From: a virus
Taxonomy: Duplodnaviria > Caudoviricetes
Direction: 5' to 3' (one strand)
Length of the DNA: 64,000 nucleotides
IMG/VR virus record: IMGVR_UViG_3300050821_003047
Coordinates: 1,500 to 65,499 of that record
Shown: piece after piece, positions 1-64,000 of the stretch
Layout: every line of letters begins with the position of its first letter
How positions within the stretch are numbered: position 1 is the first letter of the stretch
The notes under the pieces: generated by a model
The model's input: the letters and a program-made list of their open reading frames with translations, nothing else
What the model was told of the DNA's origin: nothing
Databases searched by the model: none
Position numbers and translations under genes: made by a program

Positions 1-887
1 CGTTCCTCTTTGCCAATGCGGCTCCAAAATTCCGAGTATGCAGCGATGCCGTCTTCGGCGGCCGTGCGGGCGCGTTGACGGAGTCGCTCGGAACCGTCGA
101 TCACGGGTGCGTCTGCGTTCCATCGTTGGATAGCCTCGCCGTCGACAACTGTGATCATCTTGCGCCCAGGGAATAGTTTCACCAACTGACCCGGAACCTT
201 GATCGGTACCGCTTCATGCGTGCTCTCTTCCAGCATGAGCGATAGCAGCATTTCGAATTGAAACTTCTTTTCGCAGATCGGTTGCAGCCCTAGCTGTATC
301 ACCATATTTTCCTTTGCAAGCGGCGCTTTTTGAGCAACATCGCCAGCACTAAATACAACGGGATCGCCCTTTTTTATCTGCGACACTTTGGGCTCGGCTC
401 GCAAGCAGAAAATAATGTGCATGTTGCTGTTGAGCAGGTAATTAACGAAGCGGCGATGTCGTTTCTTTGGATCGGCCCATTTCCCGAACTTGCCCATCCT
501 ATCTTCGAGCTTATCGGCCATCTCGGAAACTCCTCCGATCCCATCCCACTCATGAGATCCGTTGTCAACAACCGCAACGGCATAACCGGCATTCTCGGCA
601 GCTTGCAGGTGCTCAGTGTAGCGCTCTGGGCTGAAGGGAGGGTCAAAACGAATGTAGCCATACATCCCATCCTCATGATGACGGTATGCCTCGACAATCA
701 ATGGGTCCGTCGTCGGCGTTTCCCCTCGTCCGTTCTCCGTATCTATCATCGCCACCTTACCGCCGACGCCGGCGATGCCGCGGGCGAGCAGCAGCGCCGT
801 GAACGTCTTGCCGCCACCGGTCACGCTCGCGATCGAGATCAGCATCGGCGCGGCTTTGCGTTGCGCCTTGCGGAATTCAAGAGGCAT
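1..887 (-). CDS. Sak4-like AAA ATPase / recombinase (partial, runs off left edge)
   Basis: Not in the ORF track. Manual translation from ATG at 887 gives MPLEFRKAQRKAAPMLISIASVTGGGKTFTALLLARG (Walker A), then IDTE and VVDNGSHEW (Walker B). It lies next to a RecE-like exonuclease. Confidence 0.8.
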   Translation of the reverse strand, partial: MPLEFRKAQRKAAPMLISIASVTGGGKTFTALLLARGIAGVGGKVAMIDTENGRGETPTTDPLIVEAYRHHEDGMYGYIRFDPPFSPERYTEHLQAAENAGYAVAVVDNGSHEWDGIGGVSEMADKLEDRMGKFGKWADPKKRHRRFVNYLLNSNMHIIFCLRAEPKVSQIKKGDPVVFSAGDVAQKAPLAKENMVIQLGLQPICEKKFQFEMLLSLMLEESTHEAVPIKVPGQLVKLFPGRKMITVVDGEAIQRWNADAPVIDGSERLRQRARTAAEDGIAAYSEFWSRIGKEE

Positions 888-1101
888 GAGTGCTCTCCGT
901 TTCCCGCACTACCGGCGAACGCATCCATCGCCACACCCGGTAAAGCATCGCCAGTTGAATCCAGAACTTTTCCGGGATGAACCATAATTCCAGATTACGG
1001 ATGACAACATCGGAGGGCGCGTCGATCATGAAGATGGCGACATCTTGCTTGGACAACACGAGTTCCCCCTGGAAATCAAAATCACAGTTTTCTATTTTCA
1101 T
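877..1101 (-). CDS. hypothetical protein
   Basis: ORF tiles between the exonuclease and Sak4-like genes in the same operon. Confidence 0.5.
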   Translation of the reverse strand: MKIENCDFDFQGELVLSKQDVAIFMIDAPSDVVIRNLELWFIPEKFWIQLAMLYRVWRWMRSPVVRETESTHAS

Positions 1102-1102
1102 A

Positions 1103-2035
1103 TCAGTACATCACCCCCGGAATCTCCTCATCCTCGACCGGCGTCACTTGGCAGGCGTACCGCCAGGGTTTATCCACGCCGAAATGCTCCATACATTCCT
1201 TGTAAAGTCGCAGCAACGACCGGATCTCGATCACGCCGCGCTGCCACAGCAGGCTGTGCTGGCCGCGATGGAGCGATCGCAACCGCGTCTCGTGCGGGTT
1301 CTCGGACTGGACGAACGACAGAATGTAATCGCCCTTCCACTCCGGCCCCTTAAGGTTCGAATAAAACACGCCCTGCATGTAGTGCTTCTCGTAGAAAATG
1401 GCATCCGCTACGCTGCGGTCCACGGTGCGCCCGTGCTTGACCGAGAACGTCTTCGCATCTACAATCCAACCCGGCGTATCCCAATCGAGCAGGCCCTTCA
1501 ACCGCAGCCCGGTATCGCTGTCGGTGGCTTGCAAGCACTTCTCTGGCTCGCCTTCCTTCAGCAATCGCCGCAATTCCGGCTCATCGGCCAACGCCACGGC
1601 CATGCCGGTCAATCGATGCCAGTCCTCGACTTTAAAACATTGCTTGCCAGCGTTAGCGGCCTCGTGACGCAATCGCAGCACGTCGAGGATGGGTGGAACC
1701 ACCCGCTGCATTTGCAGCCACGCGATTAGATCGTCCTTGCGCTTGTTGACTGCGGCAGGTACAACCAAGCCGGCTTCTCGGCAATAATGCCGCATGTCGT
1801 CCATTGTGACCAACGCGTCGGGCGGGGGATCGAGTTCGCAGTAATACCGCGCGTCGAACTCCTTTGGCTGGAGAACGGCGCAGTGTAGCGCGGTTCCGAG
1901 GTCCATCGCCGGGGTTGACTCGCGCTGCCGGTTCGGGCGCACGTGGTTGTACCAGGCGGTCAGCGGGGACACGGCTAGATCCTTGAGCAGGCTGTAATTT
2001 ACGGCGGGGATGGCATCGTACTCGGCGCGGGTCAT
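1103..2035 (-). CDS. PD-(D/E)XK exonuclease, RecE/exonuclease VIII (DUF3799)-like
   Basis: Motifs YDAIPAVNYSLLK, TPAMDLGTALHCAVL, LKGLLDW...IVDAKT and HYMQGVFY. Confidence 0.85.
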   Translation of the reverse strand: MTRAEYDAIPAVNYSLLKDLAVSPLTAWYNHVRPNRQRESTPAMDLGTALHCAVLQPKEFDARYYCELDPPPDALVTMDDMRHYCREAGLVVPAAVNKRKDDLIAWLQMQRVVPPILDVLRLRHEAANAGKQCFKVEDWHRLTGMAVALADEPELRRLLKEGEPEKCLQATDSDTGLRLKGLLDWDTPGWIVDAKTFSVKHGRTVDRSVADAIFYEKHYMQGVFYSNLKGPEWKGDYILSFVQSENPHETRLRSLHRGQHSLLWQRGVIEIRSLLRLYKECMEHFGVDKPWRYACQVTPVEDEEIPGVMY

Positions 2036-2208
2036 CGGAAGTCTGCCTCGCTAAGTCCAAGATTGGCTAACGTATCGCGCTCCTGGGGCGGCTCATCCCC
2101 GTATTCGCAGCCTTCGCACAGCCGCCCACAGCCGGATTCAACCCAAATCTTGCAACCGCAAACTTCGCATGAGGCGTACGAGCCATTTTCGTCAGACCAA
2201 TCAGACAT
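2032..2208 (-). CDS. small Cys-rich hypothetical protein
   Basis: Manual translation MSDWSDENGSYASCEVCGC...LCEGCEY, 58 aa, with overlapping start/stop junctions. Confidence 0.5.
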   Translation of the reverse strand: MSDWSDENGSYASCEVCGCKIWVESGCGRLCEGCEYGDEPPQERDTLANLGLSEADFR

Positions 2209-2452
2209 TGTTTCCCCTCAACATTTCCAAAACCATGCGCCGCGTCTCAGCAGACGGTGGCGTCTTGCGCTTGTAGCCAGCGGCTTGGGAGTAACGCAGC
2301 CATCCGTCCTCGGGCAACCAGCCGGCCCGCTCGGGCGTCACGCCATCCGCCCGCATCATGTCCGCGATGGCAGAGGCTTTCTTCTCGCGTCCGAGGATCT
2401 CGAACTGGTTGGCCGCTTCGGGGCCGGTGAGGTTGCGCACGGGCTTTACCAT
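2201..2452 (-). CDS. hypothetical protein
   Basis: Tiled ORF in the early operon with an upstream GGAGG. Confidence 0.55.
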   Translation of the reverse strand: MVKPVRNLTGPEAANQFEILGREKKASAIADMMRADGVTPERAGWLPEDGWLRYSQAAGYKRKTPPSAETRRMVLEMLRGNNV

Positions 2453-2584
2453 TCCAGTCCTCCGGTGTTAACCGAGTCCGTCCCACGGGGGCGGTTAACG
2501 TCCCCCACCCAGCGGATGGCGCGCTCAAAGGCGAATACGAGCGCGACCCACAACAGCGCGCTGAATAATAGTGAAATGGCTAGA

Positions 2585-3154
2585 TTACGCATCAATGTTT
2601 CCTTTCAATACCGCCCCTGCGTAAAAATGCTTCAAATTCTCAAACATCAGGGCAGCCGAATGCCTGCCTTTCAGGCAATTAAGTCCATAGCACGTGAGAA
2701 CCACGTTGTCCAAATCGTAGCCACGAGAAGAGTCCACCCGATCTACGGACATCGCGCGCGGGTTGTTTTTGATGCCTCCCATCAATTCCATATCAACTCC
2801 CGTGTAGAAGCACTTGCCTTCCTGTTTCTTGTACAAATCCCGGATATCGGCGGATCTTATACTAGATCCGGCCTTGGTCAAATGGCTCAGGAGTTGCTGG
2901 ATTCTGCCGGTCAATGGATTCCTCCATCGTCCCTTGCGGGTTCTCCATTCGGCAACGCTGGAGACGCGGCAACTATTGCACCAAGAGCTGATTTTGGTTT
3001 TGGATGATGACTTTCTCCCAAATCCCGTCAGTAGGCCCTTCCATTCATCGCATTTGGGGCAGAATTTCTCAGCCGATAACCCCTCTCCGCGAATCAGAGC
3101 GGCCCTTCTTCCGTGTTCGTAGTGGTACTTCACGGCTAATCGAATCCTCGGCAA
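2585..3154 (-). CDS. HNH-type (His-Me finger) endonuclease with N-terminal Zn finger
   Basis: CPKC...WCNSC, then QEGKCFYTG and SVDRVDSSRGYDLDNVVLTCYGLNCLK. Lower GC than its flanks. Start uncertain. Confidence 0.8.
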   Translation of the reverse strand: MPRIRLAVKYHYEHGRRAALIRGEGLSAEKFCPKCDEWKGLLTGFGRKSSSKTKISSWCNSCRVSSVAEWRTRKGRWRNPLTGRIQQLLSHLTKAGSSIRSADIRDLYKKQEGKCFYTGVDMELMGGIKNNPRAMSVDRVDSSRGYDLDNVVLTCYGLNCLKGRHSAALMFENLKHFYAGAVLKGNIDA

Positions 3155-3429
3155 CCACAGTAATATCTGTCGAACTCAGCCGGCCCGCGAGGCGTGAAAT
3201 CCGTGCAGGTCAGCCGATTGTTGCGCGCCATTACCTCAGGCGTGTGCGCCGGGACGGTGTATCCGCACTTGCAGCCTTCCGTCGCATGGCGCGATCCTTC
3301 GCCGCAGAACTCGAAGAACGCCAATGCCGTGGAGCTTGGCTCCGTGTTCTTGCAATACGAGCAGCGGGCGCGGCGGCCGGCGAGTTCGGGATTGTTCGGT
3401 TTTGTCGCCTCTTTTACTAATTCAGTCAT
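3136..3429 (-). CDS. Cys-rich hypothetical protein
   Basis: GGAGG RBS before ATG 3429. Contains CSYC, CKCG and YYCGCRG. Confidence 0.6.
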   Translation of the reverse strand: MTELVKEATKPNNPELAGRRARCSYCKNTEPSSTALAFFEFCGEGSRHATEGCKCGYTVPAHTPEVMARNNRLTCTDFTPRGPAEFDRYYCGCRGFD

Positions 3430-3614
3430 TTCCCCTCCTCTAGTCGAACGATGTGAAGATTTCCAATCCACGAACTATGCGACGGCTTGGCGCTTTCTAT
3501 CTGGTCTAGGGAATTGCGCTGTTGATCGGCAGTTTTCCAATCTAACCCGCTAGCCACGATTGTTTCCACCGTCTTGCCCGTTTCGCGATTGGTGCGAATT
3601 ATCGAATAGGTCAT
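3426..3614 (-). CDS. hypothetical protein
   Basis: Tiled ORF with ATGA overlaps. Confidence 0.5.
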   Translation of the reverse strand: MTYSIIRTNRETGKTVETIVASGLDWKTADQQRNSLDQIESAKPSHSSWIGNLHIVRLEEGK

Positions 3615-4081
3615 TTCGCGCCTGCGGTTTCAGATTCGCGAATAGCTTCCTCGCAAATCGAGACGCACTTAGCCACAGATGCTCCTGCCGGGTATACTCA
3701 ACGGCTCCAATCCGTAGGGTCGATGTAAACGACTGAACCGACCATCGCCACGGCCAGCAGGGCAAGCAGCAGGCAGTGGAGGGCGGCGAGGGTGAGTTTG
3801 CGGGGCATCAGCGCCGGACCTCAATCATCTCTGATCCCCATCACACCAAATCGTGGACATTGGCCCGAACTGTTCAATCGCGATCACCTTTTGCTCCTTT
3901 GGCTCCGGGTGCTTGCCATCCGCGTCGAGATGGAAGTTATCGACGCAGAGCACCGTTTCGCCGACTTCCGGAAGGGGAGAACCGAGCTTAACCTTCCATC
4001 CTGCGAGCGTTTTGGCCGTGACTGTTTTCATTTTTGCTGACTCCAATTTCAGCCCCCTTCGCAAAGGGGAAGAGGCGAGTT

Positions 4082-4300
4082 TTATTCTGCGTTCTTCGGC
4101 ATCGTACGGCACGCGTCATCTTCGTCACGCTCGGCAGACAATGCGGCTTCACGCGCAAGGCTATTCGCGTCGGCGTGCTCAGGATTTGCGAAATATTCCC
4201 AGTTCTTCGCCGCTAAACGCTCCGACTCTGAGCCGCTAAACCATTCTCTGTCGCCGTCGCGGTAAATGGTTCCGTAGGGGGTCTTTGTCTCGATTGTCAT
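4082..4300 (-). CDS. hypothetical protein
   Basis: Tiled ORF in the early operon. Confidence 0.5.
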   Translation of the reverse strand: MTIETKTPYGTIYRDGDREWFSGSESERLAAKNWEYFANPEHADANSLAREAALSAERDEDDACRTMPKNAE

Positions 4301-4536
4301 CTTCTCTTCTCCTGCCGGATGGCTTCCGGCCAGCTGGTCCTAACCGTATCGTAAGTATAATTGCAGGAGTCAAACTGCTCTGGATGATCCCGGAGCAGGG
4401 CCTCCAAATAACGTACGGCACCTTGCAACTTGTGCAGAGCGGATCCTTTTGCGCAGTGGCTTCCGAGTGTAAAACCGTTCTCGCGGATGCGCGCATCCAG
4501 AATATCAATCGCGTCGAGGATGTCTTGTTCGTCCAT
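4297..4536 (-). CDS. hypothetical protein
   Basis: Tiled ORF with ATGA overlap. Confidence 0.55.
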   Translation of the reverse strand: MDEQDILDAIDILDARIRENGFTLGSHCAKGSALHKLQGAVRYLEALLRDHPEQFDSCNYTYDTVRTSWPEAIRQEKRR

Positions 4537-4597
4537 GAGTCCATCATCTGCCTATATACACTGCCATACAAGACCGCCGATGAGGGGATTTACGATG

Positions 4598-5221
4598 CTA
4601 CTTTGCGGGTATTGCGGTCTGGTACGGTACTACTACTCGCCGCGCCGTCCCGACGCTCACCACCGGCCCATCGACCCCGCGCACCCGCAACGCCCAACTC
4701 CAGAAATGCAGGTGATACCGCCGCGCCGCACAGTCCTCCATGCTCTCGAACATGCGGTATACCGACTGCGCCACCTCGGTGGTCACGATGTCGGGTAACT
4801 TACGCGCTAGGCGGCGGGCGGCCCCCTCGCGGCCGGGGGGCAGGGGATCCGATACGGGCGAATAGTGAACGTGGGCGGTTTCGGCGATGGACGGCTTGCC
4901 AAGCTCCTTAGCCATCTGCAACGCGGCGGCCTCGTGCAAGGTGCCCGAATACGAAAGGCACGGGCTGTCTCCACCAAACATGCTAGGCTCATAGGCTTTC
5001 CACCCCACGCATATCCCGGCCTTCAATGCATCCAGGCTCGCAATGCCGGCCGCTAAAGCCGCGGCGCGAATACCTGACCACCCCTTGCCGGCCAGCTGCC
5101 ACCAGGCGATAACCTCTCCGTCACGAGGCACGTACCGCTCCGTCACCGGCCGCGGGTGGTATCCTGGCTTAGCGGCGGTCCGAACGATGGCCATGATAGG
5201 CGGATGGTTGCGTGGCTTCAT
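4598..5221 (-). CDS. hypothetical protein
   Basis: 207-aa ORF with a GGAGG RBS, directly after the previous stop. Confidence 0.6.
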   Translation of the reverse strand: MKPRNHPPIMAIVRTAAKPGYHPRPVTERYVPRDGEVIAWWQLAGKGWSGIRAAALAAGIASLDALKAGICVGWKAYEPSMFGGDSPCLSYSGTLHEAAALQMAKELGKPSIAETAHVHYSPVSDPLPPGREGAARRLARKLPDIVTTEVAQSVYRMFESMEDCAARRYHLHFWSWALRVRGVDGPVVSVGTARRVVVPYQTAIPAK

Positions 5222-5596
5222 TTAGCTGACCTCCAACGCCGCCGGCTTAAACACTGGCTTCCGCTCGCCGTGCCGCTGTACCATGGGATCACCTGGCATC
5301 TTGATAGCAACGTGCCATTCGCAGTCGTTATTCACAACAGCCACAATCTCTCCCAGAAGGAAAAACGTCGTGCACATCCCGTCTGAGATATGCTCGTCGG
5401 CCATGAAATAACTCGCCCACTTGTTGTTTTTCCATAGGGCCACCGGCATCGCTTGCAGGTGCGGATCTTCAATCTTCCGCAGTTCCCTCAACGCCATCAT
5501 TACCGTGCCGCTTAAGTTCACAAAGGTCCGCTCCTTGCGTTGCAGCATCCATTCGTTAAATTCTTCCGTAATGTTCACCTTGATACTACGCTCCAT
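5222..5596 (-). CDS. hypothetical protein (possible N-terminal ribbon-helix-helix)
   Basis: N-terminus SIKVNITEEFNEW...LSGTVMMALREL has an RHH-like pattern. Confidence 0.5.
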   Translation of the reverse strand: MERSIKVNITEEFNEWMLQRKERTFVNLSGTVMMALRELRKIEDPHLQAMPVALWKNNKWASYFMADEHISDGMCTTFFLLGEIVAVVNNDCEWHVAIKMPGDPMVQRHGERKPVFKPAALEVS

Positions 5597-5602
5597 GCTT
5601 TT

Positions 5603-5794
5603 CTACCCCTTCGCTGCGATGTCGGGGCCGAGCATTCGCTCTTCTGAAATTCGCTGCGCGTCTTCTACTGCAATTGAAGCTACTCCGGAAATACTCGACC
5701 GGATACGCACGGATTCCTCTTCCAGCCATTCAAATGACTCTTTAGAGATCCATATCACTACTCTCTTTCGTCCTTCACGGAAACTTTGTCTCAT
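5603..5794 (-). CDS. small ribbon-helix-helix-like regulator
   Basis: RKRVVIWISKESFEWLEEES...SISGVASIAVE. First gene after a sigma70-like promoter. Confidence 0.55.
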   Translation of the reverse strand: MRQSFREGRKRVVIWISKESFEWLEEESVRIRSSISGVASIAVEDAQRISEERMLGPDIAAKG

Positions 5795-5802
5795 GCTTTA
5801 AG

Positions 5803-5831
5803 AGTCTGCCATGTTGTTCCATTATTGTCAA
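5803..5831 (-). promoter_or_regulatory. sigma70-type early promoter
   Basis: Minus strand TTGACA-N17-CAGACT with a TG extension, 8 nt before ATG 5794. Confidence 0.6.
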
Positions 5832-5961
5832 TAACTTTTATTCACGAGGCGCTTGCGTGCCCTTAATGCGCCAATTATATGGCAGTTACGATGCCGTTAG
5901 TTGGCCAATTGGTTCCATAAAGATTCACGCAAGCTGGCGTGATAAAAAATGCCTCTGAGGA

Positions 5962-6312
5962 CTACGGAGTCTCCGTTTCGACCGCCCGCGCCGTCCGCTT
6001 AACCCACGCTATATGCGCTGCCAGCGCATCCCTGCCAGGATTTAGTATCCTCCACGTTTTCACTATCATACGGCCAAACCTAGTTGGCACCGCGCTGTCG
6101 TCTCGATCCGTGCTGTAGATGTACGCCAATTGCTCCATCCGCCGCGCCACCTGGCCCATAGAGGCCACAGAAACGATCAATCCGGCCATTCCCATCATGT
6201 ACTCGACCAATTCCCCCACGGTCGCTCCATCTTCAGCCTCAACTACACAGCACAGAAACGCAAACTCGAATGAACTCAATGGTATACCGTCAATGGAACT
6301 CTTGATACGCAT
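5962..6312 (-). CDS. winged-helix (PadR-like) transcription regulator
   Basis: LSSFEFAFL...ATVGEL...SVASMGQVARRMEQLAYI...KTWRILNPGRDAL fits the wHTH pattern. GGAGG RBS and a TGg-TATAGT -10 upstream. Confidence 0.6.
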   Translation of the reverse strand: MRIKSSIDGIPLSSFEFAFLCCVVEAEDGATVGELVEYMMGMAGLIVSVASMGQVARRMEQLAYIYSTDRDDSAVPTRFGRMIVKTWRILNPGRDALAAHIAWVKRTARAVETETP

Positions 6313-6340
6313 GCCTCGTTAACCTCCATTGCCACTATAC

Positions 6341-6467
6341 CACTGTTTCATACAAGATCTTCCTTTTTATAGTGTACTAGGAACTTAACCTATAATTATA
6401 TCGTAAGTATATTTATAGGCTAACTATGGAGGATATACTATTTTCGAAGATATCGTATGAAACAGTG
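6341..6467. repeat. 127-bp AT-rich imperfect palindrome between divergent early and late arms
   Basis: CACTGTTTCATAC (6341-6353) pairs perfectly with GTATGAAACAGTG (6455-6467). Inner arms CCTATAATTATA (6389-6400) and TATATTTATAGG (6408-6419) share the same centre, 6404. Confidence 0.85.
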
Positions 6468-6523
6468 TGCGCGTCAAGTCTGCCACGTTCACGCCCCCAG
6501 CAACAATCTGCTACACTGCGAAC

Positions 6524-7057
6524 GTGCCAAGCCTCGCGCAGCCGGTCGAAGGGATAATCAATCTGCCGCCGCAGGACCAATTGTTTTGCGCTCTCGTGGC
6601 CAGTGGATGGAACTACTCACAGGCAGCCGAAAAGGCAGGATGGGAAAAGACTTACGGATGGAATAAAATACAGGTCCCGGCAATCAGGGAATTCATAAAG
6701 GAACTTTCCTTGGCCGCTCCAGAAGAGGCCATTCGCATTGAACTTGGCGCAGACCTGACGATGATCCGCCGACGATTGATGCATGGCGACATCGACAGTG
6801 AGGAGCGCGCGTGTATCGACCTACGTATCAAAGCCGTCATGGCGTCGGCAAAGTTTCACGGGCTCATTGTCGATCGTAAGTCAGTAGACAAGCGTTCGCT
6901 CGATCTAACGGCAGTGACAGTGGAGATGCTGAGGCAGGAGTTAGGAAGGACGATTGACGCGCTTGACCCAGGATCGCGTGGAGCGATTGAGGAACGCGTC
7001 AAAGCCGTTGCCAGCAGGAGCCGGAAGGCTGTCGAGACAGTTACGGTTGAGGGTTAG
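6524..7057 (+). CDS. terminase small subunit (putative)
   Basis: N-terminal HTH QDQLFCALVASGWNYSQAAEKAGW...PAIREFI and C-terminal RIKAVMASAKFHGLIVDR. First late gene. GTG 6524 follows TGc-TACACT by 6 nt. Confidence 0.7.
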   Translation: MPSLAQPVEGIINLPPQDQLFCALVASGWNYSQAAEKAGWEKTYGWNKIQVPAIREFIKELSLAAPEEAIRIELGADLTMIRRRLMHGDIDSEERACIDLRIKAVMASAKFHGLIVDRKSVDKRSLDLTAVTVEMLRQELGRTIDALDPGSRGAIEERVKAVASRSRKAVETVTVEG

Positions 7058-7329
7058 GCTTGCGCCGCCCTCGCCCGCATGTTAGTAAGTCTGGTAACCG
7101 CCTCACTCGCCAGTAAGTCAATCTTAGACTTGAGATACCGAGCGCTGGCAGATACAGTTATCCGTTGATTGAGACATAACTCATTGGCGTGAGTTATGGG
7201 TGAGTCGATAGACGTGAGTGTCCAGCCTTCCCAGCGTCCGTCATCACGGCGGATGACAAGGCCGAACGGAGACGAGTAGTGCTCAGGCAGCTCGTCGTTC
7301 TCGGGATAGTGGGTCCATGGGATGGTCAT
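7054..7329 (-). CDS. hypothetical protein
   Basis: ORF coupled to 7326-7646. Confidence 0.5.
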   Translation of the reverse strand: MTIPWTHYPENDELPEHYSSPFGLVIRRDDGRWEGWTLTSIDSPITHANELCLNQRITVSASARYLKSKIDLLASEAVTRLTNMRARAAQA

Positions 7330-7646
7330 TCGCCTGGCCTGTTATAGTCAAAGCGATTGCGCACGCAATCCTCCCAGAGTCCATCATCCTTCATCTGCTG
7401 GATACGCGCCGCCGCCACATGCGCAGCCCCCTTGGCGCGCTCCATCTCCTCCCGTCCTGGCCGGCACCAGTCGTCATCCCACGTGACCGGGAAGTCGCGC
7501 TCGCTGCGACTGGTGACATCGATGTCGAGGACCGATGTGCCGGCCCGCGGCGCGTTGAAGCGGCAATAGCCGATGCTATCGCTTGATGTAGCGCGCAACG
7601 GCGCATCGTCCCAATAGGGGCAGTCCTTGCAGGTGAGGCCAGGCAT
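7326..7646 (-). CDS. small Cys-motif phage protein
   Basis: CKDCPYW...GYCRFNAP...FPVTWDDDWC. AAGGAG RBS. Confidence 0.65.
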   Translation of the reverse strand: MPGLTCKDCPYWDDAPLRATSSDSIGYCRFNAPRAGTSVLDIDVTSRSERDFPVTWDDDWCRPGREEMERAKGAAHVAAARIQQMKDDGLWEDCVRNRFDYNRPGE

Positions 7647-8147
7647 GTTGTCTCCTTAAGCGGCCTCGCCACTGTTTCCGCTGCTCCTGCGACGGGCGCT
7701 CCACCTTCCCAGTGGAAGCGTTTATCAGGGCTGGCGTGTGTAGGGCCGTATCTCAGTGTGGACCCGAACGCCGCGCCGGCGCAATACCCGCCGATGCGGG
7801 TATCCTTTGCAATGCAAACCTCTTTGCGTTTAGCTTCCGATAACGGCCATTATGTAAACTATTACGATGCGTTTGGCGTTGGGTTGAGCGATGTCTAAGC
7901 GTCAAGTGCAAGCAGGTGAACGATACACACATACGAAGTGTATATGGTTGGTGGCCAGCATGGTTTGGTCAGACGGCGACTCCGCGCGGGTGACGGGGAC
8001 TCCGCAAGGCCCCCGTACCCCTCTTTTGAAAACGATAGCGGCGTCAGAGATCCCGGTAACGCCTCAACAATTCGGCCCAAAAAATTGGGGGCGAGTACGC
8101 CGGGGTTGGGGAGGAGGTGTGTAGTGCTGGCTGGGTATACGGCCAGG

Positions 8148-8486
8148 TTAGCGAGCGCCACGGGTGCGGCGGCTGGTAAATGGCGTCATGAGTTCTGCGG
8201 TGACCCGTCCCAGCCGTTCGCAGTCGGAGCAGTGGAGGTGGCGGCCACTGCGGGCATGTTTCAGGAGGTATTCGAGCTGTTCGACGAGGACCTCATCGGC
8301 CGGCGCGGCTGGGATGGTTTCAGGGTTGGCCGCGGTTGGCGGACCGTAAGGCACATCGTCCGGGATGCCGAGGATGGCGCGTACCTTGTCGAGGAAATCA
8401 GGAGAGGGGTTGCGTCCGTGCCTGAAGATATTCGCGGCGACAATTTCTAGGTCAGTGTCAATGGTAGGGTCTGGGTTGCGCGCCAT
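8148..8486 (-). CDS. hypothetical protein
   Basis: MARNPDPTIDTDLEIVAAN..., with a C-terminal HCSDC. Confidence 0.5.
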   Translation of the reverse strand: MARNPDPTIDTDLEIVAANIFRHGRNPSPDFLDKVRAILGIPDDVPYGPPTAANPETIPAAPADEVLVEQLEYLLKHARSGRHLHCSDCERLGRVTAELMTPFTSRRTRGAR

Positions 8487-8656
8487 GCCCGTAATATGGA
8501 CCCATTCTCGGCGGTTGTAAATGGGCTGTTTACCTGAGATTGCACGGGGCGGCCTGCGTTGGGCGCGACTCAACGGCATCCCCCGGCATACCCCTAGAGG
8601 CATAGTACTATAGATTTCCATAAGAAATTAGGTACTATTGTTAGCGAGGAGGAAGC

Positions 8657-8851
8657 ATGGCGCGTAAGGAGCGAGGCGAGAGGTATGTAGACGACGCACC
8701 GACGGTTAGTGGCGGCATGTTCGTAGACGACGATGCGCCGACGCAGGAGATGCCGGCGGTACCAGAGGGCGATGCGGCGGGCGAGTCGGCAGACGACGAT
8801 GGTGGCTCGGGCGATAACCCGCCGACGATACCACCGGACACGGGAGAGTAA
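8657..8851 (+). CDS. small acidic protein
   Basis: Strong GAGGAGG RBS. D/E/G/P-rich. Confidence 0.55.
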   Translation: MARKERGERYVDDAPTVSGGMFVDDDAPTQEMPAVPEGDAAGESADDDGGSGDNPPTIPPDTGE

Positions 8852-9007
8852 TGCGCGACGTTGGCCGCAAAGGCAGGTGATGCGAAGTGTACCCACAGAC
8901 AACGGTTCAATACCCTGGCAATATTATCGTCCAGCCGAATCTAGTCGAGGGTCCAGCGCCCCGGCGTGGCAAGGTAAAGCTGGATAGATAAGTCCACGTA
9001 AAAACAC

Positions 9008-9334
9008 ATGGCTGAGCACACCCCGGAAGCACAAAACTGGATAGCGGCTGCGGTTGCTGGCGCTTTCGGGGTTCTTGCCAATGTGGTGCAGTATTTTTTT
9101 CACCGCGGGCGATCGGAGGATGACGACCGGGACGGGATCAGCGATCAGATTAAGGCGCTCGACGCCGCCTCGCGCCACGCTCAAGACCGGATGGAAACGC
9201 TACATGATGAGATCAGTCGGCTGCGACGGGACTTTGAGAATTTCAGAACCGATGAGTTGAGGTGGCAGAGTAGTGTGGACGAGCGGATATTGCGTATTTG
9301 GCGCAGGATTCCAGCCGGGAGCGATGGAGACTGA
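9008..9334 (+). CDS. single-TM coiled-coil protein (possible lysis accessory)
   Basis: WIAAAVAGAFGVLANVVQYFF TM segment followed by a heptad region. Confidence 0.6.
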   Translation: MAEHTPEAQNWIAAAVAGAFGVLANVVQYFFHRGRSEDDDRDGISDQIKALDAASRHAQDRMETLHDEISRLRRDFENFRTDELRWQSSVDERILRIWRRIPAGSDGD

Positions 9335-9911
9335 GGTACAGCCATGCGCAACAGCAGGCGATGCAGGTTAGGCGGAATGCCGCTTGTGCGGCGTACCATG
9401 CAGTCGCCGGCATGAGCGAGATTACGACGTGGGCCAGGAGGACGGAGAATAGCAGGCCGGCGTTCCACCAGAACGGCTTCGGCCGTATTTGACTCCAACA
9501 GAAAACCGCGACCACTGCGATGCTCGCCGCCATCGCTATCCAGATTCCAGAACGGAAATAAGTTGTGATGTCGGGCCATTTGCCGAGGCCGACTAGGAGC
9601 GTAAGGGATACTCCAGTGGCTACGGCGCGCGCGGCGGTTCGTTTGCCCAGCGGGAGGCGGCCGGTGATGACGTGGCACGTTTCGATGCAGGCTGCGCATA
9701 ACGCCAGGCAGAGGACGACGCGCGACGGCCACCAGACGTTGGATACCCAGGCATGGTCGGTTGGATCTCCGGTGAGCATCAAGATGGACTGGGCGCATTG
9801 GACAAACGCGGCGATTGAGAAGAGCGGGAACGGCCGGCGGTGGGTACGCAACGAGACGGCGAACAGGGCGGCCCAGCCGGATATGTAGAGTACTTGGAGG
9901 GCGCTAGTCAT
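9243..9911 (-). CDS. multi-pass membrane protein
   Basis: About 6-7 hydrophobic segments from MTSALQVLYISGW. Confidence 0.6.
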   Translation of the reverse strand: MTSALQVLYISGWAALFAVSLRTHRRPFPLFSIAAFVQCAQSILMLTGDPTDHAWVSNVWWPSRVVLCLALCAACIETCHVITGRLPLGKRTAARAVATGVSLTLLVGLGKWPDITTYFRSGIWIAMAASIAVVAVFCWSQIRPKPFWWNAGLLFSVLLAHVVISLMPATAWYAAQAAFRLTCIACCCAWLYLSLHRSRLESCAKYAISARPHYSATSTHRF

Positions 9912-10065
9912 GTTCGTAGTCCGCACCAAGATAATACCGGTCGTTGCGCTCGTTGCGGGCAAGCTTACGTTCTAGTTCCTCGCACACTGCGTCTTCGTCT
10001 GACTCGCGCGTGATAATTTTTACCAGCATCGGCTTTATGCGCGCCAGTATGGGACCGTAATCCAT
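9904..10065 (-). CDS. hypothetical protein (probably leaderless)
   Basis: TACAAT lies 7 nt upstream of ATG 10065. Confidence 0.5.
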   Translation of the reverse strand: MDYGPILARIKPMLVKIITRESDEDAVCEELERKLARNERNDRYYLGADYEHD

Positions 10066-10138
10066 ACTCCGCATTGTACGCCAGTTCTGCACTTGCATCC
10101 TATGTGCGGCGGAGTACGTATCGGTTAAAGTAGTGCCT

Positions 10139-10429
10139 ATGGAGTCTTTGCCGCCGAATACAACCGCTCAACAGGACTTGACAACCGCAGGGCAGCGACG
10201 CGTGAATCTGATTTGGGAGTACACCCAAGCGCTCATTGCTGTCGCGGTTGTCATCTCGACCATGTGGGCCAGCATGTGGATGGTTTTCACTAAAGACACG
10301 AGCCAGATACCGACGATTTTTAGTTTTGCGTTCGGGACTATTGTGGGTTTCTACTTTAGTAGGACTAATCACGCGGCCATCGGTGGCGTGGGGCAGAAAC
10401 CACCGCAGGAGCCCTACATCGGGCGGTAG
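10139..10429 (+). CDS. two-TM holin-like protein
   Basis: GQRRVNLIWEYTQALIAVAVV...FSFAFGTIVGFYFSRTNH. 96 aa. Confidence 0.55.
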   Translation: MESLPPNTTAQQDLTTAGQRRVNLIWEYTQALIAVAVVISTMWASMWMVFTKDTSQIPTIFSFAFGTIVGFYFSRTNHAAIGGVGQKPPQEPYIGR

Positions 10430-10452
10430 CCGACGCGGCGGTAATTCTGCAC

Positions 10453-10481
10453 TTGCATAAGTACTGGGAACGTGGTACCGT
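10453..10481 (+). promoter_or_regulatory. sigma70-type promoter
   Basis: TTGCAT-N17-TACCGT with a TG extension, followed by AAGGAG and ATG 10508. Confidence 0.55.
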
Positions 10482-10507
10482 GACCCCGTAAGGAGATCCT
10501 AAAAATT

Positions 10508-11173
10508 ATGGCATTAGACCCAGCAGACCTCGATCAGGTCAAAAATCTCATTCAGAACTCGGTGACGGCGGCGATAGCGGCGGCCTGCCCGCGACCGGCC
10601 CAGGTAGCGCCTGTCTCGCGTAGCGCCGCCGAAGTGGGCAGCCCGGAATTCGCAGAAGACCGGACCCAAATCAATTCACTCAACAACAAGTGGATTTTCG
10701 AATCCGCGATGGATCGATATTGGTCGCGTTCGGCTCGTAGCGACGATCATTATGCCGATTTGCAATCGCGCAGCTTGGCTTCGCTCGACAACCTCCTGGA
10801 GATTGGCAAGAAGGTTTCGCAGAAGTTCTTCTCCAGCATTGACCTCAATGAGCGATCGCGGATGGGATTCGACTATACCACCACCTACGATCTTTCGAAT
10901 CCTAACACGCTTGGGACTTCGGACGTAGTCCGTGGCGCAGTGGATCCGCAAAACCGGGCCATCGACAATGCTACCGCATCCCTGAGCAACATTCCTTCGA
11001 TGGTACAGAGCGCCGTGGCGCAGGCATTCACCGACAATACCGTGTTCTCGGATGCGGTCAAGGGAGCCGTGGCCGATGCTATGAATGGCACGGTTCCCAC
11101 TCTGGAAGCGGCCATCGGTGCGGCGGTCGCTGCGGCGCTGGCGAACACGCCGGTAAAACCTACGGCGGCCTAA
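10508..11173 (+). CDS. hypothetical Ala-rich protein
   Basis: Has an RBS and promoter. 221 aa. Confidence 0.7.
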   Translation: MALDPADLDQVKNLIQNSVTAAIAAACPRPAQVAPVSRSAAEVGSPEFAEDRTQINSLNNKWIFESAMDRYWSRSARSDDHYADLQSRSLASLDNLLEIGKKVSQKFFSSIDLNERSRMGFDYTTTYDLSNPNTLGTSDVVRGAVDPQNRAIDNATASLSNIPSMVQSAVAQAFTDNTVFSDAVKGAVADAMNGTVPTLEAAIGAAVAAALANTPVKPTAA

Positions 11174-11199
11174 CGCCGCGCATCGACAAAGGAGAACGC

Positions 11200-11535
11200 A
11201 TGTCATTCCTTTCCGTTCTGAAGTCCATCGGCCACGTCGTGAAAACCGGCGTGGCCGATACGGCGCCTTTCGAGGGGATCATCGGCGCGATCCCGGTGGC
11301 CGGTCCCGCCATCACCACCGTTCTCGGGGCTATCACTGCCGTAGAGGGACTTGTGCCGCAAGCCGGAACCGGTCCGGCGAAGAAGGCCGCAGTTACGACC
11401 GTGGTTAACGCAGCGAATCCCGGCATCGATCCGGCTGCGTTGAGTGCGGCCATCGACGCTATCGTGGCGGCGTTCAATCAGATCGCCACGGCGAGCGCAA
11501 CGTTGAAACCAACTACTCCAGTGCCGGCTGCGTGA
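11200..11535 (+). CDS. Ala-rich amphipathic hypothetical protein
   Basis: AAGGAG RBS. MSFLSVLKSIGHVVK amphipathic N-terminus. Confidence 0.7.
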   Translation: MSFLSVLKSIGHVVKTGVADTAPFEGIIGAIPVAGPAITTVLGAITAVEGLVPQAGTGPAKKAAVTTVVNAANPGIDPAALSAAIDAIVAAFNQIATASATLKPTTPVPAA

Positions 11536-11593
11536 GGTAGGCTGGTAGTCTGGTGTGTGGATGTTGAATCGAATCAGAATACTGGAGGAACAG

Positions 11594-11782
11594 ATGAGCG
11601 CAGTTTCAACGGAAATCTCAAATATCAAGGCAGCACTCGACAAGGTAGTGGCCGCTGTGGCCGCATTGCAAGCGGCCGCCGCTACCGATAACCTTTCACC
11701 GGCTACGCAGTCCGCTCTCGACGCGCTGCAAACGGAAACAGACACTTTGGCGACATCAGTCGCGCCGCCGGCTACGACTTAA
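11594..11782 (+). CDS. small coiled-coil protein
   Basis: GGAGG RBS before ATG 11594. Confidence 0.6.
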   Translation: MSAVSTEISNIKAALDKVVAAVAALQAAAATDNLSPATQSALDALQTETDTLATSVAPPATT

Positions 11783-11800
11783 AAGCCAGTTGTTTTGGAG

Positions 11801-11860
11801 AGGCCGGCCACCCGCGCCCGTGAGCATCGACATGGAGCGTGTGGCGGTCGGCCTATTTTT
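11801..11860 (+). terminator. long hairpin with T-run (probable intrinsic terminator)
   Basis: AGGCCGGCC...GGTCGGCCT stem followed by ATTTTT. Confidence 0.5.
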
Positions 11861-12006
11861 ATGATCATCACCAAGATCCTCAAGCCGGAGAAGTTCAACG
11901 CCGAGACTTTTGCGCATCTCTGCTGGCCGGATTCGCCGCCGAGTCCGTTTATGATCGATGCGATGCAGAGAATTCTTGACGGATTGCTGGCAGAAGGCGT
12001 GATTGA

Positions 12007-12216
12007 GTGAAGCGAGCCCGTCCAGCGTTCCCATCGGAAGGCTATCCAGTTAAGAAAACTCCGGCTACGAAGCAGGTCCGGTGGAAAACGGAAACGTCGT
12101 CCATGCCGACTGAGATTTTAAACCGGGCATTGATTTGGGGATTACAGCAGGATCCGCCGATCCGGGGGAAGACGGAAGTGGTCATTGCGTTGATTGAAAG
12201 GGGATTGAAAGCATGA
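12007..12216 (+). CDS. small basic protein (RHH-like)
   Basis: C-terminal KTEVVIALIERGL helix. Confidence 0.4.
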   Translation: MKRARPAFPSEGYPVKKTPATKQVRWKTETSSMPTEILNRALIWGLQQDPPIRGKTEVVIALIERGLKA

Positions 12217-12286
12217 TCGATCTTTTATTGGCCGTGTTGTCTTTCGTCGTCGGCGGCACAAACGATTGATGTGATATTCTGCACGC

Positions 12287-12550
12287 ATGGGAATCGATAA
12301 ACTAGATCCGACGTTGAAGTTGCTATTCGTTGGAATGGTGTTCTTCACTGCGATTCTGATATTTATCGAGTTTCGATTTCGTACCGATGCCCAAGTATTC
12401 CAGGTTGTGGCGAGCCTTGTGGCCGGTTTCTCTGGGGCGTTTTTCGGACGCATAAACCCGCATAATACGGCTACGCCAGGGACTACGGAAACCACGCTGA
12501 CGACAACCAGAATACCGCCCGATCCTCCGCCCACTGTGCCGGGTAAATGA
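12287..12550 (+). CDS. two-TM membrane protein (holin-like), leaderless
   Basis: Two hydrophobic segments and a Pro/Thr tail. TGa-TATTCT lies 6 nt before the ATG. Confidence 0.65.
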   Translation: MGIDKLDPTLKLLFVGMVFFTAILIFIEFRFRTDAQVFQVVASLVAGFSGAFFGRINPHNTATPGTTETTLTTTRIPPDPPPTVPGK

Positions 12551-12551
12551 C

Positions 12552-12743
12552 ATGCCCTACACTCAGCAGCAAGTCCGATTATTCATGAGCGATGCGAGCC
12601 CGCTGAATGCTGTCGAGAAGGAGAAGGTTCGCGGGGAACTGCATGCTGACCCAAGCATGGGACACAAGAAGCCGGGACCCGAGGCGAACGACGAGAGCCG
12701 CAAGTTGTACGCGCGATACAAGAGCAGCCGCAAGGGATCGTAG
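12552..12743 (+). CDS. small protein with C-terminal YARYKSSRK motif
   Basis: MPYTQQQVRLF...; tiled between its neighbours. Confidence 0.6.
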   Translation: MPYTQQQVRLFMSDASPLNAVEKEKVRGELHADPSMGHKKPGPEANDESRKLYARYKSSRKGS

Positions 12744-12757
12744 TATAGTTTATTCCA

Positions 12758-13288
12758 GTGGCCGACTCGCCTCATGAACACTCCAGCACTCAGGTGCAGT
12801 TGCCGGACGACATCGCGGCGGCAATCAAGCGATTCCATATAAAGCCAGAACACCTAGGAGAAGAAGGCCGCGAGAAAGATCCCCATGTCACTGTGCGATA
12901 CGGTCTGCACGCCGACGATCCGGATGTCGTTCGGGATAAATTAAAGGACGAGACGCGCGGAGAGGCTAGGCTTGGAAAAACCTCTCTTTTTCAAAACGAT
13001 GACGCAGATGTTCTGAAGGTGGATGTAAATTCTCCGGATCTCCATCGGCTTCATGAAAAACTTGGTTCGCTACCACATACAGACACGCATCCGGATTATC
13101 ATCCGCACGCGACCATCGCGTATCTGAGGCCTGGAACGGGACGCCATTACGAGGGCAAGGAAGTACCCGGCGCAACCGGAGAAACCGCGCCGATCCACTC
13201 CGTTAGGTTCTCATCCAAACACGGGGATAAGGCCGATATTCACCTGAGTCCAGCGGGCCGCTATCGTAGCTATAGAGCGGCGAAATAA
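12758..13288 (+). CDS. 2H phosphoesterase (Acb1/LigT-like)
   Basis: Two HxT motifs: DPHVTVRYG and YHPHATIAY. Confidence 0.85.
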   Translation: MADSPHEHSSTQVQLPDDIAAAIKRFHIKPEHLGEEGREKDPHVTVRYGLHADDPDVVRDKLKDETRGEARLGKTSLFQNDDADVLKVDVNSPDLHRLHEKLGSLPHTDTHPDYHPHATIAYLRPGTGRHYEGKEVPGATGETAPIHSVRFSSKHGDKADIHLSPAGRYRSYRAAK

Positions 13289-13290
13289 AA

Positions 13291-15690
13291 ATGCCCAAGC
13301 GCCCCCCCAGTAAATTCTCATCCGCCGAGGCCCTACGCGCCGCTGAGCAAATCACCCGCGCACTGGAGCTCAAGGCCGATGCGGAATACTGCGAACAAGA
13401 CCTAAAATTCTTCCTCGAATGCGCATGGCCTTTTATCCAGCCAGGCGTACCGTTCCAAGACAACTGGCACATCTCCTGTCTTTGCGACCATTTGGAAGCT
13501 CTGACGCGCCGCGAAATTCGCCGGATGATTATCAACGTCCCGCCGCGGTCCTTAAAGTCCACCATCATCTCCGTGGCCTTCCCTGCGTGGCGATGGCTGA
13601 CGGCACCACAGGAAAAATTCCTCGCTGCATCATATGGCCTGACGGTCGCACGCCGCGACTCCCGCCGTTGCCGAAACCTCATCGCATCGCAGTGGTTCCA
13701 AGCGCGATGGGGAAGCCGCTTCCAGCTTGCTGGCGATCAAAACGAAAAAGGCAGATTCGAGAACGATAAGGGCGGATTCCGCATTATCGCTTCGGTCGAA
13801 GGCGGCGTCTTGGGCGAGGGGGGAAGCGTCGTCCTGATTGACGATCCGAACGATTTGGAAAAGATGAACAAAGAGCCGGAAACGTACCCACAGTCCGTGC
13901 GTGAGTGGTATTCCGGTTCGATGTCGAGTCGCAATATTGACCCCAAAACTGACGTGCGATTGTGCGTCCAGCAGCGCGCATCGTATGGCGGAGATCTCAC
14001 GGAATATCTGCTCGAACTTGGAGGATGGGAACAGGTCGTTATCCCGAACGAATGGGAAGGCGCGAAGACGATCGGGCCGCTAGGTTATGCGGACCCGCGG
14101 ACAAAGCACGGCGAGCTCATGTTTCCCGCTCGACTGGGGCCAGAGGAAACGGATTTAATCAAGCGCGAACAGAAAACCCACTACGCCGGCCAGTATCAGC
14201 AAAAACCGACCGTGGGCGGCAAAAACGGGCTGCGCCGCGAGTGGTTCCGTTTCTACAATCCGCCAGGCATGGGCGTGACGGACATGGACGGTAAGGCCGT
14301 TCCTATACGCATGTCGCTTGGCGACGGGACGTTCGCCAACATAACCCCGGTCGAGTTACCGCCCGCATTCGAGCAGGTGGTGCAGAGTTGGGATATGACG
14401 TTTAAGGCCGCGGACGAGAACGACTTTGTGGCTGGCCATGCGTGGGGACGAATCGGAAGCAACAGTTATTTGTTGGAGCGTGACACTGAGCATCGAACGT
14501 TCGTTGAAACGCTGGCCGCTATGCGCCGCATGGCAGAGCGCGTTCCGTGTCCCGAAAAATTGGTCGAGGACAAGGCGAACGGCCCTGCTGTGATCGACAC
14601 GCTAAAGAACGAGATCCCTGGCCTGATACCCGTCACACCATCCGGCGGTAAATGGTCCCGTGTTGCCGCGATCTCAGGCTACGTCGAGGCCGGGAACGTC
14701 CATCTTCCCAATCCAGACCTGTTTCCGTGGGTCTGGGATTTGCTGGCCGAGTTCGCCGCAGGGCAGGCCGCGAAGCACGATGACGATACCGACGCCATGT
14801 CTCAGGCCCTGAAGCGCCTCTACGATGCTAGTGCCCGCGCCGGCGTCCCTGAGTTCCGCATCGCGCCGCGGCTGGGAGAGCCGCAGAACGCGGTGCATAT
14901 CAGCCGCGATCGTGTGCCTGTCGATTGCCGCCGCTTCGTTGCCGCGATTCCTGGCCGCGCCGCTATTTGGGTTGCGGAGTTGCGCTCGGGTGCCTTGCGC
15001 GTCACCGCGGAGTTAAATTTGGAGAAACTGGATGCGCTAGTCGCCGGCCGCGAGATCGCGCGCCGCATCCTGCCGGATATTTTGGCGCGGGTGGTTCCGA
15101 TAACCGGCCGACGCCCAGGCTATGAGATTTTTCTGCCGAAGCGCGCCTTCGCCCCGATGGAGGCCGTCGGGTCATGGGCGGAAATGATGGAGATGGCGCT
15201 TTTGGCGTTCGAGCCTGAGGAAGGAGACTGGGATGGTCGCAACCGCAGCCGCGCCGCTCTCCAGTCGTCCCGCATTCGCACGGATATGGTCGAGGAAGAG
15301 GAAGGGGCAGCCCTGGACCGGCTCCGCGGGCTGCTAGCATTCCAACCGCCTGATTTCCGGTCACTGCCATACGATCGAGAGAAAGCGTTGAGGCTAGCAG
15401 AAGAGGACCTCGGAGAATATCACCGCTACTTGGGAATGGTCGAGGGCCGTGTCGTCGGCGAGTGGCCGAAAATCAAGATCCATCCGTCATGTACTGGCCT
15501 GATAGCGGATCTCGGAGCTTTTCGTAAGGACGTGCCCCCCGCGCCGTTCGTGGAGGCCCTATTGCTGGCCGTTTGCGCGCCCAGGACCGTTCCAGATGCG
15601 CCGGATATCCGCGAGACCGCATGGCCGCAGACAGGGCGTACTGCGGCGCGCGGTGCTACACTGTTGGCGAGGAAGTTCGCGAGGCGATGA
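13291..15690 (+). CDS. terL: terminase large subunit with long C-terminal extension
   Basis: IINVPPRSLKS (Walker A variant), VLIDDP (Walker B), YAGQYQQKP, nuclease VQSWD...VEDKANG...KHDDDTDAMSQAL, then about 280 extra aa. Confidence 0.95.
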   Translation: MPKRPPSKFSSAEALRAAEQITRALELKADAEYCEQDLKFFLECAWPFIQPGVPFQDNWHISCLCDHLEALTRREIRRMIINVPPRSLKSTIISVAFPAWRWLTAPQEKFLAASYGLTVARRDSRRCRNLIASQWFQARWGSRFQLAGDQNEKGRFENDKGGFRIIASVEGGVLGEGGSVVLIDDPNDLEKMNKEPETYPQSVREWYSGSMSSRNIDPKTDVRLCVQQRASYGGDLTEYLLELGGWEQVVIPNEWEGAKTIGPLGYADPRTKHGELMFPARLGPEETDLIKREQKTHYAGQYQQKPTVGGKNGLRREWFRFYNPPGMGVTDMDGKAVPIRMSLGDGTFANITPVELPPAFEQVVQSWDMTFKAADENDFVAGHAWGRIGSNSYLLERDTEHRTFVETLAAMRRMAERVPCPEKLVEDKANGPAVIDTLKNEIPGLIPVTPSGGKWSRVAAISGYVEAGNVHLPNPDLFPWVWDLLAEFAAGQAAKHDDDTDAMSQALKRLYDASARAGVPEFRIAPRLGEPQNAVHISRDRVPVDCRRFVAAIPGRAAIWVAELRSGALRVTAELNLEKLDALVAGREIARRILPDILARVVPITGRRPGYEIFLPKRAFAPMEAVGSWAEMMEMALLAFEPEEGDWDGRNRSRAALQSSRIRTDMVEEEEGAALDRLRGLLAFQPPDFRSLPYDREKALRLAEEDLGEYHRYLGMVEGRVVGEWPKIKIHPSCTGLIADLGAFRKDVPPAPFVEALLLAVCAPRTVPDAPDIRETAWPQTGRTAARGATLLARKFARR

Positions 15691-15849
15691 GCATATTATT
15701 GGACCCACAGGTAATTGAGATGCTTCAGCGGCGCGTGGCGGATAAACTCGTGAAATCCATCGAGGCTGTTACGCAACTCGTGCGGGTTGCCTGCGATGGC
15801 AAGAAAAATATCCATGGCCACGATGCGAATGCCGTTTGAGGTGAAATAG

Positions 15850-16311
15850 ATGGGTTCTCCCTCATATTGGGGTAAGTTAGTAAATTTCGAAGCGGCCCTA
15901 CGCAAGCCTGGGATGGTTGCATTTGGGCTATTCAACCCGGCCGACAACCTCAATTTCATCGCCACGTTTCCCACCGGACCCACTCAGTTTTCTCAATCAA
16001 CAGTGTCGTTCTCTTCTTCTGCGGTCATAGACACATCGACTGCGGACGTGATTACGATTCTCCTCACGGCCCCCGTCACCAGCATGGTGTTGAATTACGG
16101 TGGCGGATCTCTCATACCAACTGGGCAGCGGTTTTGGTTGCGGATCGTGGAGGATTCGACCGGCGGATGGTCGTGTGCTTTGCCATCGAATCTAAACGTT
16201 GACCAGTCCTATGCAATCGACATTGGCGCGAACCGGATAAATATCCTGCCGATGCGATGGAACTCTGTCAACTGGGAATTTTTCGAGGAACCGTTCTCGA
16301 TTCGGGTTTAG
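15850..16311 (+). CDS. putative virion/fibre-associated beta protein
   Basis: Beta-rich, with a LRIVEDSTGGW...P motif typical of fibre C-terminal modules. Confidence 0.5.
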   Translation: MGSPSYWGKLVNFEAALRKPGMVAFGLFNPADNLNFIATFPTGPTQFSQSTVSFSSSAVIDTSTADVITILLTAPVTSMVLNYGGGSLIPTGQRFWLRIVEDSTGGWSCALPSNLNVDQSYAIDIGANRINILPMRWNSVNWEFFEEPFSIRV

Positions 16312-18035
16312 AGCACCAGCCATCCGGCTCCATCCCAACGAAGCGAAATAGAAGCGTTTTGTACCGCAGCCTTGGCGGTGTAAATGTTCCCGCCGGTAGT
16401 GACACCGCCAGGGCTTCCATTTGTGAATTGCAGTATGATAACGCGACCCGTCCAACCGCCAAGTATCGTGGCAATAGCTGTCGTGCCCGTCACAGTGTAG
16501 TACGGGTAGTAGCTCAGGGAAATCGAGGTCGCCGCGACTATAGTTTCAGGTACGTTATCCACGCCGTCGTTATTTAGCATGGTAACGAGCGACCATCCAG
16601 ACGGGATGATGGAGGAATTCATCGCGGCCGTTTCGTTCTGGGTGAAATCGTTCCCGCTTATCACCGAATTGGCTAAGGCTCCAAGGGCAGAAACGGCATA
16701 TTTTTGATGGCCCCCTCCTAAAGTGTTCCCCACCACAGATCCCACAAGGTGAAACCCGCTCGTTCCATTCGCTAATTTTATGCCCGCTAGGCCCGCACTG
16801 TTGCTTCGGTTCCCGTCCGAAACGCTACATCCATTAAAATTAAGATTTTTCATAACAGCGCCTGGGTTCAAGACCTGCACGTTCTCTACTGCCGATCCGG
16901 CGATCAACATGCCGGTAAATGAAATCTCATCTATCGCCGTCGCCGTAGGATCAAAATAAACCGCGGGTCCCAAGCCGATCGTGCTCCCGTCCGATTGGTT
17001 GTGAATATGGCCGCCCGTAAAACGCACATTGTTTATAGGGAAGGCTGCGCCGGTGAACACGACTCCCAGATCGCGGACCGTATCAACCTGAATACCATTG
17101 ACTTTAACGTTTGCAATGTAATTTCCGGACGGGCTGAAGGAAATCCCGGAATCAGCAGAAACGTTAGTGTTATCAATAAACAATCCATCTACCGAAAGGA
17201 TGCGTATGCCATTCAACATCACGTTCGGGTTACTCGTAGGCGCCCCCACAAACTGACTATTCGAAACGAAAATGTTGTCGCATAAATTTTCCAAGGAGAG
17301 TCCCGCTGCGGCCTTAAACGTCATGTCGGTGTTGACACAGGAAACGTCGTTTAGGCTGCTACTCACCGCCCCTACGAGGCGCACGCCGAATTGTCCGTTG
17401 AAAATGGCGACGTGATCCATTGAAATCTGGCCTGGGCCGATATAGACTCCAGCACCGGACGTTGTGCCGCCCGTGCTTTGCGATATCCCTAGATTTTGCA
17501 TAGTCCAGGAAGCTCCCGCATCGTTGTGGAACAGATCCCCGCTAATATAATCCGTTGCCCTAGAAACCAGCAGCGTAACGTTTCCCAGCCCGGTAAACGT
17601 GGTCCGGTCCGAACTTGAACTGGCATAAATCCCTTGGTGGAATTGGACTGCAGCCATGAATTGTACGATGCCTTTATTGCCCGCCGTCACAACAGCTTGG
17701 TGTGCCTCGGCCCCGCCGCCGGTTGCCGATTCCAGCTTCCATCCCGCGCTGTGGTTGTTGGCTGGGGTAAATGTGAGTGTTCCTGATATTCCGCCGGCTA
17801 CGGCAGTTCCGCCTGAAATGAGTATTGCTTCGGCCGCGCCGCTTCCGGCTGGAATGTAGAGATAATGGCTTACGTCGTTTCCATTAACGCCAAGAGGGCA
17901 CGGCATCGACGGAGAAAAAGTAATGGTCGCCAAGACCCCGCCGGTCAATGTACCGCCAGGCGAAATAGCCGGGAAATCATATTGCCGAGTATCCAGTAGG
18001 GGCTTATCGCGAATTTCAGAAACCCAATCGATCAT
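16308..18035 (-). CDS. right-handed beta-helix (pectin-lyase-fold) tailspike/depolymerase-like protein
   Basis: Repeating N/G/hydrophobic beta-helix rungs. Lower GC. Likely start MIDWVSEIRD at 18035. Inverted relative to the late operon. Confidence 0.7.
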   Translation of the reverse strand: MIDWVSEIRDKPLLDTRQYDFPAISPGGTLTGGVLATITFSPSMPCPLGVNGNDVSHYLYIPAGSGAAEAILISGGTAVAGGISGTLTFTPANNHSAGWKLESATGGGAEAHQAVVTAGNKGIVQFMAAVQFHQGIYASSSSDRTTFTGLGNVTLLVSRATDYISGDLFHNDAGASWTMQNLGISQSTGGTTSGAGVYIGPGQISMDHVAIFNGQFGVRLVGAVSSSLNDVSCVNTDMTFKAAAGLSLENLCDNIFVSNSQFVGAPTSNPNVMLNGIRILSVDGLFIDNTNVSADSGISFSPSGNYIANVKVNGIQVDTVRDLGVVFTGAAFPINNVRFTGGHIHNQSDGSTIGLGPAVYFDPTATAIDEISFTGMLIAGSAVENVQVLNPGAVMKNLNFNGCSVSDGNRSNSAGLAGIKLANGTSGFHLVGSVVGNTLGGGHQKYAVSALGALANSVISGNDFTQNETAAMNSSIIPSGWSLVTMLNNDGVDNVPETIVAATSISLSYYPYYTVTGTTAIATILGGWTGRVIILQFTNGSPGGVTTGGNIYTAKAAVQNASISLRWDGAGWLVL

Positions 18036-18101
18036 TTTTGGTATATACCTTGGACTGATTTTAACGGAAAATGCTAAGATTAGCGCACGGGAGGGTATGC
18101 C

Positions 18102-18452
18102 GTGGCAAAAATGCCGCCGCCTGGCGGGGATGGACATGGGGTGGCGATTATCATCGGAGCGCCGAAGGACGGCAGCGGCGGCAAGATGCCTCCGCCAGGA
18201 TCGGATGCGCCGCAATCGGGCGGGAAGGCCAGTTTAGAGGAGGCCCATGTTATTCCTGCCGATAAGCACTGCATCGATTGCGAAAATTACTCGCCGGATA
18301 CGGGAGATTGTTCGAAAGTGGTCGGCACGCATGATCCAGATGACGCGTGTTATGACTTCTTCGAGCCCGTGGCGGATGACGAGTCGTCTGAGCAGCCCGA
18401 TGCGGACGATCAGCCTCCGATGGCGCAGGGTGCCGGCAACGGCGGTCAATGA
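18102..18452 (+). CDS. small protein with HiPIP-like 4-Cys motif
   Basis: HCIDCENY...DCSKVVGTHDPDDACYDFF. Confidence 0.6.
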   Translation: MAKMPPPGGDGHGVAIIIGAPKDGSGGKMPPPGSDAPQSGGKASLEEAHVIPADKHCIDCENYSPDTGDCSKVVGTHDPDDACYDFFEPVADDESSEQPDADDQPPMAQGAGNGGQ

Positions 18453-18937
18453 ACCTCTGGCGATGGCTCCGACAATCCGACCGTATCGACGCCTTGACGG
18501 AGGCGATAGAAATCCAGGTTCGCGAATCGCAAGAACGTGACCGCGAACGCGAGCAACTGGAGTCTGACTTGAGCCGTGAGCGCGCGGGTCGCATCTCTGC
18601 CGAAACGCTATCGGTCGAGCGCCGCGCCGAAGTCGAACGTCTGATAGATGAATTGAAAGGCGTTCGTTCGGAGTTAAACGGGATCGTGACGGAACGACTA
18701 AAAAGTCTCGACTCGCTCAACGTCAAGCTAATGGCCGAACGCGCAGAGGAAAAACCGCCCGACATGGCGCAGTACAAGAAATCCTTGGAGGACATGGGCA
18801 TAAACGCCGTGCGCCAGATGCGGAAGATCCACCATGGAATGGACGCGGCGATTTTGACCAAGATGCATCCTCGCTTCGCCAAAGCCGCAGGTGCGCCGAT
18901 GAACGAGTCGATGGCGGAGCACGCGGCGGCAGACTAA
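18449..18937 (+). CDS. coiled-coil protein preceding portal
   Basis: E/R-rich heptads, coupled to its neighbours. Confidence 0.65.
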   Translation: MNLWRWLRQSDRIDALTEAIEIQVRESQERDREREQLESDLSRERAGRISAETLSVERRAEVERLIDELKGVRSELNGIVTERLKSLDSLNVKLMAERAEEKPPDMAQYKKSLEDMGINAVRQMRKIHHGMDAAILTKMHPRFAKAAGAPMNESMAEHAAAD

Positions 18938-18940
18938 CCC

Positions 18941-21322
18941 ATGGAGATCCTCGGTCCTACTGCGCCCGCGCCGTCCAAGCAAGAGCTAATCGCCAAGCTC
19001 TCCAAGCCCATCGCCCGCGTGATCTCTTCGGAGATGGCCGATGAGTGTGACGTGGATAGAATTTGGATCCTGCGCAAAATCCACAAGAACCTGCTTTACT
19101 ACCGGGATCTCGCCTACTTCGCGCCAGCGCTCTACCAAGGGCTCATCGATGCCACGGGCGTAGACGGATCCGTGCTGCCCGATTCCTCTTGGCAGGGAAA
19201 CGGCGTTTACGACTATACACAAAATATTTATCGCGGCTATTGTCGCAAACTTGAGGCCGTCCTCGGCACGCGCATCCCGAACGCGATAGCCGTACCGAAC
19301 GATCCGAGTGACGAGAAAGACATTCAGGCCGCCCGAGCCGCGAACAACGCCGCTTTGTACATCCGCGAGCAGTGCGACCTTCAAGTGCAGGTTCTCTGGC
19401 TAGTTTTCTCGCTCTACAATTTCGGCACTTCGTTCTGGTCGATTGAATGGGTTGAGGATGGTGATAAATATGGCTGGAAGGACGTTCCGCAGTTAGCCGA
19501 GGAACAGACCGCTATCGGCGGCGGCACAGCTTGCCCGCAGTGTGGCGCTACGGGTGATGGGGACTCTTGCCCTGAGTGCGGTGGGGATCTATCTCAAGGA
19601 TCATATCAGCCGGCGGCCGATGTCAGCGTGCCGGGGGACTTGCCGCCCAAGCGGATGCCGAAGGGGAACCTTGAGATCGACATTCTCGACGCTAGCGAGG
19701 TTAGCGTTCCGCTCGATGCCGACGGGCGCAAGGGCGTCAACGATTGCCTCTGGATTCGGCGCGAGTTCGAGCAGCCGAAGGCGAAACTGCTTCAGAAATA
19801 CGGCGATGCGCTCCGAAATGCGATCAAAGATGGCGATAACGCCTTCGAAGATCAGTCTGCTTCGTTGCAGTATGGCGAAAGCGTCCGCAGCGCGATGGCA
19901 TCGCCGATCGGCGTCGTTCGTCCCAAGCGGGAAAACCGATGGGGCGTGATTACCGAGGATTGGACGACGGCGCAATATGAACTGCTCGACGACAAGCAAA
20001 TACGCCAACTCGCGGCGGAGAATTTCCCTGACGGCGTACGCATAACGGCCATCAAAGGCCACGTCATGGATCTTGAGGCCCGCAAGCCGATAGATCACTG
20101 GCAGGAGTGCCAGCCTGAACCCACAAAGCGCATCATGTGCGAGCCTCTCGGAGACGACTGGGTTATTACGCAGGATATTCTCAACAATATCCTCAACCAG
20201 TGCAACGAGACTATCGAGCGGTCGAACGATCCCCGATTTGCCGATCCGACGCGCGTTGACCTCGATGCGTGGCAGAGGCGCCGCGACAATCCGGGAGATT
20301 TGATTCCCGCAGTACGGCCGCCTGGCGGAACGCTGAACGATTTAATTTCGGCGCAAACGACCGTCACATTTTCCGAGCAGATTCCTCCGTTCCGCCAGCA
20401 AGTTGAGGAAACCAGCCGCGAGACGTCCGGCTTGCTCGATATTATTTGGGGCGGCGATACGACGGACCCGACGGCGCGGCAGAGCGAGTTAAAAACTAAC
20501 GCCGCCATCCGCCAGTTGTCTGTGATATGGGTTTGCATCGGAAAATCGCTGGAGCGCGTGTATGAGAAAGGCTGCAAGCTTTTAAGCGAGAACCAAGACG
20601 GTGTGCTTCAATTCTCGAAGCAAAAGGCTAACGAGTACGGGAAATTCGATTCTGTCACGGTCGCCATCGAGGATCTCAAGGGCGGAAACTTCCACTTCGA
20701 AGCAGACGAAGCGATCCCCATGACGTGGGGTCAGCAACGCGACTTGCTGATGTGGATGCTCGACAAGCCGGCAGAAATCCTGAAGGCGTGGGGATTGGAT
20801 GATCCGTTAAATATTCACGAGTTTAAGGAACTGCTTGGCATGCCCGGCATGAAGGTTCCGCATCTCGATGCTCGTGACAAGGGCATGGATATCATCGGAA
20901 AGTTGCTTAAGGATAAGCCGCAACCTGGGCCGGTGGACCCGCAGAGTGGGCAGCCAGGGCCACCACAGTCCAGCATTCAACCCGACTGGGAAGACGACAA
21001 CAAATTCATGTCGGATCTGGTGAAGTCCTACCTGACGACAAATTTCGAGTTGAAGGACGTTAATCCAGACGGATACGATAATCTGCAACTTTACGGGAAG
21101 GCGCAAGAGAAACTCGCCAACGTCCCGCCGCCGAAGCCGCCAGTCAAGGCCAGCGTTGCGGTATCGCTGAAGGGTAGTGATCTAGGGGATAATGCGGTTA
21201 CGCAGGCGCTTCAGAACACAGGTATTGAACCGCCAGGCGTTCAAGCGGCGGCGCAGGCTCCGTTGCCGAAGCCGGGGCAGATGCCGCCGCCAGTTATGCC
21301 GCAAGCGCCGGGAGTACAATAA
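18941..21322 (+). CDS. portal protein
   Basis: 793 aa between terL and scaffold/capsid. Contains DIQAARAAN, QDILNNILNQ...ERSN and TARQSELKTNAA elements, a Pro-rich C-tail and a CxxC-CxxC insertion. Confidence 0.85.
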   Translation: MEILGPTAPAPSKQELIAKLSKPIARVISSEMADECDVDRIWILRKIHKNLLYYRDLAYFAPALYQGLIDATGVDGSVLPDSSWQGNGVYDYTQNIYRGYCRKLEAVLGTRIPNAIAVPNDPSDEKDIQAARAANNAALYIREQCDLQVQVLWLVFSLYNFGTSFWSIEWVEDGDKYGWKDVPQLAEEQTAIGGGTACPQCGATGDGDSCPECGGDLSQGSYQPAADVSVPGDLPPKRMPKGNLEIDILDASEVSVPLDADGRKGVNDCLWIRREFEQPKAKLLQKYGDALRNAIKDGDNAFEDQSASLQYGESVRSAMASPIGVVRPKRENRWGVITEDWTTAQYELLDDKQIRQLAAENFPDGVRITAIKGHVMDLEARKPIDHWQECQPEPTKRIMCEPLGDDWVITQDILNNILNQCNETIERSNDPRFADPTRVDLDAWQRRRDNPGDLIPAVRPPGGTLNDLISAQTTVTFSEQIPPFRQQVEETSRETSGLLDIIWGGDTTDPTARQSELKTNAAIRQLSVIWVCIGKSLERVYEKGCKLLSENQDGVLQFSKQKANEYGKFDSVTVAIEDLKGGNFHFEADEAIPMTWGQQRDLLMWMLDKPAEILKAWGLDDPLNIHEFKELLGMPGMKVPHLDARDKGMDIIGKLLKDKPQPGPVDPQSGQPGPPQSSIQPDWEDDNKFMSDLVKSYLTTNFELKDVNPDGYDNLQLYGKAQEKLANVPPPKPPVKASVAVSLKGSDLGDNAVTQALQNTGIEPPGVQAAAQAPLPKPGQMPPPVMPQAPGVQ

Positions 21323-21327
21323 TCGGC

Positions 21328-21510
21328 ATGATACTCCCCGCTGAAAAATTCTGGAAAGCCGTAAAGCTGGGCCAAAAATGGCTGGAAGATCCAAAGACGG
21401 AGGTCTTGTACGCGCACGAGAACGGGGCCGTTATTCGCCGTGATGGCGTCACGCTTTCGGTTCGCAAAGATCCGCCAATGGCTGAGATTAAATTCGATGC
21501 GCCTGCTTAA
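21328..21510 (+). CDS. hypothetical protein
   Basis: Short tiled ORF after the portal. Confidence 0.45.
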   Translation: MILPAEKFWKAVKLGQKWLEDPKTEVLYAHENGAVIRRDGVTLSVRKDPPMAEIKFDAPA

Positions 21511-21805
21511 AACCATCGCCGCGAAAATCCTCTTCGCCCTAGCGTCTAACCCGGCGCTTGGCGGCGCATCGACGGACCCGGAGCGCGTGCTGCCGTCGAT
21601 GGTGCATGATACCGGCGATACGTTCCTCGCCGAGATGGGTGTCACGGAGGCCGCAGCGCATCGGCCCGAATATCACGCGCGCTACGCTGGCCCGCGGATG
21701 GAAATGTCGGAGCAGTTAAAGGCGATGACGGGGCGCAAGTTGGCTAACGGATGCCTCACGGCGCGGGCGGAGACGGAACGGTTTATTGCTCAGCGGACGC
21801 GATGA
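21497..21805 (+). CDS. hypothetical protein
   Basis: Tiled ORF from ATG 21497. Confidence 0.45.
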   Translation: MRLLKTIAAKILFALASNPALGGASTDPERVLPSMVHDTGDTFLAEMGVTEAAAHRPEYHARYAGPRMEMSEQLKAMTGRKLANGCLTARAETERFIAQRTR

Positions 21806-22187
21806 GCAACTCCTCCAACCGACGCCGATTAACCAATCCGGATAAAGTGTTACCCTTGGCGTCCGTCGCGTGCCGAGGATTATTAATCGTATCCATCCCG
21901 CTCAGCACCTTCTGAAGCGCTCCGGCCCCACAGTTGTATCCAAATGACACATAGGCCGTGGCGGAAAGCAGCGGCATACCGGCTACCATCGTGAACAGGT
22001 GCGCGGAATCCTCAGCGAACCATTGCTGCGCCTGATCGATGGTGCAGGTCATGCCCTCGGTGACGCCCTTCGTGTGGCCTATGCCGATGGTCCAAATGCC
22101 TCCTGAGTCGCGGTAGGCGGTGAGCCGACACCCCTCAGCGAGGGCGATAATCGATGGCGCAAGTTCCTGAACGGTGACGTCGGGCAT
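21783..22187 (-). CDS. GH24 (T4/P22-type) lysozyme, endolysin
   Basis: Catalytic E-x8-D-x5-T in AEGCRLTAYRDSGGIWTIGIGHT, plus SFGYNCG and GLVNRRRLE. GGAGA RBS before 22187. Confidence 0.92.
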   Translation of the reverse strand: MPDVTVQELAPSIIALAEGCRLTAYRDSGGIWTIGIGHTKGVTEGMTCTIDQAQQWFAEDSAHLFTMVAGMPLLSATAYVSFGYNCGAGALQKVLSGMDTINNPRHATDAKGNTLSGLVNRRRLEELLIASAEQ

Positions 22188-22235
22188 TTCTCCATTGTTG
22201 CATTTTCCACAAATACGTAATATCATCCCAATCAG

Positions 22236-23600
22236 ATGGCAGGAGTATCCGTAGGACTAGGCGATGTAGGAGCAGGCGCATCGGGTGCGCCTCCGCTCGG
22301 CGGCGCAGATGCCGAGATGGGCGCACTTCTAGGCGAGGGCTTTGACCTCGCTGGAGGAGATGCGCCCGATACGGGCGACGAAGCCGCGCCCGCTGGCGAG
22401 GCCGGAAACGACTCTGCGCCGCCTTACGAAGCGCCAGCCGAGACACCGGGCGGTGAAGCGCCCGTAGCCACTGCGCCCGGTTCCGAGGCTCCCGCTCCCG
22501 ACGTCCCGTGGAAGCTCGCTCCCGATGGGCAGTCGTACCTGATGCCCAAGGGGGATCTTGCGCGCGTTCAGGCCGCGCAGAAATTCCACGAATCCGTAGG
22601 CCAAATTTTCGCCAATCCGATGGAAGCCCAGAACGCCGCCGTTCAGGCGAGCGACATGCGGCAGATGTTCAATGATTGGCAATTCGGGCAACCGGAAGCA
22701 CTGCGTAGCGTGATGGCCCACTTGGCTGGCACGAACCATACGGACCCGACAACGCGCGCTGCCTATCAGCGCTCGTTCACGCAAATGGCGCAGATGGCTC
22801 CGGATATGCTGCGGCAGATTAACCCGCAGGCGTATACGCAGTTGGTTTCCTCGATGGGTAAGTCGTTGACTGCGCAGATGTACGAAAAAGCGGCGCAGAC
22901 GCAAAACCCTCAGGATTTGATGGACGCTCAATCGATGGATTGGGCTCTTACGGGGCAGTATCAGAAGGAATTGCCGAAGGCGGACCCAGCGGCACGCGAA
23001 CGCGCGGAGTTCGAGCGGCAACGAAACGAGTTTAACGAGCGACAAAAAGCAGCCATTAATCGGGAAGTTGACGATTTCAGCCATAATCCTCAGCACGGGT
23101 TTGAGATTGGCCCGAATGGAAAAGTTGGCAAACTTGACCAGCGAGTGGACGCCGCATTCGCGAGTACTACCGGCGGAGATCTCGCCAAGTTCAAGGCCAA
23201 ATATGGCGATGTCGCTTATGCGGACATGAAGGACGGAATCAAACGGGAGGTTGCTACGGCTCTGCGCCAGACCGACTGGTGGACTGAGCATACGCAAACG
23301 TATCAGCAACTACTGGCCGATTATCGTCTAATGCGCAGCCAAAATATGCCGGTGCATACTTTGCAGCCCCGCGTCCAATCCTACATCAACGATTTTCTTT
23401 CGCGCGCATCCCGCGTGCTGCCCGCCATTGCGCAAAAGCGCATCAACGCCACCACTCAGGCCCGTCTTGGCCGTTCCGCTTCCGCGCCTAAACCCGCCGC
23501 AGAGAACCGCCCAGCGCCAGCCCCGAATAATGGCCAGCCGCCAGCCCGCTTGACGAGCGATCAATGGGACAAAAGGCTTGCGGAGGCAATGCGAGTTTGA
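22236..23600 (+). CDS. capsid scaffolding-like protein
   Basis: Acidic disordered N-terminus and helical body, immediately upstream of the capsid gene. Confidence 0.6.
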   Translation: MAGVSVGLGDVGAGASGAPPLGGADAEMGALLGEGFDLAGGDAPDTGDEAAPAGEAGNDSAPPYEAPAETPGGEAPVATAPGSEAPAPDVPWKLAPDGQSYLMPKGDLARVQAAQKFHESVGQIFANPMEAQNAAVQASDMRQMFNDWQFGQPEALRSVMAHLAGTNHTDPTTRAAYQRSFTQMAQMAPDMLRQINPQAYTQLVSSMGKSLTAQMYEKAAQTQNPQDLMDAQSMDWALTGQYQKELPKADPAARERAEFERQRNEFNERQKAAINREVDDFSHNPQHGFEIGPNGKVGKLDQRVDAAFASTTGGDLAKFKAKYGDVAYADMKDGIKREVATALRQTDWWTEHTQTYQQLLADYRLMRSQNMPVHTLQPRVQSYINDFLSRASRVLPAIAQKRINATTQARLGRSASAPKPAAENRPAPAPNNGQPPARLTSDQWDKRLAEAMRV

Positions 23601-23693
23601 TTCGTTGACGGTGATTCCTTCCCATCGACGTGCTACCCGCTAGGCCCATCCAAGCTCTAGTCCACCCTTAAATCTAACCCTGAAGGGGGACTC

Positions 23694-25067
23694 ATGAGCA
23701 TTACTGCTCAGACAGCGAACGTAATTCCAGCGATGTTGGAGCAGGTTCGCCCGAAACTCAGTTATTTTCTCGCGCAGAAGCAGTCCAAGTTCGCCAATCT
23801 TTTCAATAAGCAGGCGGAAAAGCATCAGGTCTCCGCGTTCACCGATGCGGCGTCTGGCGGATCTCCGACGTACACCGCCGGCGGTCCCGTCCTCGCTTGG
23901 CGCGTTCCCGTCCTCCTGAACATCGGCGGCGACTACCAAGCGATCTCACTGGACGGCGGCGATCTCGGAACCGGCAGCATGATGAACTCGGCCTTCATGG
24001 CCTTCGGGACGTTCGAAAACGATCTCGGGTTCAACCTGCCTTTGCGCGCTATTTACGGCAGCAAGGACGCGAAGCAGGCCATCACCAACGCTCTCCAATT
24101 CACGCTCGGCAAGGCGATCTCGGAAATGGCGCTCTACAACGAGATTGGCCTCTTCCAGGATTCGACCGGAACGCTTGCCCAAGCGAATGGGACCGGATCC
24201 CCCGTTATCTCGGGTGGCAAGGTTACCTACAACCTGGAGTCCACTTTTGCCTATAACCGTATCCGCGGCAATAACCAGCTTGTAGACATCTACGACACGA
24301 ACAACCTGCTTCAGTTCGTTGGCGCGCGTGTCAGTAACATCAATTTCGCGTCGAATACGATCACGCTATCCGGCGTCTCGACGTACACGCCGGCGAATAC
24401 GGATCAGATCATGTTTCCCAACATGGGACTCGGCGCGGCGCGTACCACTTACACTGCGGCCGCCGGATCATGGCGGAACGGGATCTATACGTTCAACACG
24501 TCCTCGACGTCTGGCTCTCTCGGCGGACTGTCCTATTCCACGGCGTATGAAATGGCCACGCCGGCCGTCAACGGGCAATCAGGCTTTTATACCCCGTCGC
24601 TGCTTTACAGCGGCAAGAGCCAACTCATCCAGCGGCGCGACGAGGAAGCCTACATGGGCGTAATCGGCGTCTGCCATCCCGCGCAGCGCGTCTCCTGGTA
24701 CCTCCAAGGAATCACGATCTCCAATTGGTTCCGCGGCCCATCGGACAAGATGATCGACATCGCTCCGAAGGGAACAGACTACGGCGATACCTTCATGGCC
24801 GGCGACGTGACCCACTACGTCAGCCGTTACGCGGGGAAGGCGCGCGTTGACTGGCTCGGGCCTTCGAATTTCGGATGGACGCAACTTGCGGACATCGATT
24901 TCGTGCAAACCCCCGAAGGACAGCGTATCTTCATGGGCCGATCGGCCAGCACCGGAAATCCACAGGCCGGCTTCCAGTTCTATATCGTCAACACGCGCCA
25001 ACTTTACAGCGTAGACCCCGGATGCGCGGTGATCTACTACTCGCTCGTGATCCCAACGGGGCAATAG
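23694..25067 (+). CDS. major capsid protein
   Basis: 457 aa. Assigned by position after portal/scaffold, strong codon bias and RBS. Fold is inferred. Confidence 0.75.
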   Translation: MSITAQTANVIPAMLEQVRPKLSYFLAQKQSKFANLFNKQAEKHQVSAFTDAASGGSPTYTAGGPVLAWRVPVLLNIGGDYQAISLDGGDLGTGSMMNSAFMAFGTFENDLGFNLPLRAIYGSKDAKQAITNALQFTLGKAISEMALYNEIGLFQDSTGTLAQANGTGSPVISGGKVTYNLESTFAYNRIRGNNQLVDIYDTNNLLQFVGARVSNINFASNTITLSGVSTYTPANTDQIMFPNMGLGAARTTYTAAAGSWRNGIYTFNTSSTSGSLGGLSYSTAYEMATPAVNGQSGFYTPSLLYSGKSQLIQRRDEEAYMGVIGVCHPAQRVSWYLQGITISNWFRGPSDKMIDIAPKGTDYGDTFMAGDVTHYVSRYAGKARVDWLGPSNFGWTQLADIDFVQTPEGQRIFMGRSASTGNPQAGFQFYIVNTRQLYSVDPGCAVIYYSLVIPTGQ

Positions 25068-25077
25068 GAGGAGAAAA

Positions 25078-25449
25078 ATGCAAAGAGTATTCGCAACGAC
25101 TGTACCTCTTGCCGCATCGGCGGTTCTTACCGGACCGTGGACGTCTCTCGCCACCTTCTCTGTTGCTCAACCTTTACCTATGGCTGCGTCTGGAGGGGGT
25201 GGAGTGGGCGGCCAGCCGACGCTTTCCGGTTCGGTATTTTCTAACCAAGCGGGGAGCGTAGTCCTGCAACAGACGGACAATCCCAACAACACAAACCTAA
25301 CCAAAGTCTTGAGCACGACTGCGGTTGTCGCCAGCACATTGCTGACGATTACGCCCGTTAACCCCACTGCGCTTTACTGGCGCGTCGTGTATACGAACGG
25401 GAGCACGATTCAGACGACATTCGAGTTGTATATCGACTTGATAACGTAG
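25078..25449 (+). CDS. putative capsid decoration protein
   Basis: Small T/V-rich beta protein directly after the MCP, with a strong RBS and followed by a hairpin. Confidence 0.5.
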   Translation: MQRVFATTVPLAASAVLTGPWTSLATFSVAQPLPMAASGGGGVGGQPTLSGSVFSNQAGSVVLQQTDNPNNTNLTKVLSTTAVVASTLLTITPVNPTALYWRVVYTNGSTIQTTFELYIDLIT

Positions 25450-25453
25450 GAAC

Positions 25454-25482
25454 ACGCGGGGCCGCCATAAACGGCCCCGCGT
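25454..25482 (+). terminator. perfect 11-bp GC hairpin after the capsid genes
   Basis: ACGCGGGGCCG-CCATAAA-CGGCCCCGCGT. Weak U-tract. Abuts a -10-like TACTCT. Confidence 0.6.
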
Positions 25483-25496
25483 TATACTCTGACAAG

Positions 25497-26048
25497 ATGC
25501 TGAAATTAGTCATACTCGCTCTGCTGGCCGGGCCGATGTTCGGCCAAAACGGTCAGATGGTCAATCAGGTCAGCGGCTCCCCGCCGAATTCCGTCGTTCA
25601 GCAGTTGCAGTATTCCGGATCGACGCTGGAGGCGGTTTGTTATGGGCCAGCGCTCAACCCGCTTACGACATTCTATAAATCCAGCAGCACCCTGACGAAT
25701 ATCGCCGTATCCACCGGCACTGCCACAATCACGTTCTCCAGCACCTCATACCTCTGGCAAGGGGCTCAAATTACGGTAGCCGGGTCGGCGACGACGGCGC
25801 TCAACGGTTCGTACCGGGTGACGGCTGTTTCCGGATCGACCGCCACGTTTACCACGGCGGCGGTAGACGGAACGTATACCGATGCTGGACTGACCGTATC
25901 CACTACCGCTCCGCTCCTGAACGCCAAAGTGTGGGCGATCCAAATTCTCGTCTACAGTGGGGCGAATTTGATTAACACGTATTGGGCCGGGGTGCCATCG
26001 GTCACGCCCGCCAATGGGTTGATTTGTTCGAATTGGGCGAGTTACTGA
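25497..26048 (+). CDS. signal-peptide-bearing beta-domain protein
   Basis: MLKLVILALLAGPMFG/Q. Carries the internal tail beta-module GAQITVAGS..ALNGSYRVT. Confidence 0.75.
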   Translation: MLKLVILALLAGPMFGQNGQMVNQVSGSPPNSVVQQLQYSGSTLEAVCYGPALNPLTTFYKSSSTLTNIAVSTGTATITFSSTSYLWQGAQITVAGSATTALNGSYRVTAVSGSTATFTTAAVDGTYTDAGLTVSTTAPLLNAKVWAIQILVYSGANLINTYWAGVPSVTPANGLICSNWASY

Positions 26049-26335
26049 TGAAGGCATCGATTGTCCGACTCCTGCTCCGCGTGCTCAATAGCCAGTGGCT
26101 GAATCCCTCTCCGTGCCAATACGGATTCATCGGCAACGTTGATGCATTCAGTTATTCCAGCCTAGCCAGCGAAGAGAAACAAAAACCTGGCATTACGGTT
26201 AAGGAAGTTCTCCATCAAGCCGATCTGTTTCGTTCATGCCCGATTGGCAGAGGAGTTCAGGTACTCGAAAACGAGGAATGGAGAGACGCGAACGTTTGGG
26301 ATCTCCACGAGTTGAAAAACATGGGTAACCGATAA
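26048..26335 (+). CDS. hypothetical protein
   Basis: TGATG coupling with the upstream gene. Confidence 0.5.
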   Translation: MKASIVRLLLRVLNSQWLNPSPCQYGFIGNVDAFSYSSLASEEKQKPGITVKEVLHQADLFRSCPIGRGVQVLENEEWRDANVWDLHELKNMGNR

Positions 26336-27025
26336 ATGGATACCCTGTTGCTCCACAACCTAAACCAACTCCTTGGCCGCGAACTGGGGCGCCACGGGGA
26401 TCGATCCATTTTCGCGTGGAAACATTCGGACGAGTTATTCTGGCCTGCTTTCCAGGCCGGCGAGACGACGCGGGAAAAGCGGGAACTCAAGATCCCCATC
26501 ATCGGCGGTGGCGAAGAGACATGTGTCGAGGAACTCGTTGTTCCCGTCTACCGCAAAGACCGGCAAGTCCGCAACTCGGCGTGGTACGTCACGAAGCTCC
26601 TGACGCCAACGGAGCTTATCTGGGGATGGATCGGGAAGCACGGCGATCCAGTGCCGGATGGCCGCGCGCCGCGCGATGAAGAACTCATCGGCATTTGGAA
26701 TGCGCGATTCCCTGGCGCAGATTTCCCATCTCGCGGATGGCGCGTGCCGACCGACGCCTGCTTGCCGCGATTCGAGGGCGGCCCGCGAGAGCCAAATTTG
26801 GCCGATACCGAGGACTTCATCGCCTGCATTCGCGAGCAAACGCGGCTATCATTCTCGCTGCGGCTGGATGACATGCTCCAGTACGAGGACAGGAAGTCAG
26901 ATGAGCAACGGCGCGAGATCGAGGCCGCCGTGCGGGATTCGTTCCCCGCATTTCTCAACCCGGCCATCGGCAAGCGCAGCAATTTTGTTTCGTTTCCGTG
27001 GAGTAGGAAGGACAGGTTAAACTAA
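26336..27025 (+). CDS. hypothetical protein (late region)
   Basis: 229-aa tiled ORF. Confidence 0.7.
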   Translation: MDTLLLHNLNQLLGRELGRHGDRSIFAWKHSDELFWPAFQAGETTREKRELKIPIIGGGEETCVEELVVPVYRKDRQVRNSAWYVTKLLTPTELIWGWIGKHGDPVPDGRAPRDEELIGIWNARFPGADFPSRGWRVPTDACLPRFEGGPREPNLADTEDFIACIREQTRLSFSLRLDDMLQYEDRKSDEQRREIEAAVRDSFPAFLNPAIGKRSNFVSFPWSRKDRLN

Positions 27026-27030
27026 GCCGT

Positions 27031-27375
27031 ATGATGCAAGCAAACCAGCAGATCAACGAACCGACCCTAACAGGTGCGGTTCAGCAGATTCACGATCACA
27101 TCGCACTTGCGGAGCAACGATTAGCGATACTGCGCGGTCATTTTTGGGGCGAAGGGGAAAGCGGAAGCAATCGCCCTATGCCTACAACCCTCCGTGGCAT
27201 GATCGATGACATCGGCACTCGGCTAGCGTCTCTGTGCGGTGATCTGGCAACGATAAATCAGCGTGTCGGATGCACGCCGGAGCCGAATATGTCATTGCCT
27301 ACGTCACTTGGACTCGCGCAAGGAATTGTCAGCGGCTCCTCTAACGCAACGCAGAACTGGCAACCCCAGAGGTAA
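27031..27375 (+). CDS. hypothetical protein
   Basis: Tiled ORF, helical. Confidence 0.55.
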   Translation: MMQANQQINEPTLTGAVQQIHDHIALAEQRLAILRGHFWGEGESGSNRPMPTTLRGMIDDIGTRLASLCGDLATINQRVGCTPEPNMSLPTSLGLAQGIVSGSSNATQNWQPQR

Positions 27376-27377
27376 CC

Positions 27378-28106
27378 ATGGCTCAATACATCCCCGACGT
27401 CAGATTCATCGCCTCGATCTACCCCGGCGTCCTGCCGACGATTCGCCGTCACTACGGCCCCAGCCGCCAGAGCGAGGGCGTTGGCGCGCAGCGATCGACG
27501 GCGTTCACCCTCCAGCCCGTCGCGCGCGGCAAGAAGCCGTTCGTGCTGCCGCTCTACGACTCGTTCGAGAACGTGCTCGATATCGTTTCGCTATCCAGCA
27601 TGGGAAACAAGGCAGAAAAGCCGCGCCTGCCCAAGCCCGTGCCGGTGGAAACCATCGTGGCCGATCTGCTGAAGGAGTGGACGGGTGGATTGTTCAACGT
27701 GCCACAGGGTGCCATGCCGGGAGTCATTGAGATTCGACCCATGAAGGTCGAACTGGAAAAGTGGGAAAAATCCGGCACGCTTCCCGGCGCTACGGTGTCC
27801 GAACTTGACCAGATGGAGACGCAGCAGACTTTGTATTTCGAGTACCTGTTCACCGAAGGCGAGCGACTGCACAAGCAGAACAACTGGAAGGAAATAACCG
27901 ACACGATGCGGACGGCCGCAGAGTGGCTGGGCCATGAGCGAGAATGGAGCCATCGCGCCATCGCGCGTGACAGTGGCCCATGCCCGTGGTGCCAAGCCAT
28001 CGTTCCCAATATCGCCATCGTCTGCAATACGTGTGGCCGCCAGGTGCGCGAGACGCCGCCGCATTTGGCGCACCTTGAGAAGCCCAGTGCGGCGCTAAGG
28101 CCATAA
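27378..28106 (+). CDS. protein with C-terminal zinc ribbon
   Basis: CPWC...CNTCG. Confidence 0.7.
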   Translation: MAQYIPDVRFIASIYPGVLPTIRRHYGPSRQSEGVGAQRSTAFTLQPVARGKKPFVLPLYDSFENVLDIVSLSSMGNKAEKPRLPKPVPVETIVADLLKEWTGGLFNVPQGAMPGVIEIRPMKVELEKWEKSGTLPGATVSELDQMETQQTLYFEYLFTEGERLHKQNNWKEITDTMRTAAEWLGHEREWSHRAIARDSGPCPWCQAIVPNIAIVCNTCGRQVRETPPHLAHLEKPSAALRP

Positions 28107-28107
28107 C

Positions 28108-28437
28108 ATGCTCTGTCCAAACTGCGATGGAATGCTGAACGCGACGGGATGCCAAGCTTGCGGCTGGAAGTTCGGAGATCCGCACGTGCGGGATGAACGG
28201 GTATTCCCGTTCAACGCGCGGGCGCAATACCCGGAGGGGGTTGCCAAGGGTATCGTCCGGTTTGCCAATCGGGCGGATACTCCAGACGTCCCGCACGAGG
28301 AGGCCAGGGAGGCTGCTACCGTTCCCGTCGTATCTGCGGCTCCGGACCCGGCCTTAAGCGCGCCAGACCCAACGGCGGGTGTTCCTGCCACCGCCAAGCC
28401 AAAACCACGTAGCAAGGGCGACGTGACAATCCAGTGA
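28108..28437 (+). CDS. small Zn-ribbon protein
   Basis: CPNC...CQACG at the N-terminus. Confidence 0.55.
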   Translation: MLCPNCDGMLNATGCQACGWKFGDPHVRDERVFPFNARAQYPEGVAKGIVRFANRADTPDVPHEEAREAATVPVVSAAPDPALSAPDPTAGVPATAKPKPRSKGDVTIQ

Positions 28438-28450
28438 ACCGTTAAATGAC

Positions 28451-29437
28451 ATGGCCGAATGTACAGTCTCCAATGTCTTCGATGACGTTCGGTCCCTGCT
28501 TTCTGACACCCAGATAGCAGGCGGGGAAATTTTCACCAATAATTACCTGCTGACTGGGTATGCAACTGGCGGCGTCATCGGCAGTGGTTCTCTTCTCGGG
28601 GAACCCTACCGCACGATGTACAGCAAGCTGACCGGCGGCAGCAAGCGCGTCCAGCCCACGGCCTACGTCGTTCTGCCGCCGAACACCACCGTCCTGATCC
28701 CGACCACGTACAATATCGTGGATTTCTCCGAACCGGAAATGATTGAGGAATGCGCCGCGACGTCCTCAATCCCGATCGCCACCACGGACACGTCCACGCC
28801 CATTAATGTGACCACCGTGGCTCCGCATGGCCTTGGCGCGACTGGCAGCATGAATGAGGGCCAGGTGTCTGGCGTGGCGAATACGGCGGCTCCGTGGGGG
28901 AATTGGTTTGCTACCGTCACGAGTCCTACGACTTTCTCTTTGAACGGCAGCGCTTCAGACGGGATCGCAGGCACCGGAGGCGCTTTTTACCCGGCCAGTA
29001 ACCAGCCGTTCACGGAGGTTTTCCCATGCGACTTCGCGGCCGCCTTGGATGGATTCCCGCAGTCCACGCTGGGGAATTACCTCTGGGCCAATGGCCGTCT
29101 GACTTTCCGCGGTGCCACCGGACCAGTTCTGCTACGGCTGACGTATTACGCTTCCGGAACGGCCCCGACGAATCCCAACTATGTAATTTGGATCGACAAT
29201 GCGCGGGACTTTCTGGCGCACGCCACGGCGTGCAATGCGGCGCGTTCGAAGCAGTGGTGGAGCATGTTCGAGCGACTCCGAGACAAGGCTTACGGAGATC
29301 CATCGCACCCGGAAGAATTGAGCCTGCTGGATTTGTTCTGGCAGAGTCAGGTAATGGCAGATCAACGCGGGCCATCGAGACGGCAAAGACCATTCAGGGA
29401 TCGGAGATATAAATGGGGAAGCTATTTACTGGGCTGA
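28451..29437 (+). CDS. head-tail adaptor-like protein
   Basis: TVSNVFDDVRSLLSD N-terminal helix and LRLTYYA...DFLAHAT helical C-terminus, with an inserted beta-module. Confidence 0.6.
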   Translation: MAECTVSNVFDDVRSLLSDTQIAGGEIFTNNYLLTGYATGGVIGSGSLLGEPYRTMYSKLTGGSKRVQPTAYVVLPPNTTVLIPTTYNIVDFSEPEMIEECAATSSIPIATTDTSTPINVTTVAPHGLGATGSMNEGQVSGVANTAAPWGNWFATVTSPTTFSLNGSASDGIAGTGGAFYPASNQPFTEVFPCDFAAALDGFPQSTLGNYLWANGRLTFRGATGPVLLRLTYYASGTAPTNPNYVIWIDNARDFLAHATACNAARSKQWWSMFERLRDKAYGDPSHPEELSLLDLFWQSQVMADQRGPSRRQRPFRDRRYKWGSYLLG

Positions 29438-31770
29438 TATTTTCGCTCTTAACCGTGGCCAGCGCCGGGGCGCAGTGTACCCCTGGATTTGATCCTCTTC
29501 TCGGCAAGATCACCTGCCCGCCGGCCGGGGCTCGCGTCTCCAATGCATTCGCAAGCTCGACGGCCGCAGTCACGACGCTGACGGTGGCCGTGAGTCCGCC
29601 CGCCGCATCACTTGCGGCAATCACAACCGCTTGCTTCACGGGAACTACCACACTCACCCCATTCACGGCTTACACGATCGATTCCGCCAGCACAACATCA
29701 AGCGTTATTTTTGACTTCGCCTCCACTGCAAATATCCGATGTACGGTAAATGCGACGGGAGCAGGCCCAGCCGGAACGCCTGGCTCAGCCGGACCACAGG
29801 GTCCAGCCGGTCCCGGCCTCGTAATCGACATGGCCAGCCAGGCTGGAATAGACAGCACGGGAGCCACGGACTCCGCGGCCGGCGCGCGCGCGGTGGTGGC
29901 TGGGCTCGGCTCTACCCCTGCGCAATTGTATTGGCGCACTGGAACCTACAAGTTCTCAACCTGTGGAGCCACGACAGAATCAGCAGTACGCATAAGTTCC
30001 GCATTAAGCATGCGCGGCGACGGGCCAGCGAACACCATTTTTACGGACGTAACGTCTCCGACCTGTGGCGCCCTGTTCGGGTTCTTCTGGAATCCAGGGA
30101 CGGCACCGGTCGACGATTATTCGTGGGAGCAAAACACGGGCTATGCGCTTACGGCCTCGACGCTCGCTATCGGCGCGTCATCCATCACGCTGAGCACGCC
30201 GTCGCAGGCTTCCAATTTCCCCACGGTTGGAGCGTTCGTCTATGTCCGAGGATCGAGCATCGGAACGGGGATGTATCACGGCGAACTAAACAAAGTCGCC
30301 ATTGCGGGAAACACCGGCACGGGCGTGGTGGGGCTGCTGTGGCCGTTATCGTCTGATTTCACGGGCGACACCAGCCCGCAGTTGAATGTTGTGACGAACG
30401 CCGAAGTTGTCCAGAATATCTCGATTCAGGGCATAGGGTGGCAGCATCACGGGAGCTCTTTCGTGATGGCGCAGCAGTTGAATATCGACATTTTCAACAA
30501 CAATTTCACGTTTGTAGGCACGGGTTGCTCAATCGAGACGGCGCAGACCAACTCGATGCGTGGCGTCCACTATCACGACAACGTAGTTGTGAACCCATGC
30601 CAAACGGGCGTCGATGCAGCCCGTAATCCAACAGCGTGGCTAATCGAGAAGAACACTATTACGGCGCAGGTAAATGTTGCCGAGGCGGGAGCGGACGTGG
30701 GCGTTGTGGATAATGACGTGGCGTGCATTATCAATTTGCCGTGCATCCAAACCACGATCACAGGTACGCGGATCGCACTAAACAAGGTGCGCTACACCTA
30801 CACTGGCAGTGGGGTGGCGTTCGCGATTGGCGATAACAATGGCGGCGGGGCCGGGGCAATCAACACCACGGTGACCGGCAACACGATCACGGCGGCCAAT
30901 GCTCCAGGTGGAAGCGTCAACGTGCCGGGCATCCTCCTTACCCAGCCTACGACCGTTGCGCACGACAACAACATCAACTCGGATTCGACCTGCATTGTCG
31001 TAGACGGCTTCGGTATGCAGGTGGCTCAAAATCTATGCAACCTCACCAACAATCTCGGTTTCGGCGGCATGTTGGTCGAGAGCCCCGGTTCACATGCGGT
31101 CCTCATTAACGGGTTCACGATGACGGCCTCGGCGGGCGTGACGCCGCCATCCTGCATTTGGATCGCGAATAATGGCGCGCAGACGGCCGGCACGCAGGCG
31201 TCTTTTGACCACGTAAAATGCGTTGCGTCCTCGAACGGGTTTAATATCATCAACGGCACGAACGATAAGCCAATCATCGGGCCTTCGGTATTCACGGGCA
31301 GCACGCAAATTCAGCCCACGGCTGTTACTGCGACCGTGAATGGTGCGGTGACGGCTCCCGGTTCGCCTGTGGGTAATTGCTATAAAGACAATTTCACATG
31401 GGGGCCGTGCGGGAGCGGAGGTAGCGGCAACGCAAGTGCCTATAGTGGTTCATTTTCGAGTTGCACTTCCTGTTCTATCACTCATAATCTAGGCACGCTT
31501 TACCCGCAATGCACCATATACGACTCTAACGGATGTGGAATTGGATCGACCGGTACGGGACCGGGAGTTGGCGGTAGCTGCGTGGCCACTACGTTGACAA
31601 GCTTTCAAGGACTCACGACGAGCGTTTGGAATTTCCTCTTATCCTCGGCCACAAGCGGCCATGTGACGTGTAGCGCGGTATCGGCGGGCAGTGCGCTGTC
31701 TTGGGCGGCCCTAACCAACAGCCAATGGACGGGTTTAACAAACGGTCAATGGACCGGAATGACGAATTGA
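29413..31770 (+). CDS. signal-peptide-bearing tailspike-like protein (short collagen repeat plus beta-helix)
   Basis: MGKLFTGLIFSLLTVASAGA/Q, GPAGTPGSAGPQGPAGPG, then GIDSTGATDSAA...LYWRTGTY...MRGDG (pectin-lyase-fold start). Cys-rich. Confidence 0.75.
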   Translation: MGKLFTGLIFSLLTVASAGAQCTPGFDPLLGKITCPPAGARVSNAFASSTAAVTTLTVAVSPPAASLAAITTACFTGTTTLTPFTAYTIDSASTTSSVIFDFASTANIRCTVNATGAGPAGTPGSAGPQGPAGPGLVIDMASQAGIDSTGATDSAAGARAVVAGLGSTPAQLYWRTGTYKFSTCGATTESAVRISSALSMRGDGPANTIFTDVTSPTCGALFGFFWNPGTAPVDDYSWEQNTGYALTASTLAIGASSITLSTPSQASNFPTVGAFVYVRGSSIGTGMYHGELNKVAIAGNTGTGVVGLLWPLSSDFTGDTSPQLNVVTNAEVVQNISIQGIGWQHHGSSFVMAQQLNIDIFNNNFTFVGTGCSIETAQTNSMRGVHYHDNVVVNPCQTGVDAARNPTAWLIEKNTITAQVNVAEAGADVGVVDNDVACIINLPCIQTTITGTRIALNKVRYTYTGSGVAFAIGDNNGGGAGAINTTVTGNTITAANAPGGSVNVPGILLTQPTTVAHDNNINSDSTCIVVDGFGMQVAQNLCNLTNNLGFGGMLVESPGSHAVLINGFTMTASAGVTPPSCIWIANNGAQTAGTQASFDHVKCVASSNGFNIINGTNDKPIIGPSVFTGSTQIQPTAVTATVNGAVTAPGSPVGNCYKDNFTWGPCGSGGSGNASAYSGSFSSCTSCSITHNLGTLYPQCTIYDSNGCGIGSTGTGPGVGGSCVATTLTSFQGLTTSVWNFLLSSATSGHVTCSAVSAGSALSWAALTNSQWTGLTNGQWTGMTN

Positions 31771-31777
31771 GGATTAC

Positions 31778-32695
31778 ATGAAAAGACTACTTTTACTCGT
31801 ACTGCTGTCGTCTATACCGGCCTTTGGTCAGTGTATAGGTTCGGCATGGACCACATCAGCAAGCGGCTCAACTACAGCGCAAGGTGAAATCAACCAGAAA
31901 CCCGCGTTCCAATCCTGCCCAGGAACACCCGCGTCCAATTCTCTGGCCTGCACTGTGGGACACGATATAGGAATCAATTCCTCGAACGGGGACTTTTACA
32001 CCTGCTCAGTAACGGGAACTCCAGGGACATGGGTAAAGATCGGTCCCGGCGCGGGTGGATCGGGATGCGTACCGTCTGGGTCGGCGGGTGACCTTCTCGT
32101 TGACAGCGGTTCAGGAACTTGTAACTCGTCAGCGGATTTTGTTTACACCACGCATACGATAGCCGGAGGTGCATCGGGCATCTTGGACCTACACCTAATG
32201 GGAACGAGTGCGTTCAAGGTTCCTGGGGGATTCACGACTGGCGTGTTGCACGTTACAACCTCGACCGGCGCAACGGCTGGTGGCCTAGTTAGCCTCACTG
32301 CGGACGTTACAGGTGTGCTACCAGCGGCCAATGTCGCAGCGGCATTATCGAGCACCACGAGCGTTAACGGAACGACTATTCCGTCCAGTGCCACTCTTGC
32401 CCAGGCAGTAGCTAGTGGTTCTTCCACATTGGGCACGAGCGCCATTTCTTCTGGTGCCTGTGCGACTGTAGTAACGACAACAGCAACAGGTGCAGCAACA
32501 AGTGGTCTTGGTAGTAGGATCACGGCTACTCCTAGTGTTGACCCAACTGGAGTAACGGGCTACGGCCCATCCGCTTCAGGATCTCTATACGTTTGGGTTT
32601 ATCCCACAGCCAACAATGTGAACTTTAAGGTCTGCAACAACACATCAGGGTCCATCACGCCGTCAGCCTTGACCATGAACTGGATCGTCCAATGA
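31778..32695 (+). CDS. signal-peptide-bearing fibre-like protein
   Basis: MKRLLLLVLLSSIPAFG/Q and a VSLTADVTGVLPAANV fibre-type repeat. S/T/G/C-rich. Confidence 0.7.
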   Translation: MKRLLLLVLLSSIPAFGQCIGSAWTTSASGSTTAQGEINQKPAFQSCPGTPASNSLACTVGHDIGINSSNGDFYTCSVTGTPGTWVKIGPGAGGSGCVPSGSAGDLLVDSGSGTCNSSADFVYTTHTIAGGASGILDLHLMGTSAFKVPGGFTTGVLHVTTSTGATAGGLVSLTADVTGVLPAANVAAALSSTTSVNGTTIPSSATLAQAVASGSSTLGTSAISSGACATVVTTTATGAATSGLGSRITATPSVDPTGVTGYGPSASGSLYVWVYPTANNVNFKVCNNTSGSITPSALTMNWIVQ

Positions 32696-33450
32696 AGATG
32701 CTATTTTTTATAGCCGCTCTCACTATAAATGCTAGTGCTCAGATACCAGTTGGGGGCGTCACTGCGGCGGGAGGCATTATAAACCCCTTCATTGTTTCCA
32801 GCACGGCGAACGCCGCATCAACCGCTCCAGCGGTGACAACCGGAATGAATACCACTGGAGCAACACTTCTAACCTTAGCTATTTCAAGTTTTTCAAATGA
32901 CCCAGATGGAAGCGCCAGCATTGTAGATGCTGTAGGCGGGAACGCAGCTTGTAATAATGTTGGTGGTGGACCGCCAGCCTGGACGCCATTTGGTACTAGT
33001 TACGCAAGCGGATCTAACGTAATAACAAATTTGTTCTATTGCACCCCTGCTCACACGGGTGCGGGTCATACCGTCACGGTAACTGGGCTACAGTTTCCAG
33101 CGGTTGTGTTCACAGCCTGGAACATAAAAACAACTCTGGATGTGGTTAATGGGGCAGGAAGCTCAGGCAGCGTCACGACGCTATCATCCGGCAGTAGCGG
33201 CTCTCCCGCAGGGTCGGGAGAGCTATTTATCACCGGCTACGGTTCCAACGGCACATCCACAGGCGCGCTGAGCGTTAATTCTGGTTGGACGATTCCGACT
33301 AATGGCACAATCTTTAACGGAGCCAACGGGAACACCAGTTTGAACACCGGGATAGCTTGGCAGATTGGCGGCGCGGGCGCTCTTACCGGGACTTGGACTG
33401 ACACGGGCAACAGCACCACGATGACCGCCTTTGTGGTGGCATTTAAATAA
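32692..33450 (+). CDS. signal-peptide-bearing beta-sandwich protein
   Basis: MKMLFFIAALTINASA/Q. T/G/S-rich, ends VVAFK. Confidence 0.7.
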   Translation: MKMLFFIAALTINASAQIPVGGVTAAGGIINPFIVSSTANAASTAPAVTTGMNTTGATLLTLAISSFSNDPDGSASIVDAVGGNAACNNVGGGPPAWTPFGTSYASGSNVITNLFYCTPAHTGAGHTVTVTGLQFPAVVFTAWNIKTTLDVVNGAGSSGSVTTLSSGSSGSPAGSGELFITGYGSNGTSTGALSVNSGWTIPTNGTIFNGANGNTSLNTGIAWQIGGAGALTGTWTDTGNSTTMTAFVVAFK

Positions 33451-33452
33451 CT

Positions 33453-36400
33453 ATGCGAACTCTATCTCTACTACTGATCCTTGCTGGCGCGGCGCAGGCA
33501 CAATTGACGGTCACTCGCGTTTACTGGGAATCGGGAACCAACCCAAGCCCCGACTTCAACCAGTGGACGAATATGAGTTTTGACCCGTTCATTGGCAAAA
33601 CAATCCTGCATACAAACAACGAAGTCGTACAGAGCGGCTTCCCACAAAACATCTTCTCTGATTCACTGTTTACTTGGGACGGCGGGACGCACGGCACCAT
33701 CCCTGATGTATCTGCTCTAGTGATAAAGAGCTTTCTTGGTGGCGCTGACCAACCATGTGGTTCAGTGATAAACAATTACCCCCGCCGCCACCATCCCGAA
33801 ATTACCCAAATGGTTGACACCAAGCGGCATCTATTTATAGATGGTCCCGGCCCTTGCACCAGCACCTCTGGAAGCTGGAGCGGCCTGCCAATTAATGGCT
33901 GGTGGTGGACTGACACCTCTACATTGACGACGTGGGGGCAGTTATCGGAGACTGCCTCTTCAACTCCAGTTACACTGCCTCTATCTGCCGGAAATCAATC
34001 CTTTACCGTTGCCAGTTGCGGACCAGCCCAGGTAGGAGGAATCACCGGAGCGCAATCAGTCTCGACCGGAGCATGGATAACCGGGAACCTCACCTCTTGT
34101 TCCGGAACCACCCTAATAATCAATGTGCTGTTCAGCGGCGGTACTGGCACATTCTCTGATTGGAATATCACCTTAAGTAATGACTGGAGTCAATCTGCCA
34201 CTTATGACAGCACCGATGACGCCATATTTTCCACCGACCGCGAAGGCAACACAGTCTCAGTAACTCGCGTTTACTGTACTACGATGCCGGTCGGCGGCGG
34301 AACTCCAAGCGGTGTCCTTTCTGCTCAACAAACCGCACGGGGAGTTTGCACAGTCCCTGACCAATGGGTAATTCTTAATACCAATACCCCCCCGGACGGA
34401 ATGGCTCTGGCTGCTTTTCGGTACGATGCGACCACTGACTTGCTTGTATTCTACGGTGGGTTCAGTAGCCAAAATCCCAGTGGAGAAATGACTGAAACAT
34501 GGGTGCTTTCTCCGTCCTCATGTGCAACGACCTGTAACTGGGTTAAGCCAGCGACCGCTAACTCTCCGGCGACTCAGCCTAGCACTCAATGCTGGCAACC
34601 GCCTAGCGCATCCTGTACCCCTGCTGGTCTAATTGGATTCGCGGGTGATGTCGCGAATGGAACATTTTATTACTTCCGGCCCGACGTAACGTCAGAACTG
34701 TGGGCCTTGAATCTCACAACCCTAACCTGGACTAAGATGAGTTTAACTGGCTACAATGCGCCAAATCCAATCTATATGGCGTATGACTCACTCCACCAAA
34801 AGCTAATCTCGTACGGTAACTGGGGTAGTCCGGCTCTCGACCTTGTAGAGATTCAGCTACCGACGACCGCTTCGGGCCAGTTTAGAACTCTTGGGACATG
34901 GGACGGGACGAACATAAAGTGGCTGGAGGTAGCTGGCGAAATCTCGTCACTGAGCGCGGGTGCGACCGGAACGGTGACGCTCACGGGTCCAGGAATCAGC
35001 ATACCCATCAGCGTGCAGGAGGCGATCTATCCCGGAGGGCCGACTGCGGGGATCGCGAGAACGAATGAACCGTTCCGTCAGGGAATCCCGATTCCGTTAT
35101 CGGCGGGGTTGACCAGTACGAGCGGACTTAGTCTGAGCAACACTAACGTAGTCTCGAATTCCAACATGGCCGTGGATAACGGCACCAACATCACCGTGGC
35201 GACCGGCGCTTGCACGTTCACGTTGGTTAAGGCCCATCACAACGGCCTGGATACCGTGGTATGCGGATCGACCACCGTGGTCTCCACCGGCACCGCAGTA
35301 GGCTTTGCGCTGACCGGCCCGCTCCCCACGGCTACCTACCCCGGCAATGCGACGTGCTCGCCGCAGTCGGGCGGATCGACCTGTGCTACTCTCTACACAA
35401 GCGCTCACGACCCTAATTCTACGTGCTCCATCGAGGTCAACGGGCCGCTCTATGCAGACATTCTCTGCACGGGCGTTCACGGCGACGGCTCGGGACACAC
35501 TTATATGGGATGGACGGCCCGCTATTATTTCTGGGCCGGGGAAAGCTACGTAAAGGTCACGCAGAGCCTGCGCAATGCCTTTTACGACGGCACGAATAAC
35601 GATTTCACTACCGCATTCAAAGGGTTCAAAAGCTTCGAATTTCGCACAACCCCGGCAATCTCAGGCACTCTGAGCTATCAAGTAGCCGTGGATTCGGCGT
35701 CCTGCACTAGCGGCGTGTGCTCCGGAACCATGACCACGAGCGACACCGTGACCGTTTACCAAGCGCAAAACACGTCCTCTATATCCCAGTGGGGCGACTG
35801 CTCGACCGCGTGCCTAAACCTCTACACGCCTGACGTAGGGTATGCCGCAAAAAAGAACGGCACCACGCTGGCGTCTGATACCACCGGGAATGTCTTCGTT
35901 GGCGGTTGGGCAGACATCGCCAACGGATCGGGTGTGGGTGTCCAGATCGGCGTGTATCAGGGGGCGGGATATTTCCCCAAGTCCTGGGAGTTCGACAGTG
36001 GAACTGACGTTCGCATTGGGTTGTGGCCCTCGGAGAGTAGCCAGAACTACTACCTTGGATACCCACAGTACGACACGCAGGACATCTACCTGAACTTTCA
36101 CACGTCGGCACTGTCCAATCCCACGCAGAGCTTCCAGAAGCTACAGACTTACCTACTCGCCCGCGCTCCTATCTCACAGTACAACACTGCTGGCGTCTTC
36201 CCCTACCCTCTCGTTCCGGCCGCAACCCAAGACATCTACTACAATACTGTAGGGCCAGCCTCGAATCCAACAATCGCGGCCACTCAGTTCTGTCTAAATG
36301 TCTCTACTGGCTGCATTGCGGACTACGCTCCATTTGCCTACCGTAATTACGGTTGGGCTGGTGGAACTGGAACCAATCAAGTAGAGTTCCGCTGGAGCGA

Positions 36401-37895
36401 TCTCCAAAACTTCTTGATTCGCGGTTATACGGGACGCTGGCTTAACTCATCACACTTTTACCGAATGGAGCAGGAAAAAACATGGCCTAGGGCAGATGGT
36501 ACAGCGCTCGGCGGTCCAAGTAACTTTACTTGGCGCTCAGAACCTATTGGAAGTATGAACACGGTTGATCCAGCAGGCGGTACGCCAAACGGGTTCATTT
36601 CGGACAATAGTACTTTATTTTTTACCAACTACTTCCAACAAGATGGCCAGCACACTCACTTGTGGGGCATCAACGACTACTATATGATGACCGGCGATGA
36701 GACGATGCATGATGCGATCCTTGACGGTTACTTAAACGTATTCCTGGACACGCGGACTTATATTTCGGGTACGACATACACTAGTGGATTCTCGAATACC
36801 CAAAGTTCCCGATCGATCGGCAGCACGATGACGGCTGGAACAGCCCTATACCAACTGCTAGCCGACACAGGCAACTCCAACTCCTCATCCGTGTTGAGCT
36901 ACCTCGACACGCTTTACACCAACACCGTCCTACCGACATTCTGCACTACCGCTCTATGTAATATAAACGTTCCGCCCAGTGTCGGTATAAGTCTCCAGAG
37001 AGGATTCCCGTGGGGCGGTAGCGGACTTGATAATCAATGTACGGGAGGATCTCAACTACCGGCGCAACACTTCTTTTTCCCGACTACCCTAGCAGAGGGC
37101 GTCTGGCGATACCGCGCAGCGAAAGGATCTTCGTGGAGTGGCTACACTACCGCTCTCGATTACATCGATGGCATAACCAACTTCCAGCTTCATGAATTCG
37201 TAATTAATGACGGTTCAGGAATCTGGAGCAATGGTTCATTAGGGTTCCAGTTCCCGACTAATGGGTGGCGTTACGACATACAACTTACGGTCCCTAATAA
37301 CTGTGGCAGTGGCGAGTACAATCCGAATCCCGGCCTAGAGGGGATGTGGAATACTTGGTACTACCACTCGCAGATTTATGGAGCACTACCCACAGTCCAA
37401 CTCCAGAATGTAGCTTATGCATTTGATCAAAACCAGAGCGGTGGAGTTCCAACTAACCCCGGCGGCGGCACGTCAGATTGGGGTATGTATCAAGCGGCTA
37501 ACGTGATAAATCTGATAGAGAATCCGCCAGTTGGCACCCTTCAGGATCTAACGATCACTAGTTTCGTAGATCACGGGGGAGGTTCCTACACCATCGGCTG
37601 GACAACACCCACAAGCACAACCGCGCTCAGAGCTAAATGGGGTCTGACTCAAATCGTAGATTGGATTGGATTCGATAATTTCAATGGCGTATACATTGGC
37701 AACCCGACGACAACCCAAAACTGGTTCGCCTCAACCGAAGTGCCAAGTATGCCGTCTCCATCTGCCGGATCGCAGACGGTGACTGTTTCGACTGGACAGA
37801 CAGGCCTGACCGCACCGAATTTTATGGTACGGGCAATGACTTCAGGCTCTCTTCCTCCGAGTACGGGGATCAAGATGCCTACGGCGATTAGATAG
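33453..37895 (+). CDS. large signal-peptide-bearing protein: Kelch-like propeller plus exo-rhamnogalacturonan-lyase (PcRGLX/YetA)-like region
   Basis: MRTLSLLLILAGAAQA/Q. Kelch-like LVFYGG..ETWVL..W, then RTNEPFRQGIP, TWDGTNIKW and DGQHTHLWGINDYYMMTGDE. Confidence 0.65.
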   Translation: MRTLSLLLILAGAAQAQLTVTRVYWESGTNPSPDFNQWTNMSFDPFIGKTILHTNNEVVQSGFPQNIFSDSLFTWDGGTHGTIPDVSALVIKSFLGGADQPCGSVINNYPRRHHPEITQMVDTKRHLFIDGPGPCTSTSGSWSGLPINGWWWTDTSTLTTWGQLSETASSTPVTLPLSAGNQSFTVASCGPAQVGGITGAQSVSTGAWITGNLTSCSGTTLIINVLFSGGTGTFSDWNITLSNDWSQSATYDSTDDAIFSTDREGNTVSVTRVYCTTMPVGGGTPSGVLSAQQTARGVCTVPDQWVILNTNTPPDGMALAAFRYDATTDLLVFYGGFSSQNPSGEMTETWVLSPSSCATTCNWVKPATANSPATQPSTQCWQPPSASCTPAGLIGFAGDVANGTFYYFRPDVTSELWALNLTTLTWTKMSLTGYNAPNPIYMAYDSLHQKLISYGNWGSPALDLVEIQLPTTASGQFRTLGTWDGTNIKWLEVAGEISSLSAGATGTVTLTGPGISIPISVQEAIYPGGPTAGIARTNEPFRQGIPIPLSAGLTSTSGLSLSNTNVVSNSNMAVDNGTNITVATGACTFTLVKAHHNGLDTVVCGSTTVVSTGTAVGFALTGPLPTATYPGNATCSPQSGGSTCATLYTSAHDPNSTCSIEVNGPLYADILCTGVHGDGSGHTYMGWTARYYFWAGESYVKVTQSLRNAFYDGTNNDFTTAFKGFKSFEFRTTPAISGTLSYQVAVDSASCTSGVCSGTMTTSDTVTVYQAQNTSSISQWGDCSTACLNLYTPDVGYAAKKNGTTLASDTTGNVFVGGWADIANGSGVGVQIGVYQGAGYFPKSWEFDSGTDVRIGLWPSESSQNYYLGYPQYDTQDIYLNFHTSALSNPTQSFQKLQTYLLARAPISQYNTAGVFPYPLVPAATQDIYYNTVGPASNPTIAATQFCLNVSTGCIADYAPFAYRNYGWAGGTGTNQVEFRWSDLQNFLIRGYTGRWLNSSHFYRMEQEKTWPRADGTALGGPSNFTWRSEPIGSMNTVDPAGGTPNGFISDNSTLFFTNYFQQDGQHTHLWGINDYYMMTGDETMHDAILDGYLNVFLDTRTYISGTTYTSGFSNTQSSRSIGSTMTAGTALYQLLADTGNSNSSSVLSYLDTLYTNTVLPTFCTTALCNINVPPSVGISLQRGFPWGGSGLDNQCTGGSQLPAQHFFFPTTLAEGVWRYRAAKGSSWSGYTTALDYIDGITNFQLHEFVINDGSGIWSNGSLGFQFPTNGWRYDIQLTVPNNCGSGEYNPNPGLEGMWNTWYYHSQIYGALPTVQLQNVAYAFDQNQSGGVPTNPGGGTSDWGMYQAANVINLIENPPVGTLQDLTITSFVDHGGGSYTIGWTTPTSTTALRAKWGLTQIVDWIGFDNFNGVYIGNPTTTQNWFASTEVPSMPSPSAGSQTVTVSTGQTGLTAPNFMVRAMTSGSLPPSTGIKMPTAIR

Positions 37896-37911
37896 GTCGA
37901 ACAATCCACTA

Positions 37912-40131
37912 ATGGCTTACTTTCCAGGCGACGTAAACGAATTCGAAATCCAGCAATTCCAGGGGTCTGCTCAAGCCAGCGACCCATATTCTCTCGACCA
38001 GAATCATGGCCTTTATTCTCAAAACATTGACTTCATAGTGAGCCCTAGCGGACTCGTTCAGGCCACCCCGCGGCGCGGAACCTCGCAGATAGTCCAGATC
38101 CCGAGTGGAGATCACGCGGTCACGAGTCTTGCGCCGTGGTATTTCAACAACGGAGGCGTTCAGGACTGCTACGCGGTGTATTATGCTCCTTCGGTTGGAG
38201 CGAAAGCGTGGAGCCAGCAAGCAGCCAACTTCGTCTCTTTGGTGCCGGTGACCGGAGCCAAATCCCTGTCTTTCGTCCCTGACGGCGTCCGCGGATATTT
38301 CGCGTTCTGCGATGCGTCCGGCCGCGTGGGGACTACGAGCGGATACGTCTACGGCCTATCATATGCGGCCGCCGATCAATTGTTCGGCCCTCCGGTGCAG
38401 TCCACCGTGGTGACTATTGTCGTAGATACCACGCACGGTAGCGGAGTCGTCACCGCCGGCAATCACCGGCTGGGCATCGTGTTCACAACACGCTCGGGAT
38501 ACACGGGGGCTTTGAGTTTGGTAGATTCCAATGGCGTATTTGCGCCGATCACGGCAATGGCTCCGGATGGGGTTCACGAATGGGGCATCCTCGTGACCTT
38601 CGTATCAGTGCCAGCCTACCTCAGCGGAGGGACATTCCAGATTGTCCTGACGAGCAGTTCGAATCCGGCTGAATATTATTTGGTGCCAGGCGCAATCGGA
38701 AACGTGCCAGCCTCGCCCAGTTTTGTGGAGGTCATCGTCAGCATCACCGATGGGGATCTGGTTACCGGGACAAACGTAACGGAAAACCAAAATCTGCTTA
38801 CGGCTTCGCAGTCTGGGGCGCCTCCGTTTCTCCCGTCCGCCATTTTTGCCTATTCCTCAAGGCTCGGGTACGTCGCGATCGATTCCGCTGGCTTCCCGGT
38901 GGTCTACATCTCAGACCAGAACGACTATCAGTATTTGACGGCTGGATTCCACGCGATCTATCTGGAGGGCCGCCAGATCCCTATCCAGGGCGTTTCCATC
39001 GACACCACGCTATTTATTGCCACGCTTTCGGGTCTGTATTCCTGTTCCGACAACGGCGGCCAGCCGGTCACGTGGACGCCTCCGGGGCGCGTTGACGGGT
39101 CCGTCGGAGTGCTTGCGCCATCGTGCATTTTGTCGAATAACGGAAGGATCCTGCTGGCCTCTGAGAAGGGGTTGTTTTCCTATACAAATGGGAATTTCCC
39201 AACAATCCCCCTCTCGTATTGGCAGGCTCCTGATTGGAACCGCATTAACTGGAATGCGCCCACGCAGGTTCAGGTGGTTGACGATGCGCTGGACCGCATC
39301 ATTCGCGTTATTGCGCCGCTCAAGGTTTTGGTCACGTCGGCGAGCAATACTAACCCCATAACGGTAATAACAGGCGTGCTGGTGAACGGGCAGGTTGTGG
39401 CGGAACCGCATTTCCTGACGACTGGCATGAGCGTGACCATCGTTGGCGTTGGTGGCAACACGGCGGCAAACACCGCGGCAGTGGTGACGGTTACCGGACC
39501 GAGCACGTTCACGATCCCGGTGGCGGGCAATGGAGCATACACCAGCGGAGGCGTCGTGACGCCAAATGAGCCCACGGCCGAGATGGCGTGGAATTATTCC
39601 GACGGGGAAACGCCAGGGATGCCGTATTCGATAAACGGCTTCTCAGCGTTCAGAAGGACGGCGGTAGGGGTGATCCGCAATATCGCCACTGGATACGATG
39701 AGGTATGGTACGGGCCGGGTGCGAGTAATCCTGGCGGCATCGTGCGGCGGGTTTTGCCTACGGACGCGCTGATCCATCGCGACGTGGATATGTCGGGCAA
39801 CCCCACGGCTATCGTGTCTTTGTTGGAGACGGGCATCTGTCCGGGGGCCGCGGACTTAAACGCCACGCTTCATGACTACGCAGGCGCGCATTTCCGCGTT
39901 TATGGGTCCGGGGCGTTGGTGCTGACGGCGTTCGGGCTAGACCATGCGGTGAGCGTGACACCGGCTGCTTCGCCACTGACGTTGGCCAGTAAGCCGGGAA
40001 CGGAGGTTTTAGTTAAGTGGAGTTTACGGTCGGAGCAGCAGACTATTTTGCTGGCGATGAGCACCGTGGACGCTTTTTATATACTGTCGTTAATCAGGGA
40101 GTACTGGTCGGATTCGCTGGGGATACGGTAG
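37912..40131 (+). CDS. tail nozzle / stabilisation protein (podovirus-like)
   Basis: 739 aa, beta-rich. N-terminal FQG..SDPYSL..NIDF..G.V..RRG and a VYISD motif. Lies upstream of the ejection genes. Confidence 0.65.
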   Translation: MAYFPGDVNEFEIQQFQGSAQASDPYSLDQNHGLYSQNIDFIVSPSGLVQATPRRGTSQIVQIPSGDHAVTSLAPWYFNNGGVQDCYAVYYAPSVGAKAWSQQAANFVSLVPVTGAKSLSFVPDGVRGYFAFCDASGRVGTTSGYVYGLSYAAADQLFGPPVQSTVVTIVVDTTHGSGVVTAGNHRLGIVFTTRSGYTGALSLVDSNGVFAPITAMAPDGVHEWGILVTFVSVPAYLSGGTFQIVLTSSSNPAEYYLVPGAIGNVPASPSFVEVIVSITDGDLVTGTNVTENQNLLTASQSGAPPFLPSAIFAYSSRLGYVAIDSAGFPVVYISDQNDYQYLTAGFHAIYLEGRQIPIQGVSIDTTLFIATLSGLYSCSDNGGQPVTWTPPGRVDGSVGVLAPSCILSNNGRILLASEKGLFSYTNGNFPTIPLSYWQAPDWNRINWNAPTQVQVVDDALDRIIRVIAPLKVLVTSASNTNPITVITGVLVNGQVVAEPHFLTTGMSVTIVGVGGNTAANTAAVVTVTGPSTFTIPVAGNGAYTSGGVVTPNEPTAEMAWNYSDGETPGMPYSINGFSAFRRTAVGVIRNIATGYDEVWYGPGASNPGGIVRRVLPTDALIHRDVDMSGNPTAIVSLLETGICPGAADLNATLHDYAGAHFRVYGSGALVLTAFGLDHAVSVTPAASPLTLASKPGTEVLVKWSLRSEQQTILLAMSTVDAFYILSLIREYWSDSLGIR

Positions 40132-40267
40132 GTGGCGGCGTTTTCTGGGCAAGTCCCCTCAGATTACTCCCAGATGCTTCCGATTCGGTTCGGACTCCGC
40201 GCATTCACGCTGAACGCCGCCACCTTCATTTGAGAGTATAATCCATTTTCGCTGGGAATACGGTAGG
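40113..40267 (+). repeat. 20-bp direct repeat (1 mismatch) flanking a structured element
   Basis: TTCGCTGGGGATACGGTAGG at 40113-40132 and TTCGCTGGGAATACGGTAGG at 40248-40267. Confidence 0.85.
40130..40225. ncRNA. candidate small structured RNA (4-way junction)
   Basis: 13-bp closing stem AGGTGGCGGCGTT/AACGCCGCCACCT enclosing three hairpins (TCTGGG/CCCAGA, TCCGA/TCGGA and a short GC hairpin). Confidence 0.5.
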
Positions 40268-40275
40268 ATGGATTT

Positions 40276-40533
40276 ATGCAAATGCAGTTTTTCTGCTTAG
40301 ATCGAGAGTTGGCAGAAAAGGCCAGGATAAGGATAAACCCCATGCAATCCCTAGAAGACTACGAGCGCGAGCGCGAAGCCGCGCAGCTGCCAGTAATAAC
40401 CAACACAACCGGAATCTCCTGCCCAGAGTGCGGCGAGGAACTGGTCAGCGAGCCTGTGTTGTTCACTCGTATCCCTCCCATGCAACGCGTCACCTGTCCG
40501 GTGTGCGGGTTCTCCAAGGTGGTGCGGGCGTGA
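40276..40533 (+). CDS. small Zn-ribbon protein
   Basis: CPECG...CPVCG. Confidence 0.6.
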   Translation: MQMQFFCLDRELAEKARIRINPMQSLEDYEREREAAQLPVITNTTGISCPECGEELVSEPVLFTRIPPMQRVTCPVCGFSKVVRA

Positions 40534-40697
40534 GCATTGCGGTAGGGCTGCGTTCGATATTTCGGGCGTCCCTGAAAGATCGTAACTACATCGCAAAACG
40601 CATACTGCGAAAAAATCCAACGGCGCATGTTGCGTTTCTGAGAAACACGCGCCGGGTCCGAAAGATCCTTACTGCTGTCGGGGCCGATTACTAGTCG

Positions 40698-42344
40698 ATG
40701 CCCATCTCCTCCCCCTCCTCGCCCACAATAATTCCCGCAGGCCAATCCTCTGCCGGGACCGTCAAATTAGCCGCAACGAAGCTTACCAAGGGCGGTGGCG
40801 AAGATGCGGAACTGTGGTCAACGGCAGGCGGGGCCGTTGCCAACCTGCAACGCCAACTTGACGCCGTAACGCGCGCCCTTCAGCAACCGGTTCCAATCCC
40901 TAACCCTCTCCAGATAACTGCGCCTGATGGCTCTCTCATTGCCCAGATTGGATCCATCGTTGACCCCACCACGAACACCGGATATTCCGGCATCTGGGGG
41001 AATAACCTGTACGTTGGTGGCCTCGGGCCTTCCACAAGCCCGTTCTTCGCGACGAACGCCGGTCAGGTAGTAGTCGGCCAAAACGGACAGGTTGACATTC
41101 TCGACCCCTACGGCAACGTTGGCGCGTGGCTGGGGACGCAGGTTGAGGCGCCGCGCAATATTACGGGCGCAGTTGCGGACGGCAGTGGGCAGGTCAAACT
41201 GACGGTGACGGCCCATCCCTACCGTAACGGCGATTGGGTCAACGTGCCTACCGCTCCCGGAGGCGTGACGGGCGCAGTGGGCCAGTGGGTCATTGGCTCT
41301 GTGGCGGCGAATGTTTTTTCGTTACTGGGATCGACTTTTGGCGGAACATACACCAGCGGCGGGACCGTGGTACGGTTTTTCCCAGGCGGGGCATTCTCCA
41401 CGATCGCAGTTGCGGCGGGACAGCGAATAACGAACGTTGTAGACAACGGGCTGGGTGTTTGCCGCGTGACCATCACGGGTCACAGGTACTCGACCGGATT
41501 TGATGTCACCACAACCAACGTTGTGGGCGTACCCGGCGCGAACGGAACGTTTCTCATCACCGTGATTGACGCCAACACGTTTGATCTTATCGGGTCAAAA
41601 TTCTCCGGCGCATACGTTTCTGGCGGCATCTCGATCAACTGGCCCACGGCTAAACTGCTGGCACAGGGCGACGGGTCGCTGTTAATCACCGATGCCACCA
41701 TATCCCTGACGGGTACGGGTGGTTCCATCGTCATCGATCCTTCTGGTCCGTCCATAATTCTTACCGATACAAGCACCGGGAGTACCCTCTCGCTGGATGC
41801 GATCGGGCCAAAAATTACTGCGACGGATGCAACGAACGGTGACACCATCATTCTCGACGCCTCAGTTCCATCCTTCGTCGCTACGGATGCCGTTAGCGGG
41901 GATTTCGCTAGCTTGGGTCCGGGACAGGTTGCCGTCGTATCTCCAGGGTTCGGCTCAAATGTGGTTGGAACGACCGGGTTTGATGTCATTAATTCGACCA
42001 CTCTCGGAAGCGTCTTGGTTGGGCAGTTTGGCCTCGATTCTTCCGTCACGGGGAACGGGTTTTTAAATGTTAAATCGTCAGCAGGAACGGCCAGCGTTGT
42101 AGTGAACGCAGGGATAACGAATATCCTGACGGTGACAGGTGGCGATGTCAACGTGGCAACGCCTAACGTATACCGCCGCGGCGGAGTGGCCGGATTGACC
42201 GTGAGCCGCTTTATGGTGGCAAGCGTGACGTCGGTATCCAATGGGGTGGTAGGAACGCCAGGTGTCGGTCAGTCAAACGCGACCGTCGTTACCGGCGTCA
42301 CCCTCACGGCATCCGGGTTCAGCGGCGGCATCCTGACGTCGTAG
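40698..42344 (+). CDS. tail fibre/needle-like protein
   Basis: N-terminal coiled segment, two copies of the tail beta-module, then triple-beta-type repeats. No signal peptide. Confidence 0.65.
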   Translation: MPISSPSSPTIIPAGQSSAGTVKLAATKLTKGGGEDAELWSTAGGAVANLQRQLDAVTRALQQPVPIPNPLQITAPDGSLIAQIGSIVDPTTNTGYSGIWGNNLYVGGLGPSTSPFFATNAGQVVVGQNGQVDILDPYGNVGAWLGTQVEAPRNITGAVADGSGQVKLTVTAHPYRNGDWVNVPTAPGGVTGAVGQWVIGSVAANVFSLLGSTFGGTYTSGGTVVRFFPGGAFSTIAVAAGQRITNVVDNGLGVCRVTITGHRYSTGFDVTTTNVVGVPGANGTFLITVIDANTFDLIGSKFSGAYVSGGISINWPTAKLLAQGDGSLLITDATISLTGTGGSIVIDPSGPSIILTDTSTGSTLSLDAIGPKITATDATNGDTIILDASVPSFVATDAVSGDFASLGPGQVAVVSPGFGSNVVGTTGFDVINSTTLGSVLVGQFGLDSSVTGNGFLNVKSSAGTASVVVNAGITNILTVTGGDVNVATPNVYRRGGVAGLTVSRFMVASVTSVSNGVVGTPGVGQSNATVVTGVTLTASGFSGGILTS

Positions 42345-42352
42345 AATTAATC

Positions 42353-42664
42353 ATGAGCCGTCCAAAGCGGCCAGTAGTACTGGACGATCTCGACAGTTTT
42401 ATATTCGACAAGCATACGACGCGCGTTTGGTGTGCCATATGGCAGCGCAGAATAAGCCGTGATCCAGAGCCAAAATCGTTAATCCCGTCTTCGTGGCCGA
42501 TCCTGGAAGAGTGGATGACGATTCACTGTCCACTGACGCCACGCAGGCTCAGCGATCAGGCTAGGGCCGCAGCCAGTGCCACGATGCGAGAAACCAACCT
42601 GCGCCGATGGTCGAAGCGCATAATTGACTTAATGGCAGAGCAGGCGCAAACTGGGAGCGTATGA
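42353..42664 (+). CDS. hypothetical protein
   Basis: Tiled ORF. Confidence 0.45.
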   Translation: MSRPKRPVVLDDLDSFIFDKHTTRVWCAIWQRRISRDPEPKSLIPSSWPILEEWMTIHCPLTPRRLSDQARAAASATMRETNLRRWSKRIIDLMAEQAQTGSV

Positions 42665-42864
42665 CGCAACCGTTAATCTCGCTTCTGATCGCGATATTGA
42701 TCTTCGGCACGATCGCTTGGGTGATGTGGATCATATGCGTTAAGTTCTTCCCGGAGTTCCCGCCGGCGCGGTGGATTTGCGGCGTTGTTCTCCTGATCAT
42801 TTTGCTGCTCTATATCAGCGGACAGCTTGGCAGTGGGCCGGCGTTAGGGCCGTTACATCGGTGA
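42661..42864 (+). CDS. small two-TM membrane protein
   Basis: LISLLIAILIFGTIAWVMWII...PPARWICGVVLLIILLLYI. Confidence 0.7.
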   Translation: MTQPLISLLIAILIFGTIAWVMWIICVKFFPEFPPARWICGVVLLIILLLYISGQLGSGPALGPLHR

Positions 42865-42976
42865 CAATAAATATTATGGAAGACTGGTGGATTATTGCTC
42901 TGATCGGCCTTGTGTTGGTGATCGCGGCGGTGTATGCCGGGGTTTTGGGAGGGAGATGGGCCACGGGTCAAAAACT

Positions 42977-43192
42977 ATGGAGAAAATAGCGCTCGACCCC
43001 GAAGGCGGCATTGAACTCCAGGTTTTCCTCGCGACGTGTGACGGGTATGTTGCGGGGATGAAGGCCGGCATCGAGGCTGCAAAGCAGATCCGCATTGACC
43101 AGATCGTTAAGGCGCATCGGGCGAAGTCTACCGTGGTAGAAACTCCCACGGTAGAACCCGGAGACGCTCCCGGACTCGAACCGGGGACCTGA
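42977..43192 (+). CDS. hypothetical protein
   Basis: ATG 42977. Its 3' end overlaps the tRNA-like element on the opposite strand. Confidence 0.45.
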   Translation: MEKIALDPEGGIELQVFLATCDGYVAGMKAGIEAAKQIRIDQIVKAHRAKSTVVETPTVEPGDAPGLEPGT

Positions 43193-43250
43193 TGACCGCG
43201 TGCGCTTTCCCTGCGACCAACCGCTCTAGCCAGCTGAGCTACGCGTCTCC
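43160..43250 (-). ncRNA. tRNA-like RNA with non-canonical anticodon arm
   Basis: GGAGACGC-G-TA-GCTC-AGCTGGCTA-GAGC (D arm)...AGGTC-CCCGG-TTCGAGT-CCGGG (T arm)-A-GCGTCTCC. Enlarged anticodon arm, no encoded CCA. TATACT lies 6 nt upstream. Confidence 0.7.
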
Positions 43251-43286
43251 ATCCATAGTATAATCCACCCAGGAGGAAATACGTTT

Positions 43287-43676
43287 ATGGCTCCAGGAAT
43301 GCCGCCCGGAGGTCAACCACCCCAAGGTGTAATGTCTCCAATGCAGTCTCAAATGGCGCGCTATCGGCGCGGCGGAGGCGGAATGCCGCCACAGGGGGCG
43401 ATGCCGCCCGGAGGCCCGCAGATGGCAGGTGGCCCGCAGATGCCCAGTGGAGGACCGGTAGGGATGGCAGGACCGCAACCCGGCGCGCCGCAGAATAACA
43501 TGCAGCCGCGCATGCCTCCGCCGTGGCAACAGCAACCACAGGGACAGCCTCCGGGTGGAATGCCGCAACCGGGTGGCGCACCCAGTCCCGCGCAACGTCA
43601 ACAGATGGCGGGGCCGCAGAGGCCGACGGGAGCGGCTTCGATGCAACCGCAACAGCCGGGGCAGAGCGCGTACTGA
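43287..43676 (+). CDS. low-complexity P/G/Q/M-rich protein
   Basis: AGGAGG RBS and TATAAT upstream. No acidic residues. Confidence 0.7.
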   Translation: MAPGMPPGGQPPQGVMSPMQSQMARYRRGGGGMPPQGAMPPGGPQMAGGPQMPSGGPVGMAGPQPGAPQNNMQPRMPPPWQQQPQGQPPGGMPQPGGAPSPAQRQQMAGPQRPTGAASMQPQQPGQSAY

Positions 43677-43686
43677 GGATAATTTT

Positions 43687-44148
43687 ATGAAGTTTTTCGC
43701 CGACAATTCAGATTATCGTTTAAATCGCCGCGCGTCTCTCATTGCGATGGCATCTGCCGTCACGGCCACTTCTGCGGCTGCGGGAGTTCCAGCTACGCGG
43801 GAAACGGTTACGCCTCCAGTTTCCAGAATGTGCCAACTGGGGCTGCATTGGGGACCTGACAGCGATAACGTGATTGGGTCATTCGATGCGCAACACTGGG
43901 CTGCTGCATTCTTGGACACATTGCGCAAGAACCCGGATATCATCATTGACCACGAACTGATGCATGTTTGGTTCGCCAATGCCCTGATGCGTGGTTATGA
44001 TGAGCACGCTGGAATGCAGCAAAGGAAGAGGCCGCGGCCAACAATCGAGGAATTGGAAAAAATCCTCAGCGAGCCAGACAAAGAAATAGTCGTTCTCGGT
44101 AATGGGGAAGTGCGTGCCGCAATCCCTCCGATCAAAACGGGTGCGTAA
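43687..44148 (+). CDS. hypothetical protein with twin-Arg-like N-terminus
   Basis: LNRRASLIAMASAVTA, then FDAQHWAAAF...WFANALMRGYD. Confidence 0.55.
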   Translation: MKFFADNSDYRLNRRASLIAMASAVTATSAAAGVPATRETVTPPVSRMCQLGLHWGPDSDNVIGSFDAQHWAAAFLDTLRKNPDIIIDHELMHVWFANALMRGYDEHAGMQQRKRPRPTIEELEKILSEPDKEIVVLGNGEVRAAIPPIKTGA

Positions 44149-45816
44149 ATGGGCGGCTACGTCTCTCCCCTCCCCACACAAGTCTCGCAAGACCCGAACA
44201 ACCCGAGCGCTATTAATCCGTACGCAACTTACGGGTACCCTGGTGCGTACGGTGGATTTCTCCCCAGTGACAATCAGTATGGTGGGGAGCCGATGCAAGA
44301 CATCTACACCGGTAACGCCAACCAAATATCGGACACGGGCTCGGCAATCGCGGCGCAAGGGGCGAACGAACTAAACTACTACGGGCCGCTTCAACAGCAA
44401 TACACCGGGGCCGAAGACCAAGCGCTCAACAACCTCCAGCAGACTCCCGGCTTTACGCCCGATCAGGCATCGCAGATCAACACCGATTACTCGCAGTACA
44501 ACACCACTCCCGACCAATATTCCCAGGAAGCAGGCGACCCGAACGCTCCCGTAAACACCCTCAACGCAGGCGTCTCCGATGAAGGCGCGATGCTCAATCA
44601 GTATCAGGCCAATCTCGGCGGAGAGGTTGGGCAATACGGTCAGGATCTCAGTGGTGCTGTGTCGCAATTTGGGACTGGAGCGGACGCGGCCCTGTCTGGG
44701 GCCGGAACGGGCGTAGGTGGCGCGGTGTCTGGTTTGCAGTCTGGACTCGCGTCGGCGCAGGGTGCGTTTGACCCGCTCAATACCGCCGTCAATAACAAGG
44801 CGCTCGGATTCGATCCCAACAGCACTGAGCAGCAACTCACACCTCAACAGCAACAGGCGATGGTCACCGCAGCCGGGACGACAGTAGGCAATCAGTTCCA
44901 GACAGCGGAGGATACCTTAGAGCGCCAAGCGGCCGCGCAGGGCAACACATCGCCCGCCGCACTTGCTGCACTTCGTCAGCAACTTGTCACGCAAGAGGCG
45001 GCAACGGCCGGCGACACGATGACACAGGCCAGCATCGCAGCGGAACAGGCTGGATTCCAGCAGGCATCATCGATAGAGCAGCAGCGCGAGGGTGCCGTTC
45101 AAGCGCAGACCGGATTGCAGGCCACGGCAGCTACCACGGAGGAAGCCGCAGCGCAGGCTGCCGCCGGCCTTGGCGGTCAAGCGGCTATCGGCGCGCAGCA
45201 GACTCTCGGACAGGAAGGCATCGGGGTAGCCGAGAACGTCGGCCAGCAGCAGATTACGGCAGCGAATAACGTCGGGCAAGCGAACATAAATGCCGCCAAC
45301 ACGTACGGCCAGTTCTCGACCGGCGAAGAGAACACGATGGCAAATCAGCAGTACGGGGCGCAGGCCACGGCGGAACAGGAAGCCGCAGCCCGCGCCGCGC
45401 AGATCGCCCAACAACAGTATGGCCAGGGAACCGGTTCAGCGCAGTTGACATCACAGGGAGCGCAGACCGTTGGCGCGGCGCAACAGGCTGGGGAGGCCGC
45501 ATATCGCTCTGGCGTAGCAGGGCAGGAGTCTCAGGCGCAGCAGGGCGGACAGTCGGCACAGCAGACGGAGCTCGGGGCGTATGGAACGCAGACATCAGGC
45601 ATCAACTCGGCGGCCAGCAGCCAAGGCAATTTCTCTATCGGGAAACCGTCTCTCGGGGATCAACTGGGCAAGAGTGTCGCAGGATTGTTTGCAGAAGGTG
45701 GTGTTGCGTTTGAGCCACAGATTGCAAGGCTCGGGGAGAGTGGCCCGGAAGCAGTAATTCCGATAGGTCCGCCGCACCAGTATCCGCGGTATAAGAGTTT
45801 CAGGAAGGCGGCGTAA
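44149..45816 (+). CDS. DNA ejection/pilot-type virion protein
   Basis: Q/A/G-rich and helical. C-terminal FAEGG...GESGPEAVIP and YPRYKSFRKAA. Confidence 0.65.
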   Translation: MGGYVSPLPTQVSQDPNNPSAINPYATYGYPGAYGGFLPSDNQYGGEPMQDIYTGNANQISDTGSAIAAQGANELNYYGPLQQQYTGAEDQALNNLQQTPGFTPDQASQINTDYSQYNTTPDQYSQEAGDPNAPVNTLNAGVSDEGAMLNQYQANLGGEVGQYGQDLSGAVSQFGTGADAALSGAGTGVGGAVSGLQSGLASAQGAFDPLNTAVNNKALGFDPNSTEQQLTPQQQQAMVTAAGTTVGNQFQTAEDTLERQAAAQGNTSPAALAALRQQLVTQEAATAGDTMTQASIAAEQAGFQQASSIEQQREGAVQAQTGLQATAATTEEAAAQAAAGLGGQAAIGAQQTLGQEGIGVAENVGQQQITAANNVGQANINAANTYGQFSTGEENTMANQQYGAQATAEQEAAARAAQIAQQQYGQGTGSAQLTSQGAQTVGAAQQAGEAAYRSGVAGQESQAQQGGQSAQQTELGAYGTQTSGINSAASSQGNFSIGKPSLGDQLGKSVAGLFAEGGVAFEPQIARLGESGPEAVIPIGPPHQYPRYKSFRKAA

Positions 45817-45819
45817 AAA

Positions 45820-46149
45820 ATGGGCATAGTGGAGATCGTTAGGCGCGGGCTGCAATCAAGCGCGGAGAAAGATACGTATTGGGTTGTAGGGAGGGAGGTG
45901 CAGTCGGAGTGGTTCTGCGCCGGCGTAATTGTGGCAAGCTTTCACATTCCGATGGACCGATGGAGTAGGCTATTTAGGGCTATATCGCGGGCGTGGGGAA
46001 GGCTCCGCTCCAAATTCGTACCTCGCGCAGATTTTATGATGGGAGGGAAACCGGCATTTGTCGTTCCATCGATGGGATCGCGGATGCTTCTCGTTCGACG
46101 ATCCGATAAATATGTTCTGTTTGAGGCGGATGTCAGGAAGGTAGCATAA
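45820..46149 (+). CDS. hypothetical protein
   Basis: Tiled ORF. Confidence 0.45.
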   Translation: MGIVEIVRRGLQSSAEKDTYWVVGREVQSEWFCAGVIVASFHIPMDRWSRLFRAISRAWGRLRSKFVPRADFMMGGKPAFVVPSMGSRMLLVRRSDKYVLFEADVRKVA

Positions 46150-46758
46150 ATGTCACCCTCCGTTCCCGATCCCAGCGATCCTCCGCAGCCATCGCAGCCC
46201 GGTTTTATGCAGCGCATGGGCCAGGGGTACTTACAGGGGATGGCACAGCGCAGCCCGTTGGGTAACGCCGTTTACAATGCCTTCAAGGAGCCATCGGCAC
46301 CAGCTGCGGGGCCATATGCGCGCTATCAGTCACCGTCCGCGCCGCCCGGTGCTACGACTCCTATGGCTCCGCCCGTACCGCCCGCTCCAGATACGTCCGG
46401 TGGAACGGCCGGCGGTTCGCAGTGGGGTGCTTCGGCTCCTAAGAGTGGGCTAATCGGGCAGGTTATGCAAGGCGGTGGCAGCGGAGCGACCGGTGACGGT
46501 GCTGCGGATGCTGAGGCTGGTATCGGCGGGGATGTGGCTGAGGCGGCATTGCTCGCCGGCGGAGGGGTCATCACTCAGCCGACACTGGCGCGTATCGGCG
46601 AACGCGGTCCGGAAGCCGTGGTCCCATTGACGCCCCGACCGGGAAATAAAATGCAGCCGGATCTACTGGAGGGCCACGGGGCCGCGCCGCATGTGCCGGG
46701 GGTGAAGTACTCGCGGTATAAGTCGTTTAATCGGTTCGGGAGTGGCGGAGCCGCATAG
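46150..46758 (+). CDS. putative internal virion protein
   Basis: LAGGG...GERGPEAVVPL and YSRYKSFNR. Confidence 0.65.
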   Translation: MSPSVPDPSDPPQPSQPGFMQRMGQGYLQGMAQRSPLGNAVYNAFKEPSAPAAGPYARYQSPSAPPGATTPMAPPVPPAPDTSGGTAGGSQWGASAPKSGLIGQVMQGGGSGATGDGAADAEAGIGGDVAEAALLAGGGVITQPTLARIGERGPEAVVPLTPRPGNKMQPDLLEGHGAAPHVPGVKYSRYKSFNRFGSGGAA

Positions 46759-48596
46759 TGTTTCCTGACCCCAACGCCGCTGCGCCGCAAGACTGGCAGG
46801 ACCCCTACGCACTACCGCCGCGCCCGCTGTCTCCCGGTGTCCCTCCCGCAGGCTTTCCTGGCTCTAGTCAGTTCGGAGGGTTTCAGCCCGGTCAAGACAA
46901 TTACTCCGGCGCTGACTGGTGGCGCAACCCTCTCGACCCTTCCGCGTTCAGCCCGCAACTGACGGCATCGGGTTCCGCTGGCATGGGGAATACGGCGCAA
47001 CCGGAGGCGAATACCGGAGGCGCAGGCCCAAGTGCTGCGGCGGGTCAGTTACTCGGTGGCGGAAAGCAGCCCCCTCCGCCCGTACCGGCAGGACTGGCTA
47101 GCGCACCCGCTCCGCAACCGCAAGGACCGCCATCCTTGCCCGCTGCTATGCCACCTCCGGGCCACCAGGCCGCGCCAGCCGAGGCGCAGCCACCATCCGC
47201 TACCCAGCAGGCCATCGACCGCGATACGGCGCTCCTGTCACAGCCAGCGCCATCGCCTGGCGGACATTGGTATCAACGCCTCGGGATGGCGATGCTGGCG
47301 GCTACGAAACTCGCGCCCTATGCGCAGCAGATCGTGCATCCGGTTTGGTCTGAACAGATGGCCGCGCGTGAGGCGGCAGGGAAGGAACTGGGCGAATTAT
47401 CTACCGCACAGGAAACGCAGCAACGCGGAGCGTACTACCAACAGCAGGCCGATGAGAGCAAGGGCCGTTACATCAAAGTCGGAACCGGCGTATTTGACCA
47501 ACAGGAAGGCAAGTGGGCAGAACAGCCCATGGACAAGTCTAACCTCGTAGCCATCGATCCATCCGTAGCCAAAGAACGAGGGTTAGCGCCTCTCGCGGAC
47601 GGAACGTACATGGTTCCGGCTACTGTCGCCGCTCAATTCGTCAAGCCGGGCAAAGATCCGGGCGGCATGTATGTCACGAAAGAAGTAGGCGAGCGGCTCG
47701 GCATCCAGCCCGAAAACGGACAGTATTATCTGCCGCCGCAAGGCATCGGGCCTCACGTAACATCGACGGAAAAACCGCCGACATCCCCAACTGCCGAGAG
47801 CCAGAAAATAGCCTACCAGAACGTGCTGGCAAAACTCCACGCAGCGGGCCAGTTGCCTGTTAATGCCGCCACGGACTCCACAGCCCTGCTGAAGGCGATC
47901 AATAAATCCCAAGCCCTGACGCAACCAGAAAAGGATGCTGCCGCGTCGTTCCTCGCTGCTAACCCCACGCCGTCAACTGCTGGCACTCAGGCCCAAATCC
48001 GCGTCGAAGGTATGCAGGGCGCGCGGGAAAATCCCGTCATCAACAAGCAAACCGGAGAACTGGAGCTTAGGGATTCCGCATGGGTAAACTCCCATCCAGG
48101 AATGTACATGCCTGCCGGTCAAGGCGCTACTGCGATGGGCAAAGAAGCCGTCTTCCAGGATTTGCATTACAACATCCAGACGGCCCGCAATGCGATTAAC
48201 GCTCTGGATTCCCTGGATACTCCGACGCGCGCCGCCTTGTCGTTCGCCTTGCGCGACACGGACCCGCGGAGCGCGATGCAGACATTCCTCGGCGGCGCTT
48301 TGGGGACCACGCTCACGCCCCAACAGCAGGAAGCGGTACAGGCGATCGCGCTACTCAATGAGAACGCCATGGCACTCCGCGGCGTTTCTGGCATGGGACA
48401 GGGATCGGATGAACTTCGCGGCGCGATCCGCGCCACGTTGCCAGGCGGCAAAAGCCCGTCGAAGGGATATGCCCTAGGTCAGCTCCAGAAATTCGAGAGC
48501 GTAGTTAATCGGCTGGAAAAAGGTGTGCCGGGAACGGGACGCGCCCAGCAACAGACCGGCGCGCGCCCGTCGCTCGATGACATTTTCAAGAAATGA
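46758..48596 (+). CDS. putative ejection protein
   Basis: Pro-rich N-terminus and helical C-terminus ending RPSLDDIFKK. Confidence 0.6.
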   Translation: MFPDPNAAAPQDWQDPYALPPRPLSPGVPPAGFPGSSQFGGFQPGQDNYSGADWWRNPLDPSAFSPQLTASGSAGMGNTAQPEANTGGAGPSAAAGQLLGGGKQPPPPVPAGLASAPAPQPQGPPSLPAAMPPPGHQAAPAEAQPPSATQQAIDRDTALLSQPAPSPGGHWYQRLGMAMLAATKLAPYAQQIVHPVWSEQMAAREAAGKELGELSTAQETQQRGAYYQQQADESKGRYIKVGTGVFDQQEGKWAEQPMDKSNLVAIDPSVAKERGLAPLADGTYMVPATVAAQFVKPGKDPGGMYVTKEVGERLGIQPENGQYYLPPQGIGPHVTSTEKPPTSPTAESQKIAYQNVLAKLHAAGQLPVNAATDSTALLKAINKSQALTQPEKDAAASFLAANPTPSTAGTQAQIRVEGMQGARENPVINKQTGELELRDSAWVNSHPGMYMPAGQGATAMGKEAVFQDLHYNIQTARNAINALDSLDTPTRAALSFALRDTDPRSAMQTFLGGALGTTLTPQQQEAVQAIALLNENAMALRGVSGMGQGSDELRGAIRATLPGGKSPSKGYALGQLQKFESVVNRLEKGVPGTGRAQQQTGARPSLDDIFKK

Positions 48597-50455
48597 ACCC
48601 ATCTCCAGATCTCGCAAGTCAGATCTCTCAAGGAAGGGCTGTAGGCTATTCCGATGACGAGATGCTGTCGTTTCTGTCGAAACGTCCAGAATTAGCGCCG
48701 AAAATATCTACGGCGCAGAAGGCGGGATACGGAGCGGGCGAAATTCTTGATTATCTCGCTCCGAATCCGCAAGCTAAACCCAGCGGTCCATTCACCTATC
48801 CCAATTCGGTTTCTGTCCCAATGTACTCGAATGCCTCGGGGACGAAACAGCCAATCGTTCCGGTCGATAAGCCGTTGAGTGGAACGGAACAAGCTGGCAT
48901 GGCTCCGCTGGACGTGATCGGCGGAGGGATGCAGCAATTTGGCCAGGGAACGCATGAGATTGGCGCGGCCAAATCCGGCGATGACGTGGCGCAGGGCGTT
49001 TCTGACATGGCGCGAGGCGCGGGGACTGTTGCGCTGCCCTTCGTCGCCCCGGAACTCGCTACGGGTCCAGGAATTGTCGGAGCGGCCGCTGGAATGGGGG
49101 TTGGATACGGAGCGGAGCAAGGGCTTAAGGCGGCAGGCGCATCGCCGGGGTATTCTGCGCTCGCAGGAACAGTAGCAGGTGGAGTGGCCGGGTCCGGCGC
49201 GGCGCGCGGCACCCAAGCGGCTTTTAAGATAAACCCGCAAGTTGCCGCCGAGCGCGCATGGCGCCCCACGCCAGCGGACTCAGACTTCCCAGCAGTGACG
49301 CCCAACGCTGGCCGCGACGTCAAGACGTACGGCAACCCTGGCGTGAGGACGAACGCCGATACAGTCCCAGCGGCAACGCAGGCCGTCAATGTTCTTCAGC
49401 AGGGGTTGGAGTCTTACATTAACCGGGCCGAACAGTCGGGTGTTCAGATACCCGGCGATATTTTGGTTCAGGCCACGCAGCGAGCCATTCCGGATCTCAT
49501 GTGGACGCAAGATCCAGCCGCAGCGCAATCGCTGGTAAATAGCGCGCATCAGGCTTTCGGGGGGAAGTATTTCGACGTCGGACGATGGCGTGATTGGCTC
49601 AAGACCGAGAACGCCAGCCTGTCGAAGTTCTACAGTCAAGCCGGAGCGAAGCAGTCGGCTGGGATAACTGGCGGGACCCCTCCGGGAATCGAGTCCGCGC
49701 AAGCGGCCGCGATGCGAGAGGCTCTGTATCAATACTTGTCGCCAGAGGACTCCGGAGCGGGTCCGCGGGAAATCCAGGAGCGCACGGGCAACATTATCAA
49801 CCTCCGCAATAATGCTGACCGCGCCAGCAATCGTGTCATGGCAGAGCACGCTCTTAGCCCTGCGGAAGGGTTTGGAAAGGCCGCTACGGGGGCCGCGCGC
49901 CTCATTGGAGCTCCATTCCAGCACGGGGACGTGCCGGGTGCTTACCGGCAGATGACTAACCCCATGCAGGGGCCTACAGATGCGCTCGTAGGACAATTTT
50001 ACGACGCATTGCCGCATGCGGACCCGATCCCACAGCCACAGTCACCACAGCATCCATGGGGAGCGGGCGGCATGGCCCAGCGGGCATTGCCCGCGCCGTA
50101 CCGGATGCCCGCTGGACCAGATACTAGCTTTGTTGCCGGGCAACCGGGCATGTACCCAACCGGGCCTAACCCGCAGCGGGCACTTCCGGCTCCGGATATA
50201 ACGACGCCTCCGCCAGCCGATACCAGCTCAGTTCGTGGATATCCGGCGATGCGTGCTGATCCGACGACGCGGGCATTGCCTCCAGCGCGGACGTTTATAA
50301 CGCCTCCGGCCGATGCGGTTGGGCCGCACCCTTCCACGTCATCCAGCCCCCTGGTATCGCCGAGCGGACCAACGCGCGGAGTAACGCCGCAGAGTCTCGC
50401 AACGCAACTTGGCAAAACGGTTCGTCAGTTTTTGGGTGATCCGACGGTAAAGTAA
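48593..50455 (+). CDS. putative ejection protein
   Basis: Twin N-terminal GYSDDEMLSFL/AGYGAGEILDYL motifs, Gly/Ala membrane-like segments and RALPAP repeats. Confidence 0.6.
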   Translation: MNPSPDLASQISQGRAVGYSDDEMLSFLSKRPELAPKISTAQKAGYGAGEILDYLAPNPQAKPSGPFTYPNSVSVPMYSNASGTKQPIVPVDKPLSGTEQAGMAPLDVIGGGMQQFGQGTHEIGAAKSGDDVAQGVSDMARGAGTVALPFVAPELATGPGIVGAAAGMGVGYGAEQGLKAAGASPGYSALAGTVAGGVAGSGAARGTQAAFKINPQVAAERAWRPTPADSDFPAVTPNAGRDVKTYGNPGVRTNADTVPAATQAVNVLQQGLESYINRAEQSGVQIPGDILVQATQRAIPDLMWTQDPAAAQSLVNSAHQAFGGKYFDVGRWRDWLKTENASLSKFYSQAGAKQSAGITGGTPPGIESAQAAAMREALYQYLSPEDSGAGPREIQERTGNIINLRNNADRASNRVMAEHALSPAEGFGKAATGAARLIGAPFQHGDVPGAYRQMTNPMQGPTDALVGQFYDALPHADPIPQPQSPQHPWGAGGMAQRALPAPYRMPAGPDTSFVAGQPGMYPTGPNPQRALPAPDITTPPPADTSSVRGYPAMRADPTTRALPPARTFITPPADAVGPHPSTSSSPLVSPSGPTRGVTPQSLATQLGKTVRQFLGDPTVK

Positions 50456-50458
50456 TTT

Positions 50459-51649
50459 ATGGCCAAAGGAAAAACAGTAACGGAGCGCCGACTCGCCAGA
50501 TTGGCGCGCGTCAGATCCACTCAGCAATCTTTGCCGGGAGCCTATGACGCCGGCAGTTTGCCCCCAGAGTCCATACCGCACGAGGCTTTGACGCCTCCCC
50601 CGATGCCGGGACCGAGTACCGACATGGCGGCCGGCGGCCTGCCTTTGGTGCGTGGGAACTCAAGCGCGCAGCCGATGTCGCCGCAGGGACACGCTACGGC
50701 CCAGCACGTAGGGCGGCAGCTGGCCGCGATGGGCGGACCCGATCAGATCGTCCCATCCACGTCAGCACGGGCTATGGAAACCGCGCAAGACGTCAGCGGC
50801 GCCACGGGCGCTCCTGTATCGCCTCCGGTGCCGGGACTCGAAAGCCGCGCCCTTGGGCAATTGGAGGGCGAGCACAAGACGCCAGAGGTTAAGAGTTTCC
50901 TCCGATCGACAATCCGCAACCTGCCGAATTACAAGATACATGGCCAAGGGGCGATGTCTAACAAGCCGGGGGAGAGTTTCAACGAGTTTAAGCAGCGGGC
51001 GATTACGGCTCTCCGCGGACTCATGCAACGGCTGGCCTCCGCGCCGCAGTCGCGCATCATTGTCCCGACTTCCAGCCAGGTAATCCGGCTGGCCAAGGCT
51101 TGGTGCGATGCCGGATGCCCGGATGATTTTTCCGTTGACGTAAATACGATGGGGAAAGACGATGACGGGAAACCGGGGGAAATTGAGCGTCTATTTCCGG
51201 AGCCGTCGGGGCAGTGGGGCGTTACGCCGTTCTCGCCAAAATCGTCTAAAGAGTTCGCGCCGGGGATTTACTTGATGCGCCACGGGGAGACGGACGCGGT
51301 ACAGGCGCAAGGGGCATCCGCAGGACAGAAGGCCCGCGCGCAGATTATTGCCCACGTTCGAGCGGGGAATTATGCGGGCGCGCGCAAGGCTGGGCAGGAC
51401 GCGACAACTGCGGGGCATATGACGGATGACGACGTGTCTTCCGCGGTGGACGAGGCTTTGCCGGATGGGGCGAGCGCAGGGCAGTTACCTCCAGAGCAAT
51501 TGCTCGCCGCGGCTAGCGCCGCTAGTCCGACTAAGCGGGCTGAGTTGATGCCGGCACTTCAGCAGAAGTTTGCGGACCTGTCGGGGGTTGAGCCGCAAGG
51601 GCAGCACCATTTGCGGTCGCATCTGGGGAGGTTGGGGATGCGGGCTTAG
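50459..51649 (+). CDS. histidine phosphatase (PGM-family) domain protein, circularly permuted
   Basis: PMSPQG..A, STSARAMETA, LESRALGQLEG, PGESF..F..R and RIIVPTSSQVIR all precede IYLMRHGETD. Confidence 0.75.
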   Translation: MAKGKTVTERRLARLARVRSTQQSLPGAYDAGSLPPESIPHEALTPPPMPGPSTDMAAGGLPLVRGNSSAQPMSPQGHATAQHVGRQLAAMGGPDQIVPSTSARAMETAQDVSGATGAPVSPPVPGLESRALGQLEGEHKTPEVKSFLRSTIRNLPNYKIHGQGAMSNKPGESFNEFKQRAITALRGLMQRLASAPQSRIIVPTSSQVIRLAKAWCDAGCPDDFSVDVNTMGKDDDGKPGEIERLFPEPSGQWGVTPFSPKSSKEFAPGIYLMRHGETDAVQAQGASAGQKARAQIIAHVRAGNYAGARKAGQDATTAGHMTDDDVSSAVDEALPDGASAGQLPPEQLLAAASAASPTKRAELMPALQQKFADLSGVEPQGQHHLRSHLGRLGMRA

Positions 51650-51954
51650 CCTTCCATTGCCCGTCGTACCGCCGCTAGAGCTTCTTCCGCCGATTTGATA
51701 TACTCCGCGTCTTCGGAATTATCCGTGGGCAGATAAGAACATCGTCTCGTTTCCAACTCGTCGGCGATGAATGCTTCTGCTTTTCTCAGGTCTTCAGTAA
51801 TCACGCTTCCCCTCCTCGCACGCCAGCCGCATTTCCCAAGCATAATCCGTCATGCCCAACAGGTCGAAGGCGATGTCGGGCTTGGGCCACTCCCCCGTCA
51901 GCCCGTGCCCCATCAAACGCCATCGGCACGCGAGCCACACGGGGGCGAGACGGA

Positions 51955-54243
51955 TTAGAAACTCGCGCTCAAACTGGCGAACAGTGTCCCCTGTTGCGCC
52001 TCTTCCGCCGACGTCAAGTTTTTCCATGCTTGCTCCCAATACGAACGCTTTAACTCGATCCCGATAAAGCGCCGCCCTTGCTGAAGTGCGACGTAACCCT
52101 CCGAGCCAATCCCCATAAACGGACTCAGCACAATATCGCCGGGATTTGTCCACAACTCCACGCACCGCTCGATGACTTGCAGCTGCAATGGGCAGATGTG
52201 GCGTTCGTCCTTTTCTTCCCGCGCCGATTCCCGCTGAAGCGTATCGCTCGGGTTGATGTCCATCCAGACCGGCGATGCGTAGCGCTGCCAAACCTCATGC
52301 GAGAATTTATTCTCGCGTGCCGCGTCCGATTTCTCCCGCCGCGGCGCGGCATCTTCGCCAATGTAGCGCTCGAATCCGCGCGGCTTGTGCTCCACCGCCT
52401 CGGGGTTGATCCCCGGCGTGCGCATGGTCACCAGATAGTCAGGTATCCCCATCCGGCACATTGCTGCATCCTTCACAATCTGCTTGTGGGCTAACCCAAG
52501 GGCGTGCGTGCGGCTGGCGGCCACGAGCGGATCTTTCCAGATGACAACCTCAGAGTGGAAGATAAATCCATGCGATTCGAATAGCCGGATCAGATCCCCC
52601 CGGAAGTCCTTGATGCCGATGTAACCATCGCGTTCCTTCGACGTCGGCAGGTTCATACAGTGAAAGGAAACCAGTCTCCCCGGCATTACCACGCGCGCCA
52701 ACTCCCTGACCGCAAAACCAAAGTGCGTCATGAACTGCTGACCGTCTGAGTTTCCCATATCGCGATCGGAGGCTGAGTACGTGTACAATGCCGCGAATGG
52801 CGGGCTGAAAATCGAGTAGTGGGCGCTGGCGTCGGGCATCTTGCGCAGTTCCTCGACGCAATCGCCCAGTCTAGCTTCCCATCGATCACCAACCTTGACA
52901 TCGTTCTCAAAAACGTTTGACGTCACCGTCGCGCCGCGAATTTCCCGATCCATCTCTTCCCGCATATGCTCCGCCATCCCTTCATTCAAGTCATCAAATT
53001 CCCGCTCCTTGCGCTCAATGTTGCGAACGACCGCGCCCTCCAATTCGCTGGTTACGATATACGCTTCGCAGTCGCGGGTTTGGCCGAAACGCCAGCATCG
53101 CCGATCGGCTTGATACATCTGCTCGAAGCTGTCCGAAATACCAACGTGGAACCATCGCGCGCAGTTCTGAAGATTGCTCCCAAAGCCCCAGATAGGGATC
53201 TTAGTGACAATCACACGTATAGCGCCACTTTTGAAAAGGCGCATCGCGGAGATTTTGTGCTCACGGCTATCGGAACCAGTGACCTGCACGGCACCCAATA
53301 TCGAAGCCGTCAACGCTTCTGATTCATCATTGAGCCCACACCAAATAATCCACTGGTCATAACTCGCGTTAACGATCTTTGCGCAGGCATTCACTCTCGG
53401 CCAAATTGTCACCCGGCGCGCCGCCCGGCGCTCCGTCAGCGTTTGCGCCTCGACCGCGAATAACTGGCCCTCGTTGGGCTCCTCCGCGGGAATGGTAATC
53501 TGCACTCGCTTCATTGGTCGCAACTCATACCCATCATCCGGGTAGCCGATATCGGACGGCCTGCGTATGACAACCGCCCAAGAGCATAACCACTTCAGGA
53601 ACTCTTTTTCTGCGTGTCCCTTCAGCCGCCACTGGCCCGTATCGCCGCCGTCATGAACGAAAAACATGGACAGCATTTCCACGCGAGTCATCACGCCCAA
53701 AAACTCGGCGTGGTTACCGAGTTCCATGTAATCATTCGGCGCGGGCGTGGCCGTACAGCACAGGCGATAGGGAGTGCCCTTGAACATGTCGATGAGCGTG
53801 GCCTTGGTGGCGCCGTCCATCGACTTCAGGATACTAGACTCATCCAAAATCACGCCCGAGAATTTGGACGGATCGAAGTGCTCCACCATCTCGTAGTTCG
53901 TGATATTGATGCCAGCCTTCACGTCGGCCTGAGTGCGGCAGAGAGTCGATCGCAGGCCGAATTTGGGAAATTCTTCAAGGTGCGTTTGTTCCGCAACGGT
54001 GAGCGGCGCCACGAGCAGGATATCGCCGAATGTGTGCTCTGCGACCTCGCGGCCCCATTCTCCCTGCTGGAAAGTCTTGCCGCATCCGCAACCCTCAAAA
54101 AACGCGCAGCGGCCTTTGCGTAGGCCCCATTTGACAACTTCGCGCTGCCAGGGGAGCAACCGGGAGTTAAGGTTCCGTGGAGTGAATCCAACGGACGCAA
54201 ATCGTTTGGCCTTGGAAGCGAGGAAGGCGGCATAGTCTGTCAC
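51955..54243 (-). CDS. SNF2-like helicase fused to beta-class N4/N6 DNA methyltransferase
   Basis: GCGKT, DESS, TATP and QADRRCWRFGQ, then FSPPF and SPFMGIGS. Confidence 0.9.
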   Translation of the reverse strand: MTDYAAFLASKAKRFASVGFTPRNLNSRLLPWQREVVKWGLRKGRCAFFEGCGCGKTFQQGEWGREVAEHTFGDILLVAPLTVAEQTHLEEFPKFGLRSTLCRTQADVKAGINITNYEMVEHFDPSKFSGVILDESSILKSMDGATKATLIDMFKGTPYRLCCTATPAPNDYMELGNHAEFLGVMTRVEMLSMFFVHDGGDTGQWRLKGHAEKEFLKWLCSWAVVIRRPSDIGYPDDGYELRPMKRVQITIPAEEPNEGQLFAVEAQTLTERRAARRVTIWPRVNACAKIVNASYDQWIIWCGLNDESEALTASILGAVQVTGSDSREHKISAMRLFKSGAIRVIVTKIPIWGFGSNLQNCARWFHVGISDSFEQMYQADRRCWRFGQTRDCEAYIVTSELEGAVVRNIERKEREFDDLNEGMAEHMREEMDREIRGATVTSNVFENDVKVGDRWEARLGDCVEELRKMPDASAHYSIFSPPFAALYTYSASDRDMGNSDGQQFMTHFGFAVRELARVVMPGRLVSFHCMNLPTSKERDGYIGIKDFRGDLIRLFESHGFIFHSEVVIWKDPLVAASRTHALGLAHKQIVKDAAMCRMGIPDYLVTMRTPGINPEAVEHKPRGFERYIGEDAAPRREKSDAARENKFSHEVWQRYASPVWMDINPSDTLQRESAREEKDERHICPLQLQVIERCVELWTNPGDIVLSPFMGIGSEGYVALQQGRRFIGIELKRSYWEQAWKNLTSAEEAQQGTLFASLSASF

Positions 54244-54452
54244 GACGACCTCCGCAGAATCTTCTCCCGCTCATCAGCGCAGAAGTTGCACTCGCGCACT
54301 CCTTCCAGCGCTTCCTCTCCGGGCCTGACATGATACCCACAGTATGTAGGCATCCGCGTTCCTGCGGCAATCGATTTGTAAGCGCCGGGTCCAGTTAATT
54401 GGATCATCCCGGACTTGGAAATAACTTGGCTCTCGCCTTTAATGTCTGGCAT
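54240..54452 (-). CDS. hypothetical protein
   Basis: Tiled ORF. Confidence 0.45.
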   Translation of the reverse strand: MPDIKGESQVISKSGMIQLTGPGAYKSIAAGTRMPTYCGYHVRPGEEALEGVRECNFCADEREKILRRSS

Positions 54453-54657
54453 CTTTAATCCATTCTGGAGTTTTCTCCACTTGGGTGAAGTGCCCGTAAA
54501 TTTCCCCGATCCAGATCAACAAGAAAATCGTACCGGCTACGCCCCACACCCATCCCGGCGCGTGGATTCGATCAAGGCCAAGGGCACACGTTATCGTCGG
54601 CCAGAGCGGAAATCGCGCCGGCATATTCTTATTGCTGATAACTACTTTTGCTTCCAT
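54439..54657 (-). CDS. small membrane protein
   Basis: WVWGVAGTIFLLIWIG hydrophobic segment. Confidence 0.5.
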   Translation of the reverse strand: MEAKVVISNKNMPARFPLWPTITCALGLDRIHAPGWVWGVAGTIFLLIWIGEIYGHFTQVEKTPEWIKDARH

Positions 54658-54666
54658 AGAACCTTT

Positions 54667-56109
54667 TCACTCCTTCGCGTAATCCCCGTCTTCGTTCCGC
54701 AAATACCCAATCGCCCGCAAAATGCTGGCGACTCGCTCGCCTTCGCCGCCGCGCATCTGCGACGGCAGCAACCCGATGCAATGCTCCAAAACCTCATCAG
54801 GATAGACCTGCCCGGAAGTGCTGGAAATAGCCGTCCCGACCGACCGCGGATATGGCGATTTGCACCACCGCGTTATCATCCTCGCCCACGGGTCCGTCAG
54901 TCTCCTTTGCCGCTGCGCATCTTGCGCTGCGCCGATCATATCCTCGCCCAGGTGCCAAGGCTCCCCTTTTTGGAAGTACTTATACGCCTCGGCCCAAAGT
55001 TGATCCCTGTCGCGCTCGAATGCCGCCAAGTCGATTTTCTCGACCGATATCGGCCAGAATCTCCGTGTTCCGTGCTCGCCCGTTATCCACTGCTGTTGAT
55101 TAGTCGATCCAGCGAAAATGCTCTGCCGTGGAAACTCGGCAACGCGACGCCCGTAGGGTGGCCTGAATTTATCCTCGCGCCGATCTAGCCATCCGAGAAT
55201 CTGAGTCCACTCGGAACGTCGGAACGAGGCCAACTCCTTCAACTCCACGATCCAATAACCCTGGATGTTTATAGCCGCCTCATGGCCGTTACCGATATCG
55301 GAAACGTCATCCGTGAACCACGGATCCCCCAGGACGCGCAATGCCGAACTCTTCCGGATGCCCTCGCTACCTTCCAGCACAAGCATGTAATCGGCTTGGC
55401 AAGCTGGCCGCATCACGCGGGCCACGCCGGATATCATCCACCGGACGCCGATTTCCCGTATCAGTTCCGTGTCGTCTGAGCCCGCGTATCGGTAGAGCCA
55501 ATTGCAAAGGCGCATTTTCCCGTCATGGCGGAGGCCATTCAGATAATCCCGCACAGGGTGATACGACCTTTCCATCGCTACGGCCTGCACTGCTTCAGCG
55601 GCGATATTCGTGGCGATGTGAAGCTCCTTCCGCTGGCACCACTCTGCCGCCTTCGTATCCTCGTGGTCCGTCCACTTCCCGGAGGGGCCACCCCACGGCG
55701 GTGCGGCGGTCAACTCTGGGCGGCACGAGAAAAGGTTATACCTCACGGGTAAGCTTTCCATCATCGTGATCGCATTTGCAACCACAGGGCGTAGCGTACC
55801 GTTCGTAGTCAGCAAATATTTCGACGGTATCGCCGCTCCCATTGCGCGCCTGGCATCGGCCACGTCAGCAAAGAAATTCGTCTTATTAAAATTCCGTCCC
55901 CATTTTTCCTTGGCGCGGCGAGAAAACTCACGCGTCTCTGCGTTCGTGGCCAGCGCGGCCGCTTTAAGTAGTTCTGCGCCCTCCGCAGTATTCGGAAAGA
56001 CGTTCTCTACTGCGCCGCCGAGTGCTCGCGTAGAGCAGAACCTAAAGGCTGATGCTACTTCCTCTTGCGCGGCGGACAGGTAGGGGTTAAGGTCCGGCAT
56101 CGAGGCCAA
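54667..56109 (-). CDS. VapE (virulence-associated E)-type replicative helicase/ATPase
   Basis: SYHPVRDYL, LEGSEGIRKS, WIVELKEL, FRPPYGR, FAGSTN, RRFWP and RDQLWAEA. Confidence 0.9.
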   Translation of the reverse strand: MASMPDLNPYLSAAQEEVASAFRFCSTRALGGAVENVFPNTAEGAELLKAAALATNAETREFSRRAKEKWGRNFNKTNFFADVADARRAMGAAIPSKYLLTTNGTLRPVVANAITMMESLPVRYNLFSCRPELTAAPPWGGPSGKWTDHEDTKAAEWCQRKELHIATNIAAEAVQAVAMERSYHPVRDYLNGLRHDGKMRLCNWLYRYAGSDDTELIREIGVRWMISGVARVMRPACQADYMLVLEGSEGIRKSSALRVLGDPWFTDDVSDIGNGHEAAINIQGYWIVELKELASFRRSEWTQILGWLDRREDKFRPPYGRRVAEFPRQSIFAGSTNQQQWITGEHGTRRFWPISVEKIDLAAFERDRDQLWAEAYKYFQKGEPWHLGEDMIGAAQDAQRQRRLTDPWARMITRWCKSPYPRSVGTAISSTSGQVYPDEVLEHCIGLLPSQMRGGEGERVASILRAIGYLRNEDGDYAKE

Positions 56110-56117
56110 TCAAAATC

Positions 56118-56522
56118 TTAAAACGGAGATGGCGCGTCTTCTTCATAACCATCTTCGGGGGCCTCGATCATAGTTGGCTCAACAAGTTTTATGACGGACA
56201 GTGGCCTGCGCGTTCCTGAACGGATGGCCTTCATCGCCATGGCTTCATCACACGGCAAGATGCGGTAAATGGATCCGCTTCCCACAAGCACGCTCACGGC
56301 TGGAACTGCAGCACGTCGGATAATGCTGCCCGGTCGGCAATATTGCTCGCCCACATATTCCGAGACGGTCAATTCCTCATCGCACTCCAGAAGAGCAGGA
56401 GAATCGATGCGGAAGAGAACGGCCTGCCCATATGCCTCTGTCGTGACATAGCCTACGTGGGATTGGTGGCCCATGACTTCAACCTTCGCCCATCCTTTAA
56501 ATTCACTTTGATTCTCGCTCAT
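56118..56522 (-). CDS. conserved phage hypothetical protein
   Basis: WAKVEVMGH..HVGYVT...FRID. GGAAAGGA RBS. Confidence 0.65.
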   Translation of the reverse strand: MSENQSEFKGWAKVEVMGHQSHVGYVTTEAYGQAVLFRIDSPALLECDEELTVSEYVGEQYCRPGSIIRRAAVPAVSVLVGSGSIYRILPCDEAMAMKAIRSGTRRPLSVIKLVEPTMIEAPEDGYEEDAPSPF

Positions 56523-56643
56523 ACGGACTTCCTTTCCCATTCGCATATATGCTCTATCAAGCACTTAGGACATAAATACCTGCCGTGAATCGGCAGCATC
56601 GCACCGCGGTGGAGGATGATGCACCACATACGTCGGATACGTT

Positions 56644-56880
56644 TCAGCATTGATCTTCCTCGTGATCCATGTCTTCAAGAAGTTGGCATCGGTCGCAAAT
56701 TTCTATGATCCCGTTCCCGCCGCAGTTTTCACACATCTCCAACTCATCTAAATCGTCACAACGATGATTGCCAAGAAACCGGCCATTAAAATCTAGCCAT
56801 ACGTTTCCTGATCCTCCGCAGTCTCCGCATGAAACGCAGCGGCACGGCTCAGCGGAAACTTTCTTCATCGCTTCCGTCAT
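56644..56880 (-). CDS. DnaJ-type Cys-rich Zn finger protein
   Basis: CGDCGGSG...CENCGGNG. Confidence 0.6.
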   Translation of the reverse strand: MTEAMKKVSAEPCRCVSCGDCGGSGNVWLDFNGRFLGNHRCDDLDELEMCENCGGNGIIEICDRCQLLEDMDHEEDQC

Positions 56881-57482
56881 GCCGCCCTCCACTCCTGTTT
56901 ACTCATCCCCAACCACGCCGCCTCAAAAGCCCGTTCCCATTCCCGGCTTTCTTCCCACTCACGCCGGTCTCTGACGGTCGCATTGGCTTGAAAAAACCTG
57001 TATCTGTCTGTCAGCTTCATGCTTCGGAAGTGGGCCAATATTCGGCTTACCGTGCCAGCGAATCCATAACCCTCCTGATCAATAGCGCCGTCCATCGAGG
57101 CGTGCATCTGCGCCAACATGTCGGACTCAAATCGCTCCCACCAAAACTTACAAAAATCGGCCTCATGCGCAGCATACAGAGCCTGTGGGCGCGTTAGGTT
57201 GCCCAGATCTAAGTTGACGCCGAAGCGGGCGGCTACGGCCTCTGCCGCGCGGGGAAACGGCAAATGCTCTACGCGCATAATAAAGTCGATCGCGGAGCCA
57301 CGCGCGCTGCACCCGAAACAGTAGAAGTGGTCGGAGTAAACCGTAAAGGATGCCGTCCGCTCTTGGTGAAAAGGACATGATCCCGTGTAGCGATGGCCGG
57401 ATTTTTTGAGCGGTACGTAGTCGGCTACCAGCGTTGGTAGCGGCACGTTGCGCAACTGGGCGATGGAGTGGGGGGAGATCAT
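56877..57482 (-). CDS. stand-alone CHC2 (primase-type) zinc-finger protein
   Basis: CPFHQERTASF...FYCFGC..GSAIDF. No TOPRIM domain follows. Confidence 0.85.
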   Translation of the reverse strand: MISPHSIAQLRNVPLPTLVADYVPLKKSGHRYTGSCPFHQERTASFTVYSDHFYCFGCSARGSAIDFIMRVEHLPFPRAAEAVAARFGVNLDLGNLTRPQALYAAHEADFCKFWWERFESDMLAQMHASMDGAIDQEGYGFAGTVSRILAHFRSMKLTDRYRFFQANATVRDRREWEESREWERAFEAAWLGMSKQEWRAA

Positions 57483-57860
57483 GGCCTGATGAGGACCTCG
57501 CCCAGCGCTAGGAGCTTCTGTTCGGCGGAAGCGTGGACTGATCGCCACGCCAATCCTGGGGTCGGCTCGCCACGCAGTATTAGTAAGTATGGATAACGCT
57601 GTTCCTCCGAGAGCCGCGCTTCGACTTCGCGGAGGGAGTCGAGAGATGGAACGATAGCAACCGCGCGCAGTTCTTGGCTCAATGCATCGACTGGAACCCA
57701 TACCCTCCACTTGCCCATCGGGGCTGACATATCTGGGTCCATCCACCCGGCTACGATTTCAGCGGCTTCGGGGAGTGTCATAACATCCTCAGCAATGGCC
57801 ACACGAAAACTGCGCACAGCATCAGCACCAGAACGGCGTAAGTTACGCCTAACAGCGTTT

Positions 57861-58133
57861 TCATTCCGTCTCCTCCAGGGCTTCGCGCTCCCTTCGCTCA
57901 ATCTCTTCTTGCATATTAAACACCGAATCACCCAACTGGTGGGGATCGCACTTACAGTCGGCTATTGAATGATCTCCTCCGAATTGACATCTAATCCGCC
58001 TCGCTCGCTCCACCATCGTGGATGCGATACCTTTCCATAAAGGAACCTGCACACGAGCGCGGCGGTTCTCTTTAATTAATTGATCTCGCTCGGCCTCCAG
58101 TTCAGCGATGCGGTGTTTTAAGCGTTCAATCAT
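57861..58133 (-). CDS. hypothetical coiled-coil protein
   Basis: Tiled ORF with RBS. Confidence 0.5.
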   Translation of the reverse strand: MIERLKHRIAELEAERDQLIKENRRARVQVPLWKGIASTMVERARRIRCQFGGDHSIADCKCDPHQLGDSVFNMQEEIERREREALEETE

Positions 58134-58188
58134 TTTGTCTCCTTCAGGGCTTCACGCATGGCATCGATGCCGCAATTGCACAGCCGTT

Positions 58189-58551
58189 TTATGGGATCTT
58201 TGTCATCCCAACTAATAACCCATATCCCAATCTAGCCTTGACGCAAGCCAGGCACTCTTCCAGATCCCGCGCGACGATATAAACCCCGTTATTTTTCTCG
58301 ATCATGCGCTGGAAACTGATCTGCTCGGGTGACTGTTTATCGCGGCCAATTTTCACCTCGATCTCGATGCGTCGGCCATCTGGCAGTATCCCCGTGATAT
58401 CGGCCTGCCCGTTGATCCCCGCCGATACCCGACGCATGTTTCCGCCTCGGCCTGCGGCCATTGCGTCGATACGGTTGTTGCGCCAGCAGACGCCTAGACC
58501 GCGCTCTGTGATGCCGGCTAGGATGGCGGTGGTTAGGGCGTTGGCGGTCAT
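58189..58551 (-). CDS. VRR-NUC nuclease / Holliday junction resolvase
   Basis: GQADITG...IEIEVK...QSPEQ..F...GVYIVAR. Confidence 0.88.
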   Translation of the reverse strand: MTANALTTAILAGITERGLGVCWRNNRIDAMAAGRGGNMRRVSAGINGQADITGILPDGRRIEIEVKIGRDKQSPEQISFQRMIEKNNGVYIVARDLEECLACVKARLGYGLLVGMTKIP

Positions 58552-58732
58552 GACTTATCCGTGTCCCGTTCTTCTCGGATCTCGCTCGTAGACCATTGGG
58601 TAATTGTCTGCGAAAGGATGTGCATCAACTCCGCGTATGTCAATTGCTCCCGCTCAACAGCCCGCGTAACGTGTTCGCGGATGTAGATCCCGGCACGCGT
58701 GACTTGATCGTGTCGCGGCCCCATGCTGATGC

Positions 58733-60271
58733 TCATAACTCCAACCCATCCCCCGTTATCGGCTCGACCGTCACGGGCGCTACAAACCCCGGTACCCACT
58801 CTCTGGGCGGCGCAACCCCGAACCGTTCCTTGAATATTTGTACCGCCCATGCGGTCTTATCATGGACGCGCGGCCGTTGTCGGGCATCATCGATCAAACT
58901 CTGGAAAACGCGCATACGGTGCATCGACGCAGATGTGCCAGTGCTGCCAGCATAAGTCACGTTCTCCAGCCGCTTGTATTCCTGGAGTTCGCCTTCCTCG
59001 ACCTCGACCTTGGCGACCTGCTTCACGAGTGGGATACCGCAATATGGACACATCGGAGGTCCAGCCTTGAACACGGCATAGCAGGGGTAACGTAGCGCTC
59101 CGTCCACCATCGCCGGAACCTTACAGGTAACGTAACGCTCCTGCTTTTCGGAAGGCCCACTGGCCACGGCCTCGCCGTCGAGAGACCACGGTATCGCGTC
59201 TTCGAAGCAGCCGTATGGTTCGTGGAATGCCGTGTTACCGCAGTGGTCAATGACGGTAAAGAACTTTTTCCCAGGATGGATTCTACTGCCACGACCCAGT
59301 TGTTGTTTCCACAACCTGAGGCTAGCGGTCTTGCGTAGTGCCACCACGCAACTAACGATGCTATGGTCCCATCCTACGCTCGTGCAGCCCACTGACACTA
59401 CGCCGCGGAGATCGCCGTAATCTAAATCTCTCCAAATGGCCGCGCGGGTACCTGGCTCTGGAGCCTTTGGATCTCCCAATGGAGTATCTGCATCAACATA
59501 GGCCCACGAAAAACCCGCCAAACGAAACTGCTCTCCAACGTGCTGGGCGTGGGCCTGATCGATAGCAAAAGTTACCGTTTTCCCTCCGCCGGAGTGCTTT
59601 TTCCAGTGCTCAACCACATCTCCGATAATTTTTGATTTGTCGCATACCTGTGCCATCTGTCGTATATCGAACTCACTAGCAGTTTTCTTGACTCGACCCA
59701 GATCAGGCGGGGGAGGAGGGGCCAATACGTGAGAACCAACCAAATATCCGTCCTTTATGAGTTCCGCTTCGGTTGGTCCTAAAATCATCGCGTCGAATAG
59801 GCCGCCTGACTTCTTCCCCAGTCCCTTCCCGTCGAGACGGACCGGAGTAGCTGTCATTCCCACAATACGACCAGAATGCCTGGATAATGCTTTTTTCCAT
59901 GTCGGAGAAACGGCCAAGTCGGCCTCGTCGATAATTGCCAAGTCAACCTGCGGAGGATCTTCCATTCGATGCAGCGTGTCGATGCTCGCCACCTGCACGG
60001 AATGCCACCTCTCGCGCTTTTTACCGCCCAGGAGAACTCCGTGTTTTATGCCCAGCCTATCCACGCGCTGCGACATATCAACTACCAAGGATTTACCATA
60101 AACCGCAAATAAAACACGCTTGCCGCGTTCCACAGCGCGATGAACCATGTAGGCTATGAGGCTTCCCTTTCCACTTCCACATGGAGCTACCAAAAGGGGA
60201 TCTAATCCACGACGAAGGCACTCACGTAGTTCGTGAATTTCTTTTTCTTGGTAGGGGCGCAAGGAGATCAT
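58733..60271 (-). CDS. superfamily 2 (DEAD/RadD-like) helicase
   Basis: LRPYQ, GSGKG, IIDEAD, TATP, QQLGRGSR and a C-terminal Cys cluster. Confidence 0.9.
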   Translation of the reverse strand: MISLRPYQEKEIHELRECLRRGLDPLLVAPCGSGKGSLIAYMVHRAVERGKRVLFAVYGKSLVVDMSQRVDRLGIKHGVLLGGKKRERWHSVQVASIDTLHRMEDPPQVDLAIIDEADLAVSPTWKKALSRHSGRIVGMTATPVRLDGKGLGKKSGGLFDAMILGPTEAELIKDGYLVGSHVLAPPPPPDLGRVKKTASEFDIRQMAQVCDKSKIIGDVVEHWKKHSGGGKTVTFAIDQAHAQHVGEQFRLAGFSWAYVDADTPLGDPKAPEPGTRAAIWRDLDYGDLRGVVSVGCTSVGWDHSIVSCVVALRKTASLRLWKQQLGRGSRIHPGKKFFTVIDHCGNTAFHEPYGCFEDAIPWSLDGEAVASGPSEKQERYVTCKVPAMVDGALRYPCYAVFKAGPPMCPYCGIPLVKQVAKVEVEEGELQEYKRLENVTYAGSTGTSASMHRMRVFQSLIDDARQRPRVHDKTAWAVQIFKERFGVAPPREWVPGFVAPVTVEPITGDGLEL

Positions 60272-60912
60272 TGGGCCGATTTCCTCCTGCGCGATCCTTC
60301 CCTAATCGCCGCCGCGATTCTTTCCACTACGTCCGGCGGCCGTTTCCTGCCTAAAAGAGCGGCGCTTCGTTTGGCGTTTGATTCCTCAGACCTGCCAACT
60401 ATTGCAAGTTGCTTGCGAGCGTTAGCGGCCGCCGCGATTATTGCCGGCGAAGTGCGCCCTTTCTTGGCGGCTGATATTTTGGCTTTCCATTCTGGAGTGA
60501 ATACTCGGCCCTTCATCTGCTGACGACGAAGCTGCTTAAGTTCATCGGACTGGACGAAACCGGGAGATCCCGATCCTCCATCGGCTACGTTAAAAGCCTC
60601 TTCCCGGTAATATTCGATCCACTTGCGCTCTGCCGACTCCCAGTCTGCGGAAGTAGATTCCAAAATCCTCAAAGACGGAACTATGGATGCATCCAGTAGA
60701 GATTTTATCCACGCTCCTTTGAGAGTGTGAATATCTCTTCCTTTTCGAGCATAGCTAAGATGGCCATGCATTCTGCGAGCGGGATTGGCCGAGCACCCAA
60801 CATAACGAACCAATCCATCCCGCGGATCGATGAGTGCGTAGACGTGGCGGATATGCTCACGCAGGGCGTTTAGGTCTTGGTCTTGATGCGGGCGCAGCGT
60901 GGGGAGGGTCAT
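60268..60912 (-). CDS. GIY-YIG homing endonuclease with NUMOD3-like repeats
   Basis: VYALIDPR..VRYVG...RR, ERKWI, FNVADGG and EWKAKISAAKKG repeats. Confidence 0.85.
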   Translation of the reverse strand: MTLPTLRPHQDQDLNALREHIRHVYALIDPRDGLVRYVGCSANPARRMHGHLSYARKGRDIHTLKGAWIKSLLDASIVPSLRILESTSADWESAERKWIEYYREEAFNVADGGSGSPGFVQSDELKQLRRQQMKGRVFTPEWKAKISAAKKGRTSPAIIAAAANARKQLAIVGRSEESNAKRSAALLGRKRPPDVVERIAAAIREGSRRRKSAQ

Positions 60913-61706
60913 TTGTGATCGCCGTTGAGCAAGTACTGGGCGAACTTAATAACCGCCATCCCGCGATCAAAGTTGGAAATGTCCAGTGGAATATTGCCCT
61001 CTGCCGTGCTCCTAATAATGGCCCGCAACGCCTCGTTTTTATTCACTCGCGCATGTCCGTTTACCGCGCCGCTGACCACGGCCTTAACTGTGGCGGGCGT
61101 CACGCTCTCAGACCTGCATGCCTCGGCTTGTTGCTCTCGCGACAACTTCGCGAGCATCTGCACCGCTGACGGCTTGACGCGCTTGTTCTTGACCGCTTCC
61201 TGAGATTCTGGTGTGAGGGATATTAAAGCCAGACGCTTCTTTACCCAACCAACATCGGGCGATCCATCGACGTGCCGCTGGCTATAAAACGCGGCGATCT
61301 CCTCATGCGTCATATTGTAGCGCTCAAGCTTGGCGATATTCTGAGCTTCACACATCGCCGTCGTGGATTTCCGTTCGATATTTTCCGCGATGACGGCCTT
61401 CAATTCATCGAGCGGGGTGCCTTTGAAGTATACGCACCGAAGTTTGAAATCCTTGGGCAACTTGCCGGATTTTATACCTTCGACCGCCGCCCGCCAACGG
61501 CGATGGCCGAATACTAAGTAAGGCTTGCCTCCATCGCTTCCAATATCCACCGGGGTAAGTTGACCCACAGCGACGAAGGAATCGATGAGATCCGCGACGT
61601 CGGTATGCTCATGCCGGCCGTTAAGTTCTGGCCGGATGGTGATGTCGCGCGGGCGCATGAGATACTCGCTTGTGCGCGAGTGTTCGACTTTGAAATCTAC
61701 GGCCAT
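60909..61706 (-). CDS. ParB/Srx-domain protein
   Basis: GQLTPV...LVFGHRRWRA...AENIERK, then HTH. Confidence 0.85.
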   Translation of the reverse strand: MAVDFKVEHSRTSEYLMRPRDITIRPELNGRHEHTDVADLIDSFVAVGQLTPVDIGSDGGKPYLVFGHRRWRAAVEGIKSGKLPKDFKLRCVYFKGTPLDELKAVIAENIERKSTTAMCEAQNIAKLERYNMTHEEIAAFYSQRHVDGSPDVGWVKKRLALISLTPESQEAVKNKRVKPSAVQMLAKLSREQQAEACRSESVTPATVKAVVSGAVNGHARVNKNEALRAIIRSTAEGNIPLDISNFDRGMAVIKFAQYLLNGDHK

Positions 61707-62227
61707 TACCTTACCCCTAACTGATCAATCTGCTCGTACACGCTGTAGCACTTGCTCCAATCAAAAGGTCCATATGCGTCTTTTTCTTCGTCAAACGTAC
61801 CCTCGTAGGGATCTGAGGTAACCGAAGTACACCACAACGCTACTGCTGGATACTGCGGCTCCATTTCGAAGAACTGGGCAATCAAGGGCCAATGGTTAGC
61901 GTGATTAGCCGATATTTTTGTCGAGTCAAGAAAGCTCCGGAGGTCAGCGGCAAATCGATGGTAGTCCTTTTTCTCGACGTAGAAATGGTCAAACGTAAAC
62001 ATAAGAACTGCGCGATGGCCTTCTGGGATCGATGTATCTTTCCAGCATTTCCAAAGTTTGCAATCCGGCTTGCTGGCGTTGAATAGCCACCAATAAGGAT
62101 CTTCGTGAAGATATCGGACGCAAAACTCTGTCCAGACTATCGGTGCCGTGCCATGCGAATTGGCAAACTCGCGCACGTTCTCATACTTTTCACCGGGCCA
62201 AATTGCCTGTAGGGTTGAGTAGCTCAC
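61706..62227 (-). CDS. hypothetical protein
   Basis: Lower-GC tiled ORF, likely GTG start at 62227. Confidence 0.6.
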   Translation of the reverse strand: MSYSTLQAIWPGEKYENVREFANSHGTAPIVWTEFCVRYLHEDPYWWLFNASKPDCKLWKCWKDTSIPEGHRAVLMFTFDHFYVEKKDYHRFAADLRSFLDSTKISANHANHWPLIAQFFEMEPQYPAVALWCTSVTSDPYEGTFDEEKDAYGPFDWSKCYSVYEQIDQLGVR

Positions 62228-62405
62228 GGCTTTCCTCCCGCCGTTCCATCCACCACCCACATCGGACCCGGCTTCTCGGTGCCCTCATCCGAATCCGGCC
62301 ACGGTTCATGCGAGGCAATAGCTATGCTCACCACGCTCAACAGCTTACGAAGATCATCGATAGACAAATCGCAACACTCGCAAGAGTCGATTTGATACCG
62401 CCAAC

Positions 62406-63821
62406 TCACAATTTACCCCTTTTGACGCTTCCATCAATCACAGTCAGCGCCTCCGGCTCCTTGTCGTAAGGAGAAACGCTCGCAAGGATAAATTGAATCC
62501 CCTGCTCCTCTGCGTACTTATTACAGGTGGCGATTAACGCGGCGCGTTGCGCCCTATCGAACGACTCAACGTGATCGACCACGACAAAGCCGGCTTTCGC
62601 GCCCACAAGCATCCCGATGCGAAGGGCCAGTTTCCTCTGGTCCGCCGTGTTCCACTTTTTCAACGGCACCATGCCTCCGTATTGCTCGCGAACAATTCGA
62701 CCATCGCGGACGGTGACGCCTTTGATTGGCAACCGCTCGGCAAGGGAAGTTCGCAGTTTGCGGAGGTTTTCCACCGCAGTATTATGCTTCTCCCACGATG
62801 CGCGCTTATCTGCCGCCTCGGTTGCCGCCCGGTCGATAGCAGCGCGAGTGCCCTTGGCTTGTTCCTCCTGTTGGGCGAGGAGTTCAGCGTTGGCCAGTTC
62901 GGAAGTTAGGCGGTCAATCTCGGGAGTGCTCGATTCTCTGGACCTGTCCGCCGTCGCCTGAGCTTCCTGGCGCGCTTCCTCGATTGCGGAGGCGCACGCC
63001 GCGTCTGCCGCCTCCTTGGCTGCGGCGCGGGCGTCTTCTACTTCGCGCATAGCTTTGGCATAGGCTGCGTTGGCTACCTCATATGCTGCGGCGCGAGATT
63101 CTTCTGCGCACCGCTTGAAGCCCTGAAATCCTTCATTGATCGCGCCAATAGCCACCCTCTGCGCCATCTCTGCCGTTTGCTTTTGCATTCGCAGATCCGC
63201 CGCTTTAGCCGGCCATCCGCCTTCCGCCTCCGCCGGGAGCGCCCGACGCAGTTCCGCAACGTGTTTTTCAAGGCTATCGGCGGAGGTGTTTAGTCGCGTG
63301 CGCTCGGCATAGATCGTATCGTAAACGGCGTCGATGGCTTGGAGGGCCGGGAGATTAGCTATGTCCACCGGAGTCGTCATGCCGATGGCCTCCCCTATCT
63401 CCTCCGGACAGGGCGGCAAAGCCACCAGTTTCAAAAACTCAGCCAGTTGCTCGCCCGGCTCTTTCTCCAAAAACCGCAACGGATCAAACGCCAATGCATT
63501 GCAGACCTCATCGATATAAGCCCGATTGACGATCCACCGCTTGGCATCCTTCGGCTTCCACGCCCGCGCGGTCTCGCCGCGAGTGATGCGGGCCTTCATC
63601 TGGTGATCGTCGGCCATCGTAATGACAATCTCGCCAAATTCCGCATTGCCGTGGATCATATCGGGATCATGGCCTCTATCCCCAACGTATTTGATGCAAT
63701 CCTGGAGCCCGGTTTTGCCGACTCCGTTTCCGCCCTGGATCAGGCAGACGGCCGGCAGCGAGAACTCATGCTTGCCTGCGAATGGGCCGACGTCTTGGAG
63801 GGTGAGGGATTTTATGGGCAT
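62406..63821 (-). CDS. SMC/SbcC-like ATPase with coiled coil
   Basis: IKSLTLQDVGPF, GGNGVGKT, a long coiled coil, then VVVDHVESFD. Confidence 0.85.
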   Translation of the reverse strand: MPIKSLTLQDVGPFAGKHEFSLPAVCLIQGGNGVGKTGLQDCIKYVGDRGHDPDMIHGNAEFGEIVITMADDHQMKARITRGETARAWKPKDAKRWIVNRAYIDEVCNALAFDPLRFLEKEPGEQLAEFLKLVALPPCPEEIGEAIGMTTPVDIANLPALQAIDAVYDTIYAERTRLNTSADSLEKHVAELRRALPAEAEGGWPAKAADLRMQKQTAEMAQRVAIGAINEGFQGFKRCAEESRAAAYEVANAAYAKAMREVEDARAAAKEAADAACASAIEEARQEAQATADRSRESSTPEIDRLTSELANAELLAQQEEQAKGTRAAIDRAATEAADKRASWEKHNTAVENLRKLRTSLAERLPIKGVTVRDGRIVREQYGGMVPLKKWNTADQRKLALRIGMLVGAKAGFVVVDHVESFDRAQRAALIATCNKYAEEQGIQFILASVSPYDKEPEALTVIDGSVKRGKL

Positions 63822-64000
63822 GCGGTCACCTCCGCGATCGGAGCAGAACGGAGCAGTTCTATAAGCTTGGCGGCCTGCCGAGAACGGAATTTTGTTTTTG
63901 CGGCGGCGTAGGCGGCGGCGTAGGCGGCGGCGTCGGCGGCGTAGGCGGCGGCGTCGGCGGAGGCGGCGTAGGCGGCGGCGTCGGCGGCGTAGGCGGCGGC
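63812..64000 (-). CDS. 3' end of phage protein with AAAY/AAD repeats (partial)
   Basis: The GCGGCGGCGTAG/GCGGCGTCG repeats at 63900-64000 translate as YAAADAAAYAA..., followed by KTKFRSRQAAKLIELL. Confidence 0.7.
   Translation of the reverse strand, partial: AAAYAADAAAYAASADAAAYAADAAAYAAAYAAAKTKFRSRQAAKLIELLRSAPIAEVTACP

What the first reader, a model, noticed from the sequence alone, without database searches (positions are those of the whole stretch)
25497..37895. Sec-exported tail module: five signal-peptide proteins, all cleaving before Gln, in the virion operon
Seen: MLKLVILALLAGPMFG/Q (25497), MGKLFTGLIFSLLTVASAGA/Q (29413), MKRLLLLVLLSSIPAFG/Q (31778), MKMLFFIAALTINASA/Q (32692) and MRTLSLLLILAGAAQA/Q (33453). 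Each has a basic n-region, hydrophobic core, small residue at -1 and Gln at +1. Four form a tightly coupled 8.5-kb block wedged between the adaptor and nozzle genes. They have receptor-binding architectures (collagen plus beta-helix, fibre repeat, propeller plus glycan lyase) and many Cys, often paired. Known: tailed-phage fibres normally fold and attach in the cytoplasm, disulfides form in the periplasm, and N-terminal Gln after SPase I can cyclise to pyroglutamate. Inference: a split assembly pathway in which appendages mature in the periplasm and join the particle at or after lysis. Alternatively, a secreted or surface apparatus that strips capsule for release or superinfection exclusion. 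This is the best candidate for an undescribed system here.
Basis: partly seen in the sequence, partly recalled or inferred. Interest (0 to 1): 0.88.

Follow-up and report, generated by a model that had tools for sequence, protein, structure and literature searches.

The report
Phage fibre genes carrying export signals
A complete 65-kb soil phage, probably of Acidobacteria, puts ordinary bacterial secretion signals and paired cysteines on five fibre-, lectin- and sugar-cutting-type proteins of its late operon, so these almost certainly fold outside the cytoplasm where the particle is built, and whether they then join the particle is still open.

Summary
All five ORFs start as quoted, with a basic n-region, a hydrophobic core and A/G before Gln. 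My heuristic expects 0.02-0.05 such starts among 26 late ORFs, and 0 of 2000 shuffles reached 4. The leaders are conserved: all 34 aligned members of the 25497 family keep the leader, the +1 Gln and two Cys. Mature Cys counts are all even, at 2.05% against 0.73% in the other late proteins.

The feature is not peculiar to this phage. Similar leader-bearing blocks occur in close relatives, in five other viral contigs, and in cultured Tunturiibacter phages Tunturi 2 and 5, but not in Tunturi 3 and 4. In Cellulophaga phage phi18:3, three leader-bearing proteins are annotated as MS/MS-detected structural proteins.

Gln at +1 matches the known Bacteroidetes Q-rule, although the host here is probably Terriglobales.

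I rate export at about 0.85. What happens afterwards is open: about 0.45 that the proteins act on the envelope or EPS without entering virions, and about 0.35 that they dock on particles at lysis. The "adaptor" and "nozzle" labels could not be verified.

This scan has noted the same phenomenon many times on other DNA.

The parts
25497..26048 (+). 183-aa exported small beta-barrel (lectin-like) protein. The leader is about residues 1-16, ending G before Q17. It lies just downstream of the capsid-like gene 23694.
   Evidence: N-terminus read. The search found 36 hits including self. In the 34-row alignment the leader-like N-terminus is present in every row, and Q17, C48 and C177 are invariant. 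AlphaFold2 gave pLDDT 89.5. Foldseek matched only beta-barrel domains of phage endosialidases, fibres and spikes, at TM 0.36-0.41.
29413..31770 (+). 785-aa exported mosaic fibre/glycanase-like protein. The order is leader (1-20, A before Q21), Cys-loop, beta-rich N-module, short GXY run (118-135), pectate-lyase-like beta-helix module (about 137-630) and C-module (about 636-785). It has 22 Cys.
   Evidence: Searches give the sequence features. HMMER against 1.84 billion representatives gave 28 non-self hits that share only one module each. All 13 proteins fetched have leader-like N-termini. Of 8 central-module members, 3 hit PF12708 and 1 hits Beta_helix, while the window piece hits none.
31778..32695 (+). 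305-aa exported Cys-rich (8 Cys) protein with leader 1-17, G before Q18. Its C-terminal domain resembles viral hypothetical clusters.
   Evidence: In the Atlas the feature scores are at most 0.88, which is a lead only. The C-terminal residues 171-305 align at TM 0.85 (measured on the hit) to a 115-aa viral cluster. The N-terminal part is 43% identical to the leader-bearing ORF L048:11668.
32692..33450 (+). 252-aa exported protein (2 Cys) with leader 1-16, A before Q17. It belongs to a fold family seen mainly in viral clusters.
   Evidence: In the Atlas the feature scores are 0.95-0.96 and the structural TM is 0.68-0.78, to clusters that are 87-100% viral (Uroviricota). No match was found among cultured phages or IMG/VR by close search.
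33453..37895 (+). 1480-aa exported giant protein with leader 1-16 (A before Q17), a Kelch-type propeller region, a PcRGLX/YetA-like (polysaccharide-lyase-like) core, and 26 Cys.
   Evidence: Pfam PcRGLX_2nd matched at E 0.0034 and 16.9 bits, below the 23.5-bit cut-off. There are 16 non-self homologues, on contigs up to 318 kb; 8 of the 16 carry PF21345 and several carry Kelch or Big domains. My heuristic called 12 of the 16 leader-like.
28451..29437 (+). It has no leader, and its stop overlaps the start of 29413.
   Evidence: It is 70-87% identical in relatives. Its identity was not established: Pfam, PHROG and PDB searches were blank and the model failed with pLDDT 31.4.
37912..40131 (+). It has no leader.
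   Evidence: It is 61-67% identical in 4 of 5 relatives' records searched. The only family hits are weak: E1_FCCH at 26.5 bits, below the 29.5-bit cut-off, and phrog_3287 at E 0.0049. The PDB sequence search found nothing.
40698..42344 (+). 548-aa leaderless protein (1 Cys) with an N-terminus conserved among relatives and a variable C-terminus. It is a candidate conventional fibre or needle.
   Evidence: BLAST aligns residues 1-364 at 66% to G003, 1-350 at 56% to L008, and 1-122 at 47% to G005; the rest is unaligned or weak. E1_FCCH-like barrel hit at E 1.3e-4.
16308..18215 (-). Opposite-strand beta-helix-like ORF. Its homologues in relatives carry a leader ending A before QQVDW, but the window copy appears to lack one.
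   Evidence: The alignment begins at the relatives' mature N-terminus. The corresponding motif in the window follows an internal Met, with no hydrophobic leader directly before it.

Best explanation
The five ORFs encode genuine Sec/signal-peptidase-I pre-proteins. I infer that they are translated late from the structural operon, threaded through SecYEG and cut after A/G. This leaves an N-terminal Gln that could cyclise to pyroglutamate. They would then fold with disulfides in the periplasm of an acidobacterial (probably Terriglobales) host.

The four-gene block, together with the small barrel protein, is a mobile cassette of exported proteins. It holds a mosaic fibre, lectin-like proteins and beta-helix or lyase-type proteins.

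My most likely reading of its job is that it works outside the cytoplasm on the infected cell's own envelope polysaccharide (EPS, capsule or LPS). It would bind and cut this from the inside out. That would free progeny from the matrix and from cell debris, and perhaps remove receptors so that superinfection is excluded. On this reading the basic particle, with a leaderless fibre or needle candidate (40698), is built in the cytoplasm without these proteins.

Shown: leader anatomy, its conservation, the Cys pattern, cassette behaviour, and bacterial secreted-type homologues.
Inferred: export, cleavage, pyroGlu, disulfides, the glycan target and non-incorporation.

I put export itself at about 0.85. 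The confidence given here is for the full statement, including 'not a virion part'.
For: - Leaders are far beyond chance.
- Leaders are conserved. In the 25497 family all 34 aligned rows are leader-like, with invariant +1 Gln and two invariant Cys. All 13 module-sharing relatives of 29413 are leader-like, and in 11 of 13 the first polar residue is Q after A/G/S.
- Mature Cys counts are all even and about 2.8 times denser than in the other late proteins.
- 33453 belongs to a family of leader-bearing proteins found on contigs up to 318 kb, that is, on bacterial chromosomes, with PcRGLX, Kelch and Big domains.
- The block behaves as a cassette. Relatives G003, G005, G006 and G001:C6 have a leaderless protein of about 465 aa at this site instead. 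G003 carries a different four-gene leader block directly after the capsid gene. G005 and G006 keep only the small protein.
- The 29413 N-module occurs in leader blocks on five other viral contigs with different backbones.
- A leaderless candidate fibre exists at 40698.
- In cultured Tunturi 2 the leader block (gp12-17) abuts the endolysin cassette. Phages Tunturi 3 and 4, which infect the same host genus, have leaderless fibres, so the host does not force export.
- Bdellovibrio MAT fibres show that Sec-exported, surface-displayed mosaic trimers resembling tail fibres exist (PMC10769870, passages).
- Phage proteins obeying the Q-rule were read as envelope modifiers in P. gingivalis phages (PMC10367356, passages).
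Against: - The genes sit exactly where podovirus fibres and spikes usually sit. They are packed with, and probably translationally coupled to, conserved particle genes.
- No promoter or terminator signal above chance sets them apart.
- Their architecture is that of receptor-binding proteins. The Atlas neighbours of 31778 and 32692 are viral clusters, not bacterial ones.
- The barrel of 25497 is the same kind of domain as in the leaderless late proteins 37912 and 40698.
- In Cellulophaga phage phi18:3 three consecutive leader-bearing proteins, gp085-087, are annotated 'structural protein, experimental MS/MS'. This argues that such proteins can end up in virion preparations.
- A periplasmic protein has no obvious route to surface EPS, and no secretion-system signal was found (one search was blank).
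- No trained predictor and no experiment backs the export claim.
Confidence: 0.45

Rival explanations
1. Two-compartment assembly. The block proteins are the phage's host-recognition appendages. They are exported, oxidatively folded and N-terminally capped in the periplasm. They dock onto cytoplasm-built, fibre-less particles only when holin, endolysin and spanin action merges the compartments at lysis.
For: - The genes sit in a fibre-typical position and are tightly coupled with the conserved tail-module genes.
- In the window and in G004 the block replaces the leaderless protein of about 465 aa that relatives have at the same site.
- The block has collagen-like, beta-helix and mosaic architecture, with a conserved N-module and swapped distal modules, as in tail fibres.
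- The Atlas neighbours are viral.
- Genes annotated 'tail fiber protein' or 'virion structural protein' in cultured Tunturi 2 (gp12, 13, 17) and Tunturi 5 (gp338-342) carry the same leaders.
- phi18:3 gp085-087 are leader-bearing and MS/MS-annotated structural proteins, while the 9 other MS/MS-annotated structural proteins I checked have no leader.
Against: - I found no described mechanism or precedent for tailed phages. Searches produced no paper that describes it.
- The N-module is shared among unrelated backbones, which is odd for a domain that must dock on a specific tail.
- No similarity was found to any known fibre anchor domain.
- A leaderless fibre or needle candidate exists (40698).
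- Close relatives do without the block.
- The Tunturi annotations come from similarity, not proteomics: 'mass spectrometry' occurs 0 times in PMC11924767.
- MS of virion preparations can pick up co-purifying exported proteins or vesicles.
Confidence: 0.35
2. The proteins are not exported. On this reading the hydrophobic N-termini are relics of genes captured from host secreted proteins, or they serve as transient membrane anchors or oligomerisation helices. The proteins then fold and assemble in the cytoplasm like ordinary fibres.
For: - 33453 is related to bacterial secreted-type proteins, so a leader could have been inherited passively.
- One beta-helix gene (16308-18215, minus strand) appears to lack the leader that its homologues in G003 and G005 have. 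Leaders are therefore gained and lost.
Against: - A relic would decay. Instead the leader and the +1 Gln are kept in all 34 aligned members of the 25497 family at 34-76% identity. They are also kept across module-swapped relatives.
- 31778 and 32692 look phage-typical rather than host-derived, yet they carry leaders.
- High and even Cys counts fit an oxidising compartment.
Confidence: 0.1
3. Host-benefit cargo (auxiliary metabolic genes or morons). The block would consist of secreted carbohydrate-active enzymes and adhesins that feed or equip the host rather than serve the infection cycle.
For: - Soil viruses are known to carry CAZyme genes. In PMC13507307, 5% (3261 of 64,678) of prophage CAZymes were reported to have signal peptides (passages).
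- Homologues of 33453 are bacterial polysaccharide-lyase-like proteins.
Against: - The genome has direct terminal repeats, and no integrase was seen among the 29 window ORFs that I scanned against Pfam, although I did not scan every ORF.
- The genes are embedded in the late operon, expressed when the cell is about to die.
- Three of the five proteins are not recognisable enzymes.
Confidence: 0.07

Closest known systems
Leader-bearing structural proteins gp085, gp086 and gp087 of Cellulophaga phage phi18:3 (KC821620, Pachyviridae, podovirus of a Bacteroidota host)
   Same: These are three consecutive large late proteins whose N-termini look like Sec leaders ending S/A before Gln. The GenBank record labels them 'structural protein, annotation based on experimental MS/MS proteomics analysis'.
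   Different: - The host phylum is different.
- They contain almost no Cys (0, 1 and 3), against 2-26 here.
- I did not test sequence similarity.
- They lie apart from the other structural genes, next to a glycosyl-hydrolase (lysis-type) gene.
- The source paper (recalled as Holmfeldt et al. 2013) was not held. I therefore do not know whether the leaders were noticed or how pure the particles were.
Tunturiibacter phages Tunturi 2 (PP885685, gp12-gp17) and Tunturi 5 (PP885688, gp338-gp342), which are cultured phages of Acidobacteriaceae (PMC11924767)
   Same: - The probable host group is the same.
- Each has a block of leader-bearing, Cys-rich, beta-helix or fibre-type genes; in Tunturi 2 it lies directly after a 330-aa 'tail protein'.
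- Q follows the likely cleavage site in 4 of 5 and 4 of 5 proteins by eye.
- The Tunturi 2 domains are pectate-lyase-like and beta-helix.
   Different: - There is no BLAST-detectable relation of Tunturi 2 to the window proteins.
- In Tunturi 2 the block abuts the endolysin gene.
- Tunturi 5 is a 309-kb myovirus.
- The paper's text has 0 occurrences of 'signal peptide' (listing) and no virion proteomics.
Bdellovibrio bacteriovorus MAT (mosaic adhesive trimer) fibres (PMC10769870)
   Same: These are Sec leaders followed by a conserved beta-rich N-domain of about 130 aa and swapped adhesive tips on trimeric fibres resembling phage tail fibres. They are displayed outside the cytoplasm (passages). 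29413 has the same logic: leader, then a shared N-module, then swapped distal modules.
   Different: - MAT fibres are chromosomal genes of a predator, not of a phage.
- Homology of the N-domains was not tested.
- No S74 chaperone domain was found here (Pfam blank).
Bacteroidetes Q-rule (PMC5837995), and the Q-rule proteins of Porphyromonas gingivalis phages (PMC10367356)
   Same: Gln lies immediately after the SPase I site. Phage genes that copy the host's leader style have been noted in print and were read as envelope modifiers.
   Different: - The rule was described as specific to Bacteroidetes, and Acidobacteria are not mentioned (0 occurrences).
- The host here is probably Terriglobales.
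- The P. gingivalis genes were of unknown function and were not described as fibres. Supplementary Data 4 of that paper was not seen.
Classical podovirus fibres and tailspikes (T7 gp17, P22 gp9, K1F endosialidase; names recalled)
   Same: The gene position in the tail module is the same. The architecture is trimeric stalk, beta-helix or lectin-barrel; Foldseek hits of 25497 include K1F and phi92 endosialidase barrels.
   Different: - As far as I recall, the classical proteins have no signal peptide and fold in the cytoplasm.
- No homology to their N-terminal anchor domains was detected here.

Membership tests
Sec-dependent type I (SPase I) signal peptide | Positively charged n-region within the first few residues | tested here: met
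   All five ORFs have K or R at residue 2 or 3.
Sec-dependent type I (SPase I) signal peptide | Uncharged hydrophobic h-region of about 8 or more residues | tested here: met
   My heuristic finds an 8-residue window with mean Kyte-Doolittle of at least 1.8 in all five ORFs.
Sec-dependent type I (SPase I) signal peptide | Small uncharged residues at -1 and -3, and no lipobox Cys at +1 | tested here: met
   Position -1 is G, A, G, A, A. Position -3 is M, A, A, A, A; the M in 25497 is atypical. Position +1 is Q in all five. Cys occurs at +2 in two of them, not at +1.
Sec-dependent type I (SPase I) signal peptide | Call by a trained predictor (SignalP or similar) and experimental cleavage or export | not testable with these tools
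   No predictor or experiment was available. Conservation of the leader in 34 of 34 and 13 of 13 relatives is the indirect support.
Bacteroidetes Q-rule substrates | Gln at +1 of the SPase I site | tested here: met
   This holds for 5 of 5 ORFs here. The Q17 column is invariant in 34 rows.
Bacteroidetes Q-rule substrates | Host belongs to Bacteroidota | tested here: not met
   Relatives of the capsid-like gene lie in MAGs titled 'uncultured Terriglobales bacterium' and 'Acidobacteriaceae bacterium'. This rests on binning and is not proof.
Bacteroidetes Q-rule substrates | Host encodes a glutaminyl cyclase, and host leaders show the same bias | tested here: inconclusive
   PF05096 is present in 1 of the 2 MAGs, but also in 3 of 14 control genomes. 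Q follows the plausible site in 28 of 67 MAG leader candidates against 4 of 15 in 100 kb of E. coli. The rule is crude and the sample small.
Podovirus tail fibre / tailspike (virion receptor-binding protein) | Encoded within the tail-gene module | tested here: inconclusive
   The genes lie between two late genes conserved in the relatives that cover the site. Those two genes could not be identified as adaptor and nozzle.
Podovirus tail fibre / tailspike (virion receptor-binding protein) | N-terminal domain homologous to a known particle-binding anchor | tested here: not met
   There are no significant Pfam, PHROG, NCBIfam or PDB sequence matches for the N-terminal parts.
Podovirus tail fibre / tailspike (virion receptor-binding protein) | Presence in purified virions | not testable with these tools
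   The only evidence is the analogy to phi18:3 gp085-087, from the MS/MS note in the GenBank record.
Pectate-lyase-like right-handed beta-helix enzymes (PF12708 / PF13229) for 29413 | Profile match over the family's cut-off | tested here: inconclusive
   The window piece gives no hit. Of 8 aligned central-module members, 3 match PF12708 (best E 5.1e-9) and 1 matches Beta_helix (3.8e-11). PDB profile hits are weak, at E 0.023-0.1.
PcRGLX/YetA-like polysaccharide-lyase-like proteins (PF21345) for 33453 | Profile match over cut-off; catalytic residues | tested here: inconclusive
   The match is 16.9 bits against a cut-off of 23.5. Of 16 homologues, 8 carry precomputed PF21345. Catalytic residues were not examined.
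Bdellovibrio MAT-type exported mosaic fibres | Leader, then a conserved beta-rich N-domain, then swapped distal modules | tested here: met
   The N-module (about residues 8-182) is shared with 7 proteins that have different C-termini. This is the same design; homology to the MAT N-domain was not tested.

The most novel reading that the evidence does not exclude
In several unrelated lineages of tailed phages of Acidobacteria (and of Bacteroidota), the host-recognition gear is made as ordinary Sec substrates. Fibres, spikes and lectin-like accessories would be folded with disulfides and capped with pyroglutamate in the periplasm. They would dock on cytoplasm-built, fibre-less particles only when lysis merges the two compartments. 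This would be a two-compartment assembly line that textbook tailed-phage morphogenesis does not include. The window's block 29413-37895, plus 25497, would be one such set.
Probability: 0.35. Interest if true: 0.9.

Novelty: new variant of a known kind. Interest (0 to 1): 0.7.

Why it matters
All parts of a tailed-phage particle are thought to fold and assemble in the cytoplasm. Here, fibre- and depolymerase-type late proteins are built like the host's secreted proteins. The same design recurs in several lineages, including cultured phages.

One possibility is that phages commonly deploy an exported fibre and glycanase toolkit against the envelope or matrix of the cell they are about to lyse. 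That would be relevant to release, superinfection exclusion and soil carbon turnover.

The other possibility is that receptor-binding proteins mature in the periplasm and join the particle at lysis. That would change how host range, fibre engineering and virion proteomics are interpreted for these phages.

It also suggests that the Gln+1 / pyroglutamate habit may extend beyond Bacteroidota.

Tunturi 2 and 5 and phi18:3 are in culture, so the question can be tested directly.

Tried and rejected
- **Family searches.** Pfam, PHROG and NCBIfam searches on the five proteins and their flanks were almost blank.
- **PDB sequence and profile searches.** Searches with 33453, 29413, the 25497 family, 37912, 28451, the capsid-like family and the 29413 central module gave nothing at E < 0.02.
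- **Cultured phage records.** tblastn of 18941, 33453, 32692, 29413 and 25497 against 50,697 records found no match.
- **Other close searches.** The word-index homologue search for 29413 found only 1 non-self hit. The close-relative scan of IMG/VR with 32692 found none.
- **Fold of 28451.** AlphaFold2 from a 5-row alignment failed (pLDDT 31.4). I did not search its fold, and the names 'adaptor' and 'nozzle' stay unverified.
- **Cleavage-site scorer.** My first scorer placed sites inside the h-region and was discarded in favour of the 'first polar residue' rule.
- **E. coli control.** The control for the host Gln bias is too small to decide (4 of 15 against 28 of 67).
- **25078.** My heuristic flagged it, but I rejected it as a leader protein because its G004 homologue has a polar insertion there.
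- **Lipoprotein and T9SS readings.** The lipoprotein reading is rejected because Q, not Cys, is at +1. A T9SS C-terminal signal is not supported (NCBIfam blank).
- **Promoters and terminators.** The scan of 23-42.9 kb found nothing above shuffles.
- **Complex prediction.** The job used the 29413 N-module in 3 copies with mature 25497 and returned 'no answer'. This is no evidence either way.
- **Literature.** Five searches found no paper describing Sec leaders on tailed-phage fibres. These searches cover only the held library.
- **Papers not seen.** The Holmfeldt 2013 paper (recalled) was not held. Supplements are closed and I did not ask for any. Supplementary Data 4 of PMC10367356 and the annotation tables of PMC11924767 may list signal-peptide calls that bear on novelty.

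Full report
**What the window is.** The window is bases 1500-65499 of a 65,499-bp IMG/VR virus record with direct terminal repeats, rated 100% complete. It is a tailed phage. ORF 13291-15690 is a large terminase (phrog_38, E 1.8e-73; Pfam Terminase_6C, E 3.9e-12). ORF 18941 has a weak portal hit (phrog_156, E 1.5e-4). The other late genes are too divergent to name. Pfam, PHROG, NCBIfam and PDB sequence searches are nearly blank. Five tblastn searches against 50,697 cultured phage records found nothing. I call 23694 'capsid-like' only because of its position and its conservation.

**The observation.** Each has K/R at position 2-3, a hydrophobic core, G or A at -1 and Gln at +1. I had no trained predictor, so I wrote a crude rule: net positive n-region, an 8-residue uncharged window with mean hydropathy of at least 1.8, and a first polar residue that is Q preceded by A/G/S.
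- The rule flags 5 of 26 late-operon ORFs. The fifth reader ORF, 32692, is missed because of an Asn in 'NASA' before the Gln.
- The extra ORF flagged, 25078, is dubious, because its homologue in G004 has a polar insertion there.
- The same rule hits 7 of 7778 internal pseudo-N-termini, which gives 0.02 expected for 26 ORFs.
- Shuffles of residues 2-45 gave a mean of 0.05 and a maximum of 2, and 0 of 2000 reached 4.
- The block 29413-37895 is 8,483 bp. Its junctions are a 25-nt overlap, a 7-nt gap, a 4-nt overlap, a 2-nt gap and a 16-nt gap.
- No promoter- or terminator-like site exceeds shuffles in 23-42.9 kb.

**Are the leaders under selection?** Yes.
- *25497.* It has 36 hits including itself. 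In the 34-row alignment (34-76% identity) every row has a leader-like N-terminus, and Q17, C48 and C177 are invariant.
- *29413.* It is a mosaic. HMMER against 1.84 billion representatives gave 28 non-self hits, each sharing only the N-module (about residues 8-182), the central module (about 137-630) or the C-module (about 636-785). All 13 proteins that I fetched are leader-like, and in 11 of 13 the first polar residue is Q after A/G/S.
- *33453.* It has 16 non-self homologues. My rule of them leader-like, 7 with Q.
- *Cysteines.* Mature Cys counts are 2, 22, 8, 2 and 26, all even. That is 2.05% (60/2920), against 0.73% (57/7841) in the 21 other late ORFs. The putative internal proteins 44149-48593 have none. 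This fits disulfide formation in an oxidising compartment.

**What the proteins look like.**
- *25497.* It folds confidently (pLDDT 89.5). Foldseek matches only partial beta-barrel domains of phage endosialidases, fibres and spikes (E down to 1.5e-4, TM 0.36-0.41). The same barrel type (Pfam E1_FCCH, below cut-off) appears in the leaderless late proteins 37912 and 40698.
- *29413.* It has one GXY run (118-135). Its central module has relatives that hit PF12708 in 3 of 8 members and Beta_helix in 1 of 8. The window piece itself hits none.
- *33453.* It has a sub-threshold PcRGLX hit. Its homologues lie on contigs up to 318 kb; 8 of 16 carry PF21345, and some also carry Kelch and Big domains. 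This is a bacterial secreted-enzyme family.
- *31778 and 32692.* By contrast, their nearest Atlas clusters are viral. For 32692 the feature scores are 0.95-0.96 and TM is 0.68-0.78. For 31778 the values are leads only.

**Host and the Gln.** Relatives of the capsid-like gene lie in MAG contigs titled 'uncultured Terriglobales bacterium' and 'Acidobacteriaceae bacterium'. This rests on binning and is not proof. GC is 0.51-0.63 in 2-kb windows.

Gln at +1 is the published Bacteroidetes Q-rule, in which the exposed Gln is cyclised to pyroglutamate (PMC5837995, abstract and passages). That paper does not mention Acidobacteria. Phage genes obeying the rule were noted in P. gingivalis phages and read as possible outer-membrane modifiers (PMC10367356, passages).

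In about 640 kb of the two MAGs my rule finds Q after a plausible site in 28 of 67 candidates (6/12 and 22/55). In 100 kb of E. coli K-12 it finds 4 of 15. This is suggestive and not significant. One MAG encodes a Glu_cyclase_2 protein, but 3 of 14 control genomes do too. A search for Acidobacteria + glutaminyl cyclase + signal peptide found 0 papers. The Gln is therefore best read as host-style leader design, not as a peculiarity of this module.

**Synteny.** The capsid-like gene brought in 10 related IMG/VR loci.
- Between the conserved 328-aa and 739-aa genes, G003 (complete, 64 kb), G005, G006 and G001:C6 have a leaderless protein of about 465 aa with three internal repeats (my reading of the printed sequences).
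- The window and G004 instead have leader blocks there. G004 has three leader-bearing ORFs of 864, 550 and 1219 aa.
- G003 has a different four-gene leader block directly after the capsid-like gene, where the window has 25078 and 25497.
- The window has no homologue of the 465-aa protein at E 1e-4.
- 40698 has no leader and 1 Cys. It is conserved at its N-terminus and variable at its C-terminus among relatives, which is the usual signature of a fibre or needle.

**Beyond this clade.** An alignment of the 29413 N-module found five further viral contigs (GC 0.56-0.62). Each has runs of 1-6 leader-like ORFs on different backbones.
- One run lies just upstream of a portal homologue that is 23% identical.
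- One lies directly after a TerL-portal-capsid series.
- One 96-kb phage has homologues of the 25497 C-terminal part, the 29413 N-module and the 31778 N-terminal part as consecutive genes.

Cultured phages give the same picture.
- *Tunturi 2* (host Tunturiibacter psychrotolerans). Directly after the 330-aa 'tail protein' gp11 come gp12, 13, 14, 16 and 17, with leader-like starts and 20, 10, 21, 2 and 34 Cys. They include pectate-lyase-like and beta-helix plus chitobiase-C domains, and the endolysin gene follows them. Tunturi 2 has no BLAST relation to the window.
- *Tunturi 5.* gp338-342 are also leader-like.
- *Tunturi 3 and Tunturi 4.* Their fibres have no leader. My rule gives 0 Q-type hits in 97 genes of Tunturi 3. 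Tunturi 3 infects the same host strain as Tunturi 2, so the host does not impose export.
- *The Tunturi paper.* It contains 'signal peptide' 0 times (listing) and 'mass spectrometry' 0 times.

By eye, over the outputs, Gln follows the likely cleavage site in 38 of 45 leader-bearing block proteins.

**Do such proteins reach virions?** The one experimental anchor I could check is Cellulophaga phage phi18:3. The record annotates gp085, gp086 and gp087 as 'structural protein, annotation based on experimental MS/MS proteomics analysis'. All three begin with leaders ending S/A before Gln. The 9 other MS/MS-annotated structural proteins I translated do not. I could not read the source paper, so particle purity and stoichiometry are unknown to me. 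On the other side, Bdellovibrio MAT fibres show that mosaic trimers resembling tail fibres, with a leader and a conserved N-domain, can be purely cell-surface devices (PMC10769870, passages).

**Weighing.** I rate export at about 0.85, from the anatomy, the conservation, the Cys pattern and the host style. What happens afterwards is open.

For a non-virion, envelope- or EPS-directed role (0.45):
- The topology problem: particles are built in the cytoplasm.
- The cassette is mobile across unrelated backbones.
- Close relatives do without it.
- A leaderless fibre candidate exists.
- 33453 has bacterial secreted-type kin.
- The block lies next to lysis genes in Tunturi 2 and phi18:3.

For docking on particles at lysis (0.35):
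- The genes sit in the fibre position and are tightly coupled to conserved late genes.
- The block replaces the 465-aa protein found at that site in relatives.
- The architecture is that of receptor-binding proteins.
- The nearest neighbours of 31778 and 32692 are viral.
- The MS/MS note for phi18:3.

Smaller shares go to 'not exported' (0.10) and host-benefit cargo (0.07).

**Relation to earlier notes of this scan.** The scan has reported leader-bearing fibre blocks many times on other DNA, including Acidobacteria phages and the Tunturi and phi18:3 comparisons. A first-reader note exists on relative G003. I reached Tunturi 2 independently. I took the phi18:3, Tunturi 5 and MAT leads from those notes and checked each here.

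**Verdict.** The feature is real, conserved and well beyond chance, and I did not find it described in print for tailed phages in five searches of the held library. It is best filed as a new variant of known things, namely phage fibres and depolymerases on one side and phage-encoded exported proteins on the other. The mechanism after export is undecided, and it is directly testable in cultured phages.

Noticed in passing
window 16308-18215 (-): This is an opposite-strand beta-helix-like ORF between the terminase region and the portal-like gene. Its homologues in G003 (601 aa) and G005 (778 aa) start with a leader ending A before QQVDW. In the window copy the same motif follows an internal Met with no convincing leader. 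Leaders therefore seem to be gained or lost within one gene family.
   Followed up: partly
window 25497, 37912 (res 498-550), 40698 (res 260-311): One small beta-barrel domain (Pfam E1_FCCH-like, below cut-off) recurs in two leaderless late proteins. By fold matches to endosialidase barrels it also recurs in the exported 25497. From reading the consensus of alignment A4, 28451 seems to contain a similar stretch, but I did not test this.
   Followed up: partly
relatives: L039:12390-13793(-) (G003), G005 21307-22710, L008:15228-16616: A leaderless protein of about 465 aa with three internal repeats of about 115 aa occupies the site between the 328-aa and 739-aa genes in four relatives. The window lacks it. 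It has no Pfam hit.
   Followed up: partly
window 42661-42864 and 42771-42989 (+): Two small overlapping ORFs (67 and 72 aa) have one or two hydrophobic segments and look holin-like. I recognised no endolysin among the ORFs that I scanned.
   Followed up: no
loci L015-L034, L057-L076 (MAGs G001, G002): Many leader-like N-termini of the probable host MAGs also end A/G before Gln (28 of 67 by a crude rule). One MAG encodes a Glu_cyclase_2 protein (E 2.4e-96). A Q-rule-like habit may therefore exist in Terriglobales. I found no paper on this.
   Followed up: partly
window 51955-54243 (-): A 762-aa protein fuses SNF2-type helicase domains with an N6/N4 DNA methylase domain.
   Followed up: no
window 50459-51649 (+): The last gene of the putative ejection-protein series carries a histidine-phosphatase (His_Phos_1) domain at E 1.2e-15. 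It is conserved in G003 and G005 at 53-58% identity.
   Followed up: no
window 25078-25449 (+): This 123-aa ORF between the capsid-like gene and 25497 has a weakly hydrophobic N-terminus ending A before Q at residue 31. My rule flags it, but its G004 homologue has a polar insertion there, so it is probably not a leader.
   Followed up: partly
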